Source: a virus (Duplodnaviria; Caudoviricetes). From it: a DNA stretch of 49,120 nt. The stretch is from positions 1 through 49,120 of the IMG/VR virus record IMGVR_UViG_3300017754_001496, one strand, 5' to 3'. Shown piece after piece: positions 1 through 49,120 of this stretch. The notes beneath the pieces were generated by a model. The model was not told the DNA's origin, searched no databases, and worked only from the letters and a program-made list of their open reading frames with translations. Positions within the stretch are counted from its first letter, which is position 1; each line of letters begins with the position of its first letter. The translations under genes and the position numbers were made by a program.

Positions 1-2
1 CA

Positions 3-587
3 TTCAATAACACTACAACTAAAGGTACACCTGTAGAAGCAAGTATGTCTGCACAAGATGCTTACATTCAAGCATTTGAGGGATTATACTTACTTTTGTC
101 ATTGGTAAGAAACTATGCTAATAATGTGCATGTAATGTTTATACCAGGGAATCATGATAGACTAAGTTCATTTCACTTGGTACACGCACTGTCTCAATCA
201 TTTGGAGATGTAGATGGTTTTACTTTCTCTAGTCAATACTCTGAAAGAAAAGTGATGGTATATGGAGAGAATATGTTTTGCTTTGAGCATGGTGATATAT
301 CTAAGAAAATGACTCCTTTGGTATATGCTACTGAGCATCCATATGAGTGGGGTCAAACTACTTATAGAACTTTGTTCACTGGACACTTGCATACTAAAAA
401 GACAACTGAGTTTGTAACTGATAATGAAGTACATGGTTTTACAATAAAAGTATTACCTTCACTTTCAGCAACAGATTATTGGCATTATCATAATAAGTTC
501 ACTGGCAATAAGAGAGCTGCTGTACTTGAGTTGTATAATCCTGCAAATGGTAAAGTTGCAGAGTTTAACTATAACTATAAACTTTGA
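3..587 (+). CDS. Calcineurin-like metallophosphoesterase, 5'-truncated by the window edge
   Basis: Motifs PGNHD, FEHGD and TGHLH. The frame stays open upstream of the ATG at 45 (FNNTTTKGTPVEAS from nt 3), so the N-terminal DxH/GD motifs lie outside the window. Confidence 0.85.
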   Translation, partial: FNNTTTKGTPVEASMSAQDAYIQAFEGLYLLLSLVRNYANNVHVMFIPGNHDRLSSFHLVHALSQSFGDVDGFTFSSQYSERKVMVYGENMFCFEHGDISKKMTPLVYATEHPYEWGQTTYRTLFTGHLHTKKTTEFVTDNEVHGFTIKVLPSLSATDYWHYHNKFTGNKRAAVLELYNPANGKVAEFNYNYKL

Positions 588-605
588 AAATTTACTTTCA
601 AAAGT
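581..605. promoter_or_regulatory. Imperfect inverted repeat over the phosphoesterase stop codon
   Basis: ACTTTGAAA-atttac-TTTCAAAAGT with one bulged base. It is AT-rich and lacks a clear U-tract. Confidence 0.2.
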
Positions 606-614
606 GGAATAAAT

Positions 615-627
615 TTATTAAATTATA
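615..627 (+). promoter_or_regulatory. Candidate late-promoter motif TTATTAAATTATA
   Basis: 12/13 identical to TTATTATATTATA at 45393-45405. Both lie in rare intergenic gaps just upstream of an ATG. Confidence 0.35.
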
Positions 628-640
628 AGAGAGGACTTGT

Positions 641-1213
641 ATGAAAGATGCTTTGAAGCGTAACTTAAATGGCCCTAGGCACAGAGTGAAAAGATTTAAC
701 AGTACTAACAAAGAACTGCTGAGTGAAATAGCAGCTTCTTCTTTAGTAAAGGATCCAGAGAAAGTGCTAGAGGTTATAGTAGAAATGAATAGAGCTATTG
801 CTGATACAGTTATTAATACTAGAGATGGAATAGAATTACCTAATCAACTGGGTTGTATGTTCTTAGGAACTTGTCAACCAAAGATTAGAAAGAATGTAGA
901 CTTCAAAACAACTGATAACTACTTAAAAGTAATTCAGCACAGAAACTGGGAAAGTGATAACTACTTGGCTAAAATCTTTTATACTAACTATTCAAGTAAG
1001 TATAAGTTTAAGTTCCATGAGTTGTGGGGATTTAAAGGATGCAGAGAGTTTACCAGAAAGGTGGGAGCTGAGTATCCTAAGAATTGGAAGATGTATATAC
1101 AGGTAGATCATTCTCTACATGTATCAAGATTATATAGAAACTACTTAAAGGATGTAAATAGACTTGTGGTAGACAAAGAAAGATTAGATGAATATAACCC
1201 ATTAGAATTATGA
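641..1213 (+). CDS. crAss-like IHF/HU-family DNA-binding protein
   Basis: Helical N-terminus followed by GIELPNQLGCMFLG (IHF/HU-like turn), then NVDFKTT...HRNWESDNYLAKIFY...FKGCREFTR. Its position before the tail genes matches crAss-like phages. Confidence 0.65.
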   Translation: MKDALKRNLNGPRHRVKRFNSTNKELLSEIAASSLVKDPEKVLEVIVEMNRAIADTVINTRDGIELPNQLGCMFLGTCQPKIRKNVDFKTTDNYLKVIQHRNWESDNYLAKIFYTNYSSKYKFKFHELWGFKGCREFTRKVGAEYPKNWKMYIQVDHSLHVSRLYRNYLKDVNRLVVDKERLDEYNPLEL

Positions 1214-1752
1214 TGAAAGCATTATTAAATTTTCTAAGAGGCCTTATCAAAGGTGTAGTAGAAATCAAAGAAGAAACTGAGCAGCTTACTGGTGTATATC
1301 ATGTATCAGATGAGATGACTCAGAAGATTAAAAAGTTTGAAGGTTATATGTCCAAAGCATATGCAGATGCAAAAGGGGTGTGGACTATTGGATATGGTAA
1401 TACATTCTATGCTGATGGTACTCCTGTTAAACCTGGAGATACTATTACTAAATCAGAAGCTGAAAAACTATTCTCAGAAGTACTGAATCAGTTTGCTGGT
1501 GATGTTGCTGATGCAGTTAGAGTAGAACTTAATAAGTGTCAGTTTGATGCATTGGTTAGCTTTACATATAATGTAGGAATTGGTAACTTAAAGAGAAGCA
1601 CATTACTTAAAAAAGTAAATGCAAATCCTGAAGATGAATCTATCAGAGATGAATTTAATAAATGGATTAAGTCTGGTGGTAAGACACTTGCTGGATTAGT
1701 TAAGAGAAGAAAAGAGGAAGCAGATTATTACTTTGGTAAAACTTGTAAATAA
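1210..1752 (+). CDS. GH24 (T4-like/RrrD-like) lysozyme, endolysin or virion muramidase
   Basis: FEGYMSKAYADAKGVWTIGYGNT carries the E-x8-D-x5-T triad; also QFDALVSFTYNVG and LAGLVKRRKEEA. Confidence 0.93.
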   Translation: MMKALLNFLRGLIKGVVEIKEETEQLTGVYHVSDEMTQKIKKFEGYMSKAYADAKGVWTIGYGNTFYADGTPVKPGDTITKSEAEKLFSEVLNQFAGDVADAVRVELNKCQFDALVSFTYNVGIGNLKRSTLLKKVNANPEDESIRDEFNKWIKSGGKTLAGLVKRRKEEADYYFGKTCK

Positions 1753-2426
1753 TGGTAGCAACAGTATCAGAAGCAATTAGTAGAATTAGGAATCAGATAA
1801 AGTCTGTAAACATAGATGCCTTTGTTACAGACAGATATATCTTTTCTCTAATTCTCAAACACATCTCTTGGCTTATTAAGCGAGAGGATGATAAAGGTGT
1901 ACTTAGAAAGTATAATAATATATTTCATACATTGGATTACTTTCCAATGATTGATGTAGACAAGGCTGATACTGGATGTTTTTGTATCACTTCTGGCTGC
2001 ACAGTAAAAAGAAGCAGGGATAAAATTCCTCCTGCGTATGAGGGCAGCTATGGTCCTATTATCAGATCTATTACAAGTATAGATGGAACAACTCCACTTA
2101 CTTTAACTTTCCCTTCTACTTATCAAGCAATGATAAGACAGAAGACTTTTAAGTATAATAAGACTCCATATTACTATATTGTAAATGATTATATCTATGT
2201 ACCAAATGTAGATTGGCCAGCAATTAGAGTGGAAGGATTATTTAGATCTGGTCTTGGTAAATACAATTGTGATGTAGACCATGATTGTATATACATGCAA
2301 GATGAGCCATTCTCTGTACCTATGTATTTATATGCAGAAATGGAACAGAATGTAATGAAAGACTTAACTACAAGTATTCAAATTCCAGGAGATATTAATC
2401 AAGACTTTATAAGCAATACTAAGTAA
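1752..2426 (+). CDS. Tail/neck ring protein (crAss-like)
   Basis: N-terminal helix (SEAISRIRNQIK...TDRYIFSLI) and a YYYIVNDYIYVPN...IRVEGLF strand block. It is translationally coupled (TAATG) within the tail module. Confidence 0.6.
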   Translation: MVATVSEAISRIRNQIKSVNIDAFVTDRYIFSLILKHISWLIKREDDKGVLRKYNNIFHTLDYFPMIDVDKADTGCFCITSGCTVKRSRDKIPPAYEGSYGPIIRSITSIDGTTPLTLTFPSTYQAMIRQKTFKYNKTPYYYIVNDYIYVPNVDWPAIRVEGLFRSGLGKYNCDVDHDCIYMQDEPFSVPMYLYAEMEQNVMKDLTTSIQIPGDINQDFISNTK

Positions 2427-3544
2427 TGAAAACAGAACTTCAATATAGAAACTTTGATGATTTAATGAACTCAGTTCGTTCAGACCTGTATACATTTGAT
2501 CAAGATAATTTCATTAATCCTCAAGAGTTAATTAAGATTGCTATTAAAATCAACTATGAACTTGGTTTAAAGATCAATCAATCTAGAGGTAAAATGATTG
2601 ATGTAGTTAATGGAAGAGGTAAACTCCCTGCTGACTTTTATGTAATGAACTTTGCAATGTTGTGTGGAGTTTCTGATGACAGACATACTACTTGTTCAGG
2701 ATCTGAGATGCAAACAATGTACGATCAGATGATTAAACTAGCAGGTATTGTAAATGCTAGACCTTTGATTCAAGTAGCTGATTTATCAGTGGGTGATAAC
2801 ATTGTAACTCACAACTTAGCTTCAACTAATATTGTACTTACTGTTCAAGATTCAAATAAAGATTATGTAAACTTTGAATATGTAATTATAAATCCTGATC
2901 AAGTAAAGATTACAGTATTTGAAAGATACGCAGGTGCAAGAATCAATATCATTGCTGCTGCTAATGTTGTGGCCAATTGTTCTATTAAATTAGACAATTG
3001 TCCAGATGGATGTACTATTACAGAATCAAGACCAGGATTAGTTAGACATTTTCCTAGACCTGTGCCTATTGAGATTCTTCCTTATAACTATGGAGAACCT
3101 GAGTGTAATCTTAGACAAGTTGGACAACCTGTATATAGACTTAAGATTAAGGATGGATTTATTCATACTATTAACTTTACAGAAGGTAGGGTATATCTTA
3201 ACTATGAATCTTTAATGGAAGATGATGATGGTAACTTATTAATATTAGATCATCCGTTGGTTAATGAATATTATGAGTACGCTCTTAAAGAAAGAATACT
3301 TGAAAACTTATTTATGAATGGTGAGAATGTAATTCAAAGATTACAACTATTACAAGCTAAAATGAGACCTATTAGAAATGCTGCATTAAGCTTTATCAAT
3401 ACTCCAGACTTTGGAGAAATGAGGAGAATGTACACTAAGAATAGAAAAGCAATGTATGACAAGTATTATAACATGTTCAATGGTTTAGGATGGTATGGTA
3501 ACTATGTAGGTTCATATAGACCTTCTGGAGGAAGAATAGCATGA
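2426..3544 (+). CDS. Tail tubular/ring protein (Ttub, P22 gp4-like) with an inserted beta domain
   Basis: KIKDGFIHTINFTEGRVYLNYESLMEDDDGNLLILDHPLVNEYYEYALK resembles the crAss Ttub signature. GRGKLPADF lies near the N-terminus, and the gene precedes the stabilisation gene. Confidence 0.7.
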   Translation: MKTELQYRNFDDLMNSVRSDLYTFDQDNFINPQELIKIAIKINYELGLKINQSRGKMIDVVNGRGKLPADFYVMNFAMLCGVSDDRHTTCSGSEMQTMYDQMIKLAGIVNARPLIQVADLSVGDNIVTHNLASTNIVLTVQDSNKDYVNFEYVIINPDQVKITVFERYAGARINIIAAANVVANCSIKLDNCPDGCTITESRPGLVRHFPRPVPIEILPYNYGEPECNLRQVGQPVYRLKIKDGFIHTINFTEGRVYLNYESLMEDDDGNLLILDHPLVNEYYEYALKERILENLFMNGENVIQRLQLLQAKMRPIRNAALSFINTPDFGEMRRMYTKNRKAMYDKYYNMFNGLGWYGNYVGSYRPSGGRIA

Positions 3545-3954
3545 GAATTGTAAAAAAGGTAAATGTAAATATGTACAGCTGTTCTATTTTATTTGTAGTA
3601 ACAAATGAGATGGGAAAGTCAGAAAAGTATTTACAAAAGAAATATGCAAAAGGAACTCTGATTCCTGGTACTCCTGCTGCAGAAGCAGAGGGTATTACTA
3701 TTACAGTAGATGGTAGTTTATACATTGTAATGATAGATGCAAAGTTTCTTAATCATAATACAATAGGTCATGAGTTATTTCATGTTACTAAGAGAATAAC
3801 AGAAGATAGAGAAATTACAGATGAAGAAACTTCTGCTTGGTTAATGGGATTTTTATGTCAAGAATTCTATGCATTCATAGGTAGTGAGAAAGTAAAAAAA
3901 GAATTTGAAAAAGTAGATAACAAAAATGGCAGAGAATCAGGACAATCAAACTAA
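3541..3954 (+). CDS. Small zincin-like metallopeptidase-fold protein
   Basis: TIGHELFHVT (HExxH, 3769-3783) with a downstream DEETSAWLMG helix that could supply the third ligand Glu. Confidence 0.6.
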   Translation: MRIVKKVNVNMYSCSILFVVTNEMGKSEKYLQKKYAKGTLIPGTPAAEAEGITITVDGSLYIVMIDAKFLNHNTIGHELFHVTKRITEDREITDEETSAWLMGFLCQEFYAFIGSEKVKKEFEKVDNKNGRESGQSN

Positions 3955-6900
3955 TTTAAATAGTGTTAAAACATCATCTTTTAACAAAGGTTTAATAAAG
4001 GATTTTAATGATTCTTTTGTACCAGAGGGTGTATGGATTAATGCTATTAATATGGTTAATGCATCCCATCTTGGAGATGGTGGTGTTATAGGTAATGAGC
4101 CTTCTAATAAATTTTGTGTTCAGGTACCTTATGATATTATTGGAATTGTAAGAAGAGATACTGATACTTGGGTTATATTTTCTACTAATGATGCATTATC
4201 TGAAATTGGATTATTTACAGAATCTACTTGCAGTTATTCTAAAATAGTAACTGCCAAATGTCTTAATTTTAAAAGAAGCAATTTAATTACAGGATACATT
4301 CAATACAACTATGATTGTACTTGGTCTGTGTTTTTTGCTGATGGATTAAATCCAGATAGAGCAATTAATTTAGATAAAATTCCTTATCAAATTATAGGAT
4401 ACTCTGGAACTACAGAATGTCCTGTTCCTATCTACAATGATTGTTTAGATTGTGATGCAACTAGACTTGAATATTTATTAAATCCTCCTTGCTATTCTGT
4501 GCAAAAAGCAATAGGAGCAGGTTCACTTTTAAATGGTTCTTATCAAGCTGTGCTTGCTTATTCTATCAATGGGCAAAGAGTAACTAACTATTTTACACCA
4601 AGTAATGTTTTATCTATGTGGGAACACATAGGAGTGGCTGGAGGATTAGAAATTGTAGTATCTAATATAGACACTAGATTTGAGGAATATGAATTAGTAA
4701 TTGTAAGCACTGTAAAATCTCAAACAGTTGCTCGTAAAATTGGTAATTATAGTACAACACAAACTGTAATTTATATTGATAATTATTCAGAAGCTCTTCC
4801 TTCAGTTGAACTTAGTTTAATTCCATTAGTAAATCCTATCTATGAAAAATGTGATAAGATGTTTTCACTTAGTGGATATTTATTAAGGTCAGGTATCTAC
4901 AGTAAATTTGAATTTAATTATCAACCACTTGCTAATCAGATTGTTACATACTGGCAAGAGATAGAATATCCTGCTGACTATTATTATAAGGGTGGATATA
5001 ATACATCTTATATGAGAGATGAGCAATATCCTTTTTTTATTAGATGGTTATATAATGATGGTGATAAATCAGCTTCATATCATATTCCAGGAAGACCAGC
5101 TATAGGTACTGACTTGAGTATTGTAAACAACAATGATGTTTTAAATTTTGCACAAAATAAAAAGTGGCAGGTGTACAATACAGCATCTGTAACAAATTCT
5201 AATGTAAATGTTACATTACCTGATGGAGGAGTAATTAGACAAGAAGGTTTGATGGGTTATTGGGAATCTGTTGAAAACTATCCAGTTAAACCAGATGTCT
5301 ACAATAGCAATCTAACACCAGGAACTGGTATGCCTTATTTTGCCACTGTTTATTCTGATTATGATTTATGTAGTAAACCAATCAGACACCATAAAATGCC
5401 TGATAATACTATTACACATATTCATGATAATGGAGGTAATAAGATTTATATACTAGGTGTAAAGTTTGATAACATCAAACCTCCTGTAGATAATCAAGGA
5501 AATTTTATAACTAATATTATAGGATTTGAAATATTAAGAGGATCTAGAGAAGGTAACAGAACTGTTATTGCAAAAGGTCTTCTTAATAATTTAAGACAGT
5601 ATAGTAACTCTGGTGCATCTTCTAAACAGATGCTTTATCAAAATTATCCATATAATGATTTAAGAGACGATTATTTTTTAAGAACTTCACTAGCAACTAA
5701 TGGTGAACCTGATAGTGTAGATAATGATAGTAATCCATTAACAGGATATAGAAAAGATTACTTTTCTTTTCATTCACCTGAAACAAACTTTGCAAGACCA
5801 TTTTTAAGTTATGATGAAGTTAAAATATACACAGATGAATATGGTGCAGCGTCTGGAAGTTTTGACTATCCATATGGTCAACCAAAGCAGAAATTAATTA
5901 CTAATGCTTCCTATATAATTGGATTAACCATTGGTTTAGGTATAGGATTAAGAGTAGCATGGGGAGCAAAGAGAAAAGAAGGAGCTGAAGATGCAGGTAA
6001 TCCTTTTGTAGCTACAAGTCAAGGAGCAGCAATAGCAGCAGCTGGTGCATTGAGCCCAGCAACTACAGCAGCAATAGGTACAGCATTAACTGGTACAATT
6101 CCTACTACTATGCTAAGTGAGGGTAAAGTAGGAGCTGGTGCAACTGGATTTGGTTCTAGTATTACTTTACCAATTACTACTCAAGAACCAGGAGATTTAA
6201 CAACTCTTGACTTAGCTTATTATTATCCTGGTGCTACAGGTGCACAATTAAGTAAAGCATTTAGAGCAGTTCTGCAAGCTGCAACTATTACTTATTATGG
6301 TGGTCAAGGATTGGAACAAGTAGTTAAAATTATTTATGAATTAATTCCTTTTAGACAATATGCTTTACAGTATAATTCTCATGGTTATTATGATAATTAT
6401 CAGGCAGTAACTTCTTTAGGAAACATAAGAAGAACTAATAATAAAAGTATTTACATAAAAGATCAGATTCAAAACTTTGATACTACTTTTAATATTAACA
6501 ATCTATATAGAGGTGATTATGTGGCTATTAATATTCAAGGTAGTTTTTCTGATCCATCTGTGGCAGATCAATCTAGAGTAAGAGTAAGAGACACCTCTCT
6601 TACTTTTAATAATCCCATAAATCAAAATGTTTCAACACCTATATCTTCTTACTATGGTGCTTTAAAAATTGATTATCAAAATCAATATGGTCAGTTAGAA
6701 GGTATTGTACAGATACCTGTACATAATTGTTTTGTATCAGCTCTTTTTCCTAAAGCAGGTAAAACATATGAAACACCTACTTTATTTGGAGGAGACATTT
6801 ACATAAACAGATACACTGAAAAAAATCCATTCTTCTTTTTTGTTCAGTGGTTATTCAATGAACCTCCAGGAACTGCATTTGACTACAGTGAGTATAGTAA

Positions 6901-8761
6901 TGTATTGTATCCTAGATATTGGGCTAATTTTGATAAGTTTGATACTAGCTCTATTCAAACACCTACTTTTATTGATATACTAAATGCTACATTGACATTA
7001 AGTGGTAAAAATTTAATGAAGTGGACAAAAGCAGCTAGTTCATATCATCATTTAGATAGAGGTGATGCTACCAATTCATTTCAAGTAACAAATGCATGGT
7101 TCTATCTATTTAATAATGGCATCAGAGATTTCTTTGTTGAGTCAGAAGTTAATCTAGCATTTAGAGACTATGGTGATATAACAAGCCAACGTCATTATGA
7201 TGAAGTTAGTGGATACACTGATGTCAAAGCTTTATTTAGAGCAGATATTATAAAAGCTGGTAATTACTATAAGTATGATTACTCATTGTCTGTAAGCAAG
7301 TTACTATCTAACTATATTACATTTTCTTCTTTATTACCTAGAGACTATAGTCCACAAGTTGCTGAAACTTGTTTTAGTTATTATGAAAGAAGAGTGTTAT
7401 ACAGTCTTCCTCAGCAATCAGAACAAAAGAGAGATTCTTGGAGAATATATCTTCCTAATAACTATAAAGAGTTTGATAACATAATTACTAATGTAAAAGC
7501 TATCAATAAAACAGGTAGTATTATATTATTTAAAGATGCTGAACCTACATCTGTTACAGGAGTTGATCAATTACAAACAAGTCAAGGAGTTAAAATTACT
7601 GTAGGTGATGGTGGATTATTTCAGCAGCCATTCCAAACATTAGTTAATGCAGATGATGAATATGAATATGCATCATGTCAAGACACAAGAAGTGCAGTAA
7701 ACACACCTTATGGATTATTTTGGATTAGTAGAGATACAGGTAAAATTTTAAACTATGCTGGTGGTGCAATTACAGATATTGCAATGAATGGTATGAGAGC
7801 ATGGTTTGCACAATACTTACCTAATATTCTAACTACTCAGTTCCCAGGATTTAAAGCCACTGAAAATACACTTGTTGGAATAGGTTGTCAAACAGTATAT
7901 GACACACAGTATGAATTGTTGTACTTCTGTAAGAGAGATTATAAATCTAAGTCTACTAGTCTGTTATTAAATGAAACAACTCAGGAGTTTTACATTGAAA
8001 AACAAACAGGTATTACAATAATTGAATTAGGAGATCCTGACTATTTTGAAGACTGCTCTTGGACCATTAGCTATGATCCTCAAAATAAGATGTGGTTAAG
8101 CTTCCATGATTGGAAACCTGATTATGTGCTTGGTACAAATTATCATTTCTTTACAATTAAAAATGGTGGATTTTGGAAGCACAATGTATTATGTAATAGC
8201 TATTGTAATTACTATGGTCAGAATTACAATTTTGAAATAGAAATGCCAGTTAATACAGGAGCTACAGTTAATACTATAAAAAGTATAGAATACACATTAG
8301 AAGTTCTTAACTACTCTACAGATTGTATAGATCCTTATCATGTATTAAATGCCAACTTTGATTATGCAATGATTTACAATACAGAGCAGAATTCTGGAAT
8401 TTTAAACTTATATTTGAAACCATATAGCCCTGTAGAATTGTTACAATATCCTAAAGTTCAAACTGATTCAATAGATATTCTTTTCTCTAAAGAAGAGAAT
8501 AAGTATAGATTTAATCAGTTCTGGGATGCAACAAGAGACAGGGGAGAATTCTCAGGTAATCAATTCAGGATGTTCAACACAGAACAGAATGGATACAGAA
8601 AATATTTAAATCCTAATTACATTAACTATAGCAAATCACCACTAGAAAGAAAGAAGTTTAGACATTATGGTAACAGACTTATCTTAGGTAGGTATGTATC
8701 TGAAAATCTTAAGTTCAACTTGAAGGTGAGCAATGCTAAAGAAACACTAAGTCCACGATGA
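3926..8761 (+). CDS. Tail stabilisation / muzzle protein (P22 gp10-like, crAss Tstab), 1611 aa
   Basis: SFNKGLIKD...NEPSNKFC start, YMRDEQYPFFIRW, IRHHKMPD, FGGDIYINRY, WTISYDPQNKMWLSFHDWKP. It is beta-rich and directly follows Ttub. Confidence 0.82.
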   Translation: MAENQDNQTNLNSVKTSSFNKGLIKDFNDSFVPEGVWINAINMVNASHLGDGGVIGNEPSNKFCVQVPYDIIGIVRRDTDTWVIFSTNDALSEIGLFTESTCSYSKIVTAKCLNFKRSNLITGYIQYNYDCTWSVFFADGLNPDRAINLDKIPYQIIGYSGTTECPVPIYNDCLDCDATRLEYLLNPPCYSVQKAIGAGSLLNGSYQAVLAYSINGQRVTNYFTPSNVLSMWEHIGVAGGLEIVVSNIDTRFEEYELVIVSTVKSQTVARKIGNYSTTQTVIYIDNYSEALPSVELSLIPLVNPIYEKCDKMFSLSGYLLRSGIYSKFEFNYQPLANQIVTYWQEIEYPADYYYKGGYNTSYMRDEQYPFFIRWLYNDGDKSASYHIPGRPAIGTDLSIVNNNDVLNFAQNKKWQVYNTASVTNSNVNVTLPDGGVIRQEGLMGYWESVENYPVKPDVYNSNLTPGTGMPYFATVYSDYDLCSKPIRHHKMPDNTITHIHDNGGNKIYILGVKFDNIKPPVDNQGNFITNIIGFEILRGSREGNRTVIAKGLLNNLRQYSNSGASSKQMLYQNYPYNDLRDDYFLRTSLATNGEPDSVDNDSNPLTGYRKDYFSFHSPETNFARPFLSYDEVKIYTDEYGAASGSFDYPYGQPKQKLITNASYIIGLTIGLGIGLRVAWGAKRKEGAEDAGNPFVATSQGAAIAAAGALSPATTAAIGTALTGTIPTTMLSEGKVGAGATGFGSSITLPITTQEPGDLTTLDLAYYYPGATGAQLSKAFRAVLQAATITYYGGQGLEQVVKIIYELIPFRQYALQYNSHGYYDNYQAVTSLGNIRRTNNKSIYIKDQIQNFDTTFNINNLYRGDYVAINIQGSFSDPSVADQSRVRVRDTSLTFNNPINQNVSTPISSYYGALKIDYQNQYGQLEGIVQIPVHNCFVSALFPKAGKTYETPTLFGGDIYINRYTEKNPFFFFVQWLFNEPPGTAFDYSEYSNVLYPRYWANFDKFDTSSIQTPTFIDILNATLTLSGKNLMKWTKAASSYHHLDRGDATNSFQVTNAWFYLFNNGIRDFFVESEVNLAFRDYGDITSQRHYDEVSGYTDVKALFRADIIKAGNYYKYDYSLSVSKLLSNYITFSSLLPRDYSPQVAETCFSYYERRVLYSLPQQSEQKRDSWRIYLPNNYKEFDNIITNVKAINKTGSIILFKDAEPTSVTGVDQLQTSQGVKITVGDGGLFQQPFQTLVNADDEYEYASCQDTRSAVNTPYGLFWISRDTGKILNYAGGAITDIAMNGMRAWFAQYLPNILTTQFPGFKATENTLVGIGCQTVYDTQYELLYFCKRDYKSKSTSLLLNETTQEFYIEKQTGITIIELGDPDYFEDCSWTISYDPQNKMWLSFHDWKPDYVLGTNYHFFTIKNGGFWKHNVLCNSYCNYYGQNYNFEIEMPVNTGATVNTIKSIEYTLEVLNYSTDCIDPYHVLNANFDYAMIYNTEQNSGILNLYLKPYSPVELLQYPKVQTDSIDILFSKEENKYRFNQFWDATRDRGEFSGNQFRMFNTEQNGYRKYLNPNYINYSKSPLERKKFRHYGNRLILGRYVSENLKFNLKVSNAKETLSPR

Positions 8762-11700
8762 AAACTGACAAACTTCTTCACATACTTACTCAGCATCAGA
8801 AAGGAGGTAAGAAGCCTGCTGTTAAAGCTAAGCCTACTTCCAAGCCTGCTCCTAAACCTGCTGAAAAAAATCCTTACAAAGAAATAAATGCAACTCCTGC
8901 TAACATATTTAGAGCAGCAGTTCCTCTTCCTGGAAATGTATCTCAGATGTTAGCAAAGCAACTTTTCAGTGATGCTAGAATGAATAACTCTTCACTAACA
9001 GATGAACAAAAAATTATTCTATGGAACACTATACAAAATGCTAAAAAAAGAAGTGGTGCAGTTAATGGTGGAACAGAGTATGTAGATTATGGTAATCAAG
9101 GATATGGTACACCAGATGAATTTAATAATTGGTTTAATAGAGGATCTGCTGGGTTAGCAGGTACTGTATATAACAGTTTGATGAATCCAGGATTTAATTT
9201 AGCATCTACTATTGGTAGAGGTAGATACTGGACTGATGAAAAAGATCCTGATACAATATACTATACAGATGTATATGATTGGAATCCTGGAGAAAGTAAC
9301 TTCAAAGGTTCAAACACTTATCAGCAGGTTAGAAACTATGTAAGAAGTACAGAAGATAAGAATCTTAATGCAGATAAGAATGAAAATTATAGAATGCAAT
9401 TTAAGCTTTCTAAAGCAGACATTGATGCAATTAATAAAAAACGTGAACAAAGAACTTTTTTAGATCAAAGATTTATAGATGCTGGTCCTAAGTATCAACA
9501 TGGTGGTTCTGCTCGTCATTTTTTACAACCTAATGATTCTAAATTAATAGAAGGATACGCTATTCCTTCTATTATGCCAAGTACTGAGTTGGCTACATCT
9601 ATTGGTGGGGAAGGTGGAGAACCTGCTTACTTAGTACCTTCATTTAAATATGGATATCCTTTGGCTAATCCAGAAGATGAATTTTATAATACAGGGGATT
9701 ATTTGGGTGGACCTTTTAAAACATGGCAAGAAGCTGATAAATGGGATAGAGAGATAAGACATCCTTATGTAGAAAAAGGGCAACCTATTCCATCACCTTT
9801 GAAGTGGTGGGGAAAAGGATATCAACTTGGTGGAAGTTCAATTCAACAACAATTAATAAATCAAGCATTAGGGCAAAACAATGCAGCTAGTGTAAGAGAT
9901 CAAGTTGCAAGTACAGCATATCCTCAAGTTTCTCAAGCAGTTGTTAAGAAAAAACAAAATGAGCAAGAGCAAAGTGATATCAAAAAATATGGTAGTCTTG
10001 AAAAAGCAGCCCAAGCAAAAGCTATTAAAAACTCACAAGCTGCTCAAAAAGAATCTGTAATATCTACTCCTAAACTTGGGCAGCCTGGTTATGAATATTA
10101 TAATCCTGAACAAGGTGAATACAGAGATGACAAAACAGTAGCACCTGAAGGATCAATACTTGCAAACATGCAGGGAAATCTAAATGCATATAATGAGTTT
10201 GTTAGTAATCAAACTAGTTTGCTTCAAAATTTATCTGGACCAGTGAGAGCAGTTGGAGCAGTTGGAGCACTTGCTTCAGATATATTTGTAAATGGTCCTA
10301 TTCAATCTGCACTTAATATTGGAAATACTGTTGCAGGTAATAGACCTCTTAGAGGTGATGAAGATTTTGGTAATCTTTTCTTTGATGCCTTTAATGCTAT
10401 GCCTGTTTTTTCTTCTTTAACTAAAGGAGCAAAAGCTTTTAATCAAGCAAGTAAACTTGCTAGTGAAGCAGCATTCTCTCCAACATTTGGTATCATGCCT
10501 GGTGCAGTGCAAGAAGGATTAGAATCAAGTTCTAGATTCTTAAAGAAAACTCCTGTATCTATACCAGGGGGTGTAAAAAAAGGAGCTGATGATGTGATTT
10601 CAGGAAATTTATTTGAAGAAGGTATCATTAGAATGGATGAGGCTGACATGCCTATAACAGATATTATGTTAGGTCATGCGTCTATTCCTGCTAATATGAC
10701 TGGGGTAAAATTTGTTAAAGATGCTTTACAAGCTGATCCAGTATTAAAAAGAGAAATTGCAACTATTGTAAGAGACTTAAATAAAGACTATGGATTAACC
10801 CTTGATTTTAGAACAATTGATTCAATGGAAGAATTGCAGAAAATTAAAGAGAGTGCTATAGACTTTTTACAATCTTCTGATCCAAGAGCTGTTAATGCAA
10901 GAGGTCTTTTTACTGAAAAACTTCAACAAACTGATGCTAATGCATTAAGAGCAGATATCAATACAAGACATATAAAACTAGATCAATTAAATAAAAAGAA
11001 GAAGGAGCTTGGTGCAGAAATGGTTGGTCTAAACAGAAATGATCCTAAGATAAGAGTCATACAAGATGAGATAACAAAAATTAATGATCAAATAAGAACC
11101 ACTGTACATAATCCTACTGAGATAATTTTTCCTAGTGGAATTAAGTATGAAGGTAAAACTCAAATGACATCAAAAGGTCCTGTTGCAGATGTAAAAATTA
11201 CTTCTGTAAAACCTGGAGTAGATGGTCTACTTAAAATTAGTGGAGATGAGCCAAATCTTTTTAATCATTTTTATTTTGTGTCAGGTGACTTAAATTATAC
11301 TCAATCTGAATTAAATAGATTAAGAGCATTACCAAACCCAGATCAAGCTGATTTAGATAAGATTGCACGTCTAGAACAAAAGATAACAGATTCTTTGATG
11401 GCATCTGGTGAAATGTTTAAAGTATCTACAATGAATGCTCCAAAAGGAACAGTGGTTACAGAAACAAGCATGTCTAGTGATTCTTATGGAATGCTTTGGA
11501 ATATGGGTAAAACTACAGCTGGTAAGAAAACACCTTACAAATTATTAACTCCTGCTGAATTTTCACAATATGATTCTTTAAAGGATAACTGGTCTTACAT
11601 GCTTGATGGTCCTACTCAAGTTAGTATGTCAGAACAATTAGCAAGAGGAGAGACAGCAGGTATACCATTAGTTCTTCCATATAGATCACCTAATACTATG

Positions 11701-12711
11701 GGATATGCAGAAGGTATTGGTAAGAGAGCACCTAATCCAAATGCTGTAGGTATTAAAACTTTGCATGGAAATTATCTTACTTCAGTGGATGAAGTAGCAT
11801 TAGGTGTTAACACTCAAAATAATTTATTTGAGACAGCTAACAAAACATTTGAATACCAACTTGCTAATGGAAGAATTAGTCAAGAATTTTATGATGCAAA
11901 TATTATAAAGTGGTATGAAGATCCATTGAATCCTAAGAATACAAACTTAACCACTACAGCTCCAAAAGTATCAGCAAGTGAGTTAGCTAATCTTAATCCT
12001 GAAATAAAAAAGAGATTTGCTCCTGTTCAAGTTCCTGATGACACTCATTTAAATAGTCCTATTTTTATAGATCGTAATACAAAAAGTAAAAGTTGGGTAG
12101 GAATGGATGGAAAAAACTCTCCACTTGTATATAAGTATTTAGGTATTGGTAATAGTCCTGGAGATTTTTCAACATTTAATAATGGTGCAAATAATACATA
12201 CTTCCAACAAGCTATTCCAACATTTAAAAAGGAATGGAAGAAAGGTGGATTAGTAAGAGCACAAGAAGGGCGAACTATATCTAATAATTCTTTTAGAGAA
12301 GGACATGAATTAACACATAATCCTTACTTTAATTCTAATAACATACAAACTGTTTTAGATGCTGCTCAGTTTGTTCCTGTATTAGGGCAAGCTGCTTATG
12401 TTGCAGGTATTCCATTTACATTAAAAGATATGTATAATGATTATCTTAAAAATGACTATACACAAATGGGGATAGATGCAATGGGTTTGATCCCTACATT
12501 TAAAGCTTTTAAATATGCAGCAAAAGGTGATAAAGTATTAGATTCAACAAGTAAGTTAGCAAAACAATTAAGAAAAGCAAACACTGCAATTAATACAGGA
12601 AACCTTGTAAATGATGCAACTAAAAAAGCAAAAGGTGGATCTACTTCTAAAAAATCAAATGCTGAACAACAATACTTTCAACTACTAATTAATCAGAAAA
12701 ATAAAAAATAA
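8758..12711 (+). CDS. Modular putative virion cargo protein A (1317 aa), segmented by GG motifs
   Basis: Long ORF coupled by ATGA to the muzzle gene. HQKGG, YQHGG, YQLGG, WKKGG/AQEG and KAKGG separate unrelated segments. The last segment resembles a pre-toxin helical hairpin. Confidence 0.6.
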   Translation: MKTDKLLHILTQHQKGGKKPAVKAKPTSKPAPKPAEKNPYKEINATPANIFRAAVPLPGNVSQMLAKQLFSDARMNNSSLTDEQKIILWNTIQNAKKRSGAVNGGTEYVDYGNQGYGTPDEFNNWFNRGSAGLAGTVYNSLMNPGFNLASTIGRGRYWTDEKDPDTIYYTDVYDWNPGESNFKGSNTYQQVRNYVRSTEDKNLNADKNENYRMQFKLSKADIDAINKKREQRTFLDQRFIDAGPKYQHGGSARHFLQPNDSKLIEGYAIPSIMPSTELATSIGGEGGEPAYLVPSFKYGYPLANPEDEFYNTGDYLGGPFKTWQEADKWDREIRHPYVEKGQPIPSPLKWWGKGYQLGGSSIQQQLINQALGQNNAASVRDQVASTAYPQVSQAVVKKKQNEQEQSDIKKYGSLEKAAQAKAIKNSQAAQKESVISTPKLGQPGYEYYNPEQGEYRDDKTVAPEGSILANMQGNLNAYNEFVSNQTSLLQNLSGPVRAVGAVGALASDIFVNGPIQSALNIGNTVAGNRPLRGDEDFGNLFFDAFNAMPVFSSLTKGAKAFNQASKLASEAAFSPTFGIMPGAVQEGLESSSRFLKKTPVSIPGGVKKGADDVISGNLFEEGIIRMDEADMPITDIMLGHASIPANMTGVKFVKDALQADPVLKREIATIVRDLNKDYGLTLDFRTIDSMEELQKIKESAIDFLQSSDPRAVNARGLFTEKLQQTDANALRADINTRHIKLDQLNKKKKELGAEMVGLNRNDPKIRVIQDEITKINDQIRTTVHNPTEIIFPSGIKYEGKTQMTSKGPVADVKITSVKPGVDGLLKISGDEPNLFNHFYFVSGDLNYTQSELNRLRALPNPDQADLDKIARLEQKITDSLMASGEMFKVSTMNAPKGTVVTETSMSSDSYGMLWNMGKTTAGKKTPYKLLTPAEFSQYDSLKDNWSYMLDGPTQVSMSEQLARGETAGIPLVLPYRSPNTMGYAEGIGKRAPNPNAVGIKTLHGNYLTSVDEVALGVNTQNNLFETANKTFEYQLANGRISQEFYDANIIKWYEDPLNPKNTNLTTTAPKVSASELANLNPEIKKRFAPVQVPDDTHLNSPIFIDRNTKSKSWVGMDGKNSPLVYKYLGIGNSPGDFSTFNNGANNTYFQQAIPTFKKEWKKGGLVRAQEGRTISNNSFREGHELTHNPYFNSNNIQTVLDAAQFVPVLGQAAYVAGIPFTLKDMYNDYLKNDYTQMGIDAMGLIPTFKAFKYAAKGDKVLDSTSKLAKQLRKANTAINTGNLVNDATKKAKGGSTSKKSNAEQQYFQLLINQKNKK
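9493..9833 (+). repeat. Near-perfect 14-bp in-frame direct repeat flanking a 109-codon unit
   Basis: TATCAACATGGTGG at 9493-9506 and TATCAACTTGGTGG at 9820-9833 (13/14), encoding YQHGG and YQLGG. Confidence 0.6.
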
Positions 12712-12712
12712 A

Positions 12713-15700
12713 ATGAAAGAATTTAAATCTATTATAACTCATCCTGAGGGTCAGAATTTATTTCCAAATCAGATTACAGCAATTGAAGGATATCCACATG
12801 GTACATCTATTACTATGAAGAATACTAAACCACAAATTGCAATAACTCCTTATGGAGCATCTTATATGCAACCAGATATGGATTATAAATTTGCTGGTAG
12901 TACAGTAGTTGAATTACCTCAAGCTCAAATGGGTGGACAGGATCAGCAACAACAGTTGATGCAGATGATTCAGATGTATGCTGAAATGAAAGGTATGAAA
13001 CCTGAAGAGTTAATTCAGAAAATACAATCACTTCCTCAAGATCAACAGCAACAAGCTATTCAATCTATTGCTCAAGAAGTGCAGCAAGTAATGGCTCAGC
13101 AACAACAAGCTCAGCAACAGCAAGGCCCAGAAGGTATGGGTCAGGAAGAACAAATGATGGAGCAAGGAATGATGAGTTATGGTGGAGAACCTTGTATTGA
13201 ATGTTTTGATAATTATAATCCATCTCCACAAGCACAAGATTTAAATTGGTATTACAAAGCTACAGGTGGTGAAGCATTTCCACAGGCTAATATGTATCCT
13301 AAAGACTGGGCTAGTTATTCAGGTAATCAGTATCAAATAGGTAGACAAACTGGAATGTATCCTCAAAATAATCCTTTATTTTCAGATTTGTATAGTTCTT
13401 CTGATAGAGAAGATATGCTTATGAATTTATTTAATTCAGGTAAAGTTTCTTTAGGTCAGCTACCTAAAAAATTACAAATGCAAGAAACTTTTACTAATAA
13501 TGCATTTAACAATATGCTATCTGGTACTCCTGGTAGTGATGGTGTCTATAGAAATTATGAAATAGGAGGAGAAGCTTTTCCTCAAGCTCAAACATATTTA
13601 CCTTATGATAGAGCAGGTGAGACTAGACCTAACTTTATGTTTCAAGCAGGTGGGCGAAAAGAAGAATATGGTCCATATAAAGATTCTGCACCAGGTGGAG
13701 CAGGTCGTCAGTTAATGACACCTGAGCAATTTAGACAGGGTATGAAACAATACTCAGATGCTGCAACTAATTATGGTAAAAATAATTTATCAGAAGAAGA
13801 TTATGCAAAGTTAAATGATTTACAATTAAACTTACTTCAGCATATGACATATGATTCTGATAAATTACAAGATAGTAGTTGGCGTGATTGGATGAATATG
13901 ACTACAGCTCCAATTGTAAATCCAGCAAGACGTTTTTTTAATCAAACATTTGACACTCACTTTCAAGCAGGTGGTCAATCTGATATTGATAAAATTTATC
14001 AAATTATGAAGAAGGGTGGTATGGACTTAAATCCTAGAAAGAAGAAAGGAGGTAAGTTTAATCATCTAGATGATTTTCAAAAGTATATTAAAGGTGAGAA
14101 GAAAGGAAATAAATTCCAAGAGGGTGGTGAGGAAAATACAGATGGTTTAAACTTTGAAGGTATGTTTGAAGATCCATATGAAAATGCATCCCAGCATTTA
14201 CAAGAAGATTTTTATGACTTAGCATATGATATTAATGATGGATATACAGGTTCTGATAAATCTAAAGTTGATAACAATAGTAATAAAACTGATAATAATA
14301 GTAATACTGCTGAGAATTATCAAAAAGGAAAAAGAAGTTCTTATGATAAAATGATGCAAGCTAATGCATTAAATGGAGCAGCTGCCATGACAGGCAACAA
14401 AGGATTGTTTGGAGCAATAGCTGCTGTTAATAATATAGGTAGAGCTGTTGGAGCTGCTGCTCAAGGTTGGAGTCACCCAGGTAGAGCGTTTGGAAGACAA
14501 TCTAAAAAAGAGACACCAGTCTACGGAAAAGGATTCAATAGACTAGAGAATTCTGATATGATGCAAAATGGAGTTGGTCCAAAACCTGAGTCAACACTTA
14601 ATAAAAGTGTACCTGCTTTAGATAAGGATAGATATAATCTTAATCAAAATGATGTATATGATTATAGCAACATTTCTGGAAGTACACAAATGCAGGGTGG
14701 TGGTAATACACAAGATCCTAGATTTGTTGAGTATGATAGATTTGCAAACAGAGGAAAAAATAATGGAATAGGTGATATTTTTGGACAAGATAAAAGGAAG
14801 TATGCTAGTGTTGGACAAAAAGAAGGAAAGCCTAAAAGACGTAAACCTACAGGATCGTGTGTAGATGGAAGGTGCTATGAATTTCAGGATGGAGGTCCTT
14901 ATGTTTATGTAAGCCCTAATCAATCTGATAGTTATTTTAATCCACTGAGTGGAGATATCTATTTAAATGAAGATCAATCTCATATCCCAGGGGTTTTACC
15001 ACATGAGATGCATCATTATGATCAATGGGTAAATGGAAAATTCAAAGTACCTGGTGGTGCATACATGGGAGAAGAAAATTTACCTGAATCATTAAATCCT
15101 TATCTTCCTTTAATGATGCCATCTATAGTAAGAGACCAGAGCTTTGAAGGGGAGATGCCTTACTATAATAGAAGACCTATTGAACAAGTAGCAATGACAA
15201 ATGATTTCTTGTCTAGTAATCCTTCTTTTAGTTTAGTTGATCAAGGGTTAGTTTATGATAAAGCTGTTAATCCTTCTTTGTATATGAATCCTTATACATT
15301 AGAAGGAGAAGCTCAGATAGTAGGTGATCAATATATGGGTCCTTTCCAAAGAGGCGGAGGATTACCTAAACATCAATCTTGGATAAGTCAAGTTGGAAAA
15401 CATTGGCAAGATCAGTTCAGTCCTAATAATGCAACAGCTAATCAAATAGTTAATAAACAAGTAAAGGGAGCTGATCCAAATGAAAAATGGAGTGGAGAAC
15501 CTGATTTTGCATTAGGTGATAGCTTAGTTGCAGGTTTAGGTCAAGCCGCAGACTATATTGGTAACTTTAAAAGAAGAAACTCACCTGATAAAGATAAAGA
15601 AAGACGTAACATCAAAACATCTGAATTTATGGATGTAGCTCAATTTGGCGGAGGTCAGTATGGTGATTGGTCTACTAATGCAACTCAGGGTACATCTTTC

Positions 15701-15907
15701 AGACCTGATGAAATGGTATATGCTCAGAAGATGGGAAGACCTTACAAAGATGTCAATGTATTTGATTATCCTACATATGACTTTAAAGACATGTTCCAAT
15801 CAGGAGGAAGTGTATTAGATAATTATGATGAAGATGGAGAATATGATTTAACTCAAGAAGAAATTGATGAAATTATTGCTGCAGGTGGAACTATTGAATA
15901 TCTTTGA
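12713..15907 (+). CDS. Modular putative virion cargo protein B (1064 aa) with about 15 GG motifs, a Gln-rich tract and a zincin module
   Basis: AQMGG, MSYGG, KATGG, YEIGG, FQAGG x2, MKKGG, KKKGG, FQEGG, MQGGG, FQDGG, FQRGG, AQFGG, FQSGG. HEMHH lies at 15002-15016 and a Q-rich tract at about 12938-13170. Confidence 0.62.
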   Translation: MKEFKSIITHPEGQNLFPNQITAIEGYPHGTSITMKNTKPQIAITPYGASYMQPDMDYKFAGSTVVELPQAQMGGQDQQQQLMQMIQMYAEMKGMKPEELIQKIQSLPQDQQQQAIQSIAQEVQQVMAQQQQAQQQQGPEGMGQEEQMMEQGMMSYGGEPCIECFDNYNPSPQAQDLNWYYKATGGEAFPQANMYPKDWASYSGNQYQIGRQTGMYPQNNPLFSDLYSSSDREDMLMNLFNSGKVSLGQLPKKLQMQETFTNNAFNNMLSGTPGSDGVYRNYEIGGEAFPQAQTYLPYDRAGETRPNFMFQAGGRKEEYGPYKDSAPGGAGRQLMTPEQFRQGMKQYSDAATNYGKNNLSEEDYAKLNDLQLNLLQHMTYDSDKLQDSSWRDWMNMTTAPIVNPARRFFNQTFDTHFQAGGQSDIDKIYQIMKKGGMDLNPRKKKGGKFNHLDDFQKYIKGEKKGNKFQEGGEENTDGLNFEGMFEDPYENASQHLQEDFYDLAYDINDGYTGSDKSKVDNNSNKTDNNSNTAENYQKGKRSSYDKMMQANALNGAAAMTGNKGLFGAIAAVNNIGRAVGAAAQGWSHPGRAFGRQSKKETPVYGKGFNRLENSDMMQNGVGPKPESTLNKSVPALDKDRYNLNQNDVYDYSNISGSTQMQGGGNTQDPRFVEYDRFANRGKNNGIGDIFGQDKRKYASVGQKEGKPKRRKPTGSCVDGRCYEFQDGGPYVYVSPNQSDSYFNPLSGDIYLNEDQSHIPGVLPHEMHHYDQWVNGKFKVPGGAYMGEENLPESLNPYLPLMMPSIVRDQSFEGEMPYYNRRPIEQVAMTNDFLSSNPSFSLVDQGLVYDKAVNPSLYMNPYTLEGEAQIVGDQYMGPFQRGGGLPKHQSWISQVGKHWQDQFSPNNATANQIVNKQVKGADPNEKWSGEPDFALGDSLVAGLGQAADYIGNFKRRNSPDKDKERRNIKTSEFMDVAQFGGGQYGDWSTNATQGTSFRPDEMVYAQKMGRPYKDVNVFDYPTYDFKDMFQSGGSVLDNYDEDGEYDLTQEEIDEIIAAGGTIEYL
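13265..13588 (+). repeat. Duplicated peptide GGEAFPQA
   Basis: GGTGGTGAAGCATTTCCACAGGCT at 13265 and GGAGGAGAAGCTTTTCCTCAAGCT at 13565 encode the identical peptide with only synonymous differences. Confidence 0.75.
13640..13974 (+). repeat. Perfect 14-bp in-frame direct repeat flanking a 107-codon unit
   Basis: TTTCAAGCAGGTGG at 13640-13653 and 13961-13974, both encoding FQAGG. Confidence 0.75.
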
Positions 15908-15921
15908 TATGTCATAAAAAA

Positions 15922-15934
15922 TGATTAAATTTAA
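15922..15934 (+). promoter_or_regulatory. Degenerate copy of the candidate late-promoter motif
   Basis: TGATTAAATTTAA (10/13 to the 615-627 motif) in the 64-bp AT-rich gap before the gene at 15972. Confidence 0.2.
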
Positions 15935-15971
15935 ATGTATAGTATTTACTAAAGATAAATTTTAAAAGTTT

Positions 15972-18900
15972 ATGAAAGTAAAAGTGAAAAAAACCAGAGG
16001 TGTCACTGGAAATCAACATAACTATGGCTTAGTAACAGGTAGTATCTGGAACTATGAAGATAAGCCAACCACTAATACAGTTGGTACAACATTATCTCCT
16101 GTACCAAGAGAAGAAGCTAATATAGAAGCTGAGAAGAATGAAACAATAGTGTACCCTGATAAAGATGGTATGCTTGCTCATTCTAAAATTGGTGGAAAGA
16201 GACATGCTCAAGGTGGTACTCCACTTAATGTTCCTGATGGATCTTTTGTATTCTCTGACTTCAGAGGAATGAACATAAAGAACAAAGAGCTTTTAAAGAA
16301 CATCTTTAATATGAATACCAACAAAGCTGTTACTCCAGCAGATATAGCTAAGAGGTATGAGATTAATTATTACAAAGAAGTCCTAAAAGATCCTTGGGCT
16401 GATCCTATGGATAAGAAGACAGCACAGGCCATGATTGAAAACAACATGAGAAAGCTTGGCCAACTTGCTCTTATTCAAGAAGGTATGAAAGGATTTCCTG
16501 ATGGTATTCCTGATATTGCCCTTCCTTTAATGGGTAGTGATATTGCTCATGGTCAACCTTCTCCACAACCTGAAGAAGAACAACAAGAACAACCACAAGC
16601 TCAAAAGGGTAAGCAGGTTAAAAAAACTCCTCCAGCTAAATCATCTGGTCCTACCATGAAAGACATGGAGCGTTACAGATTAATGATGATGCAGAAAGCT
16701 GTAGCAGAAGGTAATGCTAATATGTCTATGGGTGAATGGGAAAACATGTATAGTCCTAGAGGAACTCAGGATCAAATTGCACCTACAGAATCAAGATGGT
16801 TTGATGATGCAATGTTAGGACTTACACATCCTTTTGCAACATTAATGTCTATGGGGGATCGTACAGGTTCTTGGCAATCTTATGTAAAAGAACATGGTAA
16901 TAATCCAATTGACATGGCTTTAAATGGTGTAGCAACAGCATATGCACTTGGACCTAAATATTTTCAACAAGCACCTGCCTTGTTGCAATCAGCATCCCAA
17001 CTTAAGAATGCTAATAATTTAAGAAATGCTGCTGTGCTATATGATATGCTAGGGATAAATCATAATCCAGTATATAATAAACCTGTAAAACAAATAGGTG
17101 GACTGACACGTGCGCAGATAGGTATGCAAACTAATGAAAGAGGTATCCCAAATATGGTAGGTAATAAAACAATGCTACCTGATACCACTAAAACAAAAGT
17201 AGCAAACACTACACAAACTCCTCCTCCTGAAGGAAAAAGTTGGTGGGATTCAAGTGTAGATTTTTTCAATGAACATAGATTTCCTGTTCTTTATGGTGCT
17301 GGAGAATTAATATATCAAGGTGCTAAACGCTTTAGTCCAGATTTTTCAGCACTTATTGAAAAGTTTAAAGGTTATAAACTTGCTGATAAACTTAAAGCAC
17401 TTGGTAAAGGTGCTAAATGGTTAACAATGGAAAATCCTGTTGGAAGAATGGCATTAATGTTTGGAGCTGATTATGCTATAGATTACTTTTTTCCTGATGC
17501 CGATGAAAAAACTAAACAGCAATTAAAAAATGAAGCAAAAACAGTTGATGAAGCTATTAAACAAGCACAACAAGCACAACAACAAAATCCATACAGTACA
17601 CCAGGACCTAATCCTTTTACAGGAAATAATCCTACACAAAGAACTATTGTATTAGATAGTACTCCAAAAGCAGTTGTTGATACTACAAAAGTAGTGGTAC
17701 AACCTAAACCTAAAGTAACTAGTTCTACAAATTTACAAAAATCTAAATCATCTAATAGTTCAGGTTCTACATCAAGTCAAAGTTCTAATAATAGTGGGGC
17801 ATATGTAAAAAAAGGTGATCCTGCAAATTATGCAGGAACATACAATCGTGCTAAGGATAGTGTAGTAGTTAAAAAGAAACAAACAGGTGGTTCAATAAGT
17901 AGATATCAAACTGGAGGATTTGATATAGAAAGAGCAGAAGGAGCAAAGAGAGCAGATGAAAAAGGTTTTTATATGAAAAGACCTGCTTACTTTGATTATA
18001 CTTCAGAAGTTGGTGATCAAAACCCAAATAGCGGAGATTATGTAAGACAAGATGGTGTTATCATACCTGCTGTAAAAGATAAATCAGGAAATAAAACAGC
18101 TGTTCCTTGGAGTTACACTGATCCTAAAACAGGACAAACAACTACATACAAAGGAGTTGATGATATAGTTAGTTTTGCTGATCCATACATAAACTTTAAA
18201 AACTATAGAGCAGGAGAAGATATAGGTGAGGATGAAATGGGAGTTGATGCATGGAAAAAAGATTTAGCAAGTACAGATGAGGCAACACGCAGAAGAGCTG
18301 GAGACTTTTATGTAAGCAAGTTAAATGAATATAATGCTAACATTCTTGGTGATCCTACTTATGAAACTATTGTTACTAAAAATCCTGATGGTACTGAAAA
18401 GAGAGGCTATTGGGAAATAGGTACTAACAATGCACAGCAAGGATTCTTTGAACCATATGTAAAAGAAGAAGTAGAAGAAAAAGAGAAAGAAGAAGAGAAG
18501 AAAACTAAAACAGAAGTAGGTACACCTGAAAGAGCTCAGTATGAGGAAGGAATAGCAGGTTCTCCTTGGTGGAACTATGATGTAGTTAATTATGCTAATC
18601 AATTAGGAAATTACTTTAACATTGAACCAGGTAATCTTCCTGCTTATATGCAATACAGTCCTTACTTAGCAGATCCTACTTTCTTAGATCCTGCTAGAGC
18701 TATTGCTCAACAACAAGGATTAGCTAGACAATCTCAGGAAGCTATTATGTCTGGAGCAGATCCATCAGTTGGTAGAGCAAATGTAATCGCAGCACAAGCA
18801 CAAGCTGCTCCACAGGTTGCTAATATCATGGCTCAGTATGATCAGAATAATGTTGGTATTGCAAATCAATATGGTCAACAGGCTGCTCAAACAATGAATC

Positions 18901-19322
18901 AAGCTCAGTTGCAAAACATGCAAATGAAAAAGCAATATCTTGATGAACTTGAAACAAGAAGACAACAATATGAGAATGCATTAGCTCAAGGTAGAACAAA
19001 TGTTTCTCAGTCTGTTATGCAAGCTATGAAGAATGCAGCTGAAACTTCTTGGATGAATGCTACATCAGATAGTTATTCTGTAGATCCATCAACAGGTAGA
19101 ATATATTTCAAACGAGGATTTGATCCTGCTACTGGTACATACAGAGGTAAGCAACAAAATGATGCTGATTTATTAAGAATGTATATGAGTGACCCTTATA
19201 ACTTAGATAAAGATGATGCAATAGATATGATTGTTGGAAGAAGACGCAAAAAATCAGATGATGATACTAAACAGATGGGTGGTATGTTATATAATCCTAT
19301 GGATGTTATTTGGAATTATTAA
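15972..19322 (+). CDS. crAss-like cargo protein 1-type virion protein (1116 aa)
   Basis: N-terminal NIEAEKNETIV...IGGKRHAQGGTPLNVPDGSFVFSD domain typical of crAss-like cargo proteins. The central region is variable with KQIGG/KQTGG/YQTGG. The C-terminus is a Q/A/N-rich helical region ending KQMGG. Confidence 0.65.
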   Translation: MKVKVKKTRGVTGNQHNYGLVTGSIWNYEDKPTTNTVGTTLSPVPREEANIEAEKNETIVYPDKDGMLAHSKIGGKRHAQGGTPLNVPDGSFVFSDFRGMNIKNKELLKNIFNMNTNKAVTPADIAKRYEINYYKEVLKDPWADPMDKKTAQAMIENNMRKLGQLALIQEGMKGFPDGIPDIALPLMGSDIAHGQPSPQPEEEQQEQPQAQKGKQVKKTPPAKSSGPTMKDMERYRLMMMQKAVAEGNANMSMGEWENMYSPRGTQDQIAPTESRWFDDAMLGLTHPFATLMSMGDRTGSWQSYVKEHGNNPIDMALNGVATAYALGPKYFQQAPALLQSASQLKNANNLRNAAVLYDMLGINHNPVYNKPVKQIGGLTRAQIGMQTNERGIPNMVGNKTMLPDTTKTKVANTTQTPPPEGKSWWDSSVDFFNEHRFPVLYGAGELIYQGAKRFSPDFSALIEKFKGYKLADKLKALGKGAKWLTMENPVGRMALMFGADYAIDYFFPDADEKTKQQLKNEAKTVDEAIKQAQQAQQQNPYSTPGPNPFTGNNPTQRTIVLDSTPKAVVDTTKVVVQPKPKVTSSTNLQKSKSSNSSGSTSSQSSNNSGAYVKKGDPANYAGTYNRAKDSVVVKKKQTGGSISRYQTGGFDIERAEGAKRADEKGFYMKRPAYFDYTSEVGDQNPNSGDYVRQDGVIIPAVKDKSGNKTAVPWSYTDPKTGQTTTYKGVDDIVSFADPYINFKNYRAGEDIGEDEMGVDAWKKDLASTDEATRRRAGDFYVSKLNEYNANILGDPTYETIVTKNPDGTEKRGYWEIGTNNAQQGFFEPYVKEEVEEKEKEEEKKTKTEVGTPERAQYEEGIAGSPWWNYDVVNYANQLGNYFNIEPGNLPAYMQYSPYLADPTFLDPARAIAQQQGLARQSQEAIMSGADPSVGRANVIAAQAQAAPQVANIMAQYDQNNVGIANQYGQQAAQTMNQAQLQNMQMKKQYLDELETRRQQYENALAQGRTNVSQSVMQAMKNAAETSWMNATSDSYSVDPSTGRIYFKRGFDPATGTYRGKQQNDADLLRMYMSDPYNLDKDDAIDMIVGRRRKKSDDDTKQMGGMLYNPMDVIWNY

Positions 19323-19331
19323 GAAAAAATT

Positions 19332-22106
19332 ATGGCTACATATATAAAAGGAGTAACAGATGTTTTACCTGGACCTACAGCAATGGCTCCAGATTACAAA
19401 TTACTTGGAACAGCTTTAGCTACTCTTCAAAACAAATATGACAAAGGCTTCAATGAAGTAAAGTCTATGTATAGCTCTATGATAAATAGAGAATTATCAT
19501 CATCTGATAATGAAAAGTTTAGACAAGACTATTTGAAAAAAGCAGATGCAGAGCTTAGTAGATTTTCAGGAATAGATCTCTCTAATCCAAATAATGTTTC
19601 TCAGGCCATGAATGTTTTTAAACCACTGGTAAATGACAAACAATATGTAAAAGATTTGTTTTTGACTCAGTCTCAAAACAGTGAGATTTCAAAAATGGAA
19701 TCTGTAAAATCTAGTTCTGATGCTAAGATAAGAGATGGATATAATCCTAAAATGGAAGAGTGGCTTTATTTAGGTAAGAAAAGACTTTCTGAAATGAAGC
19801 GTGATAATGGTTCTATTGAGTCTGCCAGTTATAACAAGTTTGCTCCTTGGGAAGATCCTATTGCTTATGGTATGAAAATGGCCAAAGAACAAGGGTTAGA
19901 AATTGGTAGAACAGAGTTTGAAGGTATGTTTATAAAACATATTGTAGGTGGTGATCAAGCAGTGGGTCCTTATAAGAACTGGTTTAAGACAGTAATAGGA
20001 GATAAATTTGATAATCAATTTAGAATAGAAGCTGAGTTAGATTATGAACATGGAGTTCAGAATTTAATGGCTAAAGATAAAACATTAGATCGTCAAGCAG
20101 CAACTCAACAATTAGCTCAAGACTTTTCTGGTAATTATGTAAAGTTGATGAATGATGAAATCAATGATACACAAACTAGAATTGATCAGATTAATGATAA
20201 AATAAAAGGTGCTAAGCTGCGTAGTCCAAATGGTCTTTCTCCAAATGATGCAAAAGTATTTCAAGCTCTTGCTAAACAAAAGATTCAGTTGGAAGATATG
20301 GTGGGAAAGCTGAAAAAAGAAAAAGGTACAGATGATGAGTTTCAACAAAAAGCAGTGGATCTTTTTATAAGAAACCCAGCAGGTACTTATGTTAATAAGA
20401 TTAAGAATGATTACGCCACTCAATTTGGATTAGCAAAAGCTACTACAAAAGTTGATGAAGAAGTTCAAGTAAATCAAGCTGCTTTACAAAAAGATAGACA
20501 GAAGCATGAGTGGGCTATGATGATGAAGAAAGCTGAGATAGATATGGCTCATGATCTTAAAATAAAAGAGATAGAGCGTAACACTCAAATTGAAGTAGCA
20601 ACACTAAAAGGAGAAACATTAGCAAGTAGATTAGGTGCAGCATACGGTAATGAAGAAAGTGCAGGAAGTTATACACTAGATTATGCTTATACTAAATCAG
20701 TGAATAATAATCTTAATAATGGTATTAAAGGTTATGTAGATGATAAGGTACTTGCTGTAGCAGCTAACCTTAAATATACTGGAGCAGGTATAGCAACTAA
20801 TGTTAATGATGGATTAAATATGGGGGTAGTAAAACAAGCCATCATAGATAAAGGTCAAGGTAAACAATTGGGAACAGATGCTGCTAAAGCTTTAGCTAAT
20901 TATCTTTCAAAGGTTAAACCTGGTTTTCAATTTGATGCTGCACAACATACTTTTGCTGATATACAAGCTTTGATTGATTATGGCTTTGGAGCCAATCAAA
21001 AAAATAATCCTACTCTTGCAAAGCAAGCATTACCTTCTCTTCAAGCAGCTGGAAATGCATGGTCAGCATATACTTCTCAATTTGTTAAGGAACAATCACA
21101 CTTAAGTGAGTTAGCCAACAGTCCTGTATATGCACCATACATTACACAATCTAATGGGCTGTATACAATAAATCATACTGCTGTACAAAATTCAGGAAAG
21201 AAAGGTGAATTATATGACTACTTAATTCCTGATGCTGAAGTTTACACGAAAAAAGCAGCAATTACTGCACAGACTATTGAACTACATCCAGCAGACCCAA
21301 GTAAATTTGATGCAAGTCTTATTAGAAATGTTATATCTAATGCTACAGTAATAGCTTCAGGTGAAGATGCATTTTCTGGAGAAGACCTTGGAAAACTAAA
21401 ACAGATTGCTCAAGGTGATGAAAATCTAAAAAATGTATTTGATATGGGTATTAAATACAAGTTAGAGATTATAAATAACCAGGAGTTCTATCGTGTAACT
21501 ATTCCTGTAAAGAGATCACTTACTGGTGAAAAACCTACAAGCATGGCTAAACAATTTGATATTGACTTTGAAGGAAAAGTAAGTCAAGCAAATGGTATAG
21601 ACTTTATTGTACCTGCAGCTGCTATGGATAGAATAGCAGGATCAGATCAAGTTACAATTAATGGTGTAACTGGTCAAAAACAAGTGGTAAGAAATGATTT
21701 AAGAACATTATTAAGTCAATCAATGCAACTATTAGATGTTACTCCTCCTACAAGTTGGGTATCTAATAATGGTTTACTTGATGATAACTATAACTATTCA
21801 ACATTTCCAACATATCTTAGTGGTATGATAGGTGGTGGTCAGATAAGTCGCAGTGGTAATGACTTAGTAATGGACTTTACAAAATTTGATGGAACCATAC
21901 AACATATAAACTTTACAGATCTAAAAGGAATCACATATGATCAGTATAAACAAAGTCCTGATAAATATGATTCTCAATTAAGAACTTATGTTGAAGGTCT
22001 TGTAAATGACTATGCATTAGGTAATCTTAATGCAGCAGAACAGAAGAATACGATTGACAGAACTACAACTAATAAAATCCCTTGGGATAAAATCTTAACA
22101 CCATAA
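19332..22106 (+). CDS. Putative ejected virion/cargo protein (924 aa)
   Basis: MATYIKGVTD...PDYKLL...QNKYD N-terminus recalls a conserved crAss-like gene preceding the giant proteins. It has a coiled-coil middle and no Cys that I could find. Confidence 0.55.
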   Translation: MATYIKGVTDVLPGPTAMAPDYKLLGTALATLQNKYDKGFNEVKSMYSSMINRELSSSDNEKFRQDYLKKADAELSRFSGIDLSNPNNVSQAMNVFKPLVNDKQYVKDLFLTQSQNSEISKMESVKSSSDAKIRDGYNPKMEEWLYLGKKRLSEMKRDNGSIESASYNKFAPWEDPIAYGMKMAKEQGLEIGRTEFEGMFIKHIVGGDQAVGPYKNWFKTVIGDKFDNQFRIEAELDYEHGVQNLMAKDKTLDRQAATQQLAQDFSGNYVKLMNDEINDTQTRIDQINDKIKGAKLRSPNGLSPNDAKVFQALAKQKIQLEDMVGKLKKEKGTDDEFQQKAVDLFIRNPAGTYVNKIKNDYATQFGLAKATTKVDEEVQVNQAALQKDRQKHEWAMMMKKAEIDMAHDLKIKEIERNTQIEVATLKGETLASRLGAAYGNEESAGSYTLDYAYTKSVNNNLNNGIKGYVDDKVLAVAANLKYTGAGIATNVNDGLNMGVVKQAIIDKGQGKQLGTDAAKALANYLSKVKPGFQFDAAQHTFADIQALIDYGFGANQKNNPTLAKQALPSLQAAGNAWSAYTSQFVKEQSHLSELANSPVYAPYITQSNGLYTINHTAVQNSGKKGELYDYLIPDAEVYTKKAAITAQTIELHPADPSKFDASLIRNVISNATVIASGEDAFSGEDLGKLKQIAQGDENLKNVFDMGIKYKLEIINNQEFYRVTIPVKRSLTGEKPTSMAKQFDIDFEGKVSQANGIDFIVPAAAMDRIAGSDQVTINGVTGQKQVVRNDLRTLLSQSMQLLDVTPPTSWVSNNGLLDDNYNYSTFPTYLSGMIGGGQISRSGNDLVMDFTKFDGTIQHINFTDLKGITYDQYKQSPDKYDSQLRTYVEGLVNDYALGNLNAAEQKNTIDRTTTNKIPWDKILTP

Positions 22107-22116
22107 CTAATACTAC

Positions 22117-25100
22117 ATGGAAAATATTTTAGGAATTGACAGTGATTTAGAAAGTACTGAATCTATTGAATCTCAATTAAATTCTCCTGAGGTTGAAGCA
22201 GCAACTCTTGCTGACATGTCTACTCCTGCTCCTATTATACCTACATATGCTAGTGAACCTCAAGTAGCTGTTCCCACTGATAAAAAAGTACTTGATCCTT
22301 TTGATGTAGCATTTAATAATGCTAATAAAAAATTTGATCAAGATAGAGCAGCAGAAGTTGGATTGAGTCGTACTTACTATGACCCAAGAACTAAAGAAAG
22401 ATATAGACAAGATAGTAGTATTTATAATGATTATTATAATCCTAATGTTGACTATGAACAAGTGGCATATGATAACTGGGATAAATGGGATGCAGTAAGT
22501 ACAGGATTAGCTGGATTTAAAGAAAACTTTGCATCTTCTTATGGTGAATACTTTAGATATGATAGAGTAGCAAAAGCTATATTTAATCTTGATGCTGACT
22601 ATTTAAAACCTGATGAAACAGATTTAGATAGAATGGCTTATGAACAACGTCAAAATGAAATAAAGAATCCTATCTATTATTCACCTGGTACAGAGAATGA
22701 TTTTTTAACTAAAGGTTTTTTAGCTGAGACTATATCTAGTCTTGGATTTACTTTAGGTACACTTGGTGGAGTTGCTACAGAACAGTTAGCATTTAAAGGA
22801 ATAGAAGTAGGATTAGCTGCAACAGGTATTGGTGCAGCTGCTGTACCTGAAATAGAAGTTGCAGGAGATATAAAGTCAGCAAAAGGTCTTTCTAAAGTTT
22901 GGGATGATCTTGTTGGTATATTTACAGGTAAAGCATTAAATAGTGCAGAGTATCTTGCTCAAGAAGGAAGAATGACAGCTAATGTCATGAGAGAAGGAAA
23001 AGCATTATCATCTACAGATGATATTGTACATACAATGATTACAGATCAAAGTGTTGTAACTAATCCTGGAAAGTATGGAACTAAGTTTTGGGACAATGCA
23101 TTAAACCTTGCAACTAAAGTGCCATTTGTAGGTGAAGTTGCAGATGCAGCAAGATTATACAGAGCAGGTAAAGGCACACTTACTACAGGTGAGTTGTTCA
23201 AAATTGGTATGGGAGGATTGAGAAGAGCTGTAGGAGAATGGCAATTAGCTGCTGGTGAAGCTTCAAGTGAAGCTGGTAGTAACTATAAAGATTTAGTTGA
23301 CCAACTTAAAGATGAATATAGAAATTCTCATGGAGGGCAAGAACCTATAGGTCAAGATTTATTAAACATTAAAAACATGGCACTGAAATCTGCAGGTCAA
23401 GATTTTGGAGGAAATGTTGCCATTCTTGGTGTAATGAACAAGATACAGTGGGGTAATGTATTTGGTAAGTTTGGAACTGAATCTAAAGCTATATCAAAGC
23501 TTAGATTAGCAATGGGTCAAGAAGCATCTGAGTTAGGTATCCTTGCAGTTGAACAAGGTGGTAAATCACAACTTTATCAAAAAGGATTTTTTGGAACAGC
23601 AGGATTACTACCTAAAATATCAGAAAAATTTGGTAGAAAAAAAGCTGCATGGGAATTAGGCAAAAGTATGGTAAAAGGTGTTACCAAAATAGAGCTAACT
23701 GAAGGTATCCAAGAAAACTTACAAGATGTAGTAACTAGTGGATTAAAAGATTACTATGTTTCTCTATATAAGAAAGATCCAACTACTTGGGGAGATAGTT
23801 TTCATGAAGCACTTACTCAACAAATCAGTAAGCAAGGTTTAAAGACATTTGCATCAGGAGCACTTACAGGAGTATTTTTAGGTCCTGGTATGCACGTTGT
23901 TCAACATGCTTCTCAAGCATTTGATAAAAATGCAAGAGCTCACAAAGAAGCAGTTGCAAAAAGTGTTGAATATCTAAATACGTTATATAACTCAAAAGAT
24001 GGTAATGTTCTAAAAGAAACAATTAAGAACATTAAACTTCAAACCATGTTCAATGATGGTATGAAGGAAGGATTACAAACTGGGGATAAATACCAATACT
24101 ATAATAATAAAGACTCAGCTTTTATTCAAACCATTATGCATGCTAAGCGTACTGGTACACTGCGTAACTTTACTTCATACTTAGAAGGATATGGTAAGAT
24201 GAGTAATGAAGAGTTTAAATCAGCTTTTGGTTATTCTCCTGAAGAGTTAGGTAAATCAAGTGCAGCTGAAATAGGAAGTCAACTTGCAAAAGAAGCACAA
24301 GAATACAGTGACATATATGATCATTATCAAACTAAGTTTGGTTTAATGATGAATATGCAGGACTACATTAATGATCCTGCTGCAAGACAAAGATTTTCTG
24401 TAAAGACTAGTGCATTATTAGATGCTATAAGTACAGCAGCATTTGTTCATTCTAAATCTAATGCTAGTATCAAAAGACAAGCAGGAATAAGAGAGCGTAT
24501 TGCTTCTTATGAATCTATTGGACAAAGTTTATCCACTGCATTTGGAACAGTAGTTTCTCCTGAAAAATTAGATGATAGTGTCTTATTACTTAAAGATGAA
24601 ATTAAGACATTAAAGAAATCAGTTACTGCTGACTTAGATGAAGATCAAAAAGAAAGAACACTTAAAAAGATAGATGAAAAGCAAAGAGAGCTTGATATTT
24701 TAACTAGGATAAAATCATCAGTGTATAGACTTCAGGATATACAAGATCCTACAGACTCTGAAAAAACAATCAAAGTTTATGATACAAAAGCTCTTGATTC
24801 ATCTCATGAATCTTTTAATGCAGTTGCTGACTTAATAGCTGAGTATCTTCAGATAAAAAACAATCAAGCAGGTATTGATAATAAAGTAAGTGCTGATGAA
24901 GTTCGTCAGGCAATGAATGACATATATGATTACATGTCACTTGGTCAAGACCATCAAGAATATGTAGATGCAATGAACATGCTAAATGATTCAGAGAAAT
25001 TTGGTAAATATCACCAAAGATTAATGGATGCTCGTGTAGCTGCTCATGCTAGATCATTATATGATGACTTCCATGATTTAGCAGAAATGAGTTCAGTGGC

Positions 25101-27051
25101 TAGAAAGTTCATTGATGACAATAGAGAAAAATTTGATAAACTACTTGCTTTCTCAAATAAACCTTCTGGTACATATGAAAATATGTATGAGTTAAAGAAG
25201 ATTAATGATGAACTTGCATCTCTTTCTAATCAGGTTCTAGAAGAAAAAGTGAATGAGCGTGTCAAAGAAATGAAAGATGCAGCTGAAAAAGTAGCAGCAG
25301 AAGAAGCAATTAGAAAAGAAGAGGAAGCTAAGTTAAATAAACTTAGAGAGTCTAAGTTACCTAAGCCTTTGATTGACATGCTTACTCAAGCCCAAGATAC
25401 AAATGACTCAGATTTGTTTGCTCAAATTGATGAGTACATGGCAATGAGATATGATTTAGAAGAACTTCAGAATTTTCCATTTGAAGAAACTGACATAACT
25501 AAAAGATTAGTAAACAGATACTATGTAGATAACAATGGAAATAAAGTACGTATATCTAAGGATATTAAAATTCCATTAATTATCCCAGGCACTGACCTTG
25601 AAATCAACAATCTAGATAACCTACTCACTTATCTGTACGCATTAGAACAAAAGCTTTATGATAATCACAAAGCAGCTGAGGCTAAAGCAACAATGACAGA
25701 AGCTCAATCTAGTGCTGTTATTGAAAAAACAGATGATGTAAAAGATGACTTGGCTAATCATGTAGGTAATCCTGTAATGTTCAATGGACAAAAAGGTAAA
25801 CTAGAAGTTGAGGACAATGCTTATATAGTAAAGTTTGATGATGGCACTACAGCTAAGATCACTGATATCAAAGAAGGTGAGCAATATAAGTTTGCAGACT
25901 TTACAGAACTTAGCCCTGCATATGAATCATTAGATGAAGAAACTAAATCTGAAATTAGTTCTGGACCAAGTGCTATTACAGAAACAACATCTGATGGTAC
26001 ATTACATATTGAACTAGATGAGAATTACTTAGAAGAAGTAACAATCAATGGTATAAGATGGAAGTTAGAAAAAGATGAGAATGGTTTTGTTATAGGATTT
26101 GTAAATGAGTTCCAAAGAAAGAAGGGTAAAAAGTACAAGACATTCATCAGAAGATTATCTATAAAAGATAAGAAAGGACCAGGTATCAAATATGCTGCAG
26201 CAATCAATGAATTAATTGCTCGTACAAAAGAACTTTCAGAAGATATCAATGAATTGGTTGATGAAAGTGATGTGCTAGATGGAGCTATCAATGAAGCTGA
26301 AAAAATCATGTTTGATGAAATGTCAGCTAAAAGAAGAAGTGATGAACTAATATTAAATTATCAAATAAGTAAGATATTAAATGAAGATATTCCTAATGAT
26401 ATATTAGAAATAAAAGCTAAATTTGATAATCGTTTTAAAAGAAATCAGTTGTCCAATGATGAGCTAATAAAGCTATTTATGTGGGCAGATGATGCAGACA
26501 AAAAAATTATAAAGAAGTTTAGATTACAGTTAACTAATCCTGTGGTCAGTACTGCTAGAGCTTCTTTGAACAAAGATTATATTAATGCTATATCTGAAAA
26601 AATAAATGCAAGAGAAAGTAAAAGAGGCTCCAAGCAAGGAAGTAAAAGAGCTACAACTACAAGTGTTAAGGAAAAGAAATCAGTTGCAAAACTTACTGAA
26701 GAACTTGAGTCCAGAAAAGGCAAGCGAGGTGCGCCAAAGAGTGAACCTAAGCCTAAGAAGCAAAAGTCAAGAAAGAGAACAGTCAAATCAGAAGTAGAAG
26801 CAGTTCAAGCTGAAATAGCTTTTCCTATAGAAACTACAGAAATAACTGAGGTTACTTCAGCTGATGTAATACAAAATCTTCCTACACTAACTGGTGCAGA
26901 AAGAATTAATTCAATTCCTGCAAATAGAGTTAATCAAATAATTTCAATTGTTGATCCTTCAGCTGTACCTACAGTTGATTCATCAACTGAAACAGTTAAT
27001 ACAGATAATCCTTTTTTATCTTTACTAAATAATTATTCTTGTGAATCATGA
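22117..27051 (+). CDS. Giant ejection protein 1 (1644 aa)
   Basis: Gly/Ala hydrophobic helices, EASSEAG and TEGIQENLQ motifs, long coiled coils and a basic tail. The only Cys I find is third from the C-terminus. Coupled by ATGA to the RNAP gene. Confidence 0.65.
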   Translation: MENILGIDSDLESTESIESQLNSPEVEAATLADMSTPAPIIPTYASEPQVAVPTDKKVLDPFDVAFNNANKKFDQDRAAEVGLSRTYYDPRTKERYRQDSSIYNDYYNPNVDYEQVAYDNWDKWDAVSTGLAGFKENFASSYGEYFRYDRVAKAIFNLDADYLKPDETDLDRMAYEQRQNEIKNPIYYSPGTENDFLTKGFLAETISSLGFTLGTLGGVATEQLAFKGIEVGLAATGIGAAAVPEIEVAGDIKSAKGLSKVWDDLVGIFTGKALNSAEYLAQEGRMTANVMREGKALSSTDDIVHTMITDQSVVTNPGKYGTKFWDNALNLATKVPFVGEVADAARLYRAGKGTLTTGELFKIGMGGLRRAVGEWQLAAGEASSEAGSNYKDLVDQLKDEYRNSHGGQEPIGQDLLNIKNMALKSAGQDFGGNVAILGVMNKIQWGNVFGKFGTESKAISKLRLAMGQEASELGILAVEQGGKSQLYQKGFFGTAGLLPKISEKFGRKKAAWELGKSMVKGVTKIELTEGIQENLQDVVTSGLKDYYVSLYKKDPTTWGDSFHEALTQQISKQGLKTFASGALTGVFLGPGMHVVQHASQAFDKNARAHKEAVAKSVEYLNTLYNSKDGNVLKETIKNIKLQTMFNDGMKEGLQTGDKYQYYNNKDSAFIQTIMHAKRTGTLRNFTSYLEGYGKMSNEEFKSAFGYSPEELGKSSAAEIGSQLAKEAQEYSDIYDHYQTKFGLMMNMQDYINDPAARQRFSVKTSALLDAISTAAFVHSKSNASIKRQAGIRERIASYESIGQSLSTAFGTVVSPEKLDDSVLLLKDEIKTLKKSVTADLDEDQKERTLKKIDEKQRELDILTRIKSSVYRLQDIQDPTDSEKTIKVYDTKALDSSHESFNAVADLIAEYLQIKNNQAGIDNKVSADEVRQAMNDIYDYMSLGQDHQEYVDAMNMLNDSEKFGKYHQRLMDARVAAHARSLYDDFHDLAEMSSVARKFIDDNREKFDKLLAFSNKPSGTYENMYELKKINDELASLSNQVLEEKVNERVKEMKDAAEKVAAEEAIRKEEEAKLNKLRESKLPKPLIDMLTQAQDTNDSDLFAQIDEYMAMRYDLEELQNFPFEETDITKRLVNRYYVDNNGNKVRISKDIKIPLIIPGTDLEINNLDNLLTYLYALEQKLYDNHKAAEAKATMTEAQSSAVIEKTDDVKDDLANHVGNPVMFNGQKGKLEVEDNAYIVKFDDGTTAKITDIKEGEQYKFADFTELSPAYESLDEETKSEISSGPSAITETTSDGTLHIELDENYLEEVTINGIRWKLEKDENGFVIGFVNEFQRKKGKKYKTFIRRLSIKDKKGPGIKYAAAINELIARTKELSEDINELVDESDVLDGAINEAEKIMFDEMSAKRRSDELILNYQISKILNEDIPNDILEIKAKFDNRFKRNQLSNDELIKLFMWADDADKKIIKKFRLQLTNPVVSTARASLNKDYINAISEKINARESKRGSKQGSKRATTTSVKEKKSVAKLTEELESRKGKRGAPKSEPKPKKQKSRKRTVKSEVEAVQAEIAFPIETTEITEVTSADVIQNLPTLTGAERINSIPANRVNQIISIVDPSAVPTVDSSTETVNTDNPFLSLLNNYSCES

Positions 27052-30000
27052 GTTGTAGAATTTCATATGATGCTTTAGAGAACACACTCTTAGCTGCTTA
27101 TAAAAATGATTTTGAAAAATATAAAAATCTAGATGCAATTGTATCAGATGTATTAAGTCTTCCTATTGCGGAAGAAGCAAAAGTACATGCTGTGTGGTAT
27201 TATGCAGGTTATGTTAATCAGCTTGCTAATAATGTTACACAACTTCAAACTGATGCATGGAGTCAAGGTAAGTACAAAAGTCTTCATGACTATCTTACCC
27301 CTTCTTTATCAGGAGAAGAAAATTTCAATTATGATGAAATTTTAAATGATATAACTAGTTATTTTACTCAACCATTAGACATAGATAAAACAGAGTCTTT
27401 GGAAGATAGATTAGTGAGTATGGTTAATGACCTGTCAACACTAAGTGATGCTTCTTTAGGTGAAACATTAGATGAGATTGTTAATACAGTTATCTCTAAT
27501 ATAAGAACATTAGACCCTGTTATATTAGATCCTAATAACAGTAATAGTATTAATATTCTTAAGCTTGCTTTAGATGAGTTAAAAGGAAGACCTGATAGCC
27601 CTTATAAAACTACATCAATTAACAGATTAAGTAATATTATATCTGATATTATTTCTAACAACAATGTTGCTGTTGATTATGTAAGCATGAGAGATGCACA
27701 AGGAATTGGTAGATATAAGAACAGTGAGATTTATGAATTAAGAAAAGTAAATGGTGACTTATTTGAAGTATACTTTGATGATAACACTAAAGCTTATCAT
27801 TACTATGCACCAGGAACAGAGAATCATGAAAAACAAATAGAGTTTGATCCAACTGATCAAGTAACTACTATTTACAAAAAAACTAATGATCGTTTTGTAA
27901 ATCCTGAAACTTTGCAGTTAAGGATGCATACAGATGAAATACTTACAGGTTTAGTTATAGGAGAGTCTACTGCTAAAAATGATAGAACAAAAACAGTGCA
28001 AGAACAACTTGCAGAAGAAGCTCAAAAAGGTGCAGTATTTTATAGTTCTGTTAAGATAACAGCAAGTACTAAAAGAGAAGAGTTCAATGCTCAGCGTCAA
28101 GCTAGAATTGATGTAAACTTTCCTTTGTTAGGTAGAACATTAGAAACATCAGAAAGACCTAACCAGGACCAGGCGTTAAAGTCTGGTACAGGTGTTGTCT
28201 TAACACTATATAAACCAACAACAGGATTTACAATCACTGTTACTAACCATAGAGGTGATCTATCTTTTGATTTAGATTCTTTCACTAATCTTGCATTCTT
28301 ACGTTCAGATAATACAGTTGAGCCAGTAGACTTTGATAACCCTGATCATATGGAGTTATTAAAGTCAATGATTGAAGTAGATAGTCCTGAGTTCAGAGCT
28401 AATAGATATGAATCTATTACAGAAGAAGAACTTGAGAAATTAAAAGACTCAGCTAAAAGATATAAGGAATTTCAAAATGAAGTAACAGAATTATTAACTG
28501 GAGCAGGCCCTGTTGACATAAAAGAAATATTTTTCAAGTATTATGACTTATCTAATAATACAACTAAGATTGTATACAATGATCAAGCAAAGTCATCCAC
28601 TAATTTAAATCAGCACATTGAATCTAACAATGGTGAATTGAATGTAAAGATTCAAAACTATGATGAACAAGGAAATCCTGTAGGTGGACCTGAAAGTGGT
28701 AAGATGGCTGTAGTAATGCGTAAAGTAAAAGGTTCATGGATAATAGAAGATACTTTAGGTGAGAACCAAAAGTTAGTAGGGGAAGATGGAAAGATTTATA
28801 ATTCAGCAGAAGCTTATATTGAGAAAGAAGCAATTGAAAAGAACTTTGAAGATGCTGAATTAAACATTAAAGACTGGGCTCAAAAAGTAGCACCAAATGC
28901 TAACTCTATTTATGTAAGCTTTAAAGTAGTAGGTGATAAATTAAAACCTATTGCTGTTCCTTTGGTATATCAAAAGCAAGTTGAAAGTCCAACTGACTTA
29001 TTAAGTGCAATGGGCGCATTAGCTCATACATTTCAGAATGCAGAGATTGCAGAAGGTAATACAGTTATATTAGAACTTAAGCAAAAAGGATGGGGATTTG
29101 ATGTTCTGAAAAATAAAGAAAACAGAGACATTGCAATTGCACCTGAAATTGTAATAGTAAAACAATCAGGTGATGTCAAAACTTTTGGTATCAAGTTTAC
29201 AATGTTATCTCCTGATGAGGAGAGAAATAAATCATTCAATGAGTTTGCTAAGAAACACATGCAAATATCATTCAATCAAGATATTGTAAACAATATAATG
29301 TCTTTATCAAAGAAGGCTCTTGAAGAAGCTGGTATTACAATGCCAGAGAATGCTACAATGGAAACTGTCACTGCTTCTTATCAAAAAGCTGCAAGAAAGT
29401 TAGGAGAAGCACATCCTCTTATTCAAGAATTAAAAGTTGCGTACAATGCATTCTCAGCAGACATTAAAGCTAAGTACAATGCTGTTATAAATAGACATGA
29501 TGTTTTATTAGGCCAGGGTCAGATATCTGCTCCTATGTTTGATGAAACATTTAGAAAATATAGTTTGTTTGAAGAAAACAGATTAAAGTTAAAAACAAGA
29601 AGTGCAAAAACAGGAAATGTATTAGAGTCTTATAGAAAGTTGGACCATACAATTCAAAGTTCTTTATCTCTTACTTATAGAGATCCTCTTAAGAAAATAG
29701 TATTACCTAAGATAGTAGATAAACAAGTACTTAATAAACTAGATACTACAGGTATTGATGTTGTTGTTGAAGAGTTAGATGAAACAGATCCAGTAGATCC
29801 TTCTGTTGTAGAAGAAAAACCTGCTACGCCAACAAGAACTATAGACTTCAATGATATAGAACCTAGCAGTACTGTTGATCCATTCATGCTTGCAAATACT
29901 ATTGAATCATTTTTTACATTAAGTGAAGAAGACTTTACAAAAGAAGTGAATGCAATGAAGGCATTACTTCCTGATAGATTTCAATTTACATATGAAGGAT

Positions 30001-33000
30001 TTTCTAACTTAGATGTAGATGGACATGCTCTTGGTTATGTTCAAGGATTAATGATACACTTGAATGATACTCTTAAAGCTAAGGGTGTAGCATTCCATGA
30101 AGGTTTCCATGCTGTATTCAGAAACTTATTAAACAGTAAACAACAAGTTTATTATCTAAAAAAGGCAGCAAAAATTCTGGGTGATTACAAAACAGATGAG
30201 AAAGGTAAGTACATCACTGTAAATGGTAAAAAAGTATATGCTAATGAATTCAGACAAGAAAGAAGATACCTTCACCTTACTGATGAACAGATTAGAAATC
30301 TTATTTACGAAGAGTACTTAGCAGATTCTTTTGCTACATACATGGAGACTAATAAAGTTCCTCAAACTTTTATGCAAAAGTTATTTGCATGGCTGAAGAA
30401 ACTTTTAAATGTATTTAAGAAAGGTGGTAGAATAGACAATTTATTCTATGACATCAGTGTAGGTAAGTTCAGAACTAAAACTATTAAGGAAACAAAATCC
30501 AATGTAGAAAACATATACAGTCTATACAAAGGAAGTCCAACTATTATTTTAGCTGAAGGTGGTGTACCAGATACATCTAATCAGGAAGTACAATCAACTG
30601 TAGTTTCTGAAGTAGGTACTAAGATGGTTGCTGAAATGGCAGGATTAAGAGCACAATATCCAAGCATTGCTGCTGAAGACTTGTATGATTTTGCCGTGGC
30701 TAATGTATTAAAGGATTATAAAATTGAAGACTTAACAAGTCAAGTACCTGAGTTTGCTAAGCAAATTGAGAATGCATATGGTAATCATTATACAAATGCT
30801 AGATGGTTATTAGGTCAATTTCATAATAGTTCTGAACCTTTTCAATTCATTAACTTAACTGATGCAATTGAAAATGATAACATATTAATTGACAGAGCAT
30901 CTAGACAAGGTAAAGCACAAACAGCAATAAGCAAACTTGTTGCTGATAAATTTAAAGAAGATGTTGTTGCTGAGTTTAAAAGCTTAGATGTAATAACAGA
31001 CTTTGATGATGTAGATGAATTAATTAGTTCTTCTAATAAAGAAGATGAAGAAGTAGAAATTGGTGATAACTTCAATGACAGAGGTGCAATAGGTTTACCT
31101 CCTAATGAAGGAACAGCAGCGTTTAGAAAGTTGTTTAAGTATATACAATATGAATATACTGACCCTGTATATGGTGTAAAGAGAAAGAAAGCTGTAGACT
31201 CAGGATTAATATTCAGTACTATTAGAAAGGTTACATGTAATGTAAGCAAGGAACATGTAGTATTGAAATTAAGACAAGAGATAGACAGACTAACAAATGA
31301 GATTAATTATTATAACACTAATCTCAGAAATAAAGTTGGTGGAAGATTTACCATACCAATGGACATTGCTAAGCAAATAGAGTTGAGAAACAGTTTGCAA
31401 GCAGTGTTTGATACTCTTCATAAATTTGTTGAACTTGAAGATGTAACTGATGAAAAAGGAAATGTTGTAGAAATCCAATCTACAAAGAATGATCATATCT
31501 ACATTCAGTTTGCTAATGTGTTTAATACAATTGACATCAATCTAGCATTAGTATCATTGACTACTGAGAAAGAGTGGAGCAAAGAGAAGGCAGCAACAGA
31601 AATTACAAATCAAATATACAGACTTAATGATATTGTTATTGGTAAAGATGTTAATGCAATAAGAACTGATTTACTTAATGGAATAAGAACCATCAATATT
31701 ACTGAAGATCAATTCAAAAAAGCAAAAGAACAGCTGAGTAAAATAGAGAACATCTTTAATAATAAGAACTTACTTAAAGATACATTATTCACTGAAACAG
31801 GTTTGTTCAATGATGCTGAATTCAGAAAGCTAGTAGATGAAACTTATATTGCACTTAGTACATTTAATCTTAATATTCCATACTCAGCAATTCAACTTGC
31901 ATTAGCATATAATGTATTCAAGTTAAATGATTATAAAGCTAGTATCTTCACACCTAATAGTGATGTAAGATTGTTATTACGTAACAATAAAACATATTGG
32001 AAAGGTTTAGATAAGTTAAACTTTACTTTCTTCACTAAAATGATTCCTGATGCTGTTGATTTATCATTGAAGATGACAGCAGAAGATAAGTCAGGTAGAA
32101 GAAGTGAAACATTAGAGAAAGCTTTAGTAAGAGTAGGCTCAGCATATTTAGATTCATTAGGTGAATTCATTTTAAAGTATGACCCAACACTAGCAGGATC
32201 AGTTACAAGAAATGCAGCAGGTGATACAATCAGTAAGTATTGTAAACCAACTCCTGCATTTGTAACTATTATGAAGTTGCAAGGATTTGATTCAATTGAA
32301 CAAGGGTTAGATGAATTAATTGGTTCATACTTCTCAGGATTTGAATCTTACTTTGAAGATAACCCCTTACTAAATACAGATTCTGATTTAATTAAGGTAT
32401 TCCTTTCTAACTTTAAAGTTAGTGCTTTTGCAGGCTTTGAACATAAAGTACAAGAATTTGGTACAAACAAAACAGGTGACCCTGTAACATTCAAGGACAT
32501 TGATGATAAGTCATATGCTCTTGCTATGATGGGATTGTTTGCTAATCAAGTTGAAACTAATGTAGTAGATAGAGCAACTGGGTTAAGTAAGAAACTAAAA
32601 ACATTTAAGAAAGTACTTACTATTTATGAAGCAACAAGTACAAGTGTTGTTGTAGATGGTATTTATAAAAACTATTCTGATAAGAATGGTAACTTCAATA
32701 AAAAGAATGGATTTTCATTAATTGCTAATGACTTGTTTAAAGTGGTTAAACAAGAATATAACTTAATGAAGAAAAACTATAAGGAGTACAATGATAAGAG
32801 TGCTCCAAAGAAGTTTTTGGGTTATAACATAAATCCTGAAACAGATAGAGGTTTTACATTCAATATATTATCTGACTTCTTCCAAGTAAATGTGGAGGAC
32901 AAGTCTAAAGAGAATACAGCCAGAACAGGATTAAGAGATGACTTTTTAAAATCAGGTGCAAAAGATAATATTGAATTTGAAACATTAATGGATGCAAATC

Positions 33001-36000
33001 CTGATTTAGTTACTCAATTAATGACTGAGTTAGATGCATATGTTAATGAACAATATGGTGTATTTAAAAATAGTTTAGATGAGTTAGGTATTGTAGATGC
33101 AGATTTACCTATTACATTAGTTAGGTATAATGAAAAAGAGCTTCAAGCTTTATCTCCAGAAGACAGAGATTTAGTAAAGAGTCAAGGATCAGCTGAACAA
33201 AAGAAAAGAGCAGATGCTTTCTTAAAAGACATGTTTGCTAATAATTGGATTAATGGAATTTTTGTTAATCAATTATTTGATGGTCCTATTGCAGTTAGTA
33301 CTAAGAACTTTGCTGATTACTTTAAACGCCAAAAGACTGGAGCTGCTGCTGGTGAAAATATCTATAATCCTCTAACTAAGCAAACTCATTATAGAGCTTC
33401 TGTTATTCCAAAAATAGTAGCATACATTGATAATGAAGATTTAACTAAGCCAGTTCAATTTACTCCTCATTTGGGAGAAGATGGTAAACCACTAGAATCT
33501 AATGTAAAAATAGATTTGTTTGATGGTCAGTCTGTCAATCATCTTAACAGAAGAATAAAGATTGCAGAAGCAGAAGGTAAACTAGATCCTGAATCTGCTA
33601 AGTTTCTTCGTAGCATGAGATGGACTACACAATCTTCTAAAGAATATTCTGATGGTATTAGAAAGTTAAGAGATGCTGGTATTGTATTTAACAGTTTAAA
33701 GACTGTATCTGCATCAGGTATGTTTTATATTAAGCAATCTGAGCATACTCTTTTGCGTAAAGATGTGAGTATGCTTAAAGCAGAATACAGAACAAAAGAA
33801 GCAAGAGCACTTGCAGAAAAAGAACTTAGTGAACTATATGAATTAGCAGATGCATATGCTTGGAATTTAGAAAATGGAATCGCAGATGTTAATTCTGAAA
33901 CTGATGAAATATATGATTATGATGAATTGTATAAGCAAACTATAGCTAGAATTCATTTTTACTTTGAGCCTATAAAAGGTAGGGAGATACTTCATAATCT
34001 ACTTAACTCAATGGAAGTACACAGTGTAGACCAGTTAATGGATCCTACAGCTAGTAAGAGAGCAATAGTAGAACCTACTAAAGCTGATTACTTAGAAGCA
34101 TCTAGTGAAGATTATTATTTTAATCTATCAGATTCTTTATTCTATGTACCTAATGAATTGACATATCTTCAAGTAGAGACAGGTAAGATTGCTAATTCTG
34201 TAACACAAGCTATCCAGCAAAAGTTACTAGTAATTGCACAATTAGATCCTAACTCTGAAGAGTATAAGGCAATTAAGAAAGACATTGATGGATATCAGAA
34301 AGGATTGGCTGATGCAGTGTCTGCACAAACTAAAAAGATGATGAGATTACTTAGCGTTTCTGATAAAGAAATGATAGGTAAAATCTATACTAGTATTGCA
34401 AATGGATTACGTGAACAAGGTGCTCCAACTACAATGCTTCAGTACTTTGAATTGAACCCTGATGGTTCTCCTGTATATGAGCCTAATCTTCCTGTATTAG
34501 GTGAGACATTGGTGTATTACTTTACTAGCTTATTTAACAATAACATTTTTGATAAGAAAGTAGAAGGTAGAAAGTACTTCCATGTTAGTTCATTTGGATA
34601 TAACATTATTGAGCATGATGGTAAAATCATCACTCAAGATGAATACAAAAAGAACCCTGGCAAATACAAAGGAGCTACAACAAGACAACCTTCTGTTAAG
34701 AAACAAGAAGATGGTACTTATGTAGTAGAAGTAATTGTACCTAAGGAGTTAAGAAATGTAGATCAAAAGTTCTTAGAACAATATCTATCAGAATTCTTTG
34801 GTACTCGTATCCCTACAGAGGATAAGCGTTCAATGATTGTAGCTAAAGTTGTTGACTACATTGATGAAGCTTATGGTGCTACAATCATAGTTCCTTTCCA
34901 AGTACACATGCTTTCAGGATCTGACTTTGACATTGATGCATTATATGCTCATGTTAAATCTTCTTACTATACTGCTGATGGTGAAAGAGTTCCATTTGGT
35001 AACTATGACCACTACATGAAGAAGTATGGTATGACTTTGAAAGAAGCTAAGTTCATGGAGTATCTTCATTATATAAGTAAAGATGAAGGTGTTAAAGAAC
35101 TAGTAGATCTTGAAGTAGATAAGATTAAAAATCAAGCAGGATACAAACAAGAGCAAGCAGTTAGATTTGGTGAAGCATTTGGAGGAAAGATTAGAACTTA
35201 CTTTGCTGAGAATGCTGGATTAGTAGAAAATAAAGATGGTGATAAAAAAGATTTAGCAGATGACTTTAAAAGAGTGATCGCTACATTTAATGTATTACAA
35301 GCATTAAAAGAAGCAGAGCTACCAACTACTCCATCTGAGTTAGAATCATATACTCGTGAAACAGGATCTACTCCTGTAGTTAATGTTATCATGAATGAAA
35401 TTCTTCAACATAAGATTAACATTCTATCTAATGAGAAAGTATTTGAAAACTTCTCAGCAAATCCTGATAACAGAGCTGATGTAGCTGTTGATCCATATAA
35501 GAGATTAGTGGAGAGAAGAGGTATGAGTGAAAAAGATTTATATAACAAACAAAATCTTTACTCACCTGCTGCTTTGATGATGGCCAGATCTCTTAACTCA
35601 CAATCTAAAGATTCATTAGGTATTGCAGCAAGCTTTAACAAAGGTATTAGTATGTTAGCTACTGTTGGTGCAGAATTAAAAGAAGCTGTTGGGTACTTAT
35701 ATACAGACTCAGGTGTTATCACTACAGATAAAATAGTAGACAATGCAGTTCAGTTAGTAGGAGGTTCTATTGGTTTATTTGCTGATGCTCCTAAGAATCC
35801 ATATCCAGGCCCATTACATCTTAATACAATTACTACTCCTGTAATGAATACTATGTTTGCATTAGGCTTCCCGCAAGGAGCAGCAATCATGTTCCAATCA
35901 TTACCTATAATTGTTGATTTAGTTTCTGATTACAATCAAAACTATGGTAGTGCCTATAAAACATCTAATCAAAGAAAGACAAGTTTTAATAAGTTCTTAA

Positions 36001-38639
36001 ATGGTGTATACAAGGACCAAATTGAAGAATTGTTACCTGCTTTGTTATCAGCAGGAATCTTAACAGAAACTGAAAATGGTGGATACTTTTTTAATAAAGA
36101 AGCATACAAACTTAAGTGGACAAATAATGTAACACCAGGTAATCAATTAGAAAACTTTGGTTTTGAATTAAAAGCAGCTGATGGTTCTCCATTATCTAGA
36201 GAAGTGCAAGACTTTATTCTTATGAAAGAATTCATGGAATACTCTGAAGTTGCTAATCAAATTAGTTTTAAAATTACAAGACTAACTGATACATTAAAAG
36301 GTCTAAAGCCTGACATGGAAGTATTTGATAGATTATTCAATACTTATAAAGAGGCATATCTTGGAAGTTCTTCAATTGTATTTACTTCTGGTACAATGAC
36401 TAAATTGTTTGAACAGTATCCTGTGTTAAAGAGTTCTTACGAGTCATTAGACTTTATGGATAAAATGTCCAAGTCAATGTTCTTAGAAAGAACTAGTTTG
36501 ATGAAAGGTTTAACTGGATTACTTACAACTGGTTTATATGGATATGATTCTTCAGAACTTAAGAAAGATTTAAAAGCATTCATTGCATTACAATTGCAGA
36601 AGAGTGCAATGGAAAAGAATCCAACAGGGTATTTTGCAAACAGATATTTAGAATTATTAAAACCTGAAAACTTCTTAAATGCTGATATACTAGCAGACTA
36701 CGAGAACATAAAAACTAAATATCCTGATAATGCTTTCATAAAACAATTAACAATTAGAAATGTAGGTGATAGCTCTAAAGGAATGAGAGTTTTAGAAATG
36801 GTATCTTCTAAACTGAATAAGAATCAGAAGAATGATATTCACTCTGACTTCATGGCTCTTCTTAGAGATAACATTGATATTAAAGATAGAGCATTGAGAT
36901 TGGCTTATTATGGAATGATCAAGTCTGGTGCTAAGAAAGCCAGAGGTGGTTACTATGAATTATTACCTGCATCTATATCTAAGTTGATGAGTAATGCATT
37001 GTTCTCATTAAGAGAAGACTTAGTTGCACTTGATAAATCTGTAGCTAAGAAGAAGCAACAAAGTATGGAGTTTGTTGATGACAATCCTCTTCTATCAGAA
37101 GATGTTAAAAGAGAATATCGTGAAAAGATGGATGAGTTGATGGGTAAAAACTTCAGTGGTATTACTTTACAGCAAATCATTACAGAAGCTGTTTCTAAAA
37201 TAGTAAGTGTTCACTTAATCAATACACCAGAGGCTGATTACAAGAAAGTAATCAATGCATCAAGAGCTAAAACTAATGAACCAGTTAGTCAACAAGATGT
37301 TATTAACTTAGTTAAAAGCATTACAGGTACTTACTCTGGTAATATAATTACAGATACAGGTAGTATACCTGCTATTGGATTACCTATTGATACTAAGTAT
37401 AGAATGAAAGTTGGTGAAATAGAATTATTTGTACCTACTGGAACTAACTTGAAACTTAGTCTTAACTCTAACATGAGTGAAAAAGACAAAGCATTATTGA
37501 GAATGACTAGTATATATTCAGAACAAGATAAGTTTGCATTCCCTGTATACAAGAAGAACATCTATGGTCAAATGCTTGTGTTAAAAGCTATTGATAACAA
37601 AAGTATAGGAGAAGCATTCATTGATACATTATATGAAAATGGAATGTCTAATACTTCTCAAATGCGTATCACAGGTTTGTCTGCTGAGTATGAAGTAGTT
37701 CCAGAGCAAGGAGCAACTAATATCTCTCCATTGGCTTTTGGAATGAATGAAGGTGCTACTATCAGAAATATGACATCTCGTAAGATTCAGCAATTAAGTT
37801 CTGTAAGATCAGAAGCATTACCTTCTTCAATGAGAATTGTTAGTAATGAAAATAGAATGTATGAGGTTAAAAATAGGAACCAACCTATATCTAATCACAT
37901 CAATAAAACATATGTTAAAGATGATAACAGTACAGTTTCTGTTGGAGATAAATTTACAGCTATTGATTACTTCAGAGATAAGGTATATCTTAAGCCAATG
38001 AATGCAGGTAATGGTACAGTGTACAGTGAAGTTGATTTACTAGCTCAAAAGTTAGGAAGAACTAATTGGGAAATGATAAAAGCAGATCCTGAGTTTGAAG
38101 ATTTTTTTGCTGGAAAATCTAAGATATATTTGTATCAGTTACAAAATAATGATAACTTATCTGTGAATACTAAAAATCAAACTGAAGCTTCAAGTCAAGA
38201 AGGTACTACTTTAAAAGGAAAAATGACATTTAGTTATGGTTCTAATAAAAGAGCAGATGTTACTACTGCTACTACATTTGATGCTATATTAAATGGAGAA
38301 AGAACTGCCACTACAAGATACGAAAGTCAAGGTAATATAGACTATTGGAAAAATGCTAAAGTAGGAGACATTATTACTTGGGAATCAGGAGATGGTAGAA
38401 CAGTTGATGTTGTAGTTACTAAAGCTCTTCATAAACTAAAAGGTTCTGGAAAAACACCAGAATCATGGTCTAAATTAGAAGGATGGTCTGTAGAGTATTT
38501 TAATACAAATGTTAAACCTAAAGTAGAGGAGGCATGGCAAATAGAATATAAGCTAAAACCATCAACCAACAGTAATAATATCACAGATAAAGATATTGAT
38601 GATACATTAAATGATTTAACCTGTAACGGAGGAGAATAA
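27048..38639 (+). CDS. Giant virion-packaged DNA-dependent RNA polymerase (single-chain, two-barrel, phi14:2 gp66-like), 3863 aa
   Basis: Catalytic SGSDFDIDAL (DFDID at 34923-34937), upstream GTRIPTEDKRSM and LFDGQS motifs, zincin HEGFH (30096-30110) with EEYLAD, and a C-terminal ASCH-like domain. Confidence 0.92.
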   Translation: MSCRISYDALENTLLAAYKNDFEKYKNLDAIVSDVLSLPIAEEAKVHAVWYYAGYVNQLANNVTQLQTDAWSQGKYKSLHDYLTPSLSGEENFNYDEILNDITSYFTQPLDIDKTESLEDRLVSMVNDLSTLSDASLGETLDEIVNTVISNIRTLDPVILDPNNSNSINILKLALDELKGRPDSPYKTTSINRLSNIISDIISNNNVAVDYVSMRDAQGIGRYKNSEIYELRKVNGDLFEVYFDDNTKAYHYYAPGTENHEKQIEFDPTDQVTTIYKKTNDRFVNPETLQLRMHTDEILTGLVIGESTAKNDRTKTVQEQLAEEAQKGAVFYSSVKITASTKREEFNAQRQARIDVNFPLLGRTLETSERPNQDQALKSGTGVVLTLYKPTTGFTITVTNHRGDLSFDLDSFTNLAFLRSDNTVEPVDFDNPDHMELLKSMIEVDSPEFRANRYESITEEELEKLKDSAKRYKEFQNEVTELLTGAGPVDIKEIFFKYYDLSNNTTKIVYNDQAKSSTNLNQHIESNNGELNVKIQNYDEQGNPVGGPESGKMAVVMRKVKGSWIIEDTLGENQKLVGEDGKIYNSAEAYIEKEAIEKNFEDAELNIKDWAQKVAPNANSIYVSFKVVGDKLKPIAVPLVYQKQVESPTDLLSAMGALAHTFQNAEIAEGNTVILELKQKGWGFDVLKNKENRDIAIAPEIVIVKQSGDVKTFGIKFTMLSPDEERNKSFNEFAKKHMQISFNQDIVNNIMSLSKKALEEAGITMPENATMETVTASYQKAARKLGEAHPLIQELKVAYNAFSADIKAKYNAVINRHDVLLGQGQISAPMFDETFRKYSLFEENRLKLKTRSAKTGNVLESYRKLDHTIQSSLSLTYRDPLKKIVLPKIVDKQVLNKLDTTGIDVVVEELDETDPVDPSVVEEKPATPTRTIDFNDIEPSSTVDPFMLANTIESFFTLSEEDFTKEVNAMKALLPDRFQFTYEGFSNLDVDGHALGYVQGLMIHLNDTLKAKGVAFHEGFHAVFRNLLNSKQQVYYLKKAAKILGDYKTDEKGKYITVNGKKVYANEFRQERRYLHLTDEQIRNLIYEEYLADSFATYMETNKVPQTFMQKLFAWLKKLLNVFKKGGRIDNLFYDISVGKFRTKTIKETKSNVENIYSLYKGSPTIILAEGGVPDTSNQEVQSTVVSEVGTKMVAEMAGLRAQYPSIAAEDLYDFAVANVLKDYKIEDLTSQVPEFAKQIENAYGNHYTNARWLLGQFHNSSEPFQFINLTDAIENDNILIDRASRQGKAQTAISKLVADKFKEDVVAEFKSLDVITDFDDVDELISSSNKEDEEVEIGDNFNDRGAIGLPPNEGTAAFRKLFKYIQYEYTDPVYGVKRKKAVDSGLIFSTIRKVTCNVSKEHVVLKLRQEIDRLTNEINYYNTNLRNKVGGRFTIPMDIAKQIELRNSLQAVFDTLHKFVELEDVTDEKGNVVEIQSTKNDHIYIQFANVFNTIDINLALVSLTTEKEWSKEKAATEITNQIYRLNDIVIGKDVNAIRTDLLNGIRTINITEDQFKKAKEQLSKIENIFNNKNLLKDTLFTETGLFNDAEFRKLVDETYIALSTFNLNIPYSAIQLALAYNVFKLNDYKASIFTPNSDVRLLLRNNKTYWKGLDKLNFTFFTKMIPDAVDLSLKMTAEDKSGRRSETLEKALVRVGSAYLDSLGEFILKYDPTLAGSVTRNAAGDTISKYCKPTPAFVTIMKLQGFDSIEQGLDELIGSYFSGFESYFEDNPLLNTDSDLIKVFLSNFKVSAFAGFEHKVQEFGTNKTGDPVTFKDIDDKSYALAMMGLFANQVETNVVDRATGLSKKLKTFKKVLTIYEATSTSVVVDGIYKNYSDKNGNFNKKNGFSLIANDLFKVVKQEYNLMKKNYKEYNDKSAPKKFLGYNINPETDRGFTFNILSDFFQVNVEDKSKENTARTGLRDDFLKSGAKDNIEFETLMDANPDLVTQLMTELDAYVNEQYGVFKNSLDELGIVDADLPITLVRYNEKELQALSPEDRDLVKSQGSAEQKKRADAFLKDMFANNWINGIFVNQLFDGPIAVSTKNFADYFKRQKTGAAAGENIYNPLTKQTHYRASVIPKIVAYIDNEDLTKPVQFTPHLGEDGKPLESNVKIDLFDGQSVNHLNRRIKIAEAEGKLDPESAKFLRSMRWTTQSSKEYSDGIRKLRDAGIVFNSLKTVSASGMFYIKQSEHTLLRKDVSMLKAEYRTKEARALAEKELSELYELADAYAWNLENGIADVNSETDEIYDYDELYKQTIARIHFYFEPIKGREILHNLLNSMEVHSVDQLMDPTASKRAIVEPTKADYLEASSEDYYFNLSDSLFYVPNELTYLQVETGKIANSVTQAIQQKLLVIAQLDPNSEEYKAIKKDIDGYQKGLADAVSAQTKKMMRLLSVSDKEMIGKIYTSIANGLREQGAPTTMLQYFELNPDGSPVYEPNLPVLGETLVYYFTSLFNNNIFDKKVEGRKYFHVSSFGYNIIEHDGKIITQDEYKKNPGKYKGATTRQPSVKKQEDGTYVVEVIVPKELRNVDQKFLEQYLSEFFGTRIPTEDKRSMIVAKVVDYIDEAYGATIIVPFQVHMLSGSDFDIDALYAHVKSSYYTADGERVPFGNYDHYMKKYGMTLKEAKFMEYLHYISKDEGVKELVDLEVDKIKNQAGYKQEQAVRFGEAFGGKIRTYFAENAGLVENKDGDKKDLADDFKRVIATFNVLQALKEAELPTTPSELESYTRETGSTPVVNVIMNEILQHKINILSNEKVFENFSANPDNRADVAVDPYKRLVERRGMSEKDLYNKQNLYSPAALMMARSLNSQSKDSLGIAASFNKGISMLATVGAELKEAVGYLYTDSGVITTDKIVDNAVQLVGGSIGLFADAPKNPYPGPLHLNTITTPVMNTMFALGFPQGAAIMFQSLPIIVDLVSDYNQNYGSAYKTSNQRKTSFNKFLNGVYKDQIEELLPALLSAGILTETENGGYFFNKEAYKLKWTNNVTPGNQLENFGFELKAADGSPLSREVQDFILMKEFMEYSEVANQISFKITRLTDTLKGLKPDMEVFDRLFNTYKEAYLGSSSIVFTSGTMTKLFEQYPVLKSSYESLDFMDKMSKSMFLERTSLMKGLTGLLTTGLYGYDSSELKKDLKAFIALQLQKSAMEKNPTGYFANRYLELLKPENFLNADILADYENIKTKYPDNAFIKQLTIRNVGDSSKGMRVLEMVSSKLNKNQKNDIHSDFMALLRDNIDIKDRALRLAYYGMIKSGAKKARGGYYELLPASISKLMSNALFSLREDLVALDKSVAKKKQQSMEFVDDNPLLSEDVKREYREKMDELMGKNFSGITLQQIITEAVSKIVSVHLINTPEADYKKVINASRAKTNEPVSQQDVINLVKSITGTYSGNIITDTGSIPAIGLPIDTKYRMKVGEIELFVPTGTNLKLSLNSNMSEKDKALLRMTSIYSEQDKFAFPVYKKNIYGQMLVLKAIDNKSIGEAFIDTLYENGMSNTSQMRITGLSAEYEVVPEQGATNISPLAFGMNEGATIRNMTSRKIQQLSSVRSEALPSSMRIVSNENRMYEVKNRNQPISNHINKTYVKDDNSTVSVGDKFTAIDYFRDKVYLKPMNAGNGTVYSEVDLLAQKLGRTNWEMIKADPEFEDFFAGKSKIYLYQLQNNDNLSVNTKNQTEASSQEGTTLKGKMTFSYGSNKRADVTTATTFDAILNGERTATTRYESQGNIDYWKNAKVGDIITWESGDGRTVDVVVTKALHKLKGSGKTPESWSKLEGWSVEYFNTNVKPKVEEAWQIEYKLKPSTNSNNITDKDIDDTLNDLTCNGGE

Positions 38640-38645
38640 TATACT

Positions 38646-41600
38646 ATGTCAAGTTGTTCAATCATAAGAAATCCAGAAGATGGAAAAATAATAAAAGTGA
38701 TGGCTCCTAATGGTAAGCAATCACTTTTATTTCAGAATGCTTTAAATGCTTTAGGAGATCAAGAATTAGCTCTAAGAGTTTGGGCTAGAGCATATACATC
38801 TCCATTCAAAATTAGATATGGTGATTGGGAAAAAGGACTAACAAATCTAACATTAGATTATAATGGTGAGCCTAGTTTAGGCACTGTGATGAATCTTAAA
38901 GAAGGTGTTAACAGAATTATTCAAGCAGAGTATTCTCACTTCTATAGTTTTCAACCAGGAAGAGAGCAATGGACTGATTTAAAGTATGTTCATTCTTTTA
39001 TTAATCAGATTACTAAAAGATATCCTGACTTAAAGTTTACTATAAAAACAGATCCTCTTAGACCAGGAATGGGATTACCTGTTCTTGTACCTACTTTCAA
39101 AGACCTTACTGTTAGATATAACAGAGAAGAAATTGAAAGAATGAAAGTACCTGTAAATAAATTCATGGGTAAGTTGATGAGTAAGTTCCCAGGCCTTACT
39201 TATGAATGGATTAAACCATCTGATTTAAAACAAGAGGAACATGAAAGATCTGTTGGTAGTATTAGATCTTATGTAAAAAACAATAAGATTTATTTAGTTG
39301 AGGGAAGAGTTACACCTGAAGATGGAATAGAAGAAATCATGCATGTCTTTTTAGAGATGCTAAGACAATCTAAGCCAAACTTATTTAAAGGATTGTTTGA
39401 CAATACTTATGCAGATGAAAGATATGCTGCTGATTATTTGAATATCAAAAATTGGTATGACAGCAAAGGAGGTGACAATACAGATGAAGTAAGAAGTGAG
39501 TTCTTAGCTAAAATCATGGCTAAAGCAATGAAGCAAGAACTTGAGGTAAATCCTGATGGTAGACCTGCTTCTATGTTTGGTAAACTAATTCAACGATTTT
39601 TAGATTGGTTAGCTTCTGTTTTAGATACAGAAAGCATTAGACCAGGCCAAGCTATAAAAGATATTATAGGATATATTAATTCAGAAGATCTTATACTTCC
39701 TCTACCTGAGGATAGCTACATGTATTATAGTTTAGATCCTCCTGCTGATAGCAACTTTGATCCAGAAAGTAAAGATGATGCTGCTAAAATGAGTCCTAGA
39801 TTCAAGGGTAAAACAGCTAGAGAACTTAACATTGAAAAGATAAATGAAGGTATAGCAACCTTAAAGATGTTAAGAACAAATGTAAACTTGGGTGCAAGGA
39901 ATGTAATTGACATAATGATTCAAAATAATGAAGAGTTAGTCCAAGCATTAGAAAATGGTGATAGCTTTATTAGTGTAACTAATTATAAAGGAGCTCAAGA
40001 TACAGAAAGTACAAAAAGTAAATCTACTGAGCTGGGTGCTAATACTGGTAACTTCTTCCATGATTTAATGCAGAAGATACAGATTGATACAATCCTACAA
40101 AAGAAATCAGCAATAGATATATTTTTAGTTGAAAACTACTTTGAAGATTTCTTAAAAGATCATAAAAACTATATTCTATTTAATAACTATGATCCTGCGA
40201 TGCTCAAAAATATGGGGATGCAGATTGCTGTAATGTTACAAGGATTAGCTAATGAAGGTAAAGTAGCATTACCTGAAACTTCTATTGGAGTTAAAGATGT
40301 TGATGGTACTTTAGTATTAGGGCGTCTTGATATTATGGCAATTGATCAAAGAGGTGTCACAGAAGTAATTGACTTAAAAACAAAACTAAATCCAGGAATA
40401 GCTACATCCATCTTCCCTGATACATTATTCAGAAGACCATTTGACTTCAGAGGTGATTTTAAAGAAGGTGTTGCTGATGAGTTTACAGAGTTCAGAAATA
40501 AATCTGACTTAAATACTTATCATATACAGTTAGCAATTTATTCTGAGATGCTAAAGAGATTAGGAATCAGAGTAAACGAAGATGGACATCAAATTTTTGC
40601 ACTAACATTTAGTACAGCATTTGATGGATCAAAACCTTCAACCTCAACTAAGTTTGAACTTACTGGTTTTAACATTAAGAAGTATACTTATGGTAACTTG
40701 TCAACTGATCCTAGAATGTTTGACAATATTAATAAAGCTGCTGCTTATAGATTTGATCCAGATTCTAAAGTAAAAGCTACAGAAGAAGAGGAGGTAATTA
40801 CAGTTAAGGAAAATCCATTTAGTTCTTTATCAGATGATGCTAAAAATAACTTAATTGAAAAGTTAACAGCACTTGCAGAAGAACAATTAGCTGCAATTGA
40901 TAAAGAGATAAAAAAGGTAGATAATAATGAAGACATAGATATTGATAAGAAGATTGAAATTCAACATAGGTTAACCAGACAGAAAAGTTCAATCCTTGAA
41001 ATCAAACAGAATCTTAAAAATATCCAAGGTATCAGTGAAGAGAAAGTATCATTCAACAAAGCATTGGTAATCAAACTTGCATTAGATACATTCCAAAAAG
41101 AAATTGATAACATCAATGATAGAATAAAAGCATTAGAAGTACCATCTACTTTTAATCTTAAAAATCTACAAGATACTTATGTCTTGAAAGAACTTCAGGA
41201 CAACACTGAATCATTAGATAACATTGCAGAGTATTTGAATCTATTCATAGGTACTATATCAGCAATGGAATTAGATAATGATGTCAAAGCTAACATTACT
41301 AACTACTTAAGTTTAGCTGTTAACAAAGCCAACAACATCTCTATCAATTATGTTAATACAGGCAAGAAAGTAATGAAGGCCATATTAATGGAATCAATTG
41401 GTGAGAAAAAATTTGAATCAGTTTTTGGTGATATGAAGAAGGTTCTCCAGCCTGAACTTGATTGGATTAATAGAATGATTGCAAAGATGGAAGCAGGTGA
41501 AGCATCAACTGATCCATTCTTTAGTAAAGTGGGTAGACTTATAAATAACTTCTTCAGTACAACTAAGAATGATAAAGATAGATTGGAGTCTTTAAAAGAA

Positions 41601-44600
41601 AAGAAATTAGAGATAGAATCATTAATCAAAATGAATAAGCTTAATGATGAAACTCTAGATACTTACTTAGAAGGGCTTATCAATAATCCTAACTCTGCTT
41701 TCTACATGGGGTCTACTATTGCAGGTAATAATCCTATATTAAGTATGGATTCTATTATTGGTAGTAACTCCAACTCTGAAATGGCAATCAGTGGTTTGTT
41801 TCAATACATGCGTAACACATTAGAAGAAGCTAAGAATGAAGCAAGAAACTGGGCGTATGAAACAGATGTAGATACTAAGATAAATAATTTTGTGAATGCT
41901 GCTGGAGGTTCTGTTGCTGCTAATAAAGCAATATCAGAAGAAGTAGTTTCTCATGAAGTATTTGATAAAGATGGTAATGTAATTAAAGAACAAACTCAAC
42001 GTCAATTCTTAAATCCTGCAATACAGGAGCATGAGAATACTCACAACAAGTACAAAGCTCAAATGAGAGTCTTGGGTGAGCAGATTTCTGAGTTACATAC
42101 TAAAATTAATGAAGAGGCTAATGCCGCAACAAAAGAACAGCTTACTGAACAAAGAGCTGCTTTATATAAGCAACTTCATGATATTGAAAATGAATTTACA
42201 GAGTGGCAAATTGAAACAACAGAAACTCAAATAAAGCCTGAGATCTATAGATTGATGAAAGGAAGTGGTAAACATAACTCTCAGATTACTGATATTCTTT
42301 CTACAATTAATGAAATCATTACTGATGCAGGTGGAGAAGAAATGCTCACTGAAACAGATCAAGATATGATTGATGAATTGGAAGCACAGATGTCTAGAAT
42401 TAGACAAGAGATGTTAGAAGAGGATCCAGAGTCAGCTGAAAAGTTCAATGAGTTAATGAAGTATTTTAGTTATGATTTAAATATCAATCTTTGGACAATC
42501 AAAAGAGCAGATGTTATTAAAGAAGGTAATGCTACTAAACTAGCTAACTTTGATAGAAACAACACTGATATTGTTCCCACTGAAGAGTGGCAACAGTATG
42601 TATCTGATTTATTCAAAAGAATGGCTGATATACTTGGTGATGACCCTGAGTTGAAAAGAATAAACAAAGAAATCTCAGCTATCAAAAGAAGAAATCAAGT
42701 AAGAGGTAAGTTTAACTTTAAGTATATGACTGAAGAAGATATTCAAGAATATACTGACTTAATTAATCAAAGAGAAAAAAGAAGTGAGGAATTAAAAAAT
42801 AATCCTACAGGTGTTTTAACTGAAGCTCAAGAGCAAGAGTTAGCAATGATTAATGAGAATCTTAGAAGTGTTAGAAAAAGAGACCTGAGTGAAAATTATA
42901 AAAAAGAAAAAGAAAGATTAAAAAATAGAGTACTTAACAAGTATGAATTATACAAGGAGGCAGATAAAGAATTAAAAAATGCAGCAGTGACTACAGTTGA
43001 ACTAACTAATAAGTTAGCAGCTGCCAGAGCTCAATATGAGAGAGCTGAGGATGAGTTTGCTACATTCTTTAATAAGCATAATAATACTACATATAAACTG
43101 GGTGAGGATATCATTGCAAAGAAAAAAACTTTGAAAGAATCCCCTAAAGCTTATCTATATGAATATGTGCCTTCTAATGAGAAGTATTTAGAAAAAGTAC
43201 CTAACAAAAGATACAGAATCAGAAGACTTAAGGCAGAAGCATATAATCCAAATTACCAACCATCTTTCACTAAAGATAAGTTTGGAAGAGGAATGTTACC
43301 TATGCCTAAGGGAATTAGATATAATTCAGAAACTAAAACATTTGATGTAGATCCTAAGTCAAGATATGCAAATCCTGAATTCTTGAAGATGCAACAAAAC
43401 TCTGCAGCTCATGAATTTTATAAAACATTTGTAGTAGAAAATTTCTTACTAAAACAAAAGAATGCTAGTGGTAGGCCATTGGGATTCTGTTATCCATTTA
43501 AGCAACAAAGATTTGGAGACAATGTTATAACAAAAGGAGCAGAGGGTATTGTCAGAGAAGTAAAAGAAAAGGTTCAAGAGTTAGCTTATAAAAACAGTGA
43601 GTTTGAAAAAGCTAGTAATGAATCTGGTATGCTAGGTGAAGAGAAAGTAAGATTCAAAGAGAACACTAGAATGCCTGCTGATCTTACAACTACAAATGGT
43701 ATTGAAGCTTTATTAGAATGGAACTATGGTTACTATGCTAACAAAGCAATGGCTACTACAGGAACTCAAATGGATTCTGTACTATACTATCTGAGTAATA
43801 TCAGAGATAGATTAACTGGTATAAAGGATGAAACTAAAACAGAAAGAATTAATAAGATTGATACTATTATCAAGATAGTAGATTTTGAAAAAAGGAAGTT
43901 TGTTTATGGCCAGAGGTTTGAGAAAGAGAAAGAACCAAATAAATTCTTCAATAGAAAAACTGCAAGGATGTTAATGCAGTTAGCATCAGCAGGTAGAATG
44001 GCATTTGATATTCCTATGCAGTTTGGTAACTTACTCTCAGGTAATGTACAAACATTTCTATCTACTTCTTATAGTAGACATGCTGATTCAGAAGATTATC
44101 TTGGAGCTAAAAAATTAATATACAGCAGATGGTTTCCTAAGATGATTGGAGACTGGGGTAAAATATCTGATATCTCATTGGAAACAATGATATTTAGATA
44201 CATGAATCCATTAGGTGCAGATTTTACTCAAGAGTTAGATGGAGCATCTACAAGTAGAGCTAGAAAATTATTTGCAAGAGGTATTGATATACAAGATATG
44301 TCAATGGCTTTGCAAGATAAAGGTGAAACTGAAATAGGATTAACCACTATGTTGATGATCATGCTTAATACTAGATATGAAGTATTTGAAACAGATGCTA
44401 ATGGTGATCCCATAATTGAAGATGGTATTAAGAAAATTAAGAAAGATGCTGATGGTAATACTGTATATGTAAATGCAGTGGAAGCATTTGCTAAGAAAGA
44501 TGGTAAACTAATATTTAGAACAGATGTAAACATAAGTCAGAAAGATATCAATGATTTGAAAGGTACAATTATGAGTGAGATGTACAGATTCCAAGGTAAC

Positions 44601-45392
44601 TACTCTGCTTATACAGGTTCTCAATTTGGTAGCACACTATTTGGATCACTCTACAACTTCTATCGTAAGTATTTAATCCCTAGTATCTCAGCTCGTTTTG
44701 CATTTGGTGGATACAAAGGTGTAGGTAGTGCATACTCTTGGGATACACAAGAAGCATATACTGGATGGTATACATCATTCTTTAAAATGCTTAGATATTA
44801 TGGATTAGGGAGAACAAGTAAGGCATTACTTTATGATACATTCCTTCCTGGATTTGTAAAAAAATCTTTTAAATTATCTGATGAACAATTGTCCACAGAA
44901 GGTGCTGAATATTATAGAGCTAGAGCTGCAATGGCTGCAAGAGAAGTGTTAGCAGCATATTTGTGCTTACAATTATATTGGACACTCAGAGCAACACTGA
45001 AAGAAAATGATGAAGATGACTTAAGCTACTCTGAATTAATGATGATGAGATCATTAGTTAAGATGACAAATGAAACTCGTTCATTAGTACCTGTTCCAAT
45101 TTGGGGTAAACCAGAAGATTATATTGATACTTTCAGTAGTTACACTAGTGCCTTTAAAGAAGGTAAAACTCTTTGGGATATTGCAAAGCATTCTTTATAT
45201 TATTTTGATTATCAATTAACTGGAGATGAAGGTTCTTATGAATTAGGTTTTTATCAAAATGATACTCCTAGATTTGAGTCAGGAACTCCTAAATTACACA
45301 AAGACTTGAGTGATATTTCAGGGTATTCTAACATGGTAGATGTCTTCAGTCCTTATGAAGCAGCAAAAACTGCATTGAAATCTAAAGAATAA
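38646..45392 (+). CDS. Giant ejection protein 3 (2248 aa) with a degenerate zincin and a PD-(D/E)xK nuclease domain
   Basis: APNGKQSLL...FKIRYGDWE...DYNGEP N-terminal motif. EEIMH at 39330-39344. GNFFHDLMQ...PETSI...GRLDIMAID...VIDLKT...YHIQLAIY at about 40047-40541. Long helical C-terminal region. Confidence 0.75.
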   Translation: MSSCSIIRNPEDGKIIKVMAPNGKQSLLFQNALNALGDQELALRVWARAYTSPFKIRYGDWEKGLTNLTLDYNGEPSLGTVMNLKEGVNRIIQAEYSHFYSFQPGREQWTDLKYVHSFINQITKRYPDLKFTIKTDPLRPGMGLPVLVPTFKDLTVRYNREEIERMKVPVNKFMGKLMSKFPGLTYEWIKPSDLKQEEHERSVGSIRSYVKNNKIYLVEGRVTPEDGIEEIMHVFLEMLRQSKPNLFKGLFDNTYADERYAADYLNIKNWYDSKGGDNTDEVRSEFLAKIMAKAMKQELEVNPDGRPASMFGKLIQRFLDWLASVLDTESIRPGQAIKDIIGYINSEDLILPLPEDSYMYYSLDPPADSNFDPESKDDAAKMSPRFKGKTARELNIEKINEGIATLKMLRTNVNLGARNVIDIMIQNNEELVQALENGDSFISVTNYKGAQDTESTKSKSTELGANTGNFFHDLMQKIQIDTILQKKSAIDIFLVENYFEDFLKDHKNYILFNNYDPAMLKNMGMQIAVMLQGLANEGKVALPETSIGVKDVDGTLVLGRLDIMAIDQRGVTEVIDLKTKLNPGIATSIFPDTLFRRPFDFRGDFKEGVADEFTEFRNKSDLNTYHIQLAIYSEMLKRLGIRVNEDGHQIFALTFSTAFDGSKPSTSTKFELTGFNIKKYTYGNLSTDPRMFDNINKAAAYRFDPDSKVKATEEEEVITVKENPFSSLSDDAKNNLIEKLTALAEEQLAAIDKEIKKVDNNEDIDIDKKIEIQHRLTRQKSSILEIKQNLKNIQGISEEKVSFNKALVIKLALDTFQKEIDNINDRIKALEVPSTFNLKNLQDTYVLKELQDNTESLDNIAEYLNLFIGTISAMELDNDVKANITNYLSLAVNKANNISINYVNTGKKVMKAILMESIGEKKFESVFGDMKKVLQPELDWINRMIAKMEAGEASTDPFFSKVGRLINNFFSTTKNDKDRLESLKEKKLEIESLIKMNKLNDETLDTYLEGLINNPNSAFYMGSTIAGNNPILSMDSIIGSNSNSEMAISGLFQYMRNTLEEAKNEARNWAYETDVDTKINNFVNAAGGSVAANKAISEEVVSHEVFDKDGNVIKEQTQRQFLNPAIQEHENTHNKYKAQMRVLGEQISELHTKINEEANAATKEQLTEQRAALYKQLHDIENEFTEWQIETTETQIKPEIYRLMKGSGKHNSQITDILSTINEIITDAGGEEMLTETDQDMIDELEAQMSRIRQEMLEEDPESAEKFNELMKYFSYDLNINLWTIKRADVIKEGNATKLANFDRNNTDIVPTEEWQQYVSDLFKRMADILGDDPELKRINKEISAIKRRNQVRGKFNFKYMTEEDIQEYTDLINQREKRSEELKNNPTGVLTEAQEQELAMINENLRSVRKRDLSENYKKEKERLKNRVLNKYELYKEADKELKNAAVTTVELTNKLAAARAQYERAEDEFATFFNKHNNTTYKLGEDIIAKKKTLKESPKAYLYEYVPSNEKYLEKVPNKRYRIRRLKAEAYNPNYQPSFTKDKFGRGMLPMPKGIRYNSETKTFDVDPKSRYANPEFLKMQQNSAAHEFYKTFVVENFLLKQKNASGRPLGFCYPFKQQRFGDNVITKGAEGIVREVKEKVQELAYKNSEFEKASNESGMLGEEKVRFKENTRMPADLTTTNGIEALLEWNYGYYANKAMATTGTQMDSVLYYLSNIRDRLTGIKDETKTERINKIDTIIKIVDFEKRKFVYGQRFEKEKEPNKFFNRKTARMLMQLASAGRMAFDIPMQFGNLLSGNVQTFLSTSYSRHADSEDYLGAKKLIYSRWFPKMIGDWGKISDISLETMIFRYMNPLGADFTQELDGASTSRARKLFARGIDIQDMSMALQDKGETEIGLTTMLMIMLNTRYEVFETDANGDPIIEDGIKKIKKDADGNTVYVNAVEAFAKKDGKLIFRTDVNISQKDINDLKGTIMSEMYRFQGNYSAYTGSQFGSTLFGSLYNFYRKYLIPSISARFAFGGYKGVGSAYSWDTQEAYTGWYTSFFKMLRYYGLGRTSKALLYDTFLPGFVKKSFKLSDEQLSTEGAEYYRARAAMAAREVLAAYLCLQLYWTLRATLKENDEDDLSYSELMMMRSLVKMTNETRSLVPVPIWGKPEDYIDTFSSYTSAFKEGKTLWDIAKHSLYYFDYQLTGDEGSYELGFYQNDTPRFESGTPKLHKDLSDISGYSNMVDVFSPYEAAKTALKSKE

Positions 45393-45405
45393 TTATTATA
45401 TTATA
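45393..45405 (+). promoter_or_regulatory. Candidate late-promoter motif TTATTATATTATA
   Basis: Fills most of the 15-bp gap after the giant-gene block and matches 615-627 at 12/13. Confidence 0.35.
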
Positions 45406-45407
45406 GT

Positions 45408-45557
45408 ATGGCTAAAACTAAATCAAGTAACAGCATAGTTAAAAGGTTCATTAAGAAAGCTAAAGTCAGAAGACCAGGGGTTCATTCTAAGAAGAAAACT
45501 AGTGGTTTAAAGACTAGCAAGAACTATAAGAAACTTTATAACAGACAAGGCAAATGA
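45408..45557 (+). CDS. Small basic protein, 49 aa (absent from the ORF track)
   Basis: MAKTKSSNSIVKRFIKKAKVRRPGVHSKKKTSGLKTSKNYKKLYNRQGK*. It fills the gap and overlaps the next gene by ATGA. Confidence 0.75.
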   Translation: MAKTKSSNSIVKRFIKKAKVRRPGVHSKKKTSGLKTSKNYKKLYNRQGK

Positions 45558-47221
45558 CACCCACTGATAAACAGACTTTATGGAATGCTATCCTTAAGCT
45601 CAACAACAAACCTTATATAGGTAGTGGTTATGGTGCTTATAACAATGTAAAGAACCCAGCTCTTAGAGGTGGACTTTACACTTGGAAGTATAGAGACATG
45701 AGAGAGCTTTATGAGCAACTTGTAAAGTATTGTGAATTAGGTGAGTATGAGGCAACATGGAGAGTATTACAGAAGTATAAGACTAAAATCTATCCTGCAT
45801 ATCTTAGAAAGATTTATCAATCTTTGAACTGTATAGTAATTCCTACTGCTCCTATTGTCACTACTTCAGTATTTCCTAATGCAAATATAATTGGTGGCAC
45901 TATTGGTGGTGGAAATGTTACTTACAATGGTGGCAGTGCTGTAACAGCAAGAGGTGTTTGTTATAGTACAAATCCTAACCCAACCCTTGCAGATTCTTTT
46001 ACAGTAGATGGATCAGGAGTGGGTACATTTGCAAGTACAATTAGTTTATTACCATTAGATAGTACTTTTTACATTAGAGCATATGCTACCAATAGTACAG
46101 GTACAGGATACGGTAATGAAAGAGTAATTACTACTCCACCTTCATTTGTAGATGTAGGTCCTCAGAATTGGTCAACTACAAATCTTAGAGTAACTACCTA
46201 TAGAAATGGTGATACTATTCCTTTTGCAGCAAATTCATCTGAATGGTTAACTTATATTACTACACAAACAGGAGCATGGAGATATTACAATGATGATCCT
46301 AGCACAGAATTAATATATGGTAAATATTATAATTCATTTGCTATGCAGGATGCTAGACTATTAGCTCCAACTGGTTATCATCTTCCAACTATTTATGAAT
46401 GGAATGTCCTAAATAATTATTTAGCTAGTCAAAGTGAATTGATGTGTCAATTAAAAAACATATCATTAAATGTTTGGACTGCTCCTAATACAAGTGCTAC
46501 TAATGCATATTTATTTGAAGCAATGCCTGGTGGAGCAATTGGAGCTGGTTATAATGGTGGATTATCATATAATATGCCATCTTGGGGATACTATTGGATA
46601 TACACTCAAGATCCAGCTACTCCACGTTATGCATATTTTGGATTTGAAGGAAGTTGTGCTCCTCAAGATTTCGCACCTACTTTTCCAGGTCAAGGGATGA
46701 CTATTAGAATAATTGACAATGATAGCTTGGTAAGAGGTCAACAATTTGGTGGAGGTATGTTACTTGAAAATATTGGTACAGAAGGTATTACAGCTTGGAC
46801 TTATATTACTCCTGAAATCAGTGCAATAGTATATGGCGCAGATGATACATGGGGCTGTTCTGGACTAACTATAGGCGCAGGTAGTGTTGTAGATGGATAT
46901 ACTAATACACAACTAATGAAAGCTAGACCTTGTAATAATGTTGTTACTGCAGTAGGTAATCCTGCTAATTATTATAATGATTATAATGATTGGTATATAC
47001 CAGCAAGTGATGAACTATTACTTCAAATACAACAGGTTCCTGAATATGAAGCATTATTAGATCCAAGTAAAAGCTATTGGACCAGTACAGAAGTTGATGA
47101 TCTTGACGCAATAGCTTTGACTAATGGTACAAATACTCCAGGTGCTGGAAACTGGTATTTAACAGTAAAACCTAAAGGTATAGCATACCCTTTCTTAGGA
47201 ATGAGAAGACAACAATTATAA
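45554..47221 (+). CDS. Putative receptor-binding/surface protein: FN3-like + Fib_succ_major-like + DUF1566/Lcl-like domains
   Basis: VTARGVCYSTNPNPT...FYIRAYATNSTGTGYG (FN3-like). QNWSTTNLRVTTYRNGDTIP...YGKYYN...LAPTGYHLPTIYEW (Fib_succ_major). NDWYIPASDEL...YWTSTE (DUF1566-like). Confidence 0.78.
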   Translation: MTPTDKQTLWNAILKLNNKPYIGSGYGAYNNVKNPALRGGLYTWKYRDMRELYEQLVKYCELGEYEATWRVLQKYKTKIYPAYLRKIYQSLNCIVIPTAPIVTTSVFPNANIIGGTIGGGNVTYNGGSAVTARGVCYSTNPNPTLADSFTVDGSGVGTFASTISLLPLDSTFYIRAYATNSTGTGYGNERVITTPPSFVDVGPQNWSTTNLRVTTYRNGDTIPFAANSSEWLTYITTQTGAWRYYNDDPSTELIYGKYYNSFAMQDARLLAPTGYHLPTIYEWNVLNNYLASQSELMCQLKNISLNVWTAPNTSATNAYLFEAMPGGAIGAGYNGGLSYNMPSWGYYWIYTQDPATPRYAYFGFEGSCAPQDFAPTFPGQGMTIRIIDNDSLVRGQQFGGGMLLENIGTEGITAWTYITPEISAIVYGADDTWGCSGLTIGAGSVVDGYTNTQLMKARPCNNVVTAVGNPANYYNDYNDWYIPASDELLLQIQQVPEYEALLDPSKSYWTSTEVDDLDAIALTNGTNTPGAGNWYLTVKPKGIAYPFLGMRRQQL

Positions 47222-47223
47222 TT

Positions 47224-47373
47224 ATGGCAAAAGCAGGACTTTACGCAAACATCCATGCAAAGAGAGCTAGAATAGCTGCAGGCAGTGGAGAAAAAATGAG
47301 AAAAGTAGGGGCTAAAGGAGCACCTACATCTAAACAATTTAAACAAGCTGCTAAGACAGCAAAGAAAAAGTAA
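47224..47373 (+). CDS. Small basic protein, 49 aa (absent from the ORF track)
   Basis: MAKAGLYANIHAKRARIAAGSGEKMRKVGAKGAPTSKQFKQAAKTAKKK*. TAATG-coupled to the next gene; resembles a widespread small phage protein. Confidence 0.8.
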   Translation: MAKAGLYANIHAKRARIAAGSGEKMRKVGAKGAPTSKQFKQAAKTAKKK

Positions 47374-47618
47374 TGGCAACTAGAAAGAAAGTTTCAGCTG
47401 ATGGTGAGAAACATGTGATTTATAAGAAGACTAGTCCTACAGGAGTAGGTAAAGGTAAGAAAGGTCACATTATGGTTAATCATCCAACTAAAGATAAAGG
47501 TAAGTGGGATACTATTGACCTTACTCAAAAGGCAGGAGCTAAAACAGTGGCTCAAGGAGCTGCTGCTACAAGAAAGTGGCACAAAGAAAATCCTTATAAA
47601 AAGACAAAAAAGAAATAA
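47373..47618 (+). CDS. Small basic hypothetical protein (81 aa)
   Basis: Lys-rich ORF in the coding strand with a coupled start. Confidence 0.7.
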   Translation: MATRKKVSADGEKHVIYKKTSPTGVGKGKKGHIMVNHPTKDKGKWDTIDLTQKAGAKTVAQGAAATRKWHKENPYKKTKKK

Positions 47619-47621
47619 ACT

Positions 47622-48419
47622 ATGGCACAACCCCCTACAATCTACAAATCAGGTAAACTTAACTATGTGTGGAATTACCTAGGTAAAACATTAAAAGATT
47701 TTGCAACAGTACTTGCACCCTACTTACCAGGTGGTGGAGGAACTTCACTAGTTGCTGGAGATAGAGAAGTTACACTAACTGATAATGCTGGTGATGCAGA
47801 ATTAACTTTCAATCCTGGCACTGCAGTGATTCAAACATCAAGTAGTGGATCTGATTTATACATTAGAACATTAACAGGTGATGATATTATTCTTGAATCA
47901 GGAGATGATATTAGACTACAAGGTGATAAAGGTATTTATGATGGTGAGACTGAAGGAGGAGATATAAACATTTATGCTGGAGATGGTTCTGATGGAGATG
48001 CAGCTAATGCAGGTTCTGGTGGAGATATTAGAATTGAAGCAGGAGCTGCTGGTAACAGTATATCAGGTTCTCAAGGAGAAGGTGGCTTTGTAACTATTCA
48101 AGGTGGTTATGCTACAGCAACTGGTATACCAGGAGGAGATGTTAATATTTATGCAGGTAGTAGTGTTGATAACATATATGGTGAGGTTATTGTTGGAGGT
48201 AGTGTTAGATGGAGATATAATACAAGTAATGCAACACTTCTGTTTCCACTAGTAAACTTTGCTATATTACCAGATCCAACTACAGTGCCTGGAGCAAAAG
48301 CAATGATTAATGATTCTACTGTAGATGCTGCAACAAGATTTGGTGATATTGTTACAGTAGGTGGCGGTACTTTCACTGTACCTGTATTTTCAAATGGTAC
48401 AAATTGGTTAATTGGATAA
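47622..48419 (+). CDS. Gly-rich tail fibre/spike-like protein
   Basis: Repeats GGDINIYAGDG, GGDIRIEAGAA, GGFVTIQGGYA and GGDVNIYAGSS. The C-terminus VPVFSNGTNWLIG is typical of fibre-associated modules. Confidence 0.6.
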   Translation: MAQPPTIYKSGKLNYVWNYLGKTLKDFATVLAPYLPGGGGTSLVAGDREVTLTDNAGDAELTFNPGTAVIQTSSSGSDLYIRTLTGDDIILESGDDIRLQGDKGIYDGETEGGDINIYAGDGSDGDAANAGSGGDIRIEAGAAGNSISGSQGEGGFVTIQGGYATATGIPGGDVNIYAGSSVDNIYGEVIVGGSVRWRYNTSNATLLFPLVNFAILPDPTTVPGAKAMINDSTVDAATRFGDIVTVGGGTFTVPVFSNGTNWLIG

Positions 48420-48438
48420 TAAACTTATAATATAAAAA

Positions 48439-48897
48439 ATGGCACAACCTTCAACAATTTACAAACCAGGCAAGTTAAACTATGTTTGGAACTATCTAAG
48501 TTCAACATTAGATGCATTCAAAGCAAAATTGCTTGGATATAAAAGTTATAAAGCATTTCTTACACAGACTGGAACAGATGCTCCAGTGGCTTCAGTGGTA
48601 GAAAATACTTTAGGATTAAGTTTGACTTATGAATATGACAGTGTAGGAACTTACTTTATATACAGTAACAACTTAATTTTTAATTCTCCTACAGAAACTG
48701 AAGATGGAAGAAAGGTTGAAATAATAATGACTCCAACTTATACAATTGATGGTTCAGGATTTGACACTCAATTTTTTGCTTATCCTGTGTTCTTTAATGT
48801 AATTACATTAAACAGTTGGACTGCATTAGCAAATGCAGATAATTTATTAGGATTTTTCTGTTCAACAACTTTAGAAATCAGAGTTTATAATAAATAA
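48439..48897 (+). CDS. Putative structural beta-domain protein sharing its N-terminal leader with the upstream fibre
   Basis: MAQPSTIYKPGKLNYVWNYL leader, then YKSYKAFLTQTGTDAPVASVVENTLG...VGTY...LEIRVYN. Confidence 0.65.
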   Translation: MAQPSTIYKPGKLNYVWNYLSSTLDAFKAKLLGYKSYKAFLTQTGTDAPVASVVENTLGLSLTYEYDSVGTYFIYSNNLIFNSPTETEDGRKVEIIMTPTYTIDGSGFDTQFFAYPVFFNVITLNSWTALANADNLLGFFCSTTLEIRVYNK

Positions 48898-48902
48898 TAA
48901 CC

Positions 48903-49019
48903 ATGGCACAATTTACTCCTGAAACTTTGATGGCATATTTAGTAGCTAAGTATGCTTATCTAAATGATAATGATGTAAAGGCACAACAAGTGTATGACTA
49001 CATAATGTCAAAACAATAA
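48903..49019 (+). CDS. Small hypothetical protein, 38 aa (absent from the ORF track)
   Basis: MAQFTPETLMAYLVAKYAYLNDNDVKAQQVYDYIMSKQ*. It fills the gap almost exactly and has the same ATGGCA start context as its neighbours. Confidence 0.6.
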   Translation: MAQFTPETLMAYLVAKYAYLNDNDVKAQQVYDYIMSKQ

Positions 49020-49021
49020 TT

Positions 49022-49120
49022 ATGGCAAAATCACCAGCTTGGCAAAGAAAAGAAGGCAAGTCTGCTAGTGGCGGACTTAATGCTAAAGGTAGAGCATCAT
49101 ACAATAGAGCTAACCCTGGG
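49022..49120 (+). CDS. Small basic phage protein, DUF6321-like, 3'-truncated
   Basis: MAKSPAWQRKEGKSASGGLNAKGRASYNRANPG..., recalled as a common phage family and not verified. Confidence 0.65.
   Translation, partial: MAKSPAWQRKEGKSASGGLNAKGRASYNRANPG

Follow-up and report, generated by a model that had tools for sequence, protein, structure and literature searches.

Gly-Gly pentapeptides punctuate interchangeable cassettes in the cargo-block genes of a crAss-like phage and may serve as maturation cleavage sites

We found that three adjacent genes of a crAss-like phage, here named A, B, and C, are composed of interchangeable cassettes that end in the pentapeptide [M/Y/F/A/K/H]-[A/K/Q/E/R]-x-G-G. 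The window analyzed is the 49,120-nt stretch of IMG/VR virus record IMGVR_UViG_3300017754_001496 (Duplodnaviria; Caudoviricetes). The motif is confined to these genes, whole cassettes have been gained, lost, and moved between genes at it, as judged from homologous loci, and gene C carries, by profile and structure-model comparison, the portal-binding domain of the crassvirus cargo protein C1. The three products are likely packed in the particle, and we estimate a probability of roughly one in two that the motif is the recognition site of a putative maturation protease that frees the cassettes of packed cargo proteins.

Genes A-C sit in the crassvirus cargo block, with the muzzle gene upstream and the C2 and giant RNA-polymerase genes downstream (DFDID occurs at aa 2626 of ORF 27048-38639, in the giant RNA-polymerase gene region). 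Motifs at cassette boundaries are called seams, and the features of the locus are as follows.

3926..8761, plus strand: muzzle-like gene (PHROG 37948/15100 virion structural protein), downstream of the ring genes PF25702 and PF24228; no motif.
8758..12711, plus strand: gene A, 1317 aa; five seams, at 8794, 9493, 9820, 12235, and 12625.
8809..9507, plus strand: A cassette aa 18-250; 68% identity with a motif-flanked cassette in a B-position gene of locus L057.
9508..9834, plus strand: A cassette aa 251-359; 68% identity with aa 101-194 of a gene of L089.
9835..12249, plus strand: A cassette aa 360-1164, 805 aa; mosaic in itself.
12250..12639, plus strand: A cassette aa 1165-1294; HELTH at aa 1183.
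12713..15907, plus strand: gene B, 1064 aa; 14 seams.
12713..12937, plus strand: B cassette aa 1-75; conserved module present in 26 of 53 loci.
13346..13570, plus strand: B cassette aa 212-286; begins after the degenerate seam YQIGR and is missing in three of four close B homologues.
13655..13975, plus strand: B cassette aa 315-421; lies between two FQAGG motifs and is missing exactly from seam to seam in three of four close B homologues.
14705..14896, plus strand: B cassette aa 665-728; missing in one of four close B homologues.
14897..15358, plus strand: zincin-like B cassette aa 729-882; HEMHH at 15002-15016, conserved Glu at 15302.
15809..15904, plus strand: acidic C-terminal module of B, aa 1033-1064; the family stands at the C-end in 23 loci and a related family in 13.
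15972..19322, plus strand: gene C, 1116 aa, C1/gp45 homologue; four seams (17088, 17877, 17904, and 19269) plus GK variants.
16071..16541, plus strand: compact (portal-binding) C1 domain, gene C aa 34-190, assigned by profile and structure comparison.
17919..19283, plus strand: conserved C-terminal cassette of gene C; family in 51 of 53 loci.
19332..22106, plus strand: gene D, without the motif; putative C2 position, from gene order.
47373..47618, plus strand: free-standing basic gene, 81 aa; 59% identity with a stretch of one L083 cargo gene.

Gene A opens with a 17-aa leader and closes with a 23-aa basic tail, and gene C has a basic N-terminal strand (MKVKVKK) and a 12-aa tail. The segments between motifs measure 9 to 805 aa, in agreement with the range from a few residues to about 800 aa given in the initial annotation of this DNA. 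Within the 805-aa cassette, the stretch aa 370-592 aligns with L025 at 44%, and this alignment stops well away from all motifs; for the A cassette aa 1165-1294 neither a homologue nor a Pfam match was found. Gene D, which aligns end to end with its closest relatives, provides an internal control.

The 15 pentapeptides named in the initial annotation all translate exactly at their positions, and the pattern [FYAMKWH][QKE]xGG occurs 4, 12, and 4 times in A, B, and C compared to 0.44, 0.69, and 0.43 times in shuffles (1000 each). It is absent from the muzzle gene, from D, and from 22117-27051 and 38646-45392, and is found once in ORF 27048-38639 (0.61 expected), so that the punctuation of the three ORFs and the rarity in the flanks that had been described are both upheld. 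A broader pattern, chosen after the data were seen, gives 5 + 14 + 5 = 24 motifs, close to the figure of about 25 reported before; one of these, HAQGG at 16203, is internal to a conserved domain and does not count as a seam, and the muzzle gene and the two genes after C have none. GG by itself shows no enrichment in A (10 vs 8.3 expected) or C (6 vs 7.1), and the signal therefore resides in the residues preceding GG.

Out of sample, among 52 dereplicated relatives, the motif [M/Y/F/A/K/H]-[A/K/Q/E/R]-x-G-G was found 404 times in the A/B-position genes compared to 50 expected (8-fold) and 117 times compared to 25 in the C genes, where in-domain GG accounts for part of the excess. The flanking genes of the relatives hold 5 motifs vs 6 expected (muzzle), 4 vs 10 (D), and 6 vs 23 (the next giant gene); measured against the number expected from their GG count, D and the next giant gene together are slightly depleted (23 motifs vs 36, p 0.011). 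Positions -3 and -2 before a strict GG carry 1.25 and 0.80 bits, and information is low after GG, a sequence profile that resembles a protease site and is counted in favor of cleavage. Where the upstream score is strong, GG comes next 379 times compared to 15 expected, and the following pair 19 times compared to 8; GK and GR variants are kept at some seams. In 75 of 112 complete A/B proteins the last motif is no more than 35 aa from the C-end (22 expected), and none of the 112 ends in the motif, which suggests a detachable tail. A ubiquitin-like terminal GG in the primary products was rejected, as the motif ends none of these 112 and none of 53 C proteins.

A test set beforehand was whether module boundaries in homologues track the motif, and alignment ends do cluster at seams. 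When every GG site was masked, 479 of the 1533 alignment ends internal to the proteins were no more than 15 aa from a motif, compared to 253 ± 16 by chance; alignments tend to end before the motif (272 vs 57) and to start after it (216 vs 95). Sham masking gave 192 and 141 vs about 250, with the sham sites kept off GG and hence biased low. Non-motif GG sites are also somewhat enriched at alignment ends (350 vs 266), and two thirds of the ends are not near a motif. The four close B homologues display three clean seam-to-seam indels. Cargo proteins of the loci comprise 377 segment clusters, and the zincin-like cassette of B recurs in gene C of L001 (55%) and in an A-position gene of L025 (38%). 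Five of 228 small ORFs, equal to four distinct genes, match cassettes, and a 50-aa basic gene of G001 shares 84% identity with an L027 cassette (16 matches). Cassettes of only 9-15 aa between two seams also exist; together with the free-standing homologues, they are easier to explain by cutting than by an uncut handle.

The assignment of gene C rests on its compact domain, which was modeled by AF2 with pLDDT 92 and matches 7qog_M 426-548 (VIA Z 5.2, rmsd 4.5, 96 aligned), the only top-ranked match spanning the whole domain. The domain also matches the gut C1 profile (hhalign probability 87%, E 4e-6) and was assigned to PF25725 in the ESM Atlas (0.92, 168/256 features), and no link between gene C and gp45 was obtained by the PF25725 HMM, PDB sequence searches, or Foldseek against PDB. 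Like C1 (gp45 of crAss001; PDB 7QOG chain M; PF25725; Bayfield et al. 2023, PMC10172136), the genes described here occupy the interval from muzzle to C2/RNA polymerase, and gp45 in turn has seams, and some of its cassettes recur in relatives of the phage analyzed. In contrast to gp45, the cargo block here spreads 24 motifs over three genes, the compact domain occupies an N-terminal position, and gene C is devoid of a hydrophobic membrane segment, with no 19-aa window above 1.2 (weak windows of 1.22 and 1.26 are present in A and B). Since an N-terminal transmembrane helix is lacking, we filed C as a C1-domain homologue and not as a full gp45 equivalent. The presence of the A and B products in the virion is likely, judging solely from gene position; the phage of the window is uncultured, and the phi14:2 counterparts g070 and g069 were annotated from MS/MS.

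The earlier proposal of a cargo-loading system is partly supported, by the position in the crassvirus cargo block, the C1/gp45 homology of gene C, and the module boundaries at the motif; its swappable set of small effectors was overstated. At E<=0.001, Pfam matches were obtained for none of 16 window cassettes and for 19 of 238 in the relatives, the latter being mainly cell-wall enzymes and small basic DUFs. The complete zincin of the initial annotation is supported only in part, by HEMHH (aa 764) and a conserved downstream Glu; its best Pfam hit, Tox-MPTase4, is under the cut-off (E 0.008), and the fold check failed because no confident model was obtained (pLDDT 49, no PDB match). The cassette has no stand-alone homologue among proteins of similar length and does not align with the phi14:2 g070 zincins. 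A pre-toxin-like hairpin found no confirmation in Pfam at E<=1. HExxH is frequent: the A/B/C proteins of 26 loci out of 53 contain 39 copies, shuffles give 1.1, and the fetched region of the other 27 loci shows none. Several unrelated domains, often zincins, in one phage chain are typical of polyvalent proteins (Iyer et al. 2017, PMC5512222), as are wall hydrolases and an ADP-ribosyltransferase, also present among the cassettes here; however, most cassettes here are small and non-enzymatic. That study mentions neither a junction motif nor crAss-like phages and proposes that zincins process polyvalent proteins, either within the head or once they have been transferred.

We propose that the gene C product would dock on the portal as gp45 does, and that A and B would be loaded together with it, possibly via tail-head pairing of adjacent gene products. 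Cutting, putatively after GG or before the motif, would then yield small basic core proteins, wall hydrolases, zincins, and tail-stored segments. As a seam would be all that a cassette requires for loading and release, in-frame recombination at seams would let new cassettes spread. Cleavage is favored by the protease-like profile, boundary clustering, free-gene cassettes, detachable tail, gp45 data, and depletion in D and the giant gene; the intact gp45 GG, the failure to find a protease, the failure to detect gp46, the absence of the motif from scaffold-position and capsid proteins, the GK/GR seams, the many ends off the motif, and the placing of A and B in the virion by gene position only are counted against it. 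The Ulp1/C48 protease PF02902 was found in none of five genomes, and no peptidase family in the 79 proteins common to two complete relatives, more than half of which are Pfam-less. This Pfam scan, the only one covering other clan CE families, left out the 3700-aa giant, the cargo genes, the muzzle, and two ring genes.

These readings can be compared with particle data from crAss001, a cultured gut phage. Its gp45 has four motifs vs 0.65 expected by PSSM (8 vs 1.3 once the pattern had been broadened with gp45 in view), and two gp45 cassettes are also found in these phages (E 3e-9 and 2e-9). The two resolved pieces of gp45, one in the tail (residues 214-245) and the other on the portal (425-552), are 420 Å apart (PMC10172136) and fall in different cassettes. 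The authors modeled them as one chain; no motif or cassette is described, the main text does not mention cleavage, and the gp45 peptide map in Extended Data Fig. 3 and Table 3 is directly relevant to it. The compact domain follows the N-terminal part with just one motif in between in cr116 and cr108, so that no linker is left to span 420 Å. We re-searched the MALDI peak lists of 13 crAss001 virion bands (PMC6235969 suppl. 8) and obtained clear identifications in 10, including the portal (93 kDa, 12 copies; 10 matches vs 1.5). In contrast, gp45 (90.8 kDa, 12 portal-bound copies) stayed at decoy level in all 13 bands, four of which contain proteins of 87-97 kDa. This absence is weak evidence, because none of the 13 bands revealed the motif-free gp46 either, and just 5 peaks of band 10 were usable. 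The motif is not a general prohead site, since scaffold-position and capsid proteins are without it and capsid peptides in the MALDI lists span residues 8-493.

A possible but less probable reading keeps the proteins whole, with the motif as a handle or hinge that is never cut. As a short strand and turn, it would bind a partner (portal wing, C1 domain, or loading chaperone) or help the chain to pass through the portal and the tail. The portal-bound gp45 model starts at A425 (aligned range from 426) and includes A-F-G-G-W, hence this GG is uncut after G428 in the modeled particles; a pentapeptide like A-F-G-G is kept at the domain head in all seven gut C1 domains aligned. The single-chain model and the negative protease searches agree with a handle, but only one of about eight gp45 seams lies inside a modeled range, full-length gp45 was not seen in the MALDI bands, and the very short cassettes and free-standing homologues favor cutting. 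In crAss001, the asymmetric unit of the capsid is limited to gp32, gp36, gp21, and gp29, with no cargo peptide, which also disfavors the capsid-shell docking tag suggested in the initial annotation.

Packaging of intact proteins that are cut only upon or after ejection, through a cargo zincin or a host protease, is unlikely; it would release wall hydrolases to the periplasm and the remaining pieces to the cytoplasm. The HExxH excess, the processing proposed for polyvalent proteins, the intact GG in the resting virion, and the zincin mentioned by the phi14:2 paper in a co-packed giant protein would all suit this scheme, but the gp45 sequence and the fetched regions of 27 of 53 loci are free of HExxH, and full-length gp45, which would then be expected on the virion gel, was not detected there. 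Very unlikely, in our judgment, is a seam with no protein function that reflects DNA microhomology left by cassette-shuffling recombination. The motif at the end of a cassette does travel with it (0.33 identity, 35 clusters, vs 0.24 at the start side, 39 clusters, and 0.15 at random), as crossover at GG codons would give, and the first Gly codon is GGT at 74% of 825 sites compared to 58% of all Gly codons. However, no DNA repeat family covers the seams, all four codons are used at both Gly positions, position -3 takes M, Y, F, A, K, and H without a common codon, and the reading frame is always kept. Integron- or shufflon-type cassette systems were rejected for want of conserved DNA recombination sites or repeats at seams.

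ASFV pp220 and pp62 and adenovirus precursors are cut at Gly-Gly by clan CE proteases. As in these precursors, recurrent strict GG sites with an upstream preference lie between segments, and core proteins would be made as a chain; unlike them, PF02902 was found in none of the five genomes searched here, the cassettes are variable and move between genes, and cutting is a proposal from sequence. The C39 double-glycine leader is single and N-terminal, has a hydrophobic residue four before the cut, and is processed by an ABC transporter-peptidase. It was rejected as a model, as sites here are many and internal, with the preferred hydrophobic residue five before the GG end; no C39-type transporter was found in the window or the core protein set.

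Crassviruses dominate the human gut virome, and in the published model a single C1 cargo chain extends across 420 Å between portal and tail. Cut seams would alter this model and make the cryo-EM pieces separate products. The seam also offers a rule by which about 1850 unannotated members of the C1 domain family, and their neighbors, could be divided into units, and perhaps a means of packaging selected proteins in a Bacteroidota phage. No description of the motif was found in the full-text literature covered, which comprises few subscription papers. The MALDI test, the lookalike motif in lambda-type tape-measure proteins, and the putative tail-head pairing between adjacent genes are new here.

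Tape-measure proteins (lambda gpH and those of other siphophages; PMC12617516) are likewise ejected, and gpH has FATGG (733), YATGG (778), and MRDGG near the C-end. Lambda gpH is cut near these motifs, the site and enzyme being stated as unknown (PMC12617516, 2025), and the seam is a concrete candidate for this site. However, a cut at the first motif gives 12.2-12.7 kDa compared to the reported 14 kDa or so. A rather doubtful extension of our proposal would make aromatic/Met-x-x-Gly-Gly one processing signal of podophage and siphophage ejected proteins, read by an unrecognized protease, with gpH cut near F733-A-T-G-G and crAss-like phages having an open loading system in which any small gene gaining a seam would be packed and released, and split-domain tail-head couplers would chain the products of neighboring cargo genes onto the portal. 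The tape-measure YEPAG-GE module resembles C1 at a non-significant hhalign score (16 vs a shuffled maximum of 14.6; E 0.037 with gut C1 and 0.16 with the window's clade). The tblastn matches to gpH begin at Y745, past a Gly-rich stretch, and leave the first motif outside; 80 near-identical lambda gpH loci were uninformative and left out. All 10 of the other tape-measure regions fetched have a similar pentapeptide just upstream of the YEPAG block.

In the window, whose 49-kb virus record is 39% complete, two crassvirus ring genes (PF25702 and PF24228) are followed by a muzzle-like gene, the cargo-position genes A, B, and C, gene D at what the gene order suggests is the C2 position, and three giant genes, one of which carries a DFDID polymerase motif. 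The same order of muzzle, cargo, and RNA-polymerase genes is described for crAss001 in the available text of PMC10172136. Within the muzzle (3926-8761), residues 657-720 are an inserted hydrophobic stretch rich in Gly and Ala (19-aa hydropathy 1.63), and small Lys-rich free-standing genes, one of them DUF6321-like, cluster 3' of the giants (45408-45557, 47224-47618, and 49022-49120).

Features of the cargo region
8758..12711, gene A, 1317 aa
12713..15907, gene B, 1064 aa
15972..19322, gene C, 1116 aa
19332..22106, gene D, 924 aa
15809-15992, B tail and C head
B residues 212-286, absent in 3 of 4 close B homologues
B residues 315-421, absent in 3 of 4 close B homologues
B residues 665-728, absent in 1 of 4 close B homologues

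All 15 Gly-Gly motifs quoted in the initial annotation were located exactly, and its claims of enrichment in the cargo genes and rarity in the flanks were borne out: its pattern has 4 copies in A, 12 in B, and 4 in C, compared to 0.44, 0.69, and 0.43 in shuffled sequences, with 0-1 copies in each of five flanking large genes. For a wider recount, 82 related loci were fetched and dereplicated together with the window into 53 clusters, and the window was left out. The motif was observed 404 times in 110 A/B-position proteins (50 expected) and 117 times in 52 C proteins (25 expected), compared to 5 versus 6 in muzzles, 4 versus 10 in D, and 6 versus 23 in the next giant. Counted with a somewhat broader pattern, 120 C homologues taken from a protein collection that partly overlaps the fetched loci had 327 copies versus 84. 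A mixture model assigned 59% of 1991 GG sites to the motif, with M/Y/A/F/K/H at position -3, A/K/Q/E/R at -2, a loose -1, two strict glycines, and little preference after them.

The motifs, or seams, mark many borders between cassettes. After all GG sites had been masked, a motif lay within 15 aa of 479 of the 1533 internal alignment ends, compared to 253+/-16 expected (non-motif GG sites, 350 versus 266); motifs precede alignment starts and follow alignment ends. Residues 38-230 of A are 68% identical to a B-position gene (L057), A 254-347 shows a 68% match to another locus (L089), and the zincin-like B 729-882 recurs in gene C of one locus (L001) and an A-position gene of another (L025). Gene D, which has no motif, aligns over its full length with 5 of the first nine loci at 30-42%, while gene A had no match in those nine. 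The 805-aa piece of A is mosaic yet seamless. The proposal that module boundaries track the motif holds for the masked alignment ends and for the three clean indels among four close B homologues, but two thirds of alignment ends lie away from any motif.

Residues 34-190 of C (predicted fold, pLDDT 92) matched the compact domain of the gut crassvirus cargo protein C1 by profile (probability 87%, E 4e-6), residues 426-548 of the crAss001 C1 protein gp45 by structure (a middling Z of 5.2, the only top hit spanning the whole domain), and PF25725 clusters in the ESM Atlas (0.92), as well as structural proteins of phi4:1 and Fpv3; a sequence search of C against PDB and the PF25725 HMM gave no match to the domain. 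The gp45 protein itself carries the seams FDTGG, SAYGG, FAEGG, KAFGG, AKDGG, NAFGG, FAYGG, and KAKGG; each of the nine other crAss001 proteins tested has 0-1 by PSSM. Two gp45 cassettes match those of related loci L007 and L085 (E 3e-9 and 2e-9), and in DAC15 one such cassette stands twice in tandem between seams. In cr116 and cr108 the inserts are absent, and a single seam lies between the N-terminal part and the compact domain. In phi14:2 the C1 parts are divided between two genes annotated from virion MS/MS, g070 and g069 (L191:6764-9922); g070 comprises the compact domain and two HExxH segments with AAMGG between them. The seams amount to a real cassette grammar, found across the clade in proteins of a known kind, the closest known relatives being crassvirus C1 and, from the accessible part of PMC5512222, the polyvalent proteins of Iyer et al. 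A literature search for the seam found no description, and the grammar is apparently undescribed so far.

The 941 segments of at least 18 aa (median 88) formed 377 clusters, of which 262 were confined to one locus. Pfam named 9 of 111 multi-locus representatives, 10 of 127 single-locus segments of at least 120 aa, and none of the 16 window cassettes.

Pfam-named cassettes
Wall enzymes: amidase, lysozyme, M23, three L,D-transpeptidase domains (one with LysM)
Others: His phosphatase, SET, an ADP-ribosyltransferase
DUFs: DUF5872 (twice), DUF5754, DUF3597 (twice)
Further weak matches

The DUF5872 halves are separate motif-flanked cassettes in L091 (7702-7824 and 7020-7265). HExxH occurred 39 times across 26 of 53 loci, compared to 1.1 in shuffled sequences, and among 414 segments of 25-110 aa, 88 were strongly basic and 68 strongly acidic. 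A basic 50-aa free gene of a related genome (G001) is 84% identical to the L027 cassette following MAQGG, and the window's 81-aa gene at 47373 shows a 59% match to a cargo stretch of L083. In makeup, the load seems closer to small core-type proteins together with wall enzymes and zincins than to a set of anti-host effectors. Of the suggested swappable set of small injected effectors, the swapping survives, as cassettes are lost and found in other genes, while an anti-host set seems to fit less well, judged from few Pfam names.

In complete A/B proteins, the last seam lay within 35 aa of the C-terminus in 75 of 112 cases, compared to 22 expected. In 30 of 39 junctions with an acidic tail like that of B, the following gene opens with a basic M-K-[V/I]-[K/R]-I strand, versus 17 of 73 junctions with other tails (p 6e-8 with rough patterns, n=112, related loci), and one acidic tail resembles the C-terminal half of DUF7210, below the match threshold. 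This pairing suggests that a domain split over the stop codon may chain B to C, tails and heads possibly being split-domain couplers between cargo proteins, although the two adjoin in the DNA and joint inheritance is expected anyway. Fixed combinations of tail and head are also seen for other tail types, e.g., ..WLxKY/N* with MKxEFLKIAGV...

Precursors of ASFV and adenovirus are processed at Gly-Gly, an analogy invoked for the window. We give maturation cleavage at the motif a probability of about 50%. In favor of cutting, the resolved gp45 pieces 214-245 and 425-552, which lie 420 A apart (PMC10172136, available text), fall in different cassettes; the gp45 peptides cited in that text (79-101, 181-190, 275-300, and 307-320) are all within cassettes. 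Against it, no protease for the seams was found in a PF02902 search of five genomes or among 79 proteins shared by two complete relatives, and capsid and scaffold-position proteins lack the motif. A handle or hinge left uncut is a tenable, if less probable, account. The published MALDI peak lists (Shkoporov et al., PMC6235969, supplement 8) were also searched again, against 30 crAss001 proteins and shuffled decoys, after removal of contaminant masses. Bands 3-9 and 11-13 gave gp47+gp50, gp49+gp44, portal, gp26+gp22, gp22+gp25, gp25, gp23, capsid, gp36, and gp29, whereas gp45, for which 26 fully cut peptides fall in range, did not rise above decoy level in any of the 13 bands (1, 2, 2, and 0 matches in bands 5-8 versus 1.1, 2.8, 2.6, and 0.5); the portal, similar in mass and copy number, had 10 versus 1.5. 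The weight of this absence is reduced, since only 13 bands were excised, and gp46 was likewise missed, which counts against cutting. Also against cutting, the gp45 model starts at A425, which leaves the A-to-W part of N-A-F-G-G-W intact; a cut immediately N-terminal to the A of the motif would, at a guess, reconcile the facts on both sides. The two largest gel bands (1-2) match no giant protein but ring gp34 and muzzle gp44, as though tail parts had migrated in cross-linked form.

Cutting at ejection rather than maturation is unlikely, and a mere recombination scar more unlikely still. No DNA repeat underlying the seams was found when looked for, and their glycine codons vary; the first is GGT in 74% of 825 motif sites in related loci versus 58% in the background, a modest excess that may reflect a recombination aid or codon context. 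The bias yields GGTGG. The window has two further HExxH motifs: HELTH at 12304-12318 (A residue 1183), within A's final large cassette, and HEGFH at residue 1017 of the polymerase-bearing giant (27048-38639); either could be a candidate processing enzyme. The accessible part of the phi14:2 polymerase preprint suggests zincin processing for giant cargo proteins, not C1.

A similar pentapeptide occurs in tape-measure proteins. Lambda gpH (L100:1043-3604) has FATGG at 733, YATGG at 778, and MRDGG near its end. Matches to the block that follows this first motif occur in 1239 phage records; in 10 of 10 regions picked among the matches listed, a like pentapeptide stands directly upstream of the block, outside the reported match, and in 7 of these 10 a second copy follows it. 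In the available texts, gpH loses about 14 kDa from this Gly-rich region, the site and enzyme being stated as unknown (PMC12617516), and T5 pb2 is likewise cut (bioRxiv 2022.09.20.507954). The tape-measure link stays a lead because a cut at the gpH motif would give 12.2-12.7 kDa and homology between the tape-measure module and C1 was not significant. In the tape-measure proteins of L100 and L181-L190, [F/Y]-[A/S]-x-G-G precedes, and often also follows, a conserved YEPAG-GE block, and in Arthrobacter phage EvenBluerMoon YAGGG precedes a segment resembling an M23 peptidase by eye.

Follow-up and report, generated by a model that had tools for sequence, protein, structure and literature searches.

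Successive giant cargo proteins of crassviruses carry a cysteine on each of the two ends that face one another across a gene junction and none on the outer ends of the series, and this rule is a feature across Crassvirales. Because the pair occurs at each split examined, is absent at the outer ends and is lost on fusion, it behaves as a replacement for the peptide bond. Docking of successive proteins together with interchain disulfides probably rebuilds a virtual polyprotein from the three products described here, which would form a single P1-P2-P3 thread.

Three giant genes with cysteines at their junctions

The window, meaning the whole stretch of 49,120 nucleotides that was analyzed (IMG/VR record IMGVR_UViG_3300017754_001496), contains a block of three giant genes located after the ring, muzzle and cargo C1 and C2 genes, with C1 and C2 assigned by position only. 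Upstream of the block, the region 1752-3544 has Pfam matches to CrAss_Ring_1/2, and 3926-8761 encodes a virion structural protein. C2 was used as a control protein outside the chain. The features used below are as follows.

19332..22106, + strand: C2, probable cargo protein (by position only), 924 amino acids, no cysteine
22117..27051, + strand: P1, first piece of the chain, 1644 amino acids, homologue of crAss001 gp47; sole cysteine C1642
27040..27042, + strand: codon of P1 Cys1642, the upstream half of junction 1
27048..38639, + strand: P2, middle piece, virion RNA polymerase by motif and tblastn, 3863 amino acids; C3, C1397, C1732 and C3859
27048..27368, + strand: P2 N-terminal domain, predicted all-helical (AlphaFold2), with Cys3 (27054-27056) on a short extended N-terminus
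30096..30110, + strand: HEGFH zincin-like motif, P2 residues 1017-1021
34923..34937, + strand: DFDID catalytic motif of RNA polymerase, P2 residues 2626-2630
38541..38636, + strand: acidic C-terminal tail of P2 with Cys3859 (38622-38624), the upstream half of junction 2
38646..45392, + strand: P3, last piece, 2248 amino acids, homologue of crAss001 gp49; C4, C1615 and C2107, no C-terminal cysteine
38646..38909, + strand: P3 N-terminal docking domain with Cys4 (38655-38657), predicted beta-hairpin and helices (AlphaFold2, structure and profile match)

The P1 and P2 genes overlap by the sequence ATGA, and six nucleotides separate P2 from P3. The DFDID motif and tblastn identify P2 as the virion RNA polymerase of a crassvirus; 64 phage records matched, and all 60 among the matches listed are of crAss type, including crAss001 gp50 and p-crAssphage gp44. 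Profile alignment with hhalign pairs P1 with gp47 (92.8%, E 3.8e-7) and P3 with gp49 (94.7%, E 5.7e-8). Neither Pfam nor PHROGs assigned P1, P2 or P3 to a useful family, and a phmmer search of the P2 core against the PDB gave no match. Mass spectrometry is reported to place the crAss001 homologues gp47, gp49 and gp50 in the virion (PMC10172136), and by this homology we infer that P1, P2 and P3 are packaged and ejected.

Eight cysteines are present among the 7755 residues of the three proteins, and four of these lie within five residues of the facing ends. The initial annotation had noted terminal cysteines at 27040, 27054, 38622 and 38655, two internal cysteines in each of P2 and P3, and none at the N-terminus of P1 or the C-terminus of P3, so that half of about eight cysteines would sit near two gene junctions; all of these observations hold. 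Eight cysteines placed at random would occupy all four of the 5-residue windows at the facing ends with a probability of 2.9e-10, an estimate whose windows were picked after the pattern had been seen, and chance placement was ruled out. Moreover, C3 and C3859 of P2 are invariant columns in an alignment of 30 sequences with a mean identity of 22%, and C3 is the sole invariant column of the P2 N-terminal domain among 33 homologues.

Facing cysteines are conserved across Crassvirales

Chain members were collected by homology rather than by cysteine content, yielding 73 environmental loci. Three were removed, namely L005, which shares a contig with L008, and L051 and L062, a copy of a P1+P2 fusion that seems to be frameshifted and whose downstream part lacks an N-terminal cysteine. 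The remaining 70 loci form 54 groups at 90% identity. Both facing cysteines are present at every one of the 78 readable junctions in these groups, and likewise at 69 of 69 junctions when clustering is performed at 70%. Outer ends lack them entirely (0 of 40 P1 starts and 0 of 39 P3 ends), as do the ends of C2-like neighbors (0 of 34 N-terminal and 0 of 35 C-terminal), and the internal background is 62 cysteines in 327,555 residues.

The same pattern is found in 14 named genomes from Steigviridae, Intestiviridae, Suoliviridae and Fpv3, two of which required a later in-frame methionine than the one annotated: facing cysteines occur at 17 of 17 junctions and at none of the 14 outer ends on either side. 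The chain of phi14:2 has four cysteines among 5398 residues, every one of them at a facing end (C1797 opposite C3, and C2179 opposite C3). In crAss001, gp47 C2339 faces gp50 C5 and gp50 C2404 faces gp49 C5. Internal cysteines are nevertheless tolerated, with four in P1-P3 here and as many as 14 in cr271_1. A set of 184 polymerase homologues of at least 2000 amino acids was drawn from two collections that are not independent (63 and 121 sequences); 181 of these have a C-terminal cysteine, the exceptions being P0126, P0127 and P0180. It had been suggested at the outset that cysteine positions be counted across the giant genes of Crassvirales, and this count shows that terminal cysteines are conserved and confined to facing ends at splits.

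Fusion removes the pair and fission creates it

In 57 of the 184 polymerases the protein opens with a P1-like region, and none of these 57 has a cysteine in its first 20 residues. An N-terminal cysteine is present in 114 of the 127 polymerases without a detected P1 part. Of the other 13, ten are shorter than 3100 amino acids and are probably truncated, and three of 3900-4200 amino acids may be undetected fusions. Among the P1-fused polymerases, 38 have a single cysteine in the whole protein and only four have any at residues 500-1700. HMM searches run directly from P1 to the N-termini of the fusions, and the reverse, gave no match; homology was established by profile-profile comparison (97.6%, E 3.8e-12) and by an iterated profile (E 1.1e-59). 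In five P2+P3 fusions from Intestiviridae, the N-terminal cysteine is the only cysteine column common to all five, and any other cysteine column is shared by at most two. By the same rule, three-way fusions would be predicted to lack terminal cysteines.

The reverse situation is seen where the chain has gained pieces. Gaps of approximately 570 bp between the polymerase and P3 genes in six loci prove to be open reading frames of 193-195 amino acids with a cysteine at each end, and in the clustered set all nine extra chain pieces (149-744 amino acids) have exactly two cysteines, one per end. Thus the expectation that terminal cysteines would appear only where genes are split is borne out, as they are lost in natural fusions and gained on newly split pieces.

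The rule is kept in crAss001 and DAC15, whose first gene is on the opposite strand, and across the interposed genes of csAssE-Sib. The initial annotation envisioned a gene-ordered chain, and of this proposal the head-to-tail order of the proteins stands while gene adjacency does not, given the opposite-strand genes of crAss001 and DAC15. Because the conservation, fusion and fission comparisons agree, a head-to-tail link between the proteins is well supported.

Predicted docking of tails on N-terminal domains

At 102 junctions, the upstream cysteine lies 1-5 residues from the C-terminal end and its counterpart is at position 3-7 of the next protein. Residues 1-88 of P3 are predicted by AlphaFold2 to form a hairpin and helices (pLDDT 90.5). 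When this model was compared by VIA with 48,161 chains, the best match was residues 2-93 of the phi14:2 polymerase (6VR4), with a Z score of 6.7, an rmsd of 2.7 and 71 aligned residues; the next match has a Z score of 3.2, and values below 8 are not decisive alone. Foldseek also placed 6VR4 at the top for the P3 domain alone, at a nonsignificant E of 0.18. A sequence profile of the domain also matches the N-terminus of the phi14:2 polymerase (E 7e-7), crAss001 gp49 (E 1.4e-6) and two csAssE-Sib pieces. Together, the structure match and the profile indicate that the P3 docking domain is homologous to the N-terminus of the phi14:2 polymerase, and the range of proteins matched indicates that one domain serves different junctions in different phages.

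The N-terminal domain of P2 is predicted to be all-helical (AlphaFold2 mean pLDDT 88.7) and to differ from that of P3, and its model has no match in the PDB at E≤0.001 by Foldseek, the one method used. As modeled, this domain is likely to be the docking site for the P1 tail.

A survey that used loose distance criteria found P3-type domains at 59 distinct loci among 89 examined. In 47 of these, the domain has its N-terminal cysteine and the upstream gene ends in a cysteine. The cysteine is present next to a neighbor without a terminal cysteine in four, and the remainder comprise three loci with no readable neighbor, three internal domains without cysteine and two unclear cases. With the P1/P2 junctions excluded, tail type matches domain type at 50 of 52 junctions (23 with the helical pair, 27 with neither and two discordant). 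These classes were drawn after the data had been seen, and a quick tree of 40 P3 sequences implies approximately four changes of pairing, so the match amounts to a handful of independent events.

When the P3 domain was co-folded with the C-terminal 32 residues of P2, the score was 0.49, compared to 0.01 for the best of three controls. At least 67% of contacts are shared between runs, and the partner pLDDT is at least 59. This is weak support on the scale of the method: of 157 solved complexes, 116 attain the pass mark, as do two of 215 mismatches, and scores of 0.60 or less include 18 of the 157 solved complexes and both passing mismatches.

A proposed chain and its chemistry

In the mechanism that we consider probable, bonds between P1 C1642 and P2 C3 and between P2 C3859 and P3 C4 would join the three proteins, N to C, into a thread of 7755 residues. 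Each upstream protein is predicted to dock through its acidic or amphipathic tail on a small folded domain at the N-terminus of the piece that follows, and docking is predicted to select the partner, with tail type and domain type changing together. Docking would precede bond formation, taking place in the reducing cytoplasm and the procapsid, and the thiols may then oxidize in the mature particle by analogy with cyanophage A4. The chain would be packaged in equal numbers and would stay connected while its partly unfolded pieces traverse the tail. The least certain step is the last, wherein reduction in the host cytoplasm would free the polymerase. Recombinant phi14:2 gp66 is reported to transcribe alone in DTT (bioRxiv 10.1101/2020.03.07.982082), which indicates that the link is not needed for catalysis.

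The initial annotation left the joining chemistry as either disulfides or shared metal sites. The head-to-tail link itself is well supported, and the disulfide is favored over the metal site because there is one cysteine per end, histidine is rare nearby, crAss001 has other interchain disulfides and A4 provides a precedent. A metal ion held by facing cysteines, for example in a Cys4 zinc site formed when two copies of each chain come together, would be compatible with assembly in the reducing cytoplasm, and acidic tails could add ligands. Such a site is quite unlikely, though, as P1-P3 present one cysteine per end and have no CxxC, unlike zinc-hook-type interchain sites, in which each partner bears a CxxC or Cys/His cluster. 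Histidine occurs within 20 residues of only 3 of 86 C-terminal and 11 of 86 N-terminal ends, no more commonly than in the protein bodies, and no histidine is conserved in two N-terminal alignments. The bond in A4, moreover, is a plain disulfide (PMC12002296).

The timing of oxidation could also differ from that proposed above. The ends might dock head to tail with thiols that are free in the particle, and a disulfide might not form until ejection brings them into the host periplasm, where it would keep the pieces joined as they refold. Phage assembly is cytoplasmic and many of the hosts are anaerobes, both of which favor such late formation, and all comparative counts fit it equally well. The avoidance of cysteine by N4-like ejection proteins has likewise been explained by periplasmic oxidation (PMC11445570). 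Nevertheless, we regard a bond made solely in the periplasm as unlikely, because the A4 disulfide was seen inside the mature capsid (PMC12002296) and crAss001 virions contain other interchain disulfides (PMC10172136). Chemistry of another kind, such as thioester ligation, protein trans-splicing or lipidation, or else a noncovalent packing pair, is very unlikely. Splicing of both RNA and protein has been reported where crassvirus genes are disrupted (PMC7886860), and our co-fold result speaks to the noncovalent interface alone. Yet the positions of the cysteines, 3-7 from the start and 1-5 from the end, are too close to the termini to accommodate either a signal peptide or intein halves, and the downstream residue is not a free N-terminal cysteine. 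Mere packing is difficult to reconcile with cysteines that persist in docking domains of unrelated fold, within proteins that otherwise avoid this residue. A split intein was rejected in particular: intein halves sit after the N-extein and before the C-extein cysteine, and at 102 junctions there are only 0-4 residues after the C-terminal cysteine and 2-6 before the N-terminal one.

That each terminal cysteine is an independent tag, links the two ends of its own protein into a ring, or forms homodimers is highly improbable. Exactly two cysteines are found in 64 of the 112 split polymerases that have both terminal cysteines, which by itself is compatible with a ring, but first and last pieces have one terminal cysteine only, outer ends have none, and both junction cysteines are lost together on fusion; an intramolecular ring was rejected because of these single cysteines and this joint loss. 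It is scarcely credible that the codons arise as a side effect of some signal in the DNA or RNA of the junctions, as in translational coupling or recoding. The genes in the window do overlap or sit 6 nt apart. However, TGT and TGC are both used (58 and 28 at C-terminal ends, 69 and 13 at N-terminal ends, with four N-terminal ends not read), spacing varies, the equally tight C2/P1 junction has no cysteine, and the pattern holds where genes are apart or on opposite strands. Survival of the rule in opposite-strand genes indicates a signal at the level of protein rather than DNA.

Implications

According to the structural study of crAss001, the order of the cargo probably depends on packing and on contacts between its proteins (PMC10172136). 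The pairs described here name residues that could help a giant and partly unfolded polymerase cargo to be loaded and ejected in correct order and copy number, and would explain how the block can consist of two, three or four genes or be spread over both strands. The rule may also bear on the shifting protein boundaries reported for the Zeta group (PMC7886860). In practice, it offers a sequence criterion for spotting chain members, including easily missed pieces of 149-195 amino acids, and the pattern is open to direct test in cultured phages such as phi14:2, with its four cysteines in 5398 residues.

A broader reading, possible but tentative, is that crassviruses use an addressable linking code, in which interchangeable tail and domain pairs are sealed by disulfides, the cargo is injected as one ordered covalent thread, and the host cytoplasm unclips it. 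If this were true, a polymerase cargo of approximately 0.85 MDa could tolerate splitting, fusion, dispersal of its genes over the genome and the addition of new pieces, and would still be packaged as a single thread.

Comparison with known systems

The proteins here have homologues with the same terminal cysteines in cultured crassviruses, namely gp47, gp50 and gp49 of crAss001 and gp65, gp66 and gp67 of phi14:2 (PDB 6VR4). The cargo proteins are known to be fused in some phages (bioRxiv 10.1101/2020.03.07.982082). Unlike its cultured relatives, P2 in the window is larger, at 3863 amino acids, and holds the zincin-like motif; a zincin is reported in the first protein of phi14:2 and p-crAssphage (bioRxiv 10.1101/2020.03.07.982082), and we conclude that the split point has moved between lineages. 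In crAss001, cargo proteins gp47, gp49 and gp50 have no clear cryo-EM density, and the interchain disulfides described in the accessible part of that report involve tail and portal-vertex proteins only (PMC10172136). Reduced and untreated virion samples of crAss001 were run in the same study, and its Extended Data Tables 2-3 may bear on our proposal.

Cargo cysteines are not mentioned in the accessible portions of PMC10172136, bioRxiv 10.1101/2020.03.07.982082, PMC7886860 and PMC10136315, and one searchable supplement of PMC10172136 contains nothing relevant to them. The literature searched, mostly non-subscription papers and in part accessible, contains no description of terminal cysteines in crassvirus cargo.

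Among the Schitoviridae, N4 and DEV likewise eject a giant polymerase that is strongly depleted of cysteine, which makes up 0.00075% of gp71 homologues there (PMC11445570), compared to approximately 0.02% internally here. Those proteins differ in having essentially no cysteine and a T7-like polymerase, and no terminal pair is described in the portion of PMC11445570 available.

The closest likeness is to Anabaena phage A-4L (A4), where adjacent giant ejection proteins again have near-sole cysteines at their facing ends: the only cysteine of gp27 is residue 1715 of 1717, and the only one of gp26 is residue 5. A cleft of gp26 receives the C-terminal helix of gp27, and cryo-EM shows their disulfide inside the capsid (PMC12002296, PNAS 2025). 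In the accessible text of that paper the bond is described as a stabilizing contact, and crassviruses are not mentioned. P1-P3 and the P3 docking domain show no detectable homology to A4 gp27 or gp26 (best profile E 0.044, best blastp E 0.057), and the resemblance is a working likeness to one unrelated case, not family membership. A4 is described, in the portion of the report available, with one link between two proteins and no polymerase. Crassviruses, by sequence and modeling, appear to have at least two links with interchangeable docking types, and relative to the single bond of A4 such a set of several links with interchangeable docking pairs would be new, being undescribed in the literature searched. 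A further difference from A4 is that the facing cysteines of crassviruses are gained and lost with gene splitting.

Additional pieces and domains of the proposed chain

At six loci, ORFs of 149-326 aa are located between the virion RNA polymerase and P3, the last of the giant chain proteins. Each contains exactly two cysteines, one per end, and the type of C-terminal tail with which these ORFs finish is that of unsplit polymerases in related loci.

Small two-Cys ORFs in the polymerase-P3 interval
L020:12879-13475
L030:8218-8808
L031:21121-21711
L032:16121-16717
L040:20149-20595
L042:21154-22131

Extra Pfam matches are present in polymerase homologues P0004, P0006, P0009, P0020-P0022 and P0027, all of which retain both terminal cysteines. 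The matches include PF00075, named ribonuclease HI by a source in two other rows, and helicase-type families. Long ORFs of L125, L160 and L171 also contain, internally, the core of the docking domain predicted at the N-terminus of P3; these copies lack the first, Cys-bearing strand.

Start sites and ribosome binding

The annotated starts of crAss002 gp33 (L002:16062-16158) and the cr110_1 polymerase (L004:16584-16626) are probably too early; an in-frame Met further downstream in each gives the Met-Ser-Cys start of relatives. In the window, a GGAGGAG run (38628-38636) encodes the residues following the last Cys of P2, the polymerase, and lies ∼10 nt before the P3 start; it could be a ribosome-binding site.

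Cargo proteins and neighboring ORFs

In three of ten named genomes read, one end of C1, a probable cargo protein, lies close to a Cys that has no evident partner, while no Cys was found at the ends of C2, the second probable cargo protein, in the named genomes read.

Probable C1 with near-end Cys
L002:5367-7040, crAss002
L003:5042-7615, p-crAssphage
L079:54-1850, Fpv3

Three large ORFs upstream of C2 (window:8758-19322) carry 4, 15 and 4 copies of an [FYMAK]xxGG motif, and two of them lack Cys. These ORFs may be C1-like cargo bearing a repeated targeting motif. The ORF after P3 is not part of the chain.

ORF after P3
window:45554-47221, 555 aa, Fib_succ_major domain (Pfam), 7 Cys

A scattered chain in csAssE-Sib

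In csAssE-Sib (L077), terminal cysteines are kept although unrelated genes stand between the chain pieces.

csAssE-Sib chain pieces
L077:12739-19365
L077:19989-22247
L077:30424-36826

Two pieces carry a P3-type docking domain, and the annotation divides the final piece into two ORFs, of 281 and 1885 aa, that overlap. We take csAssE-Sib to belong to the Epsilon group of crAss-like phages. PMC7886860 states that the Epsilon group lacks the transcription block.
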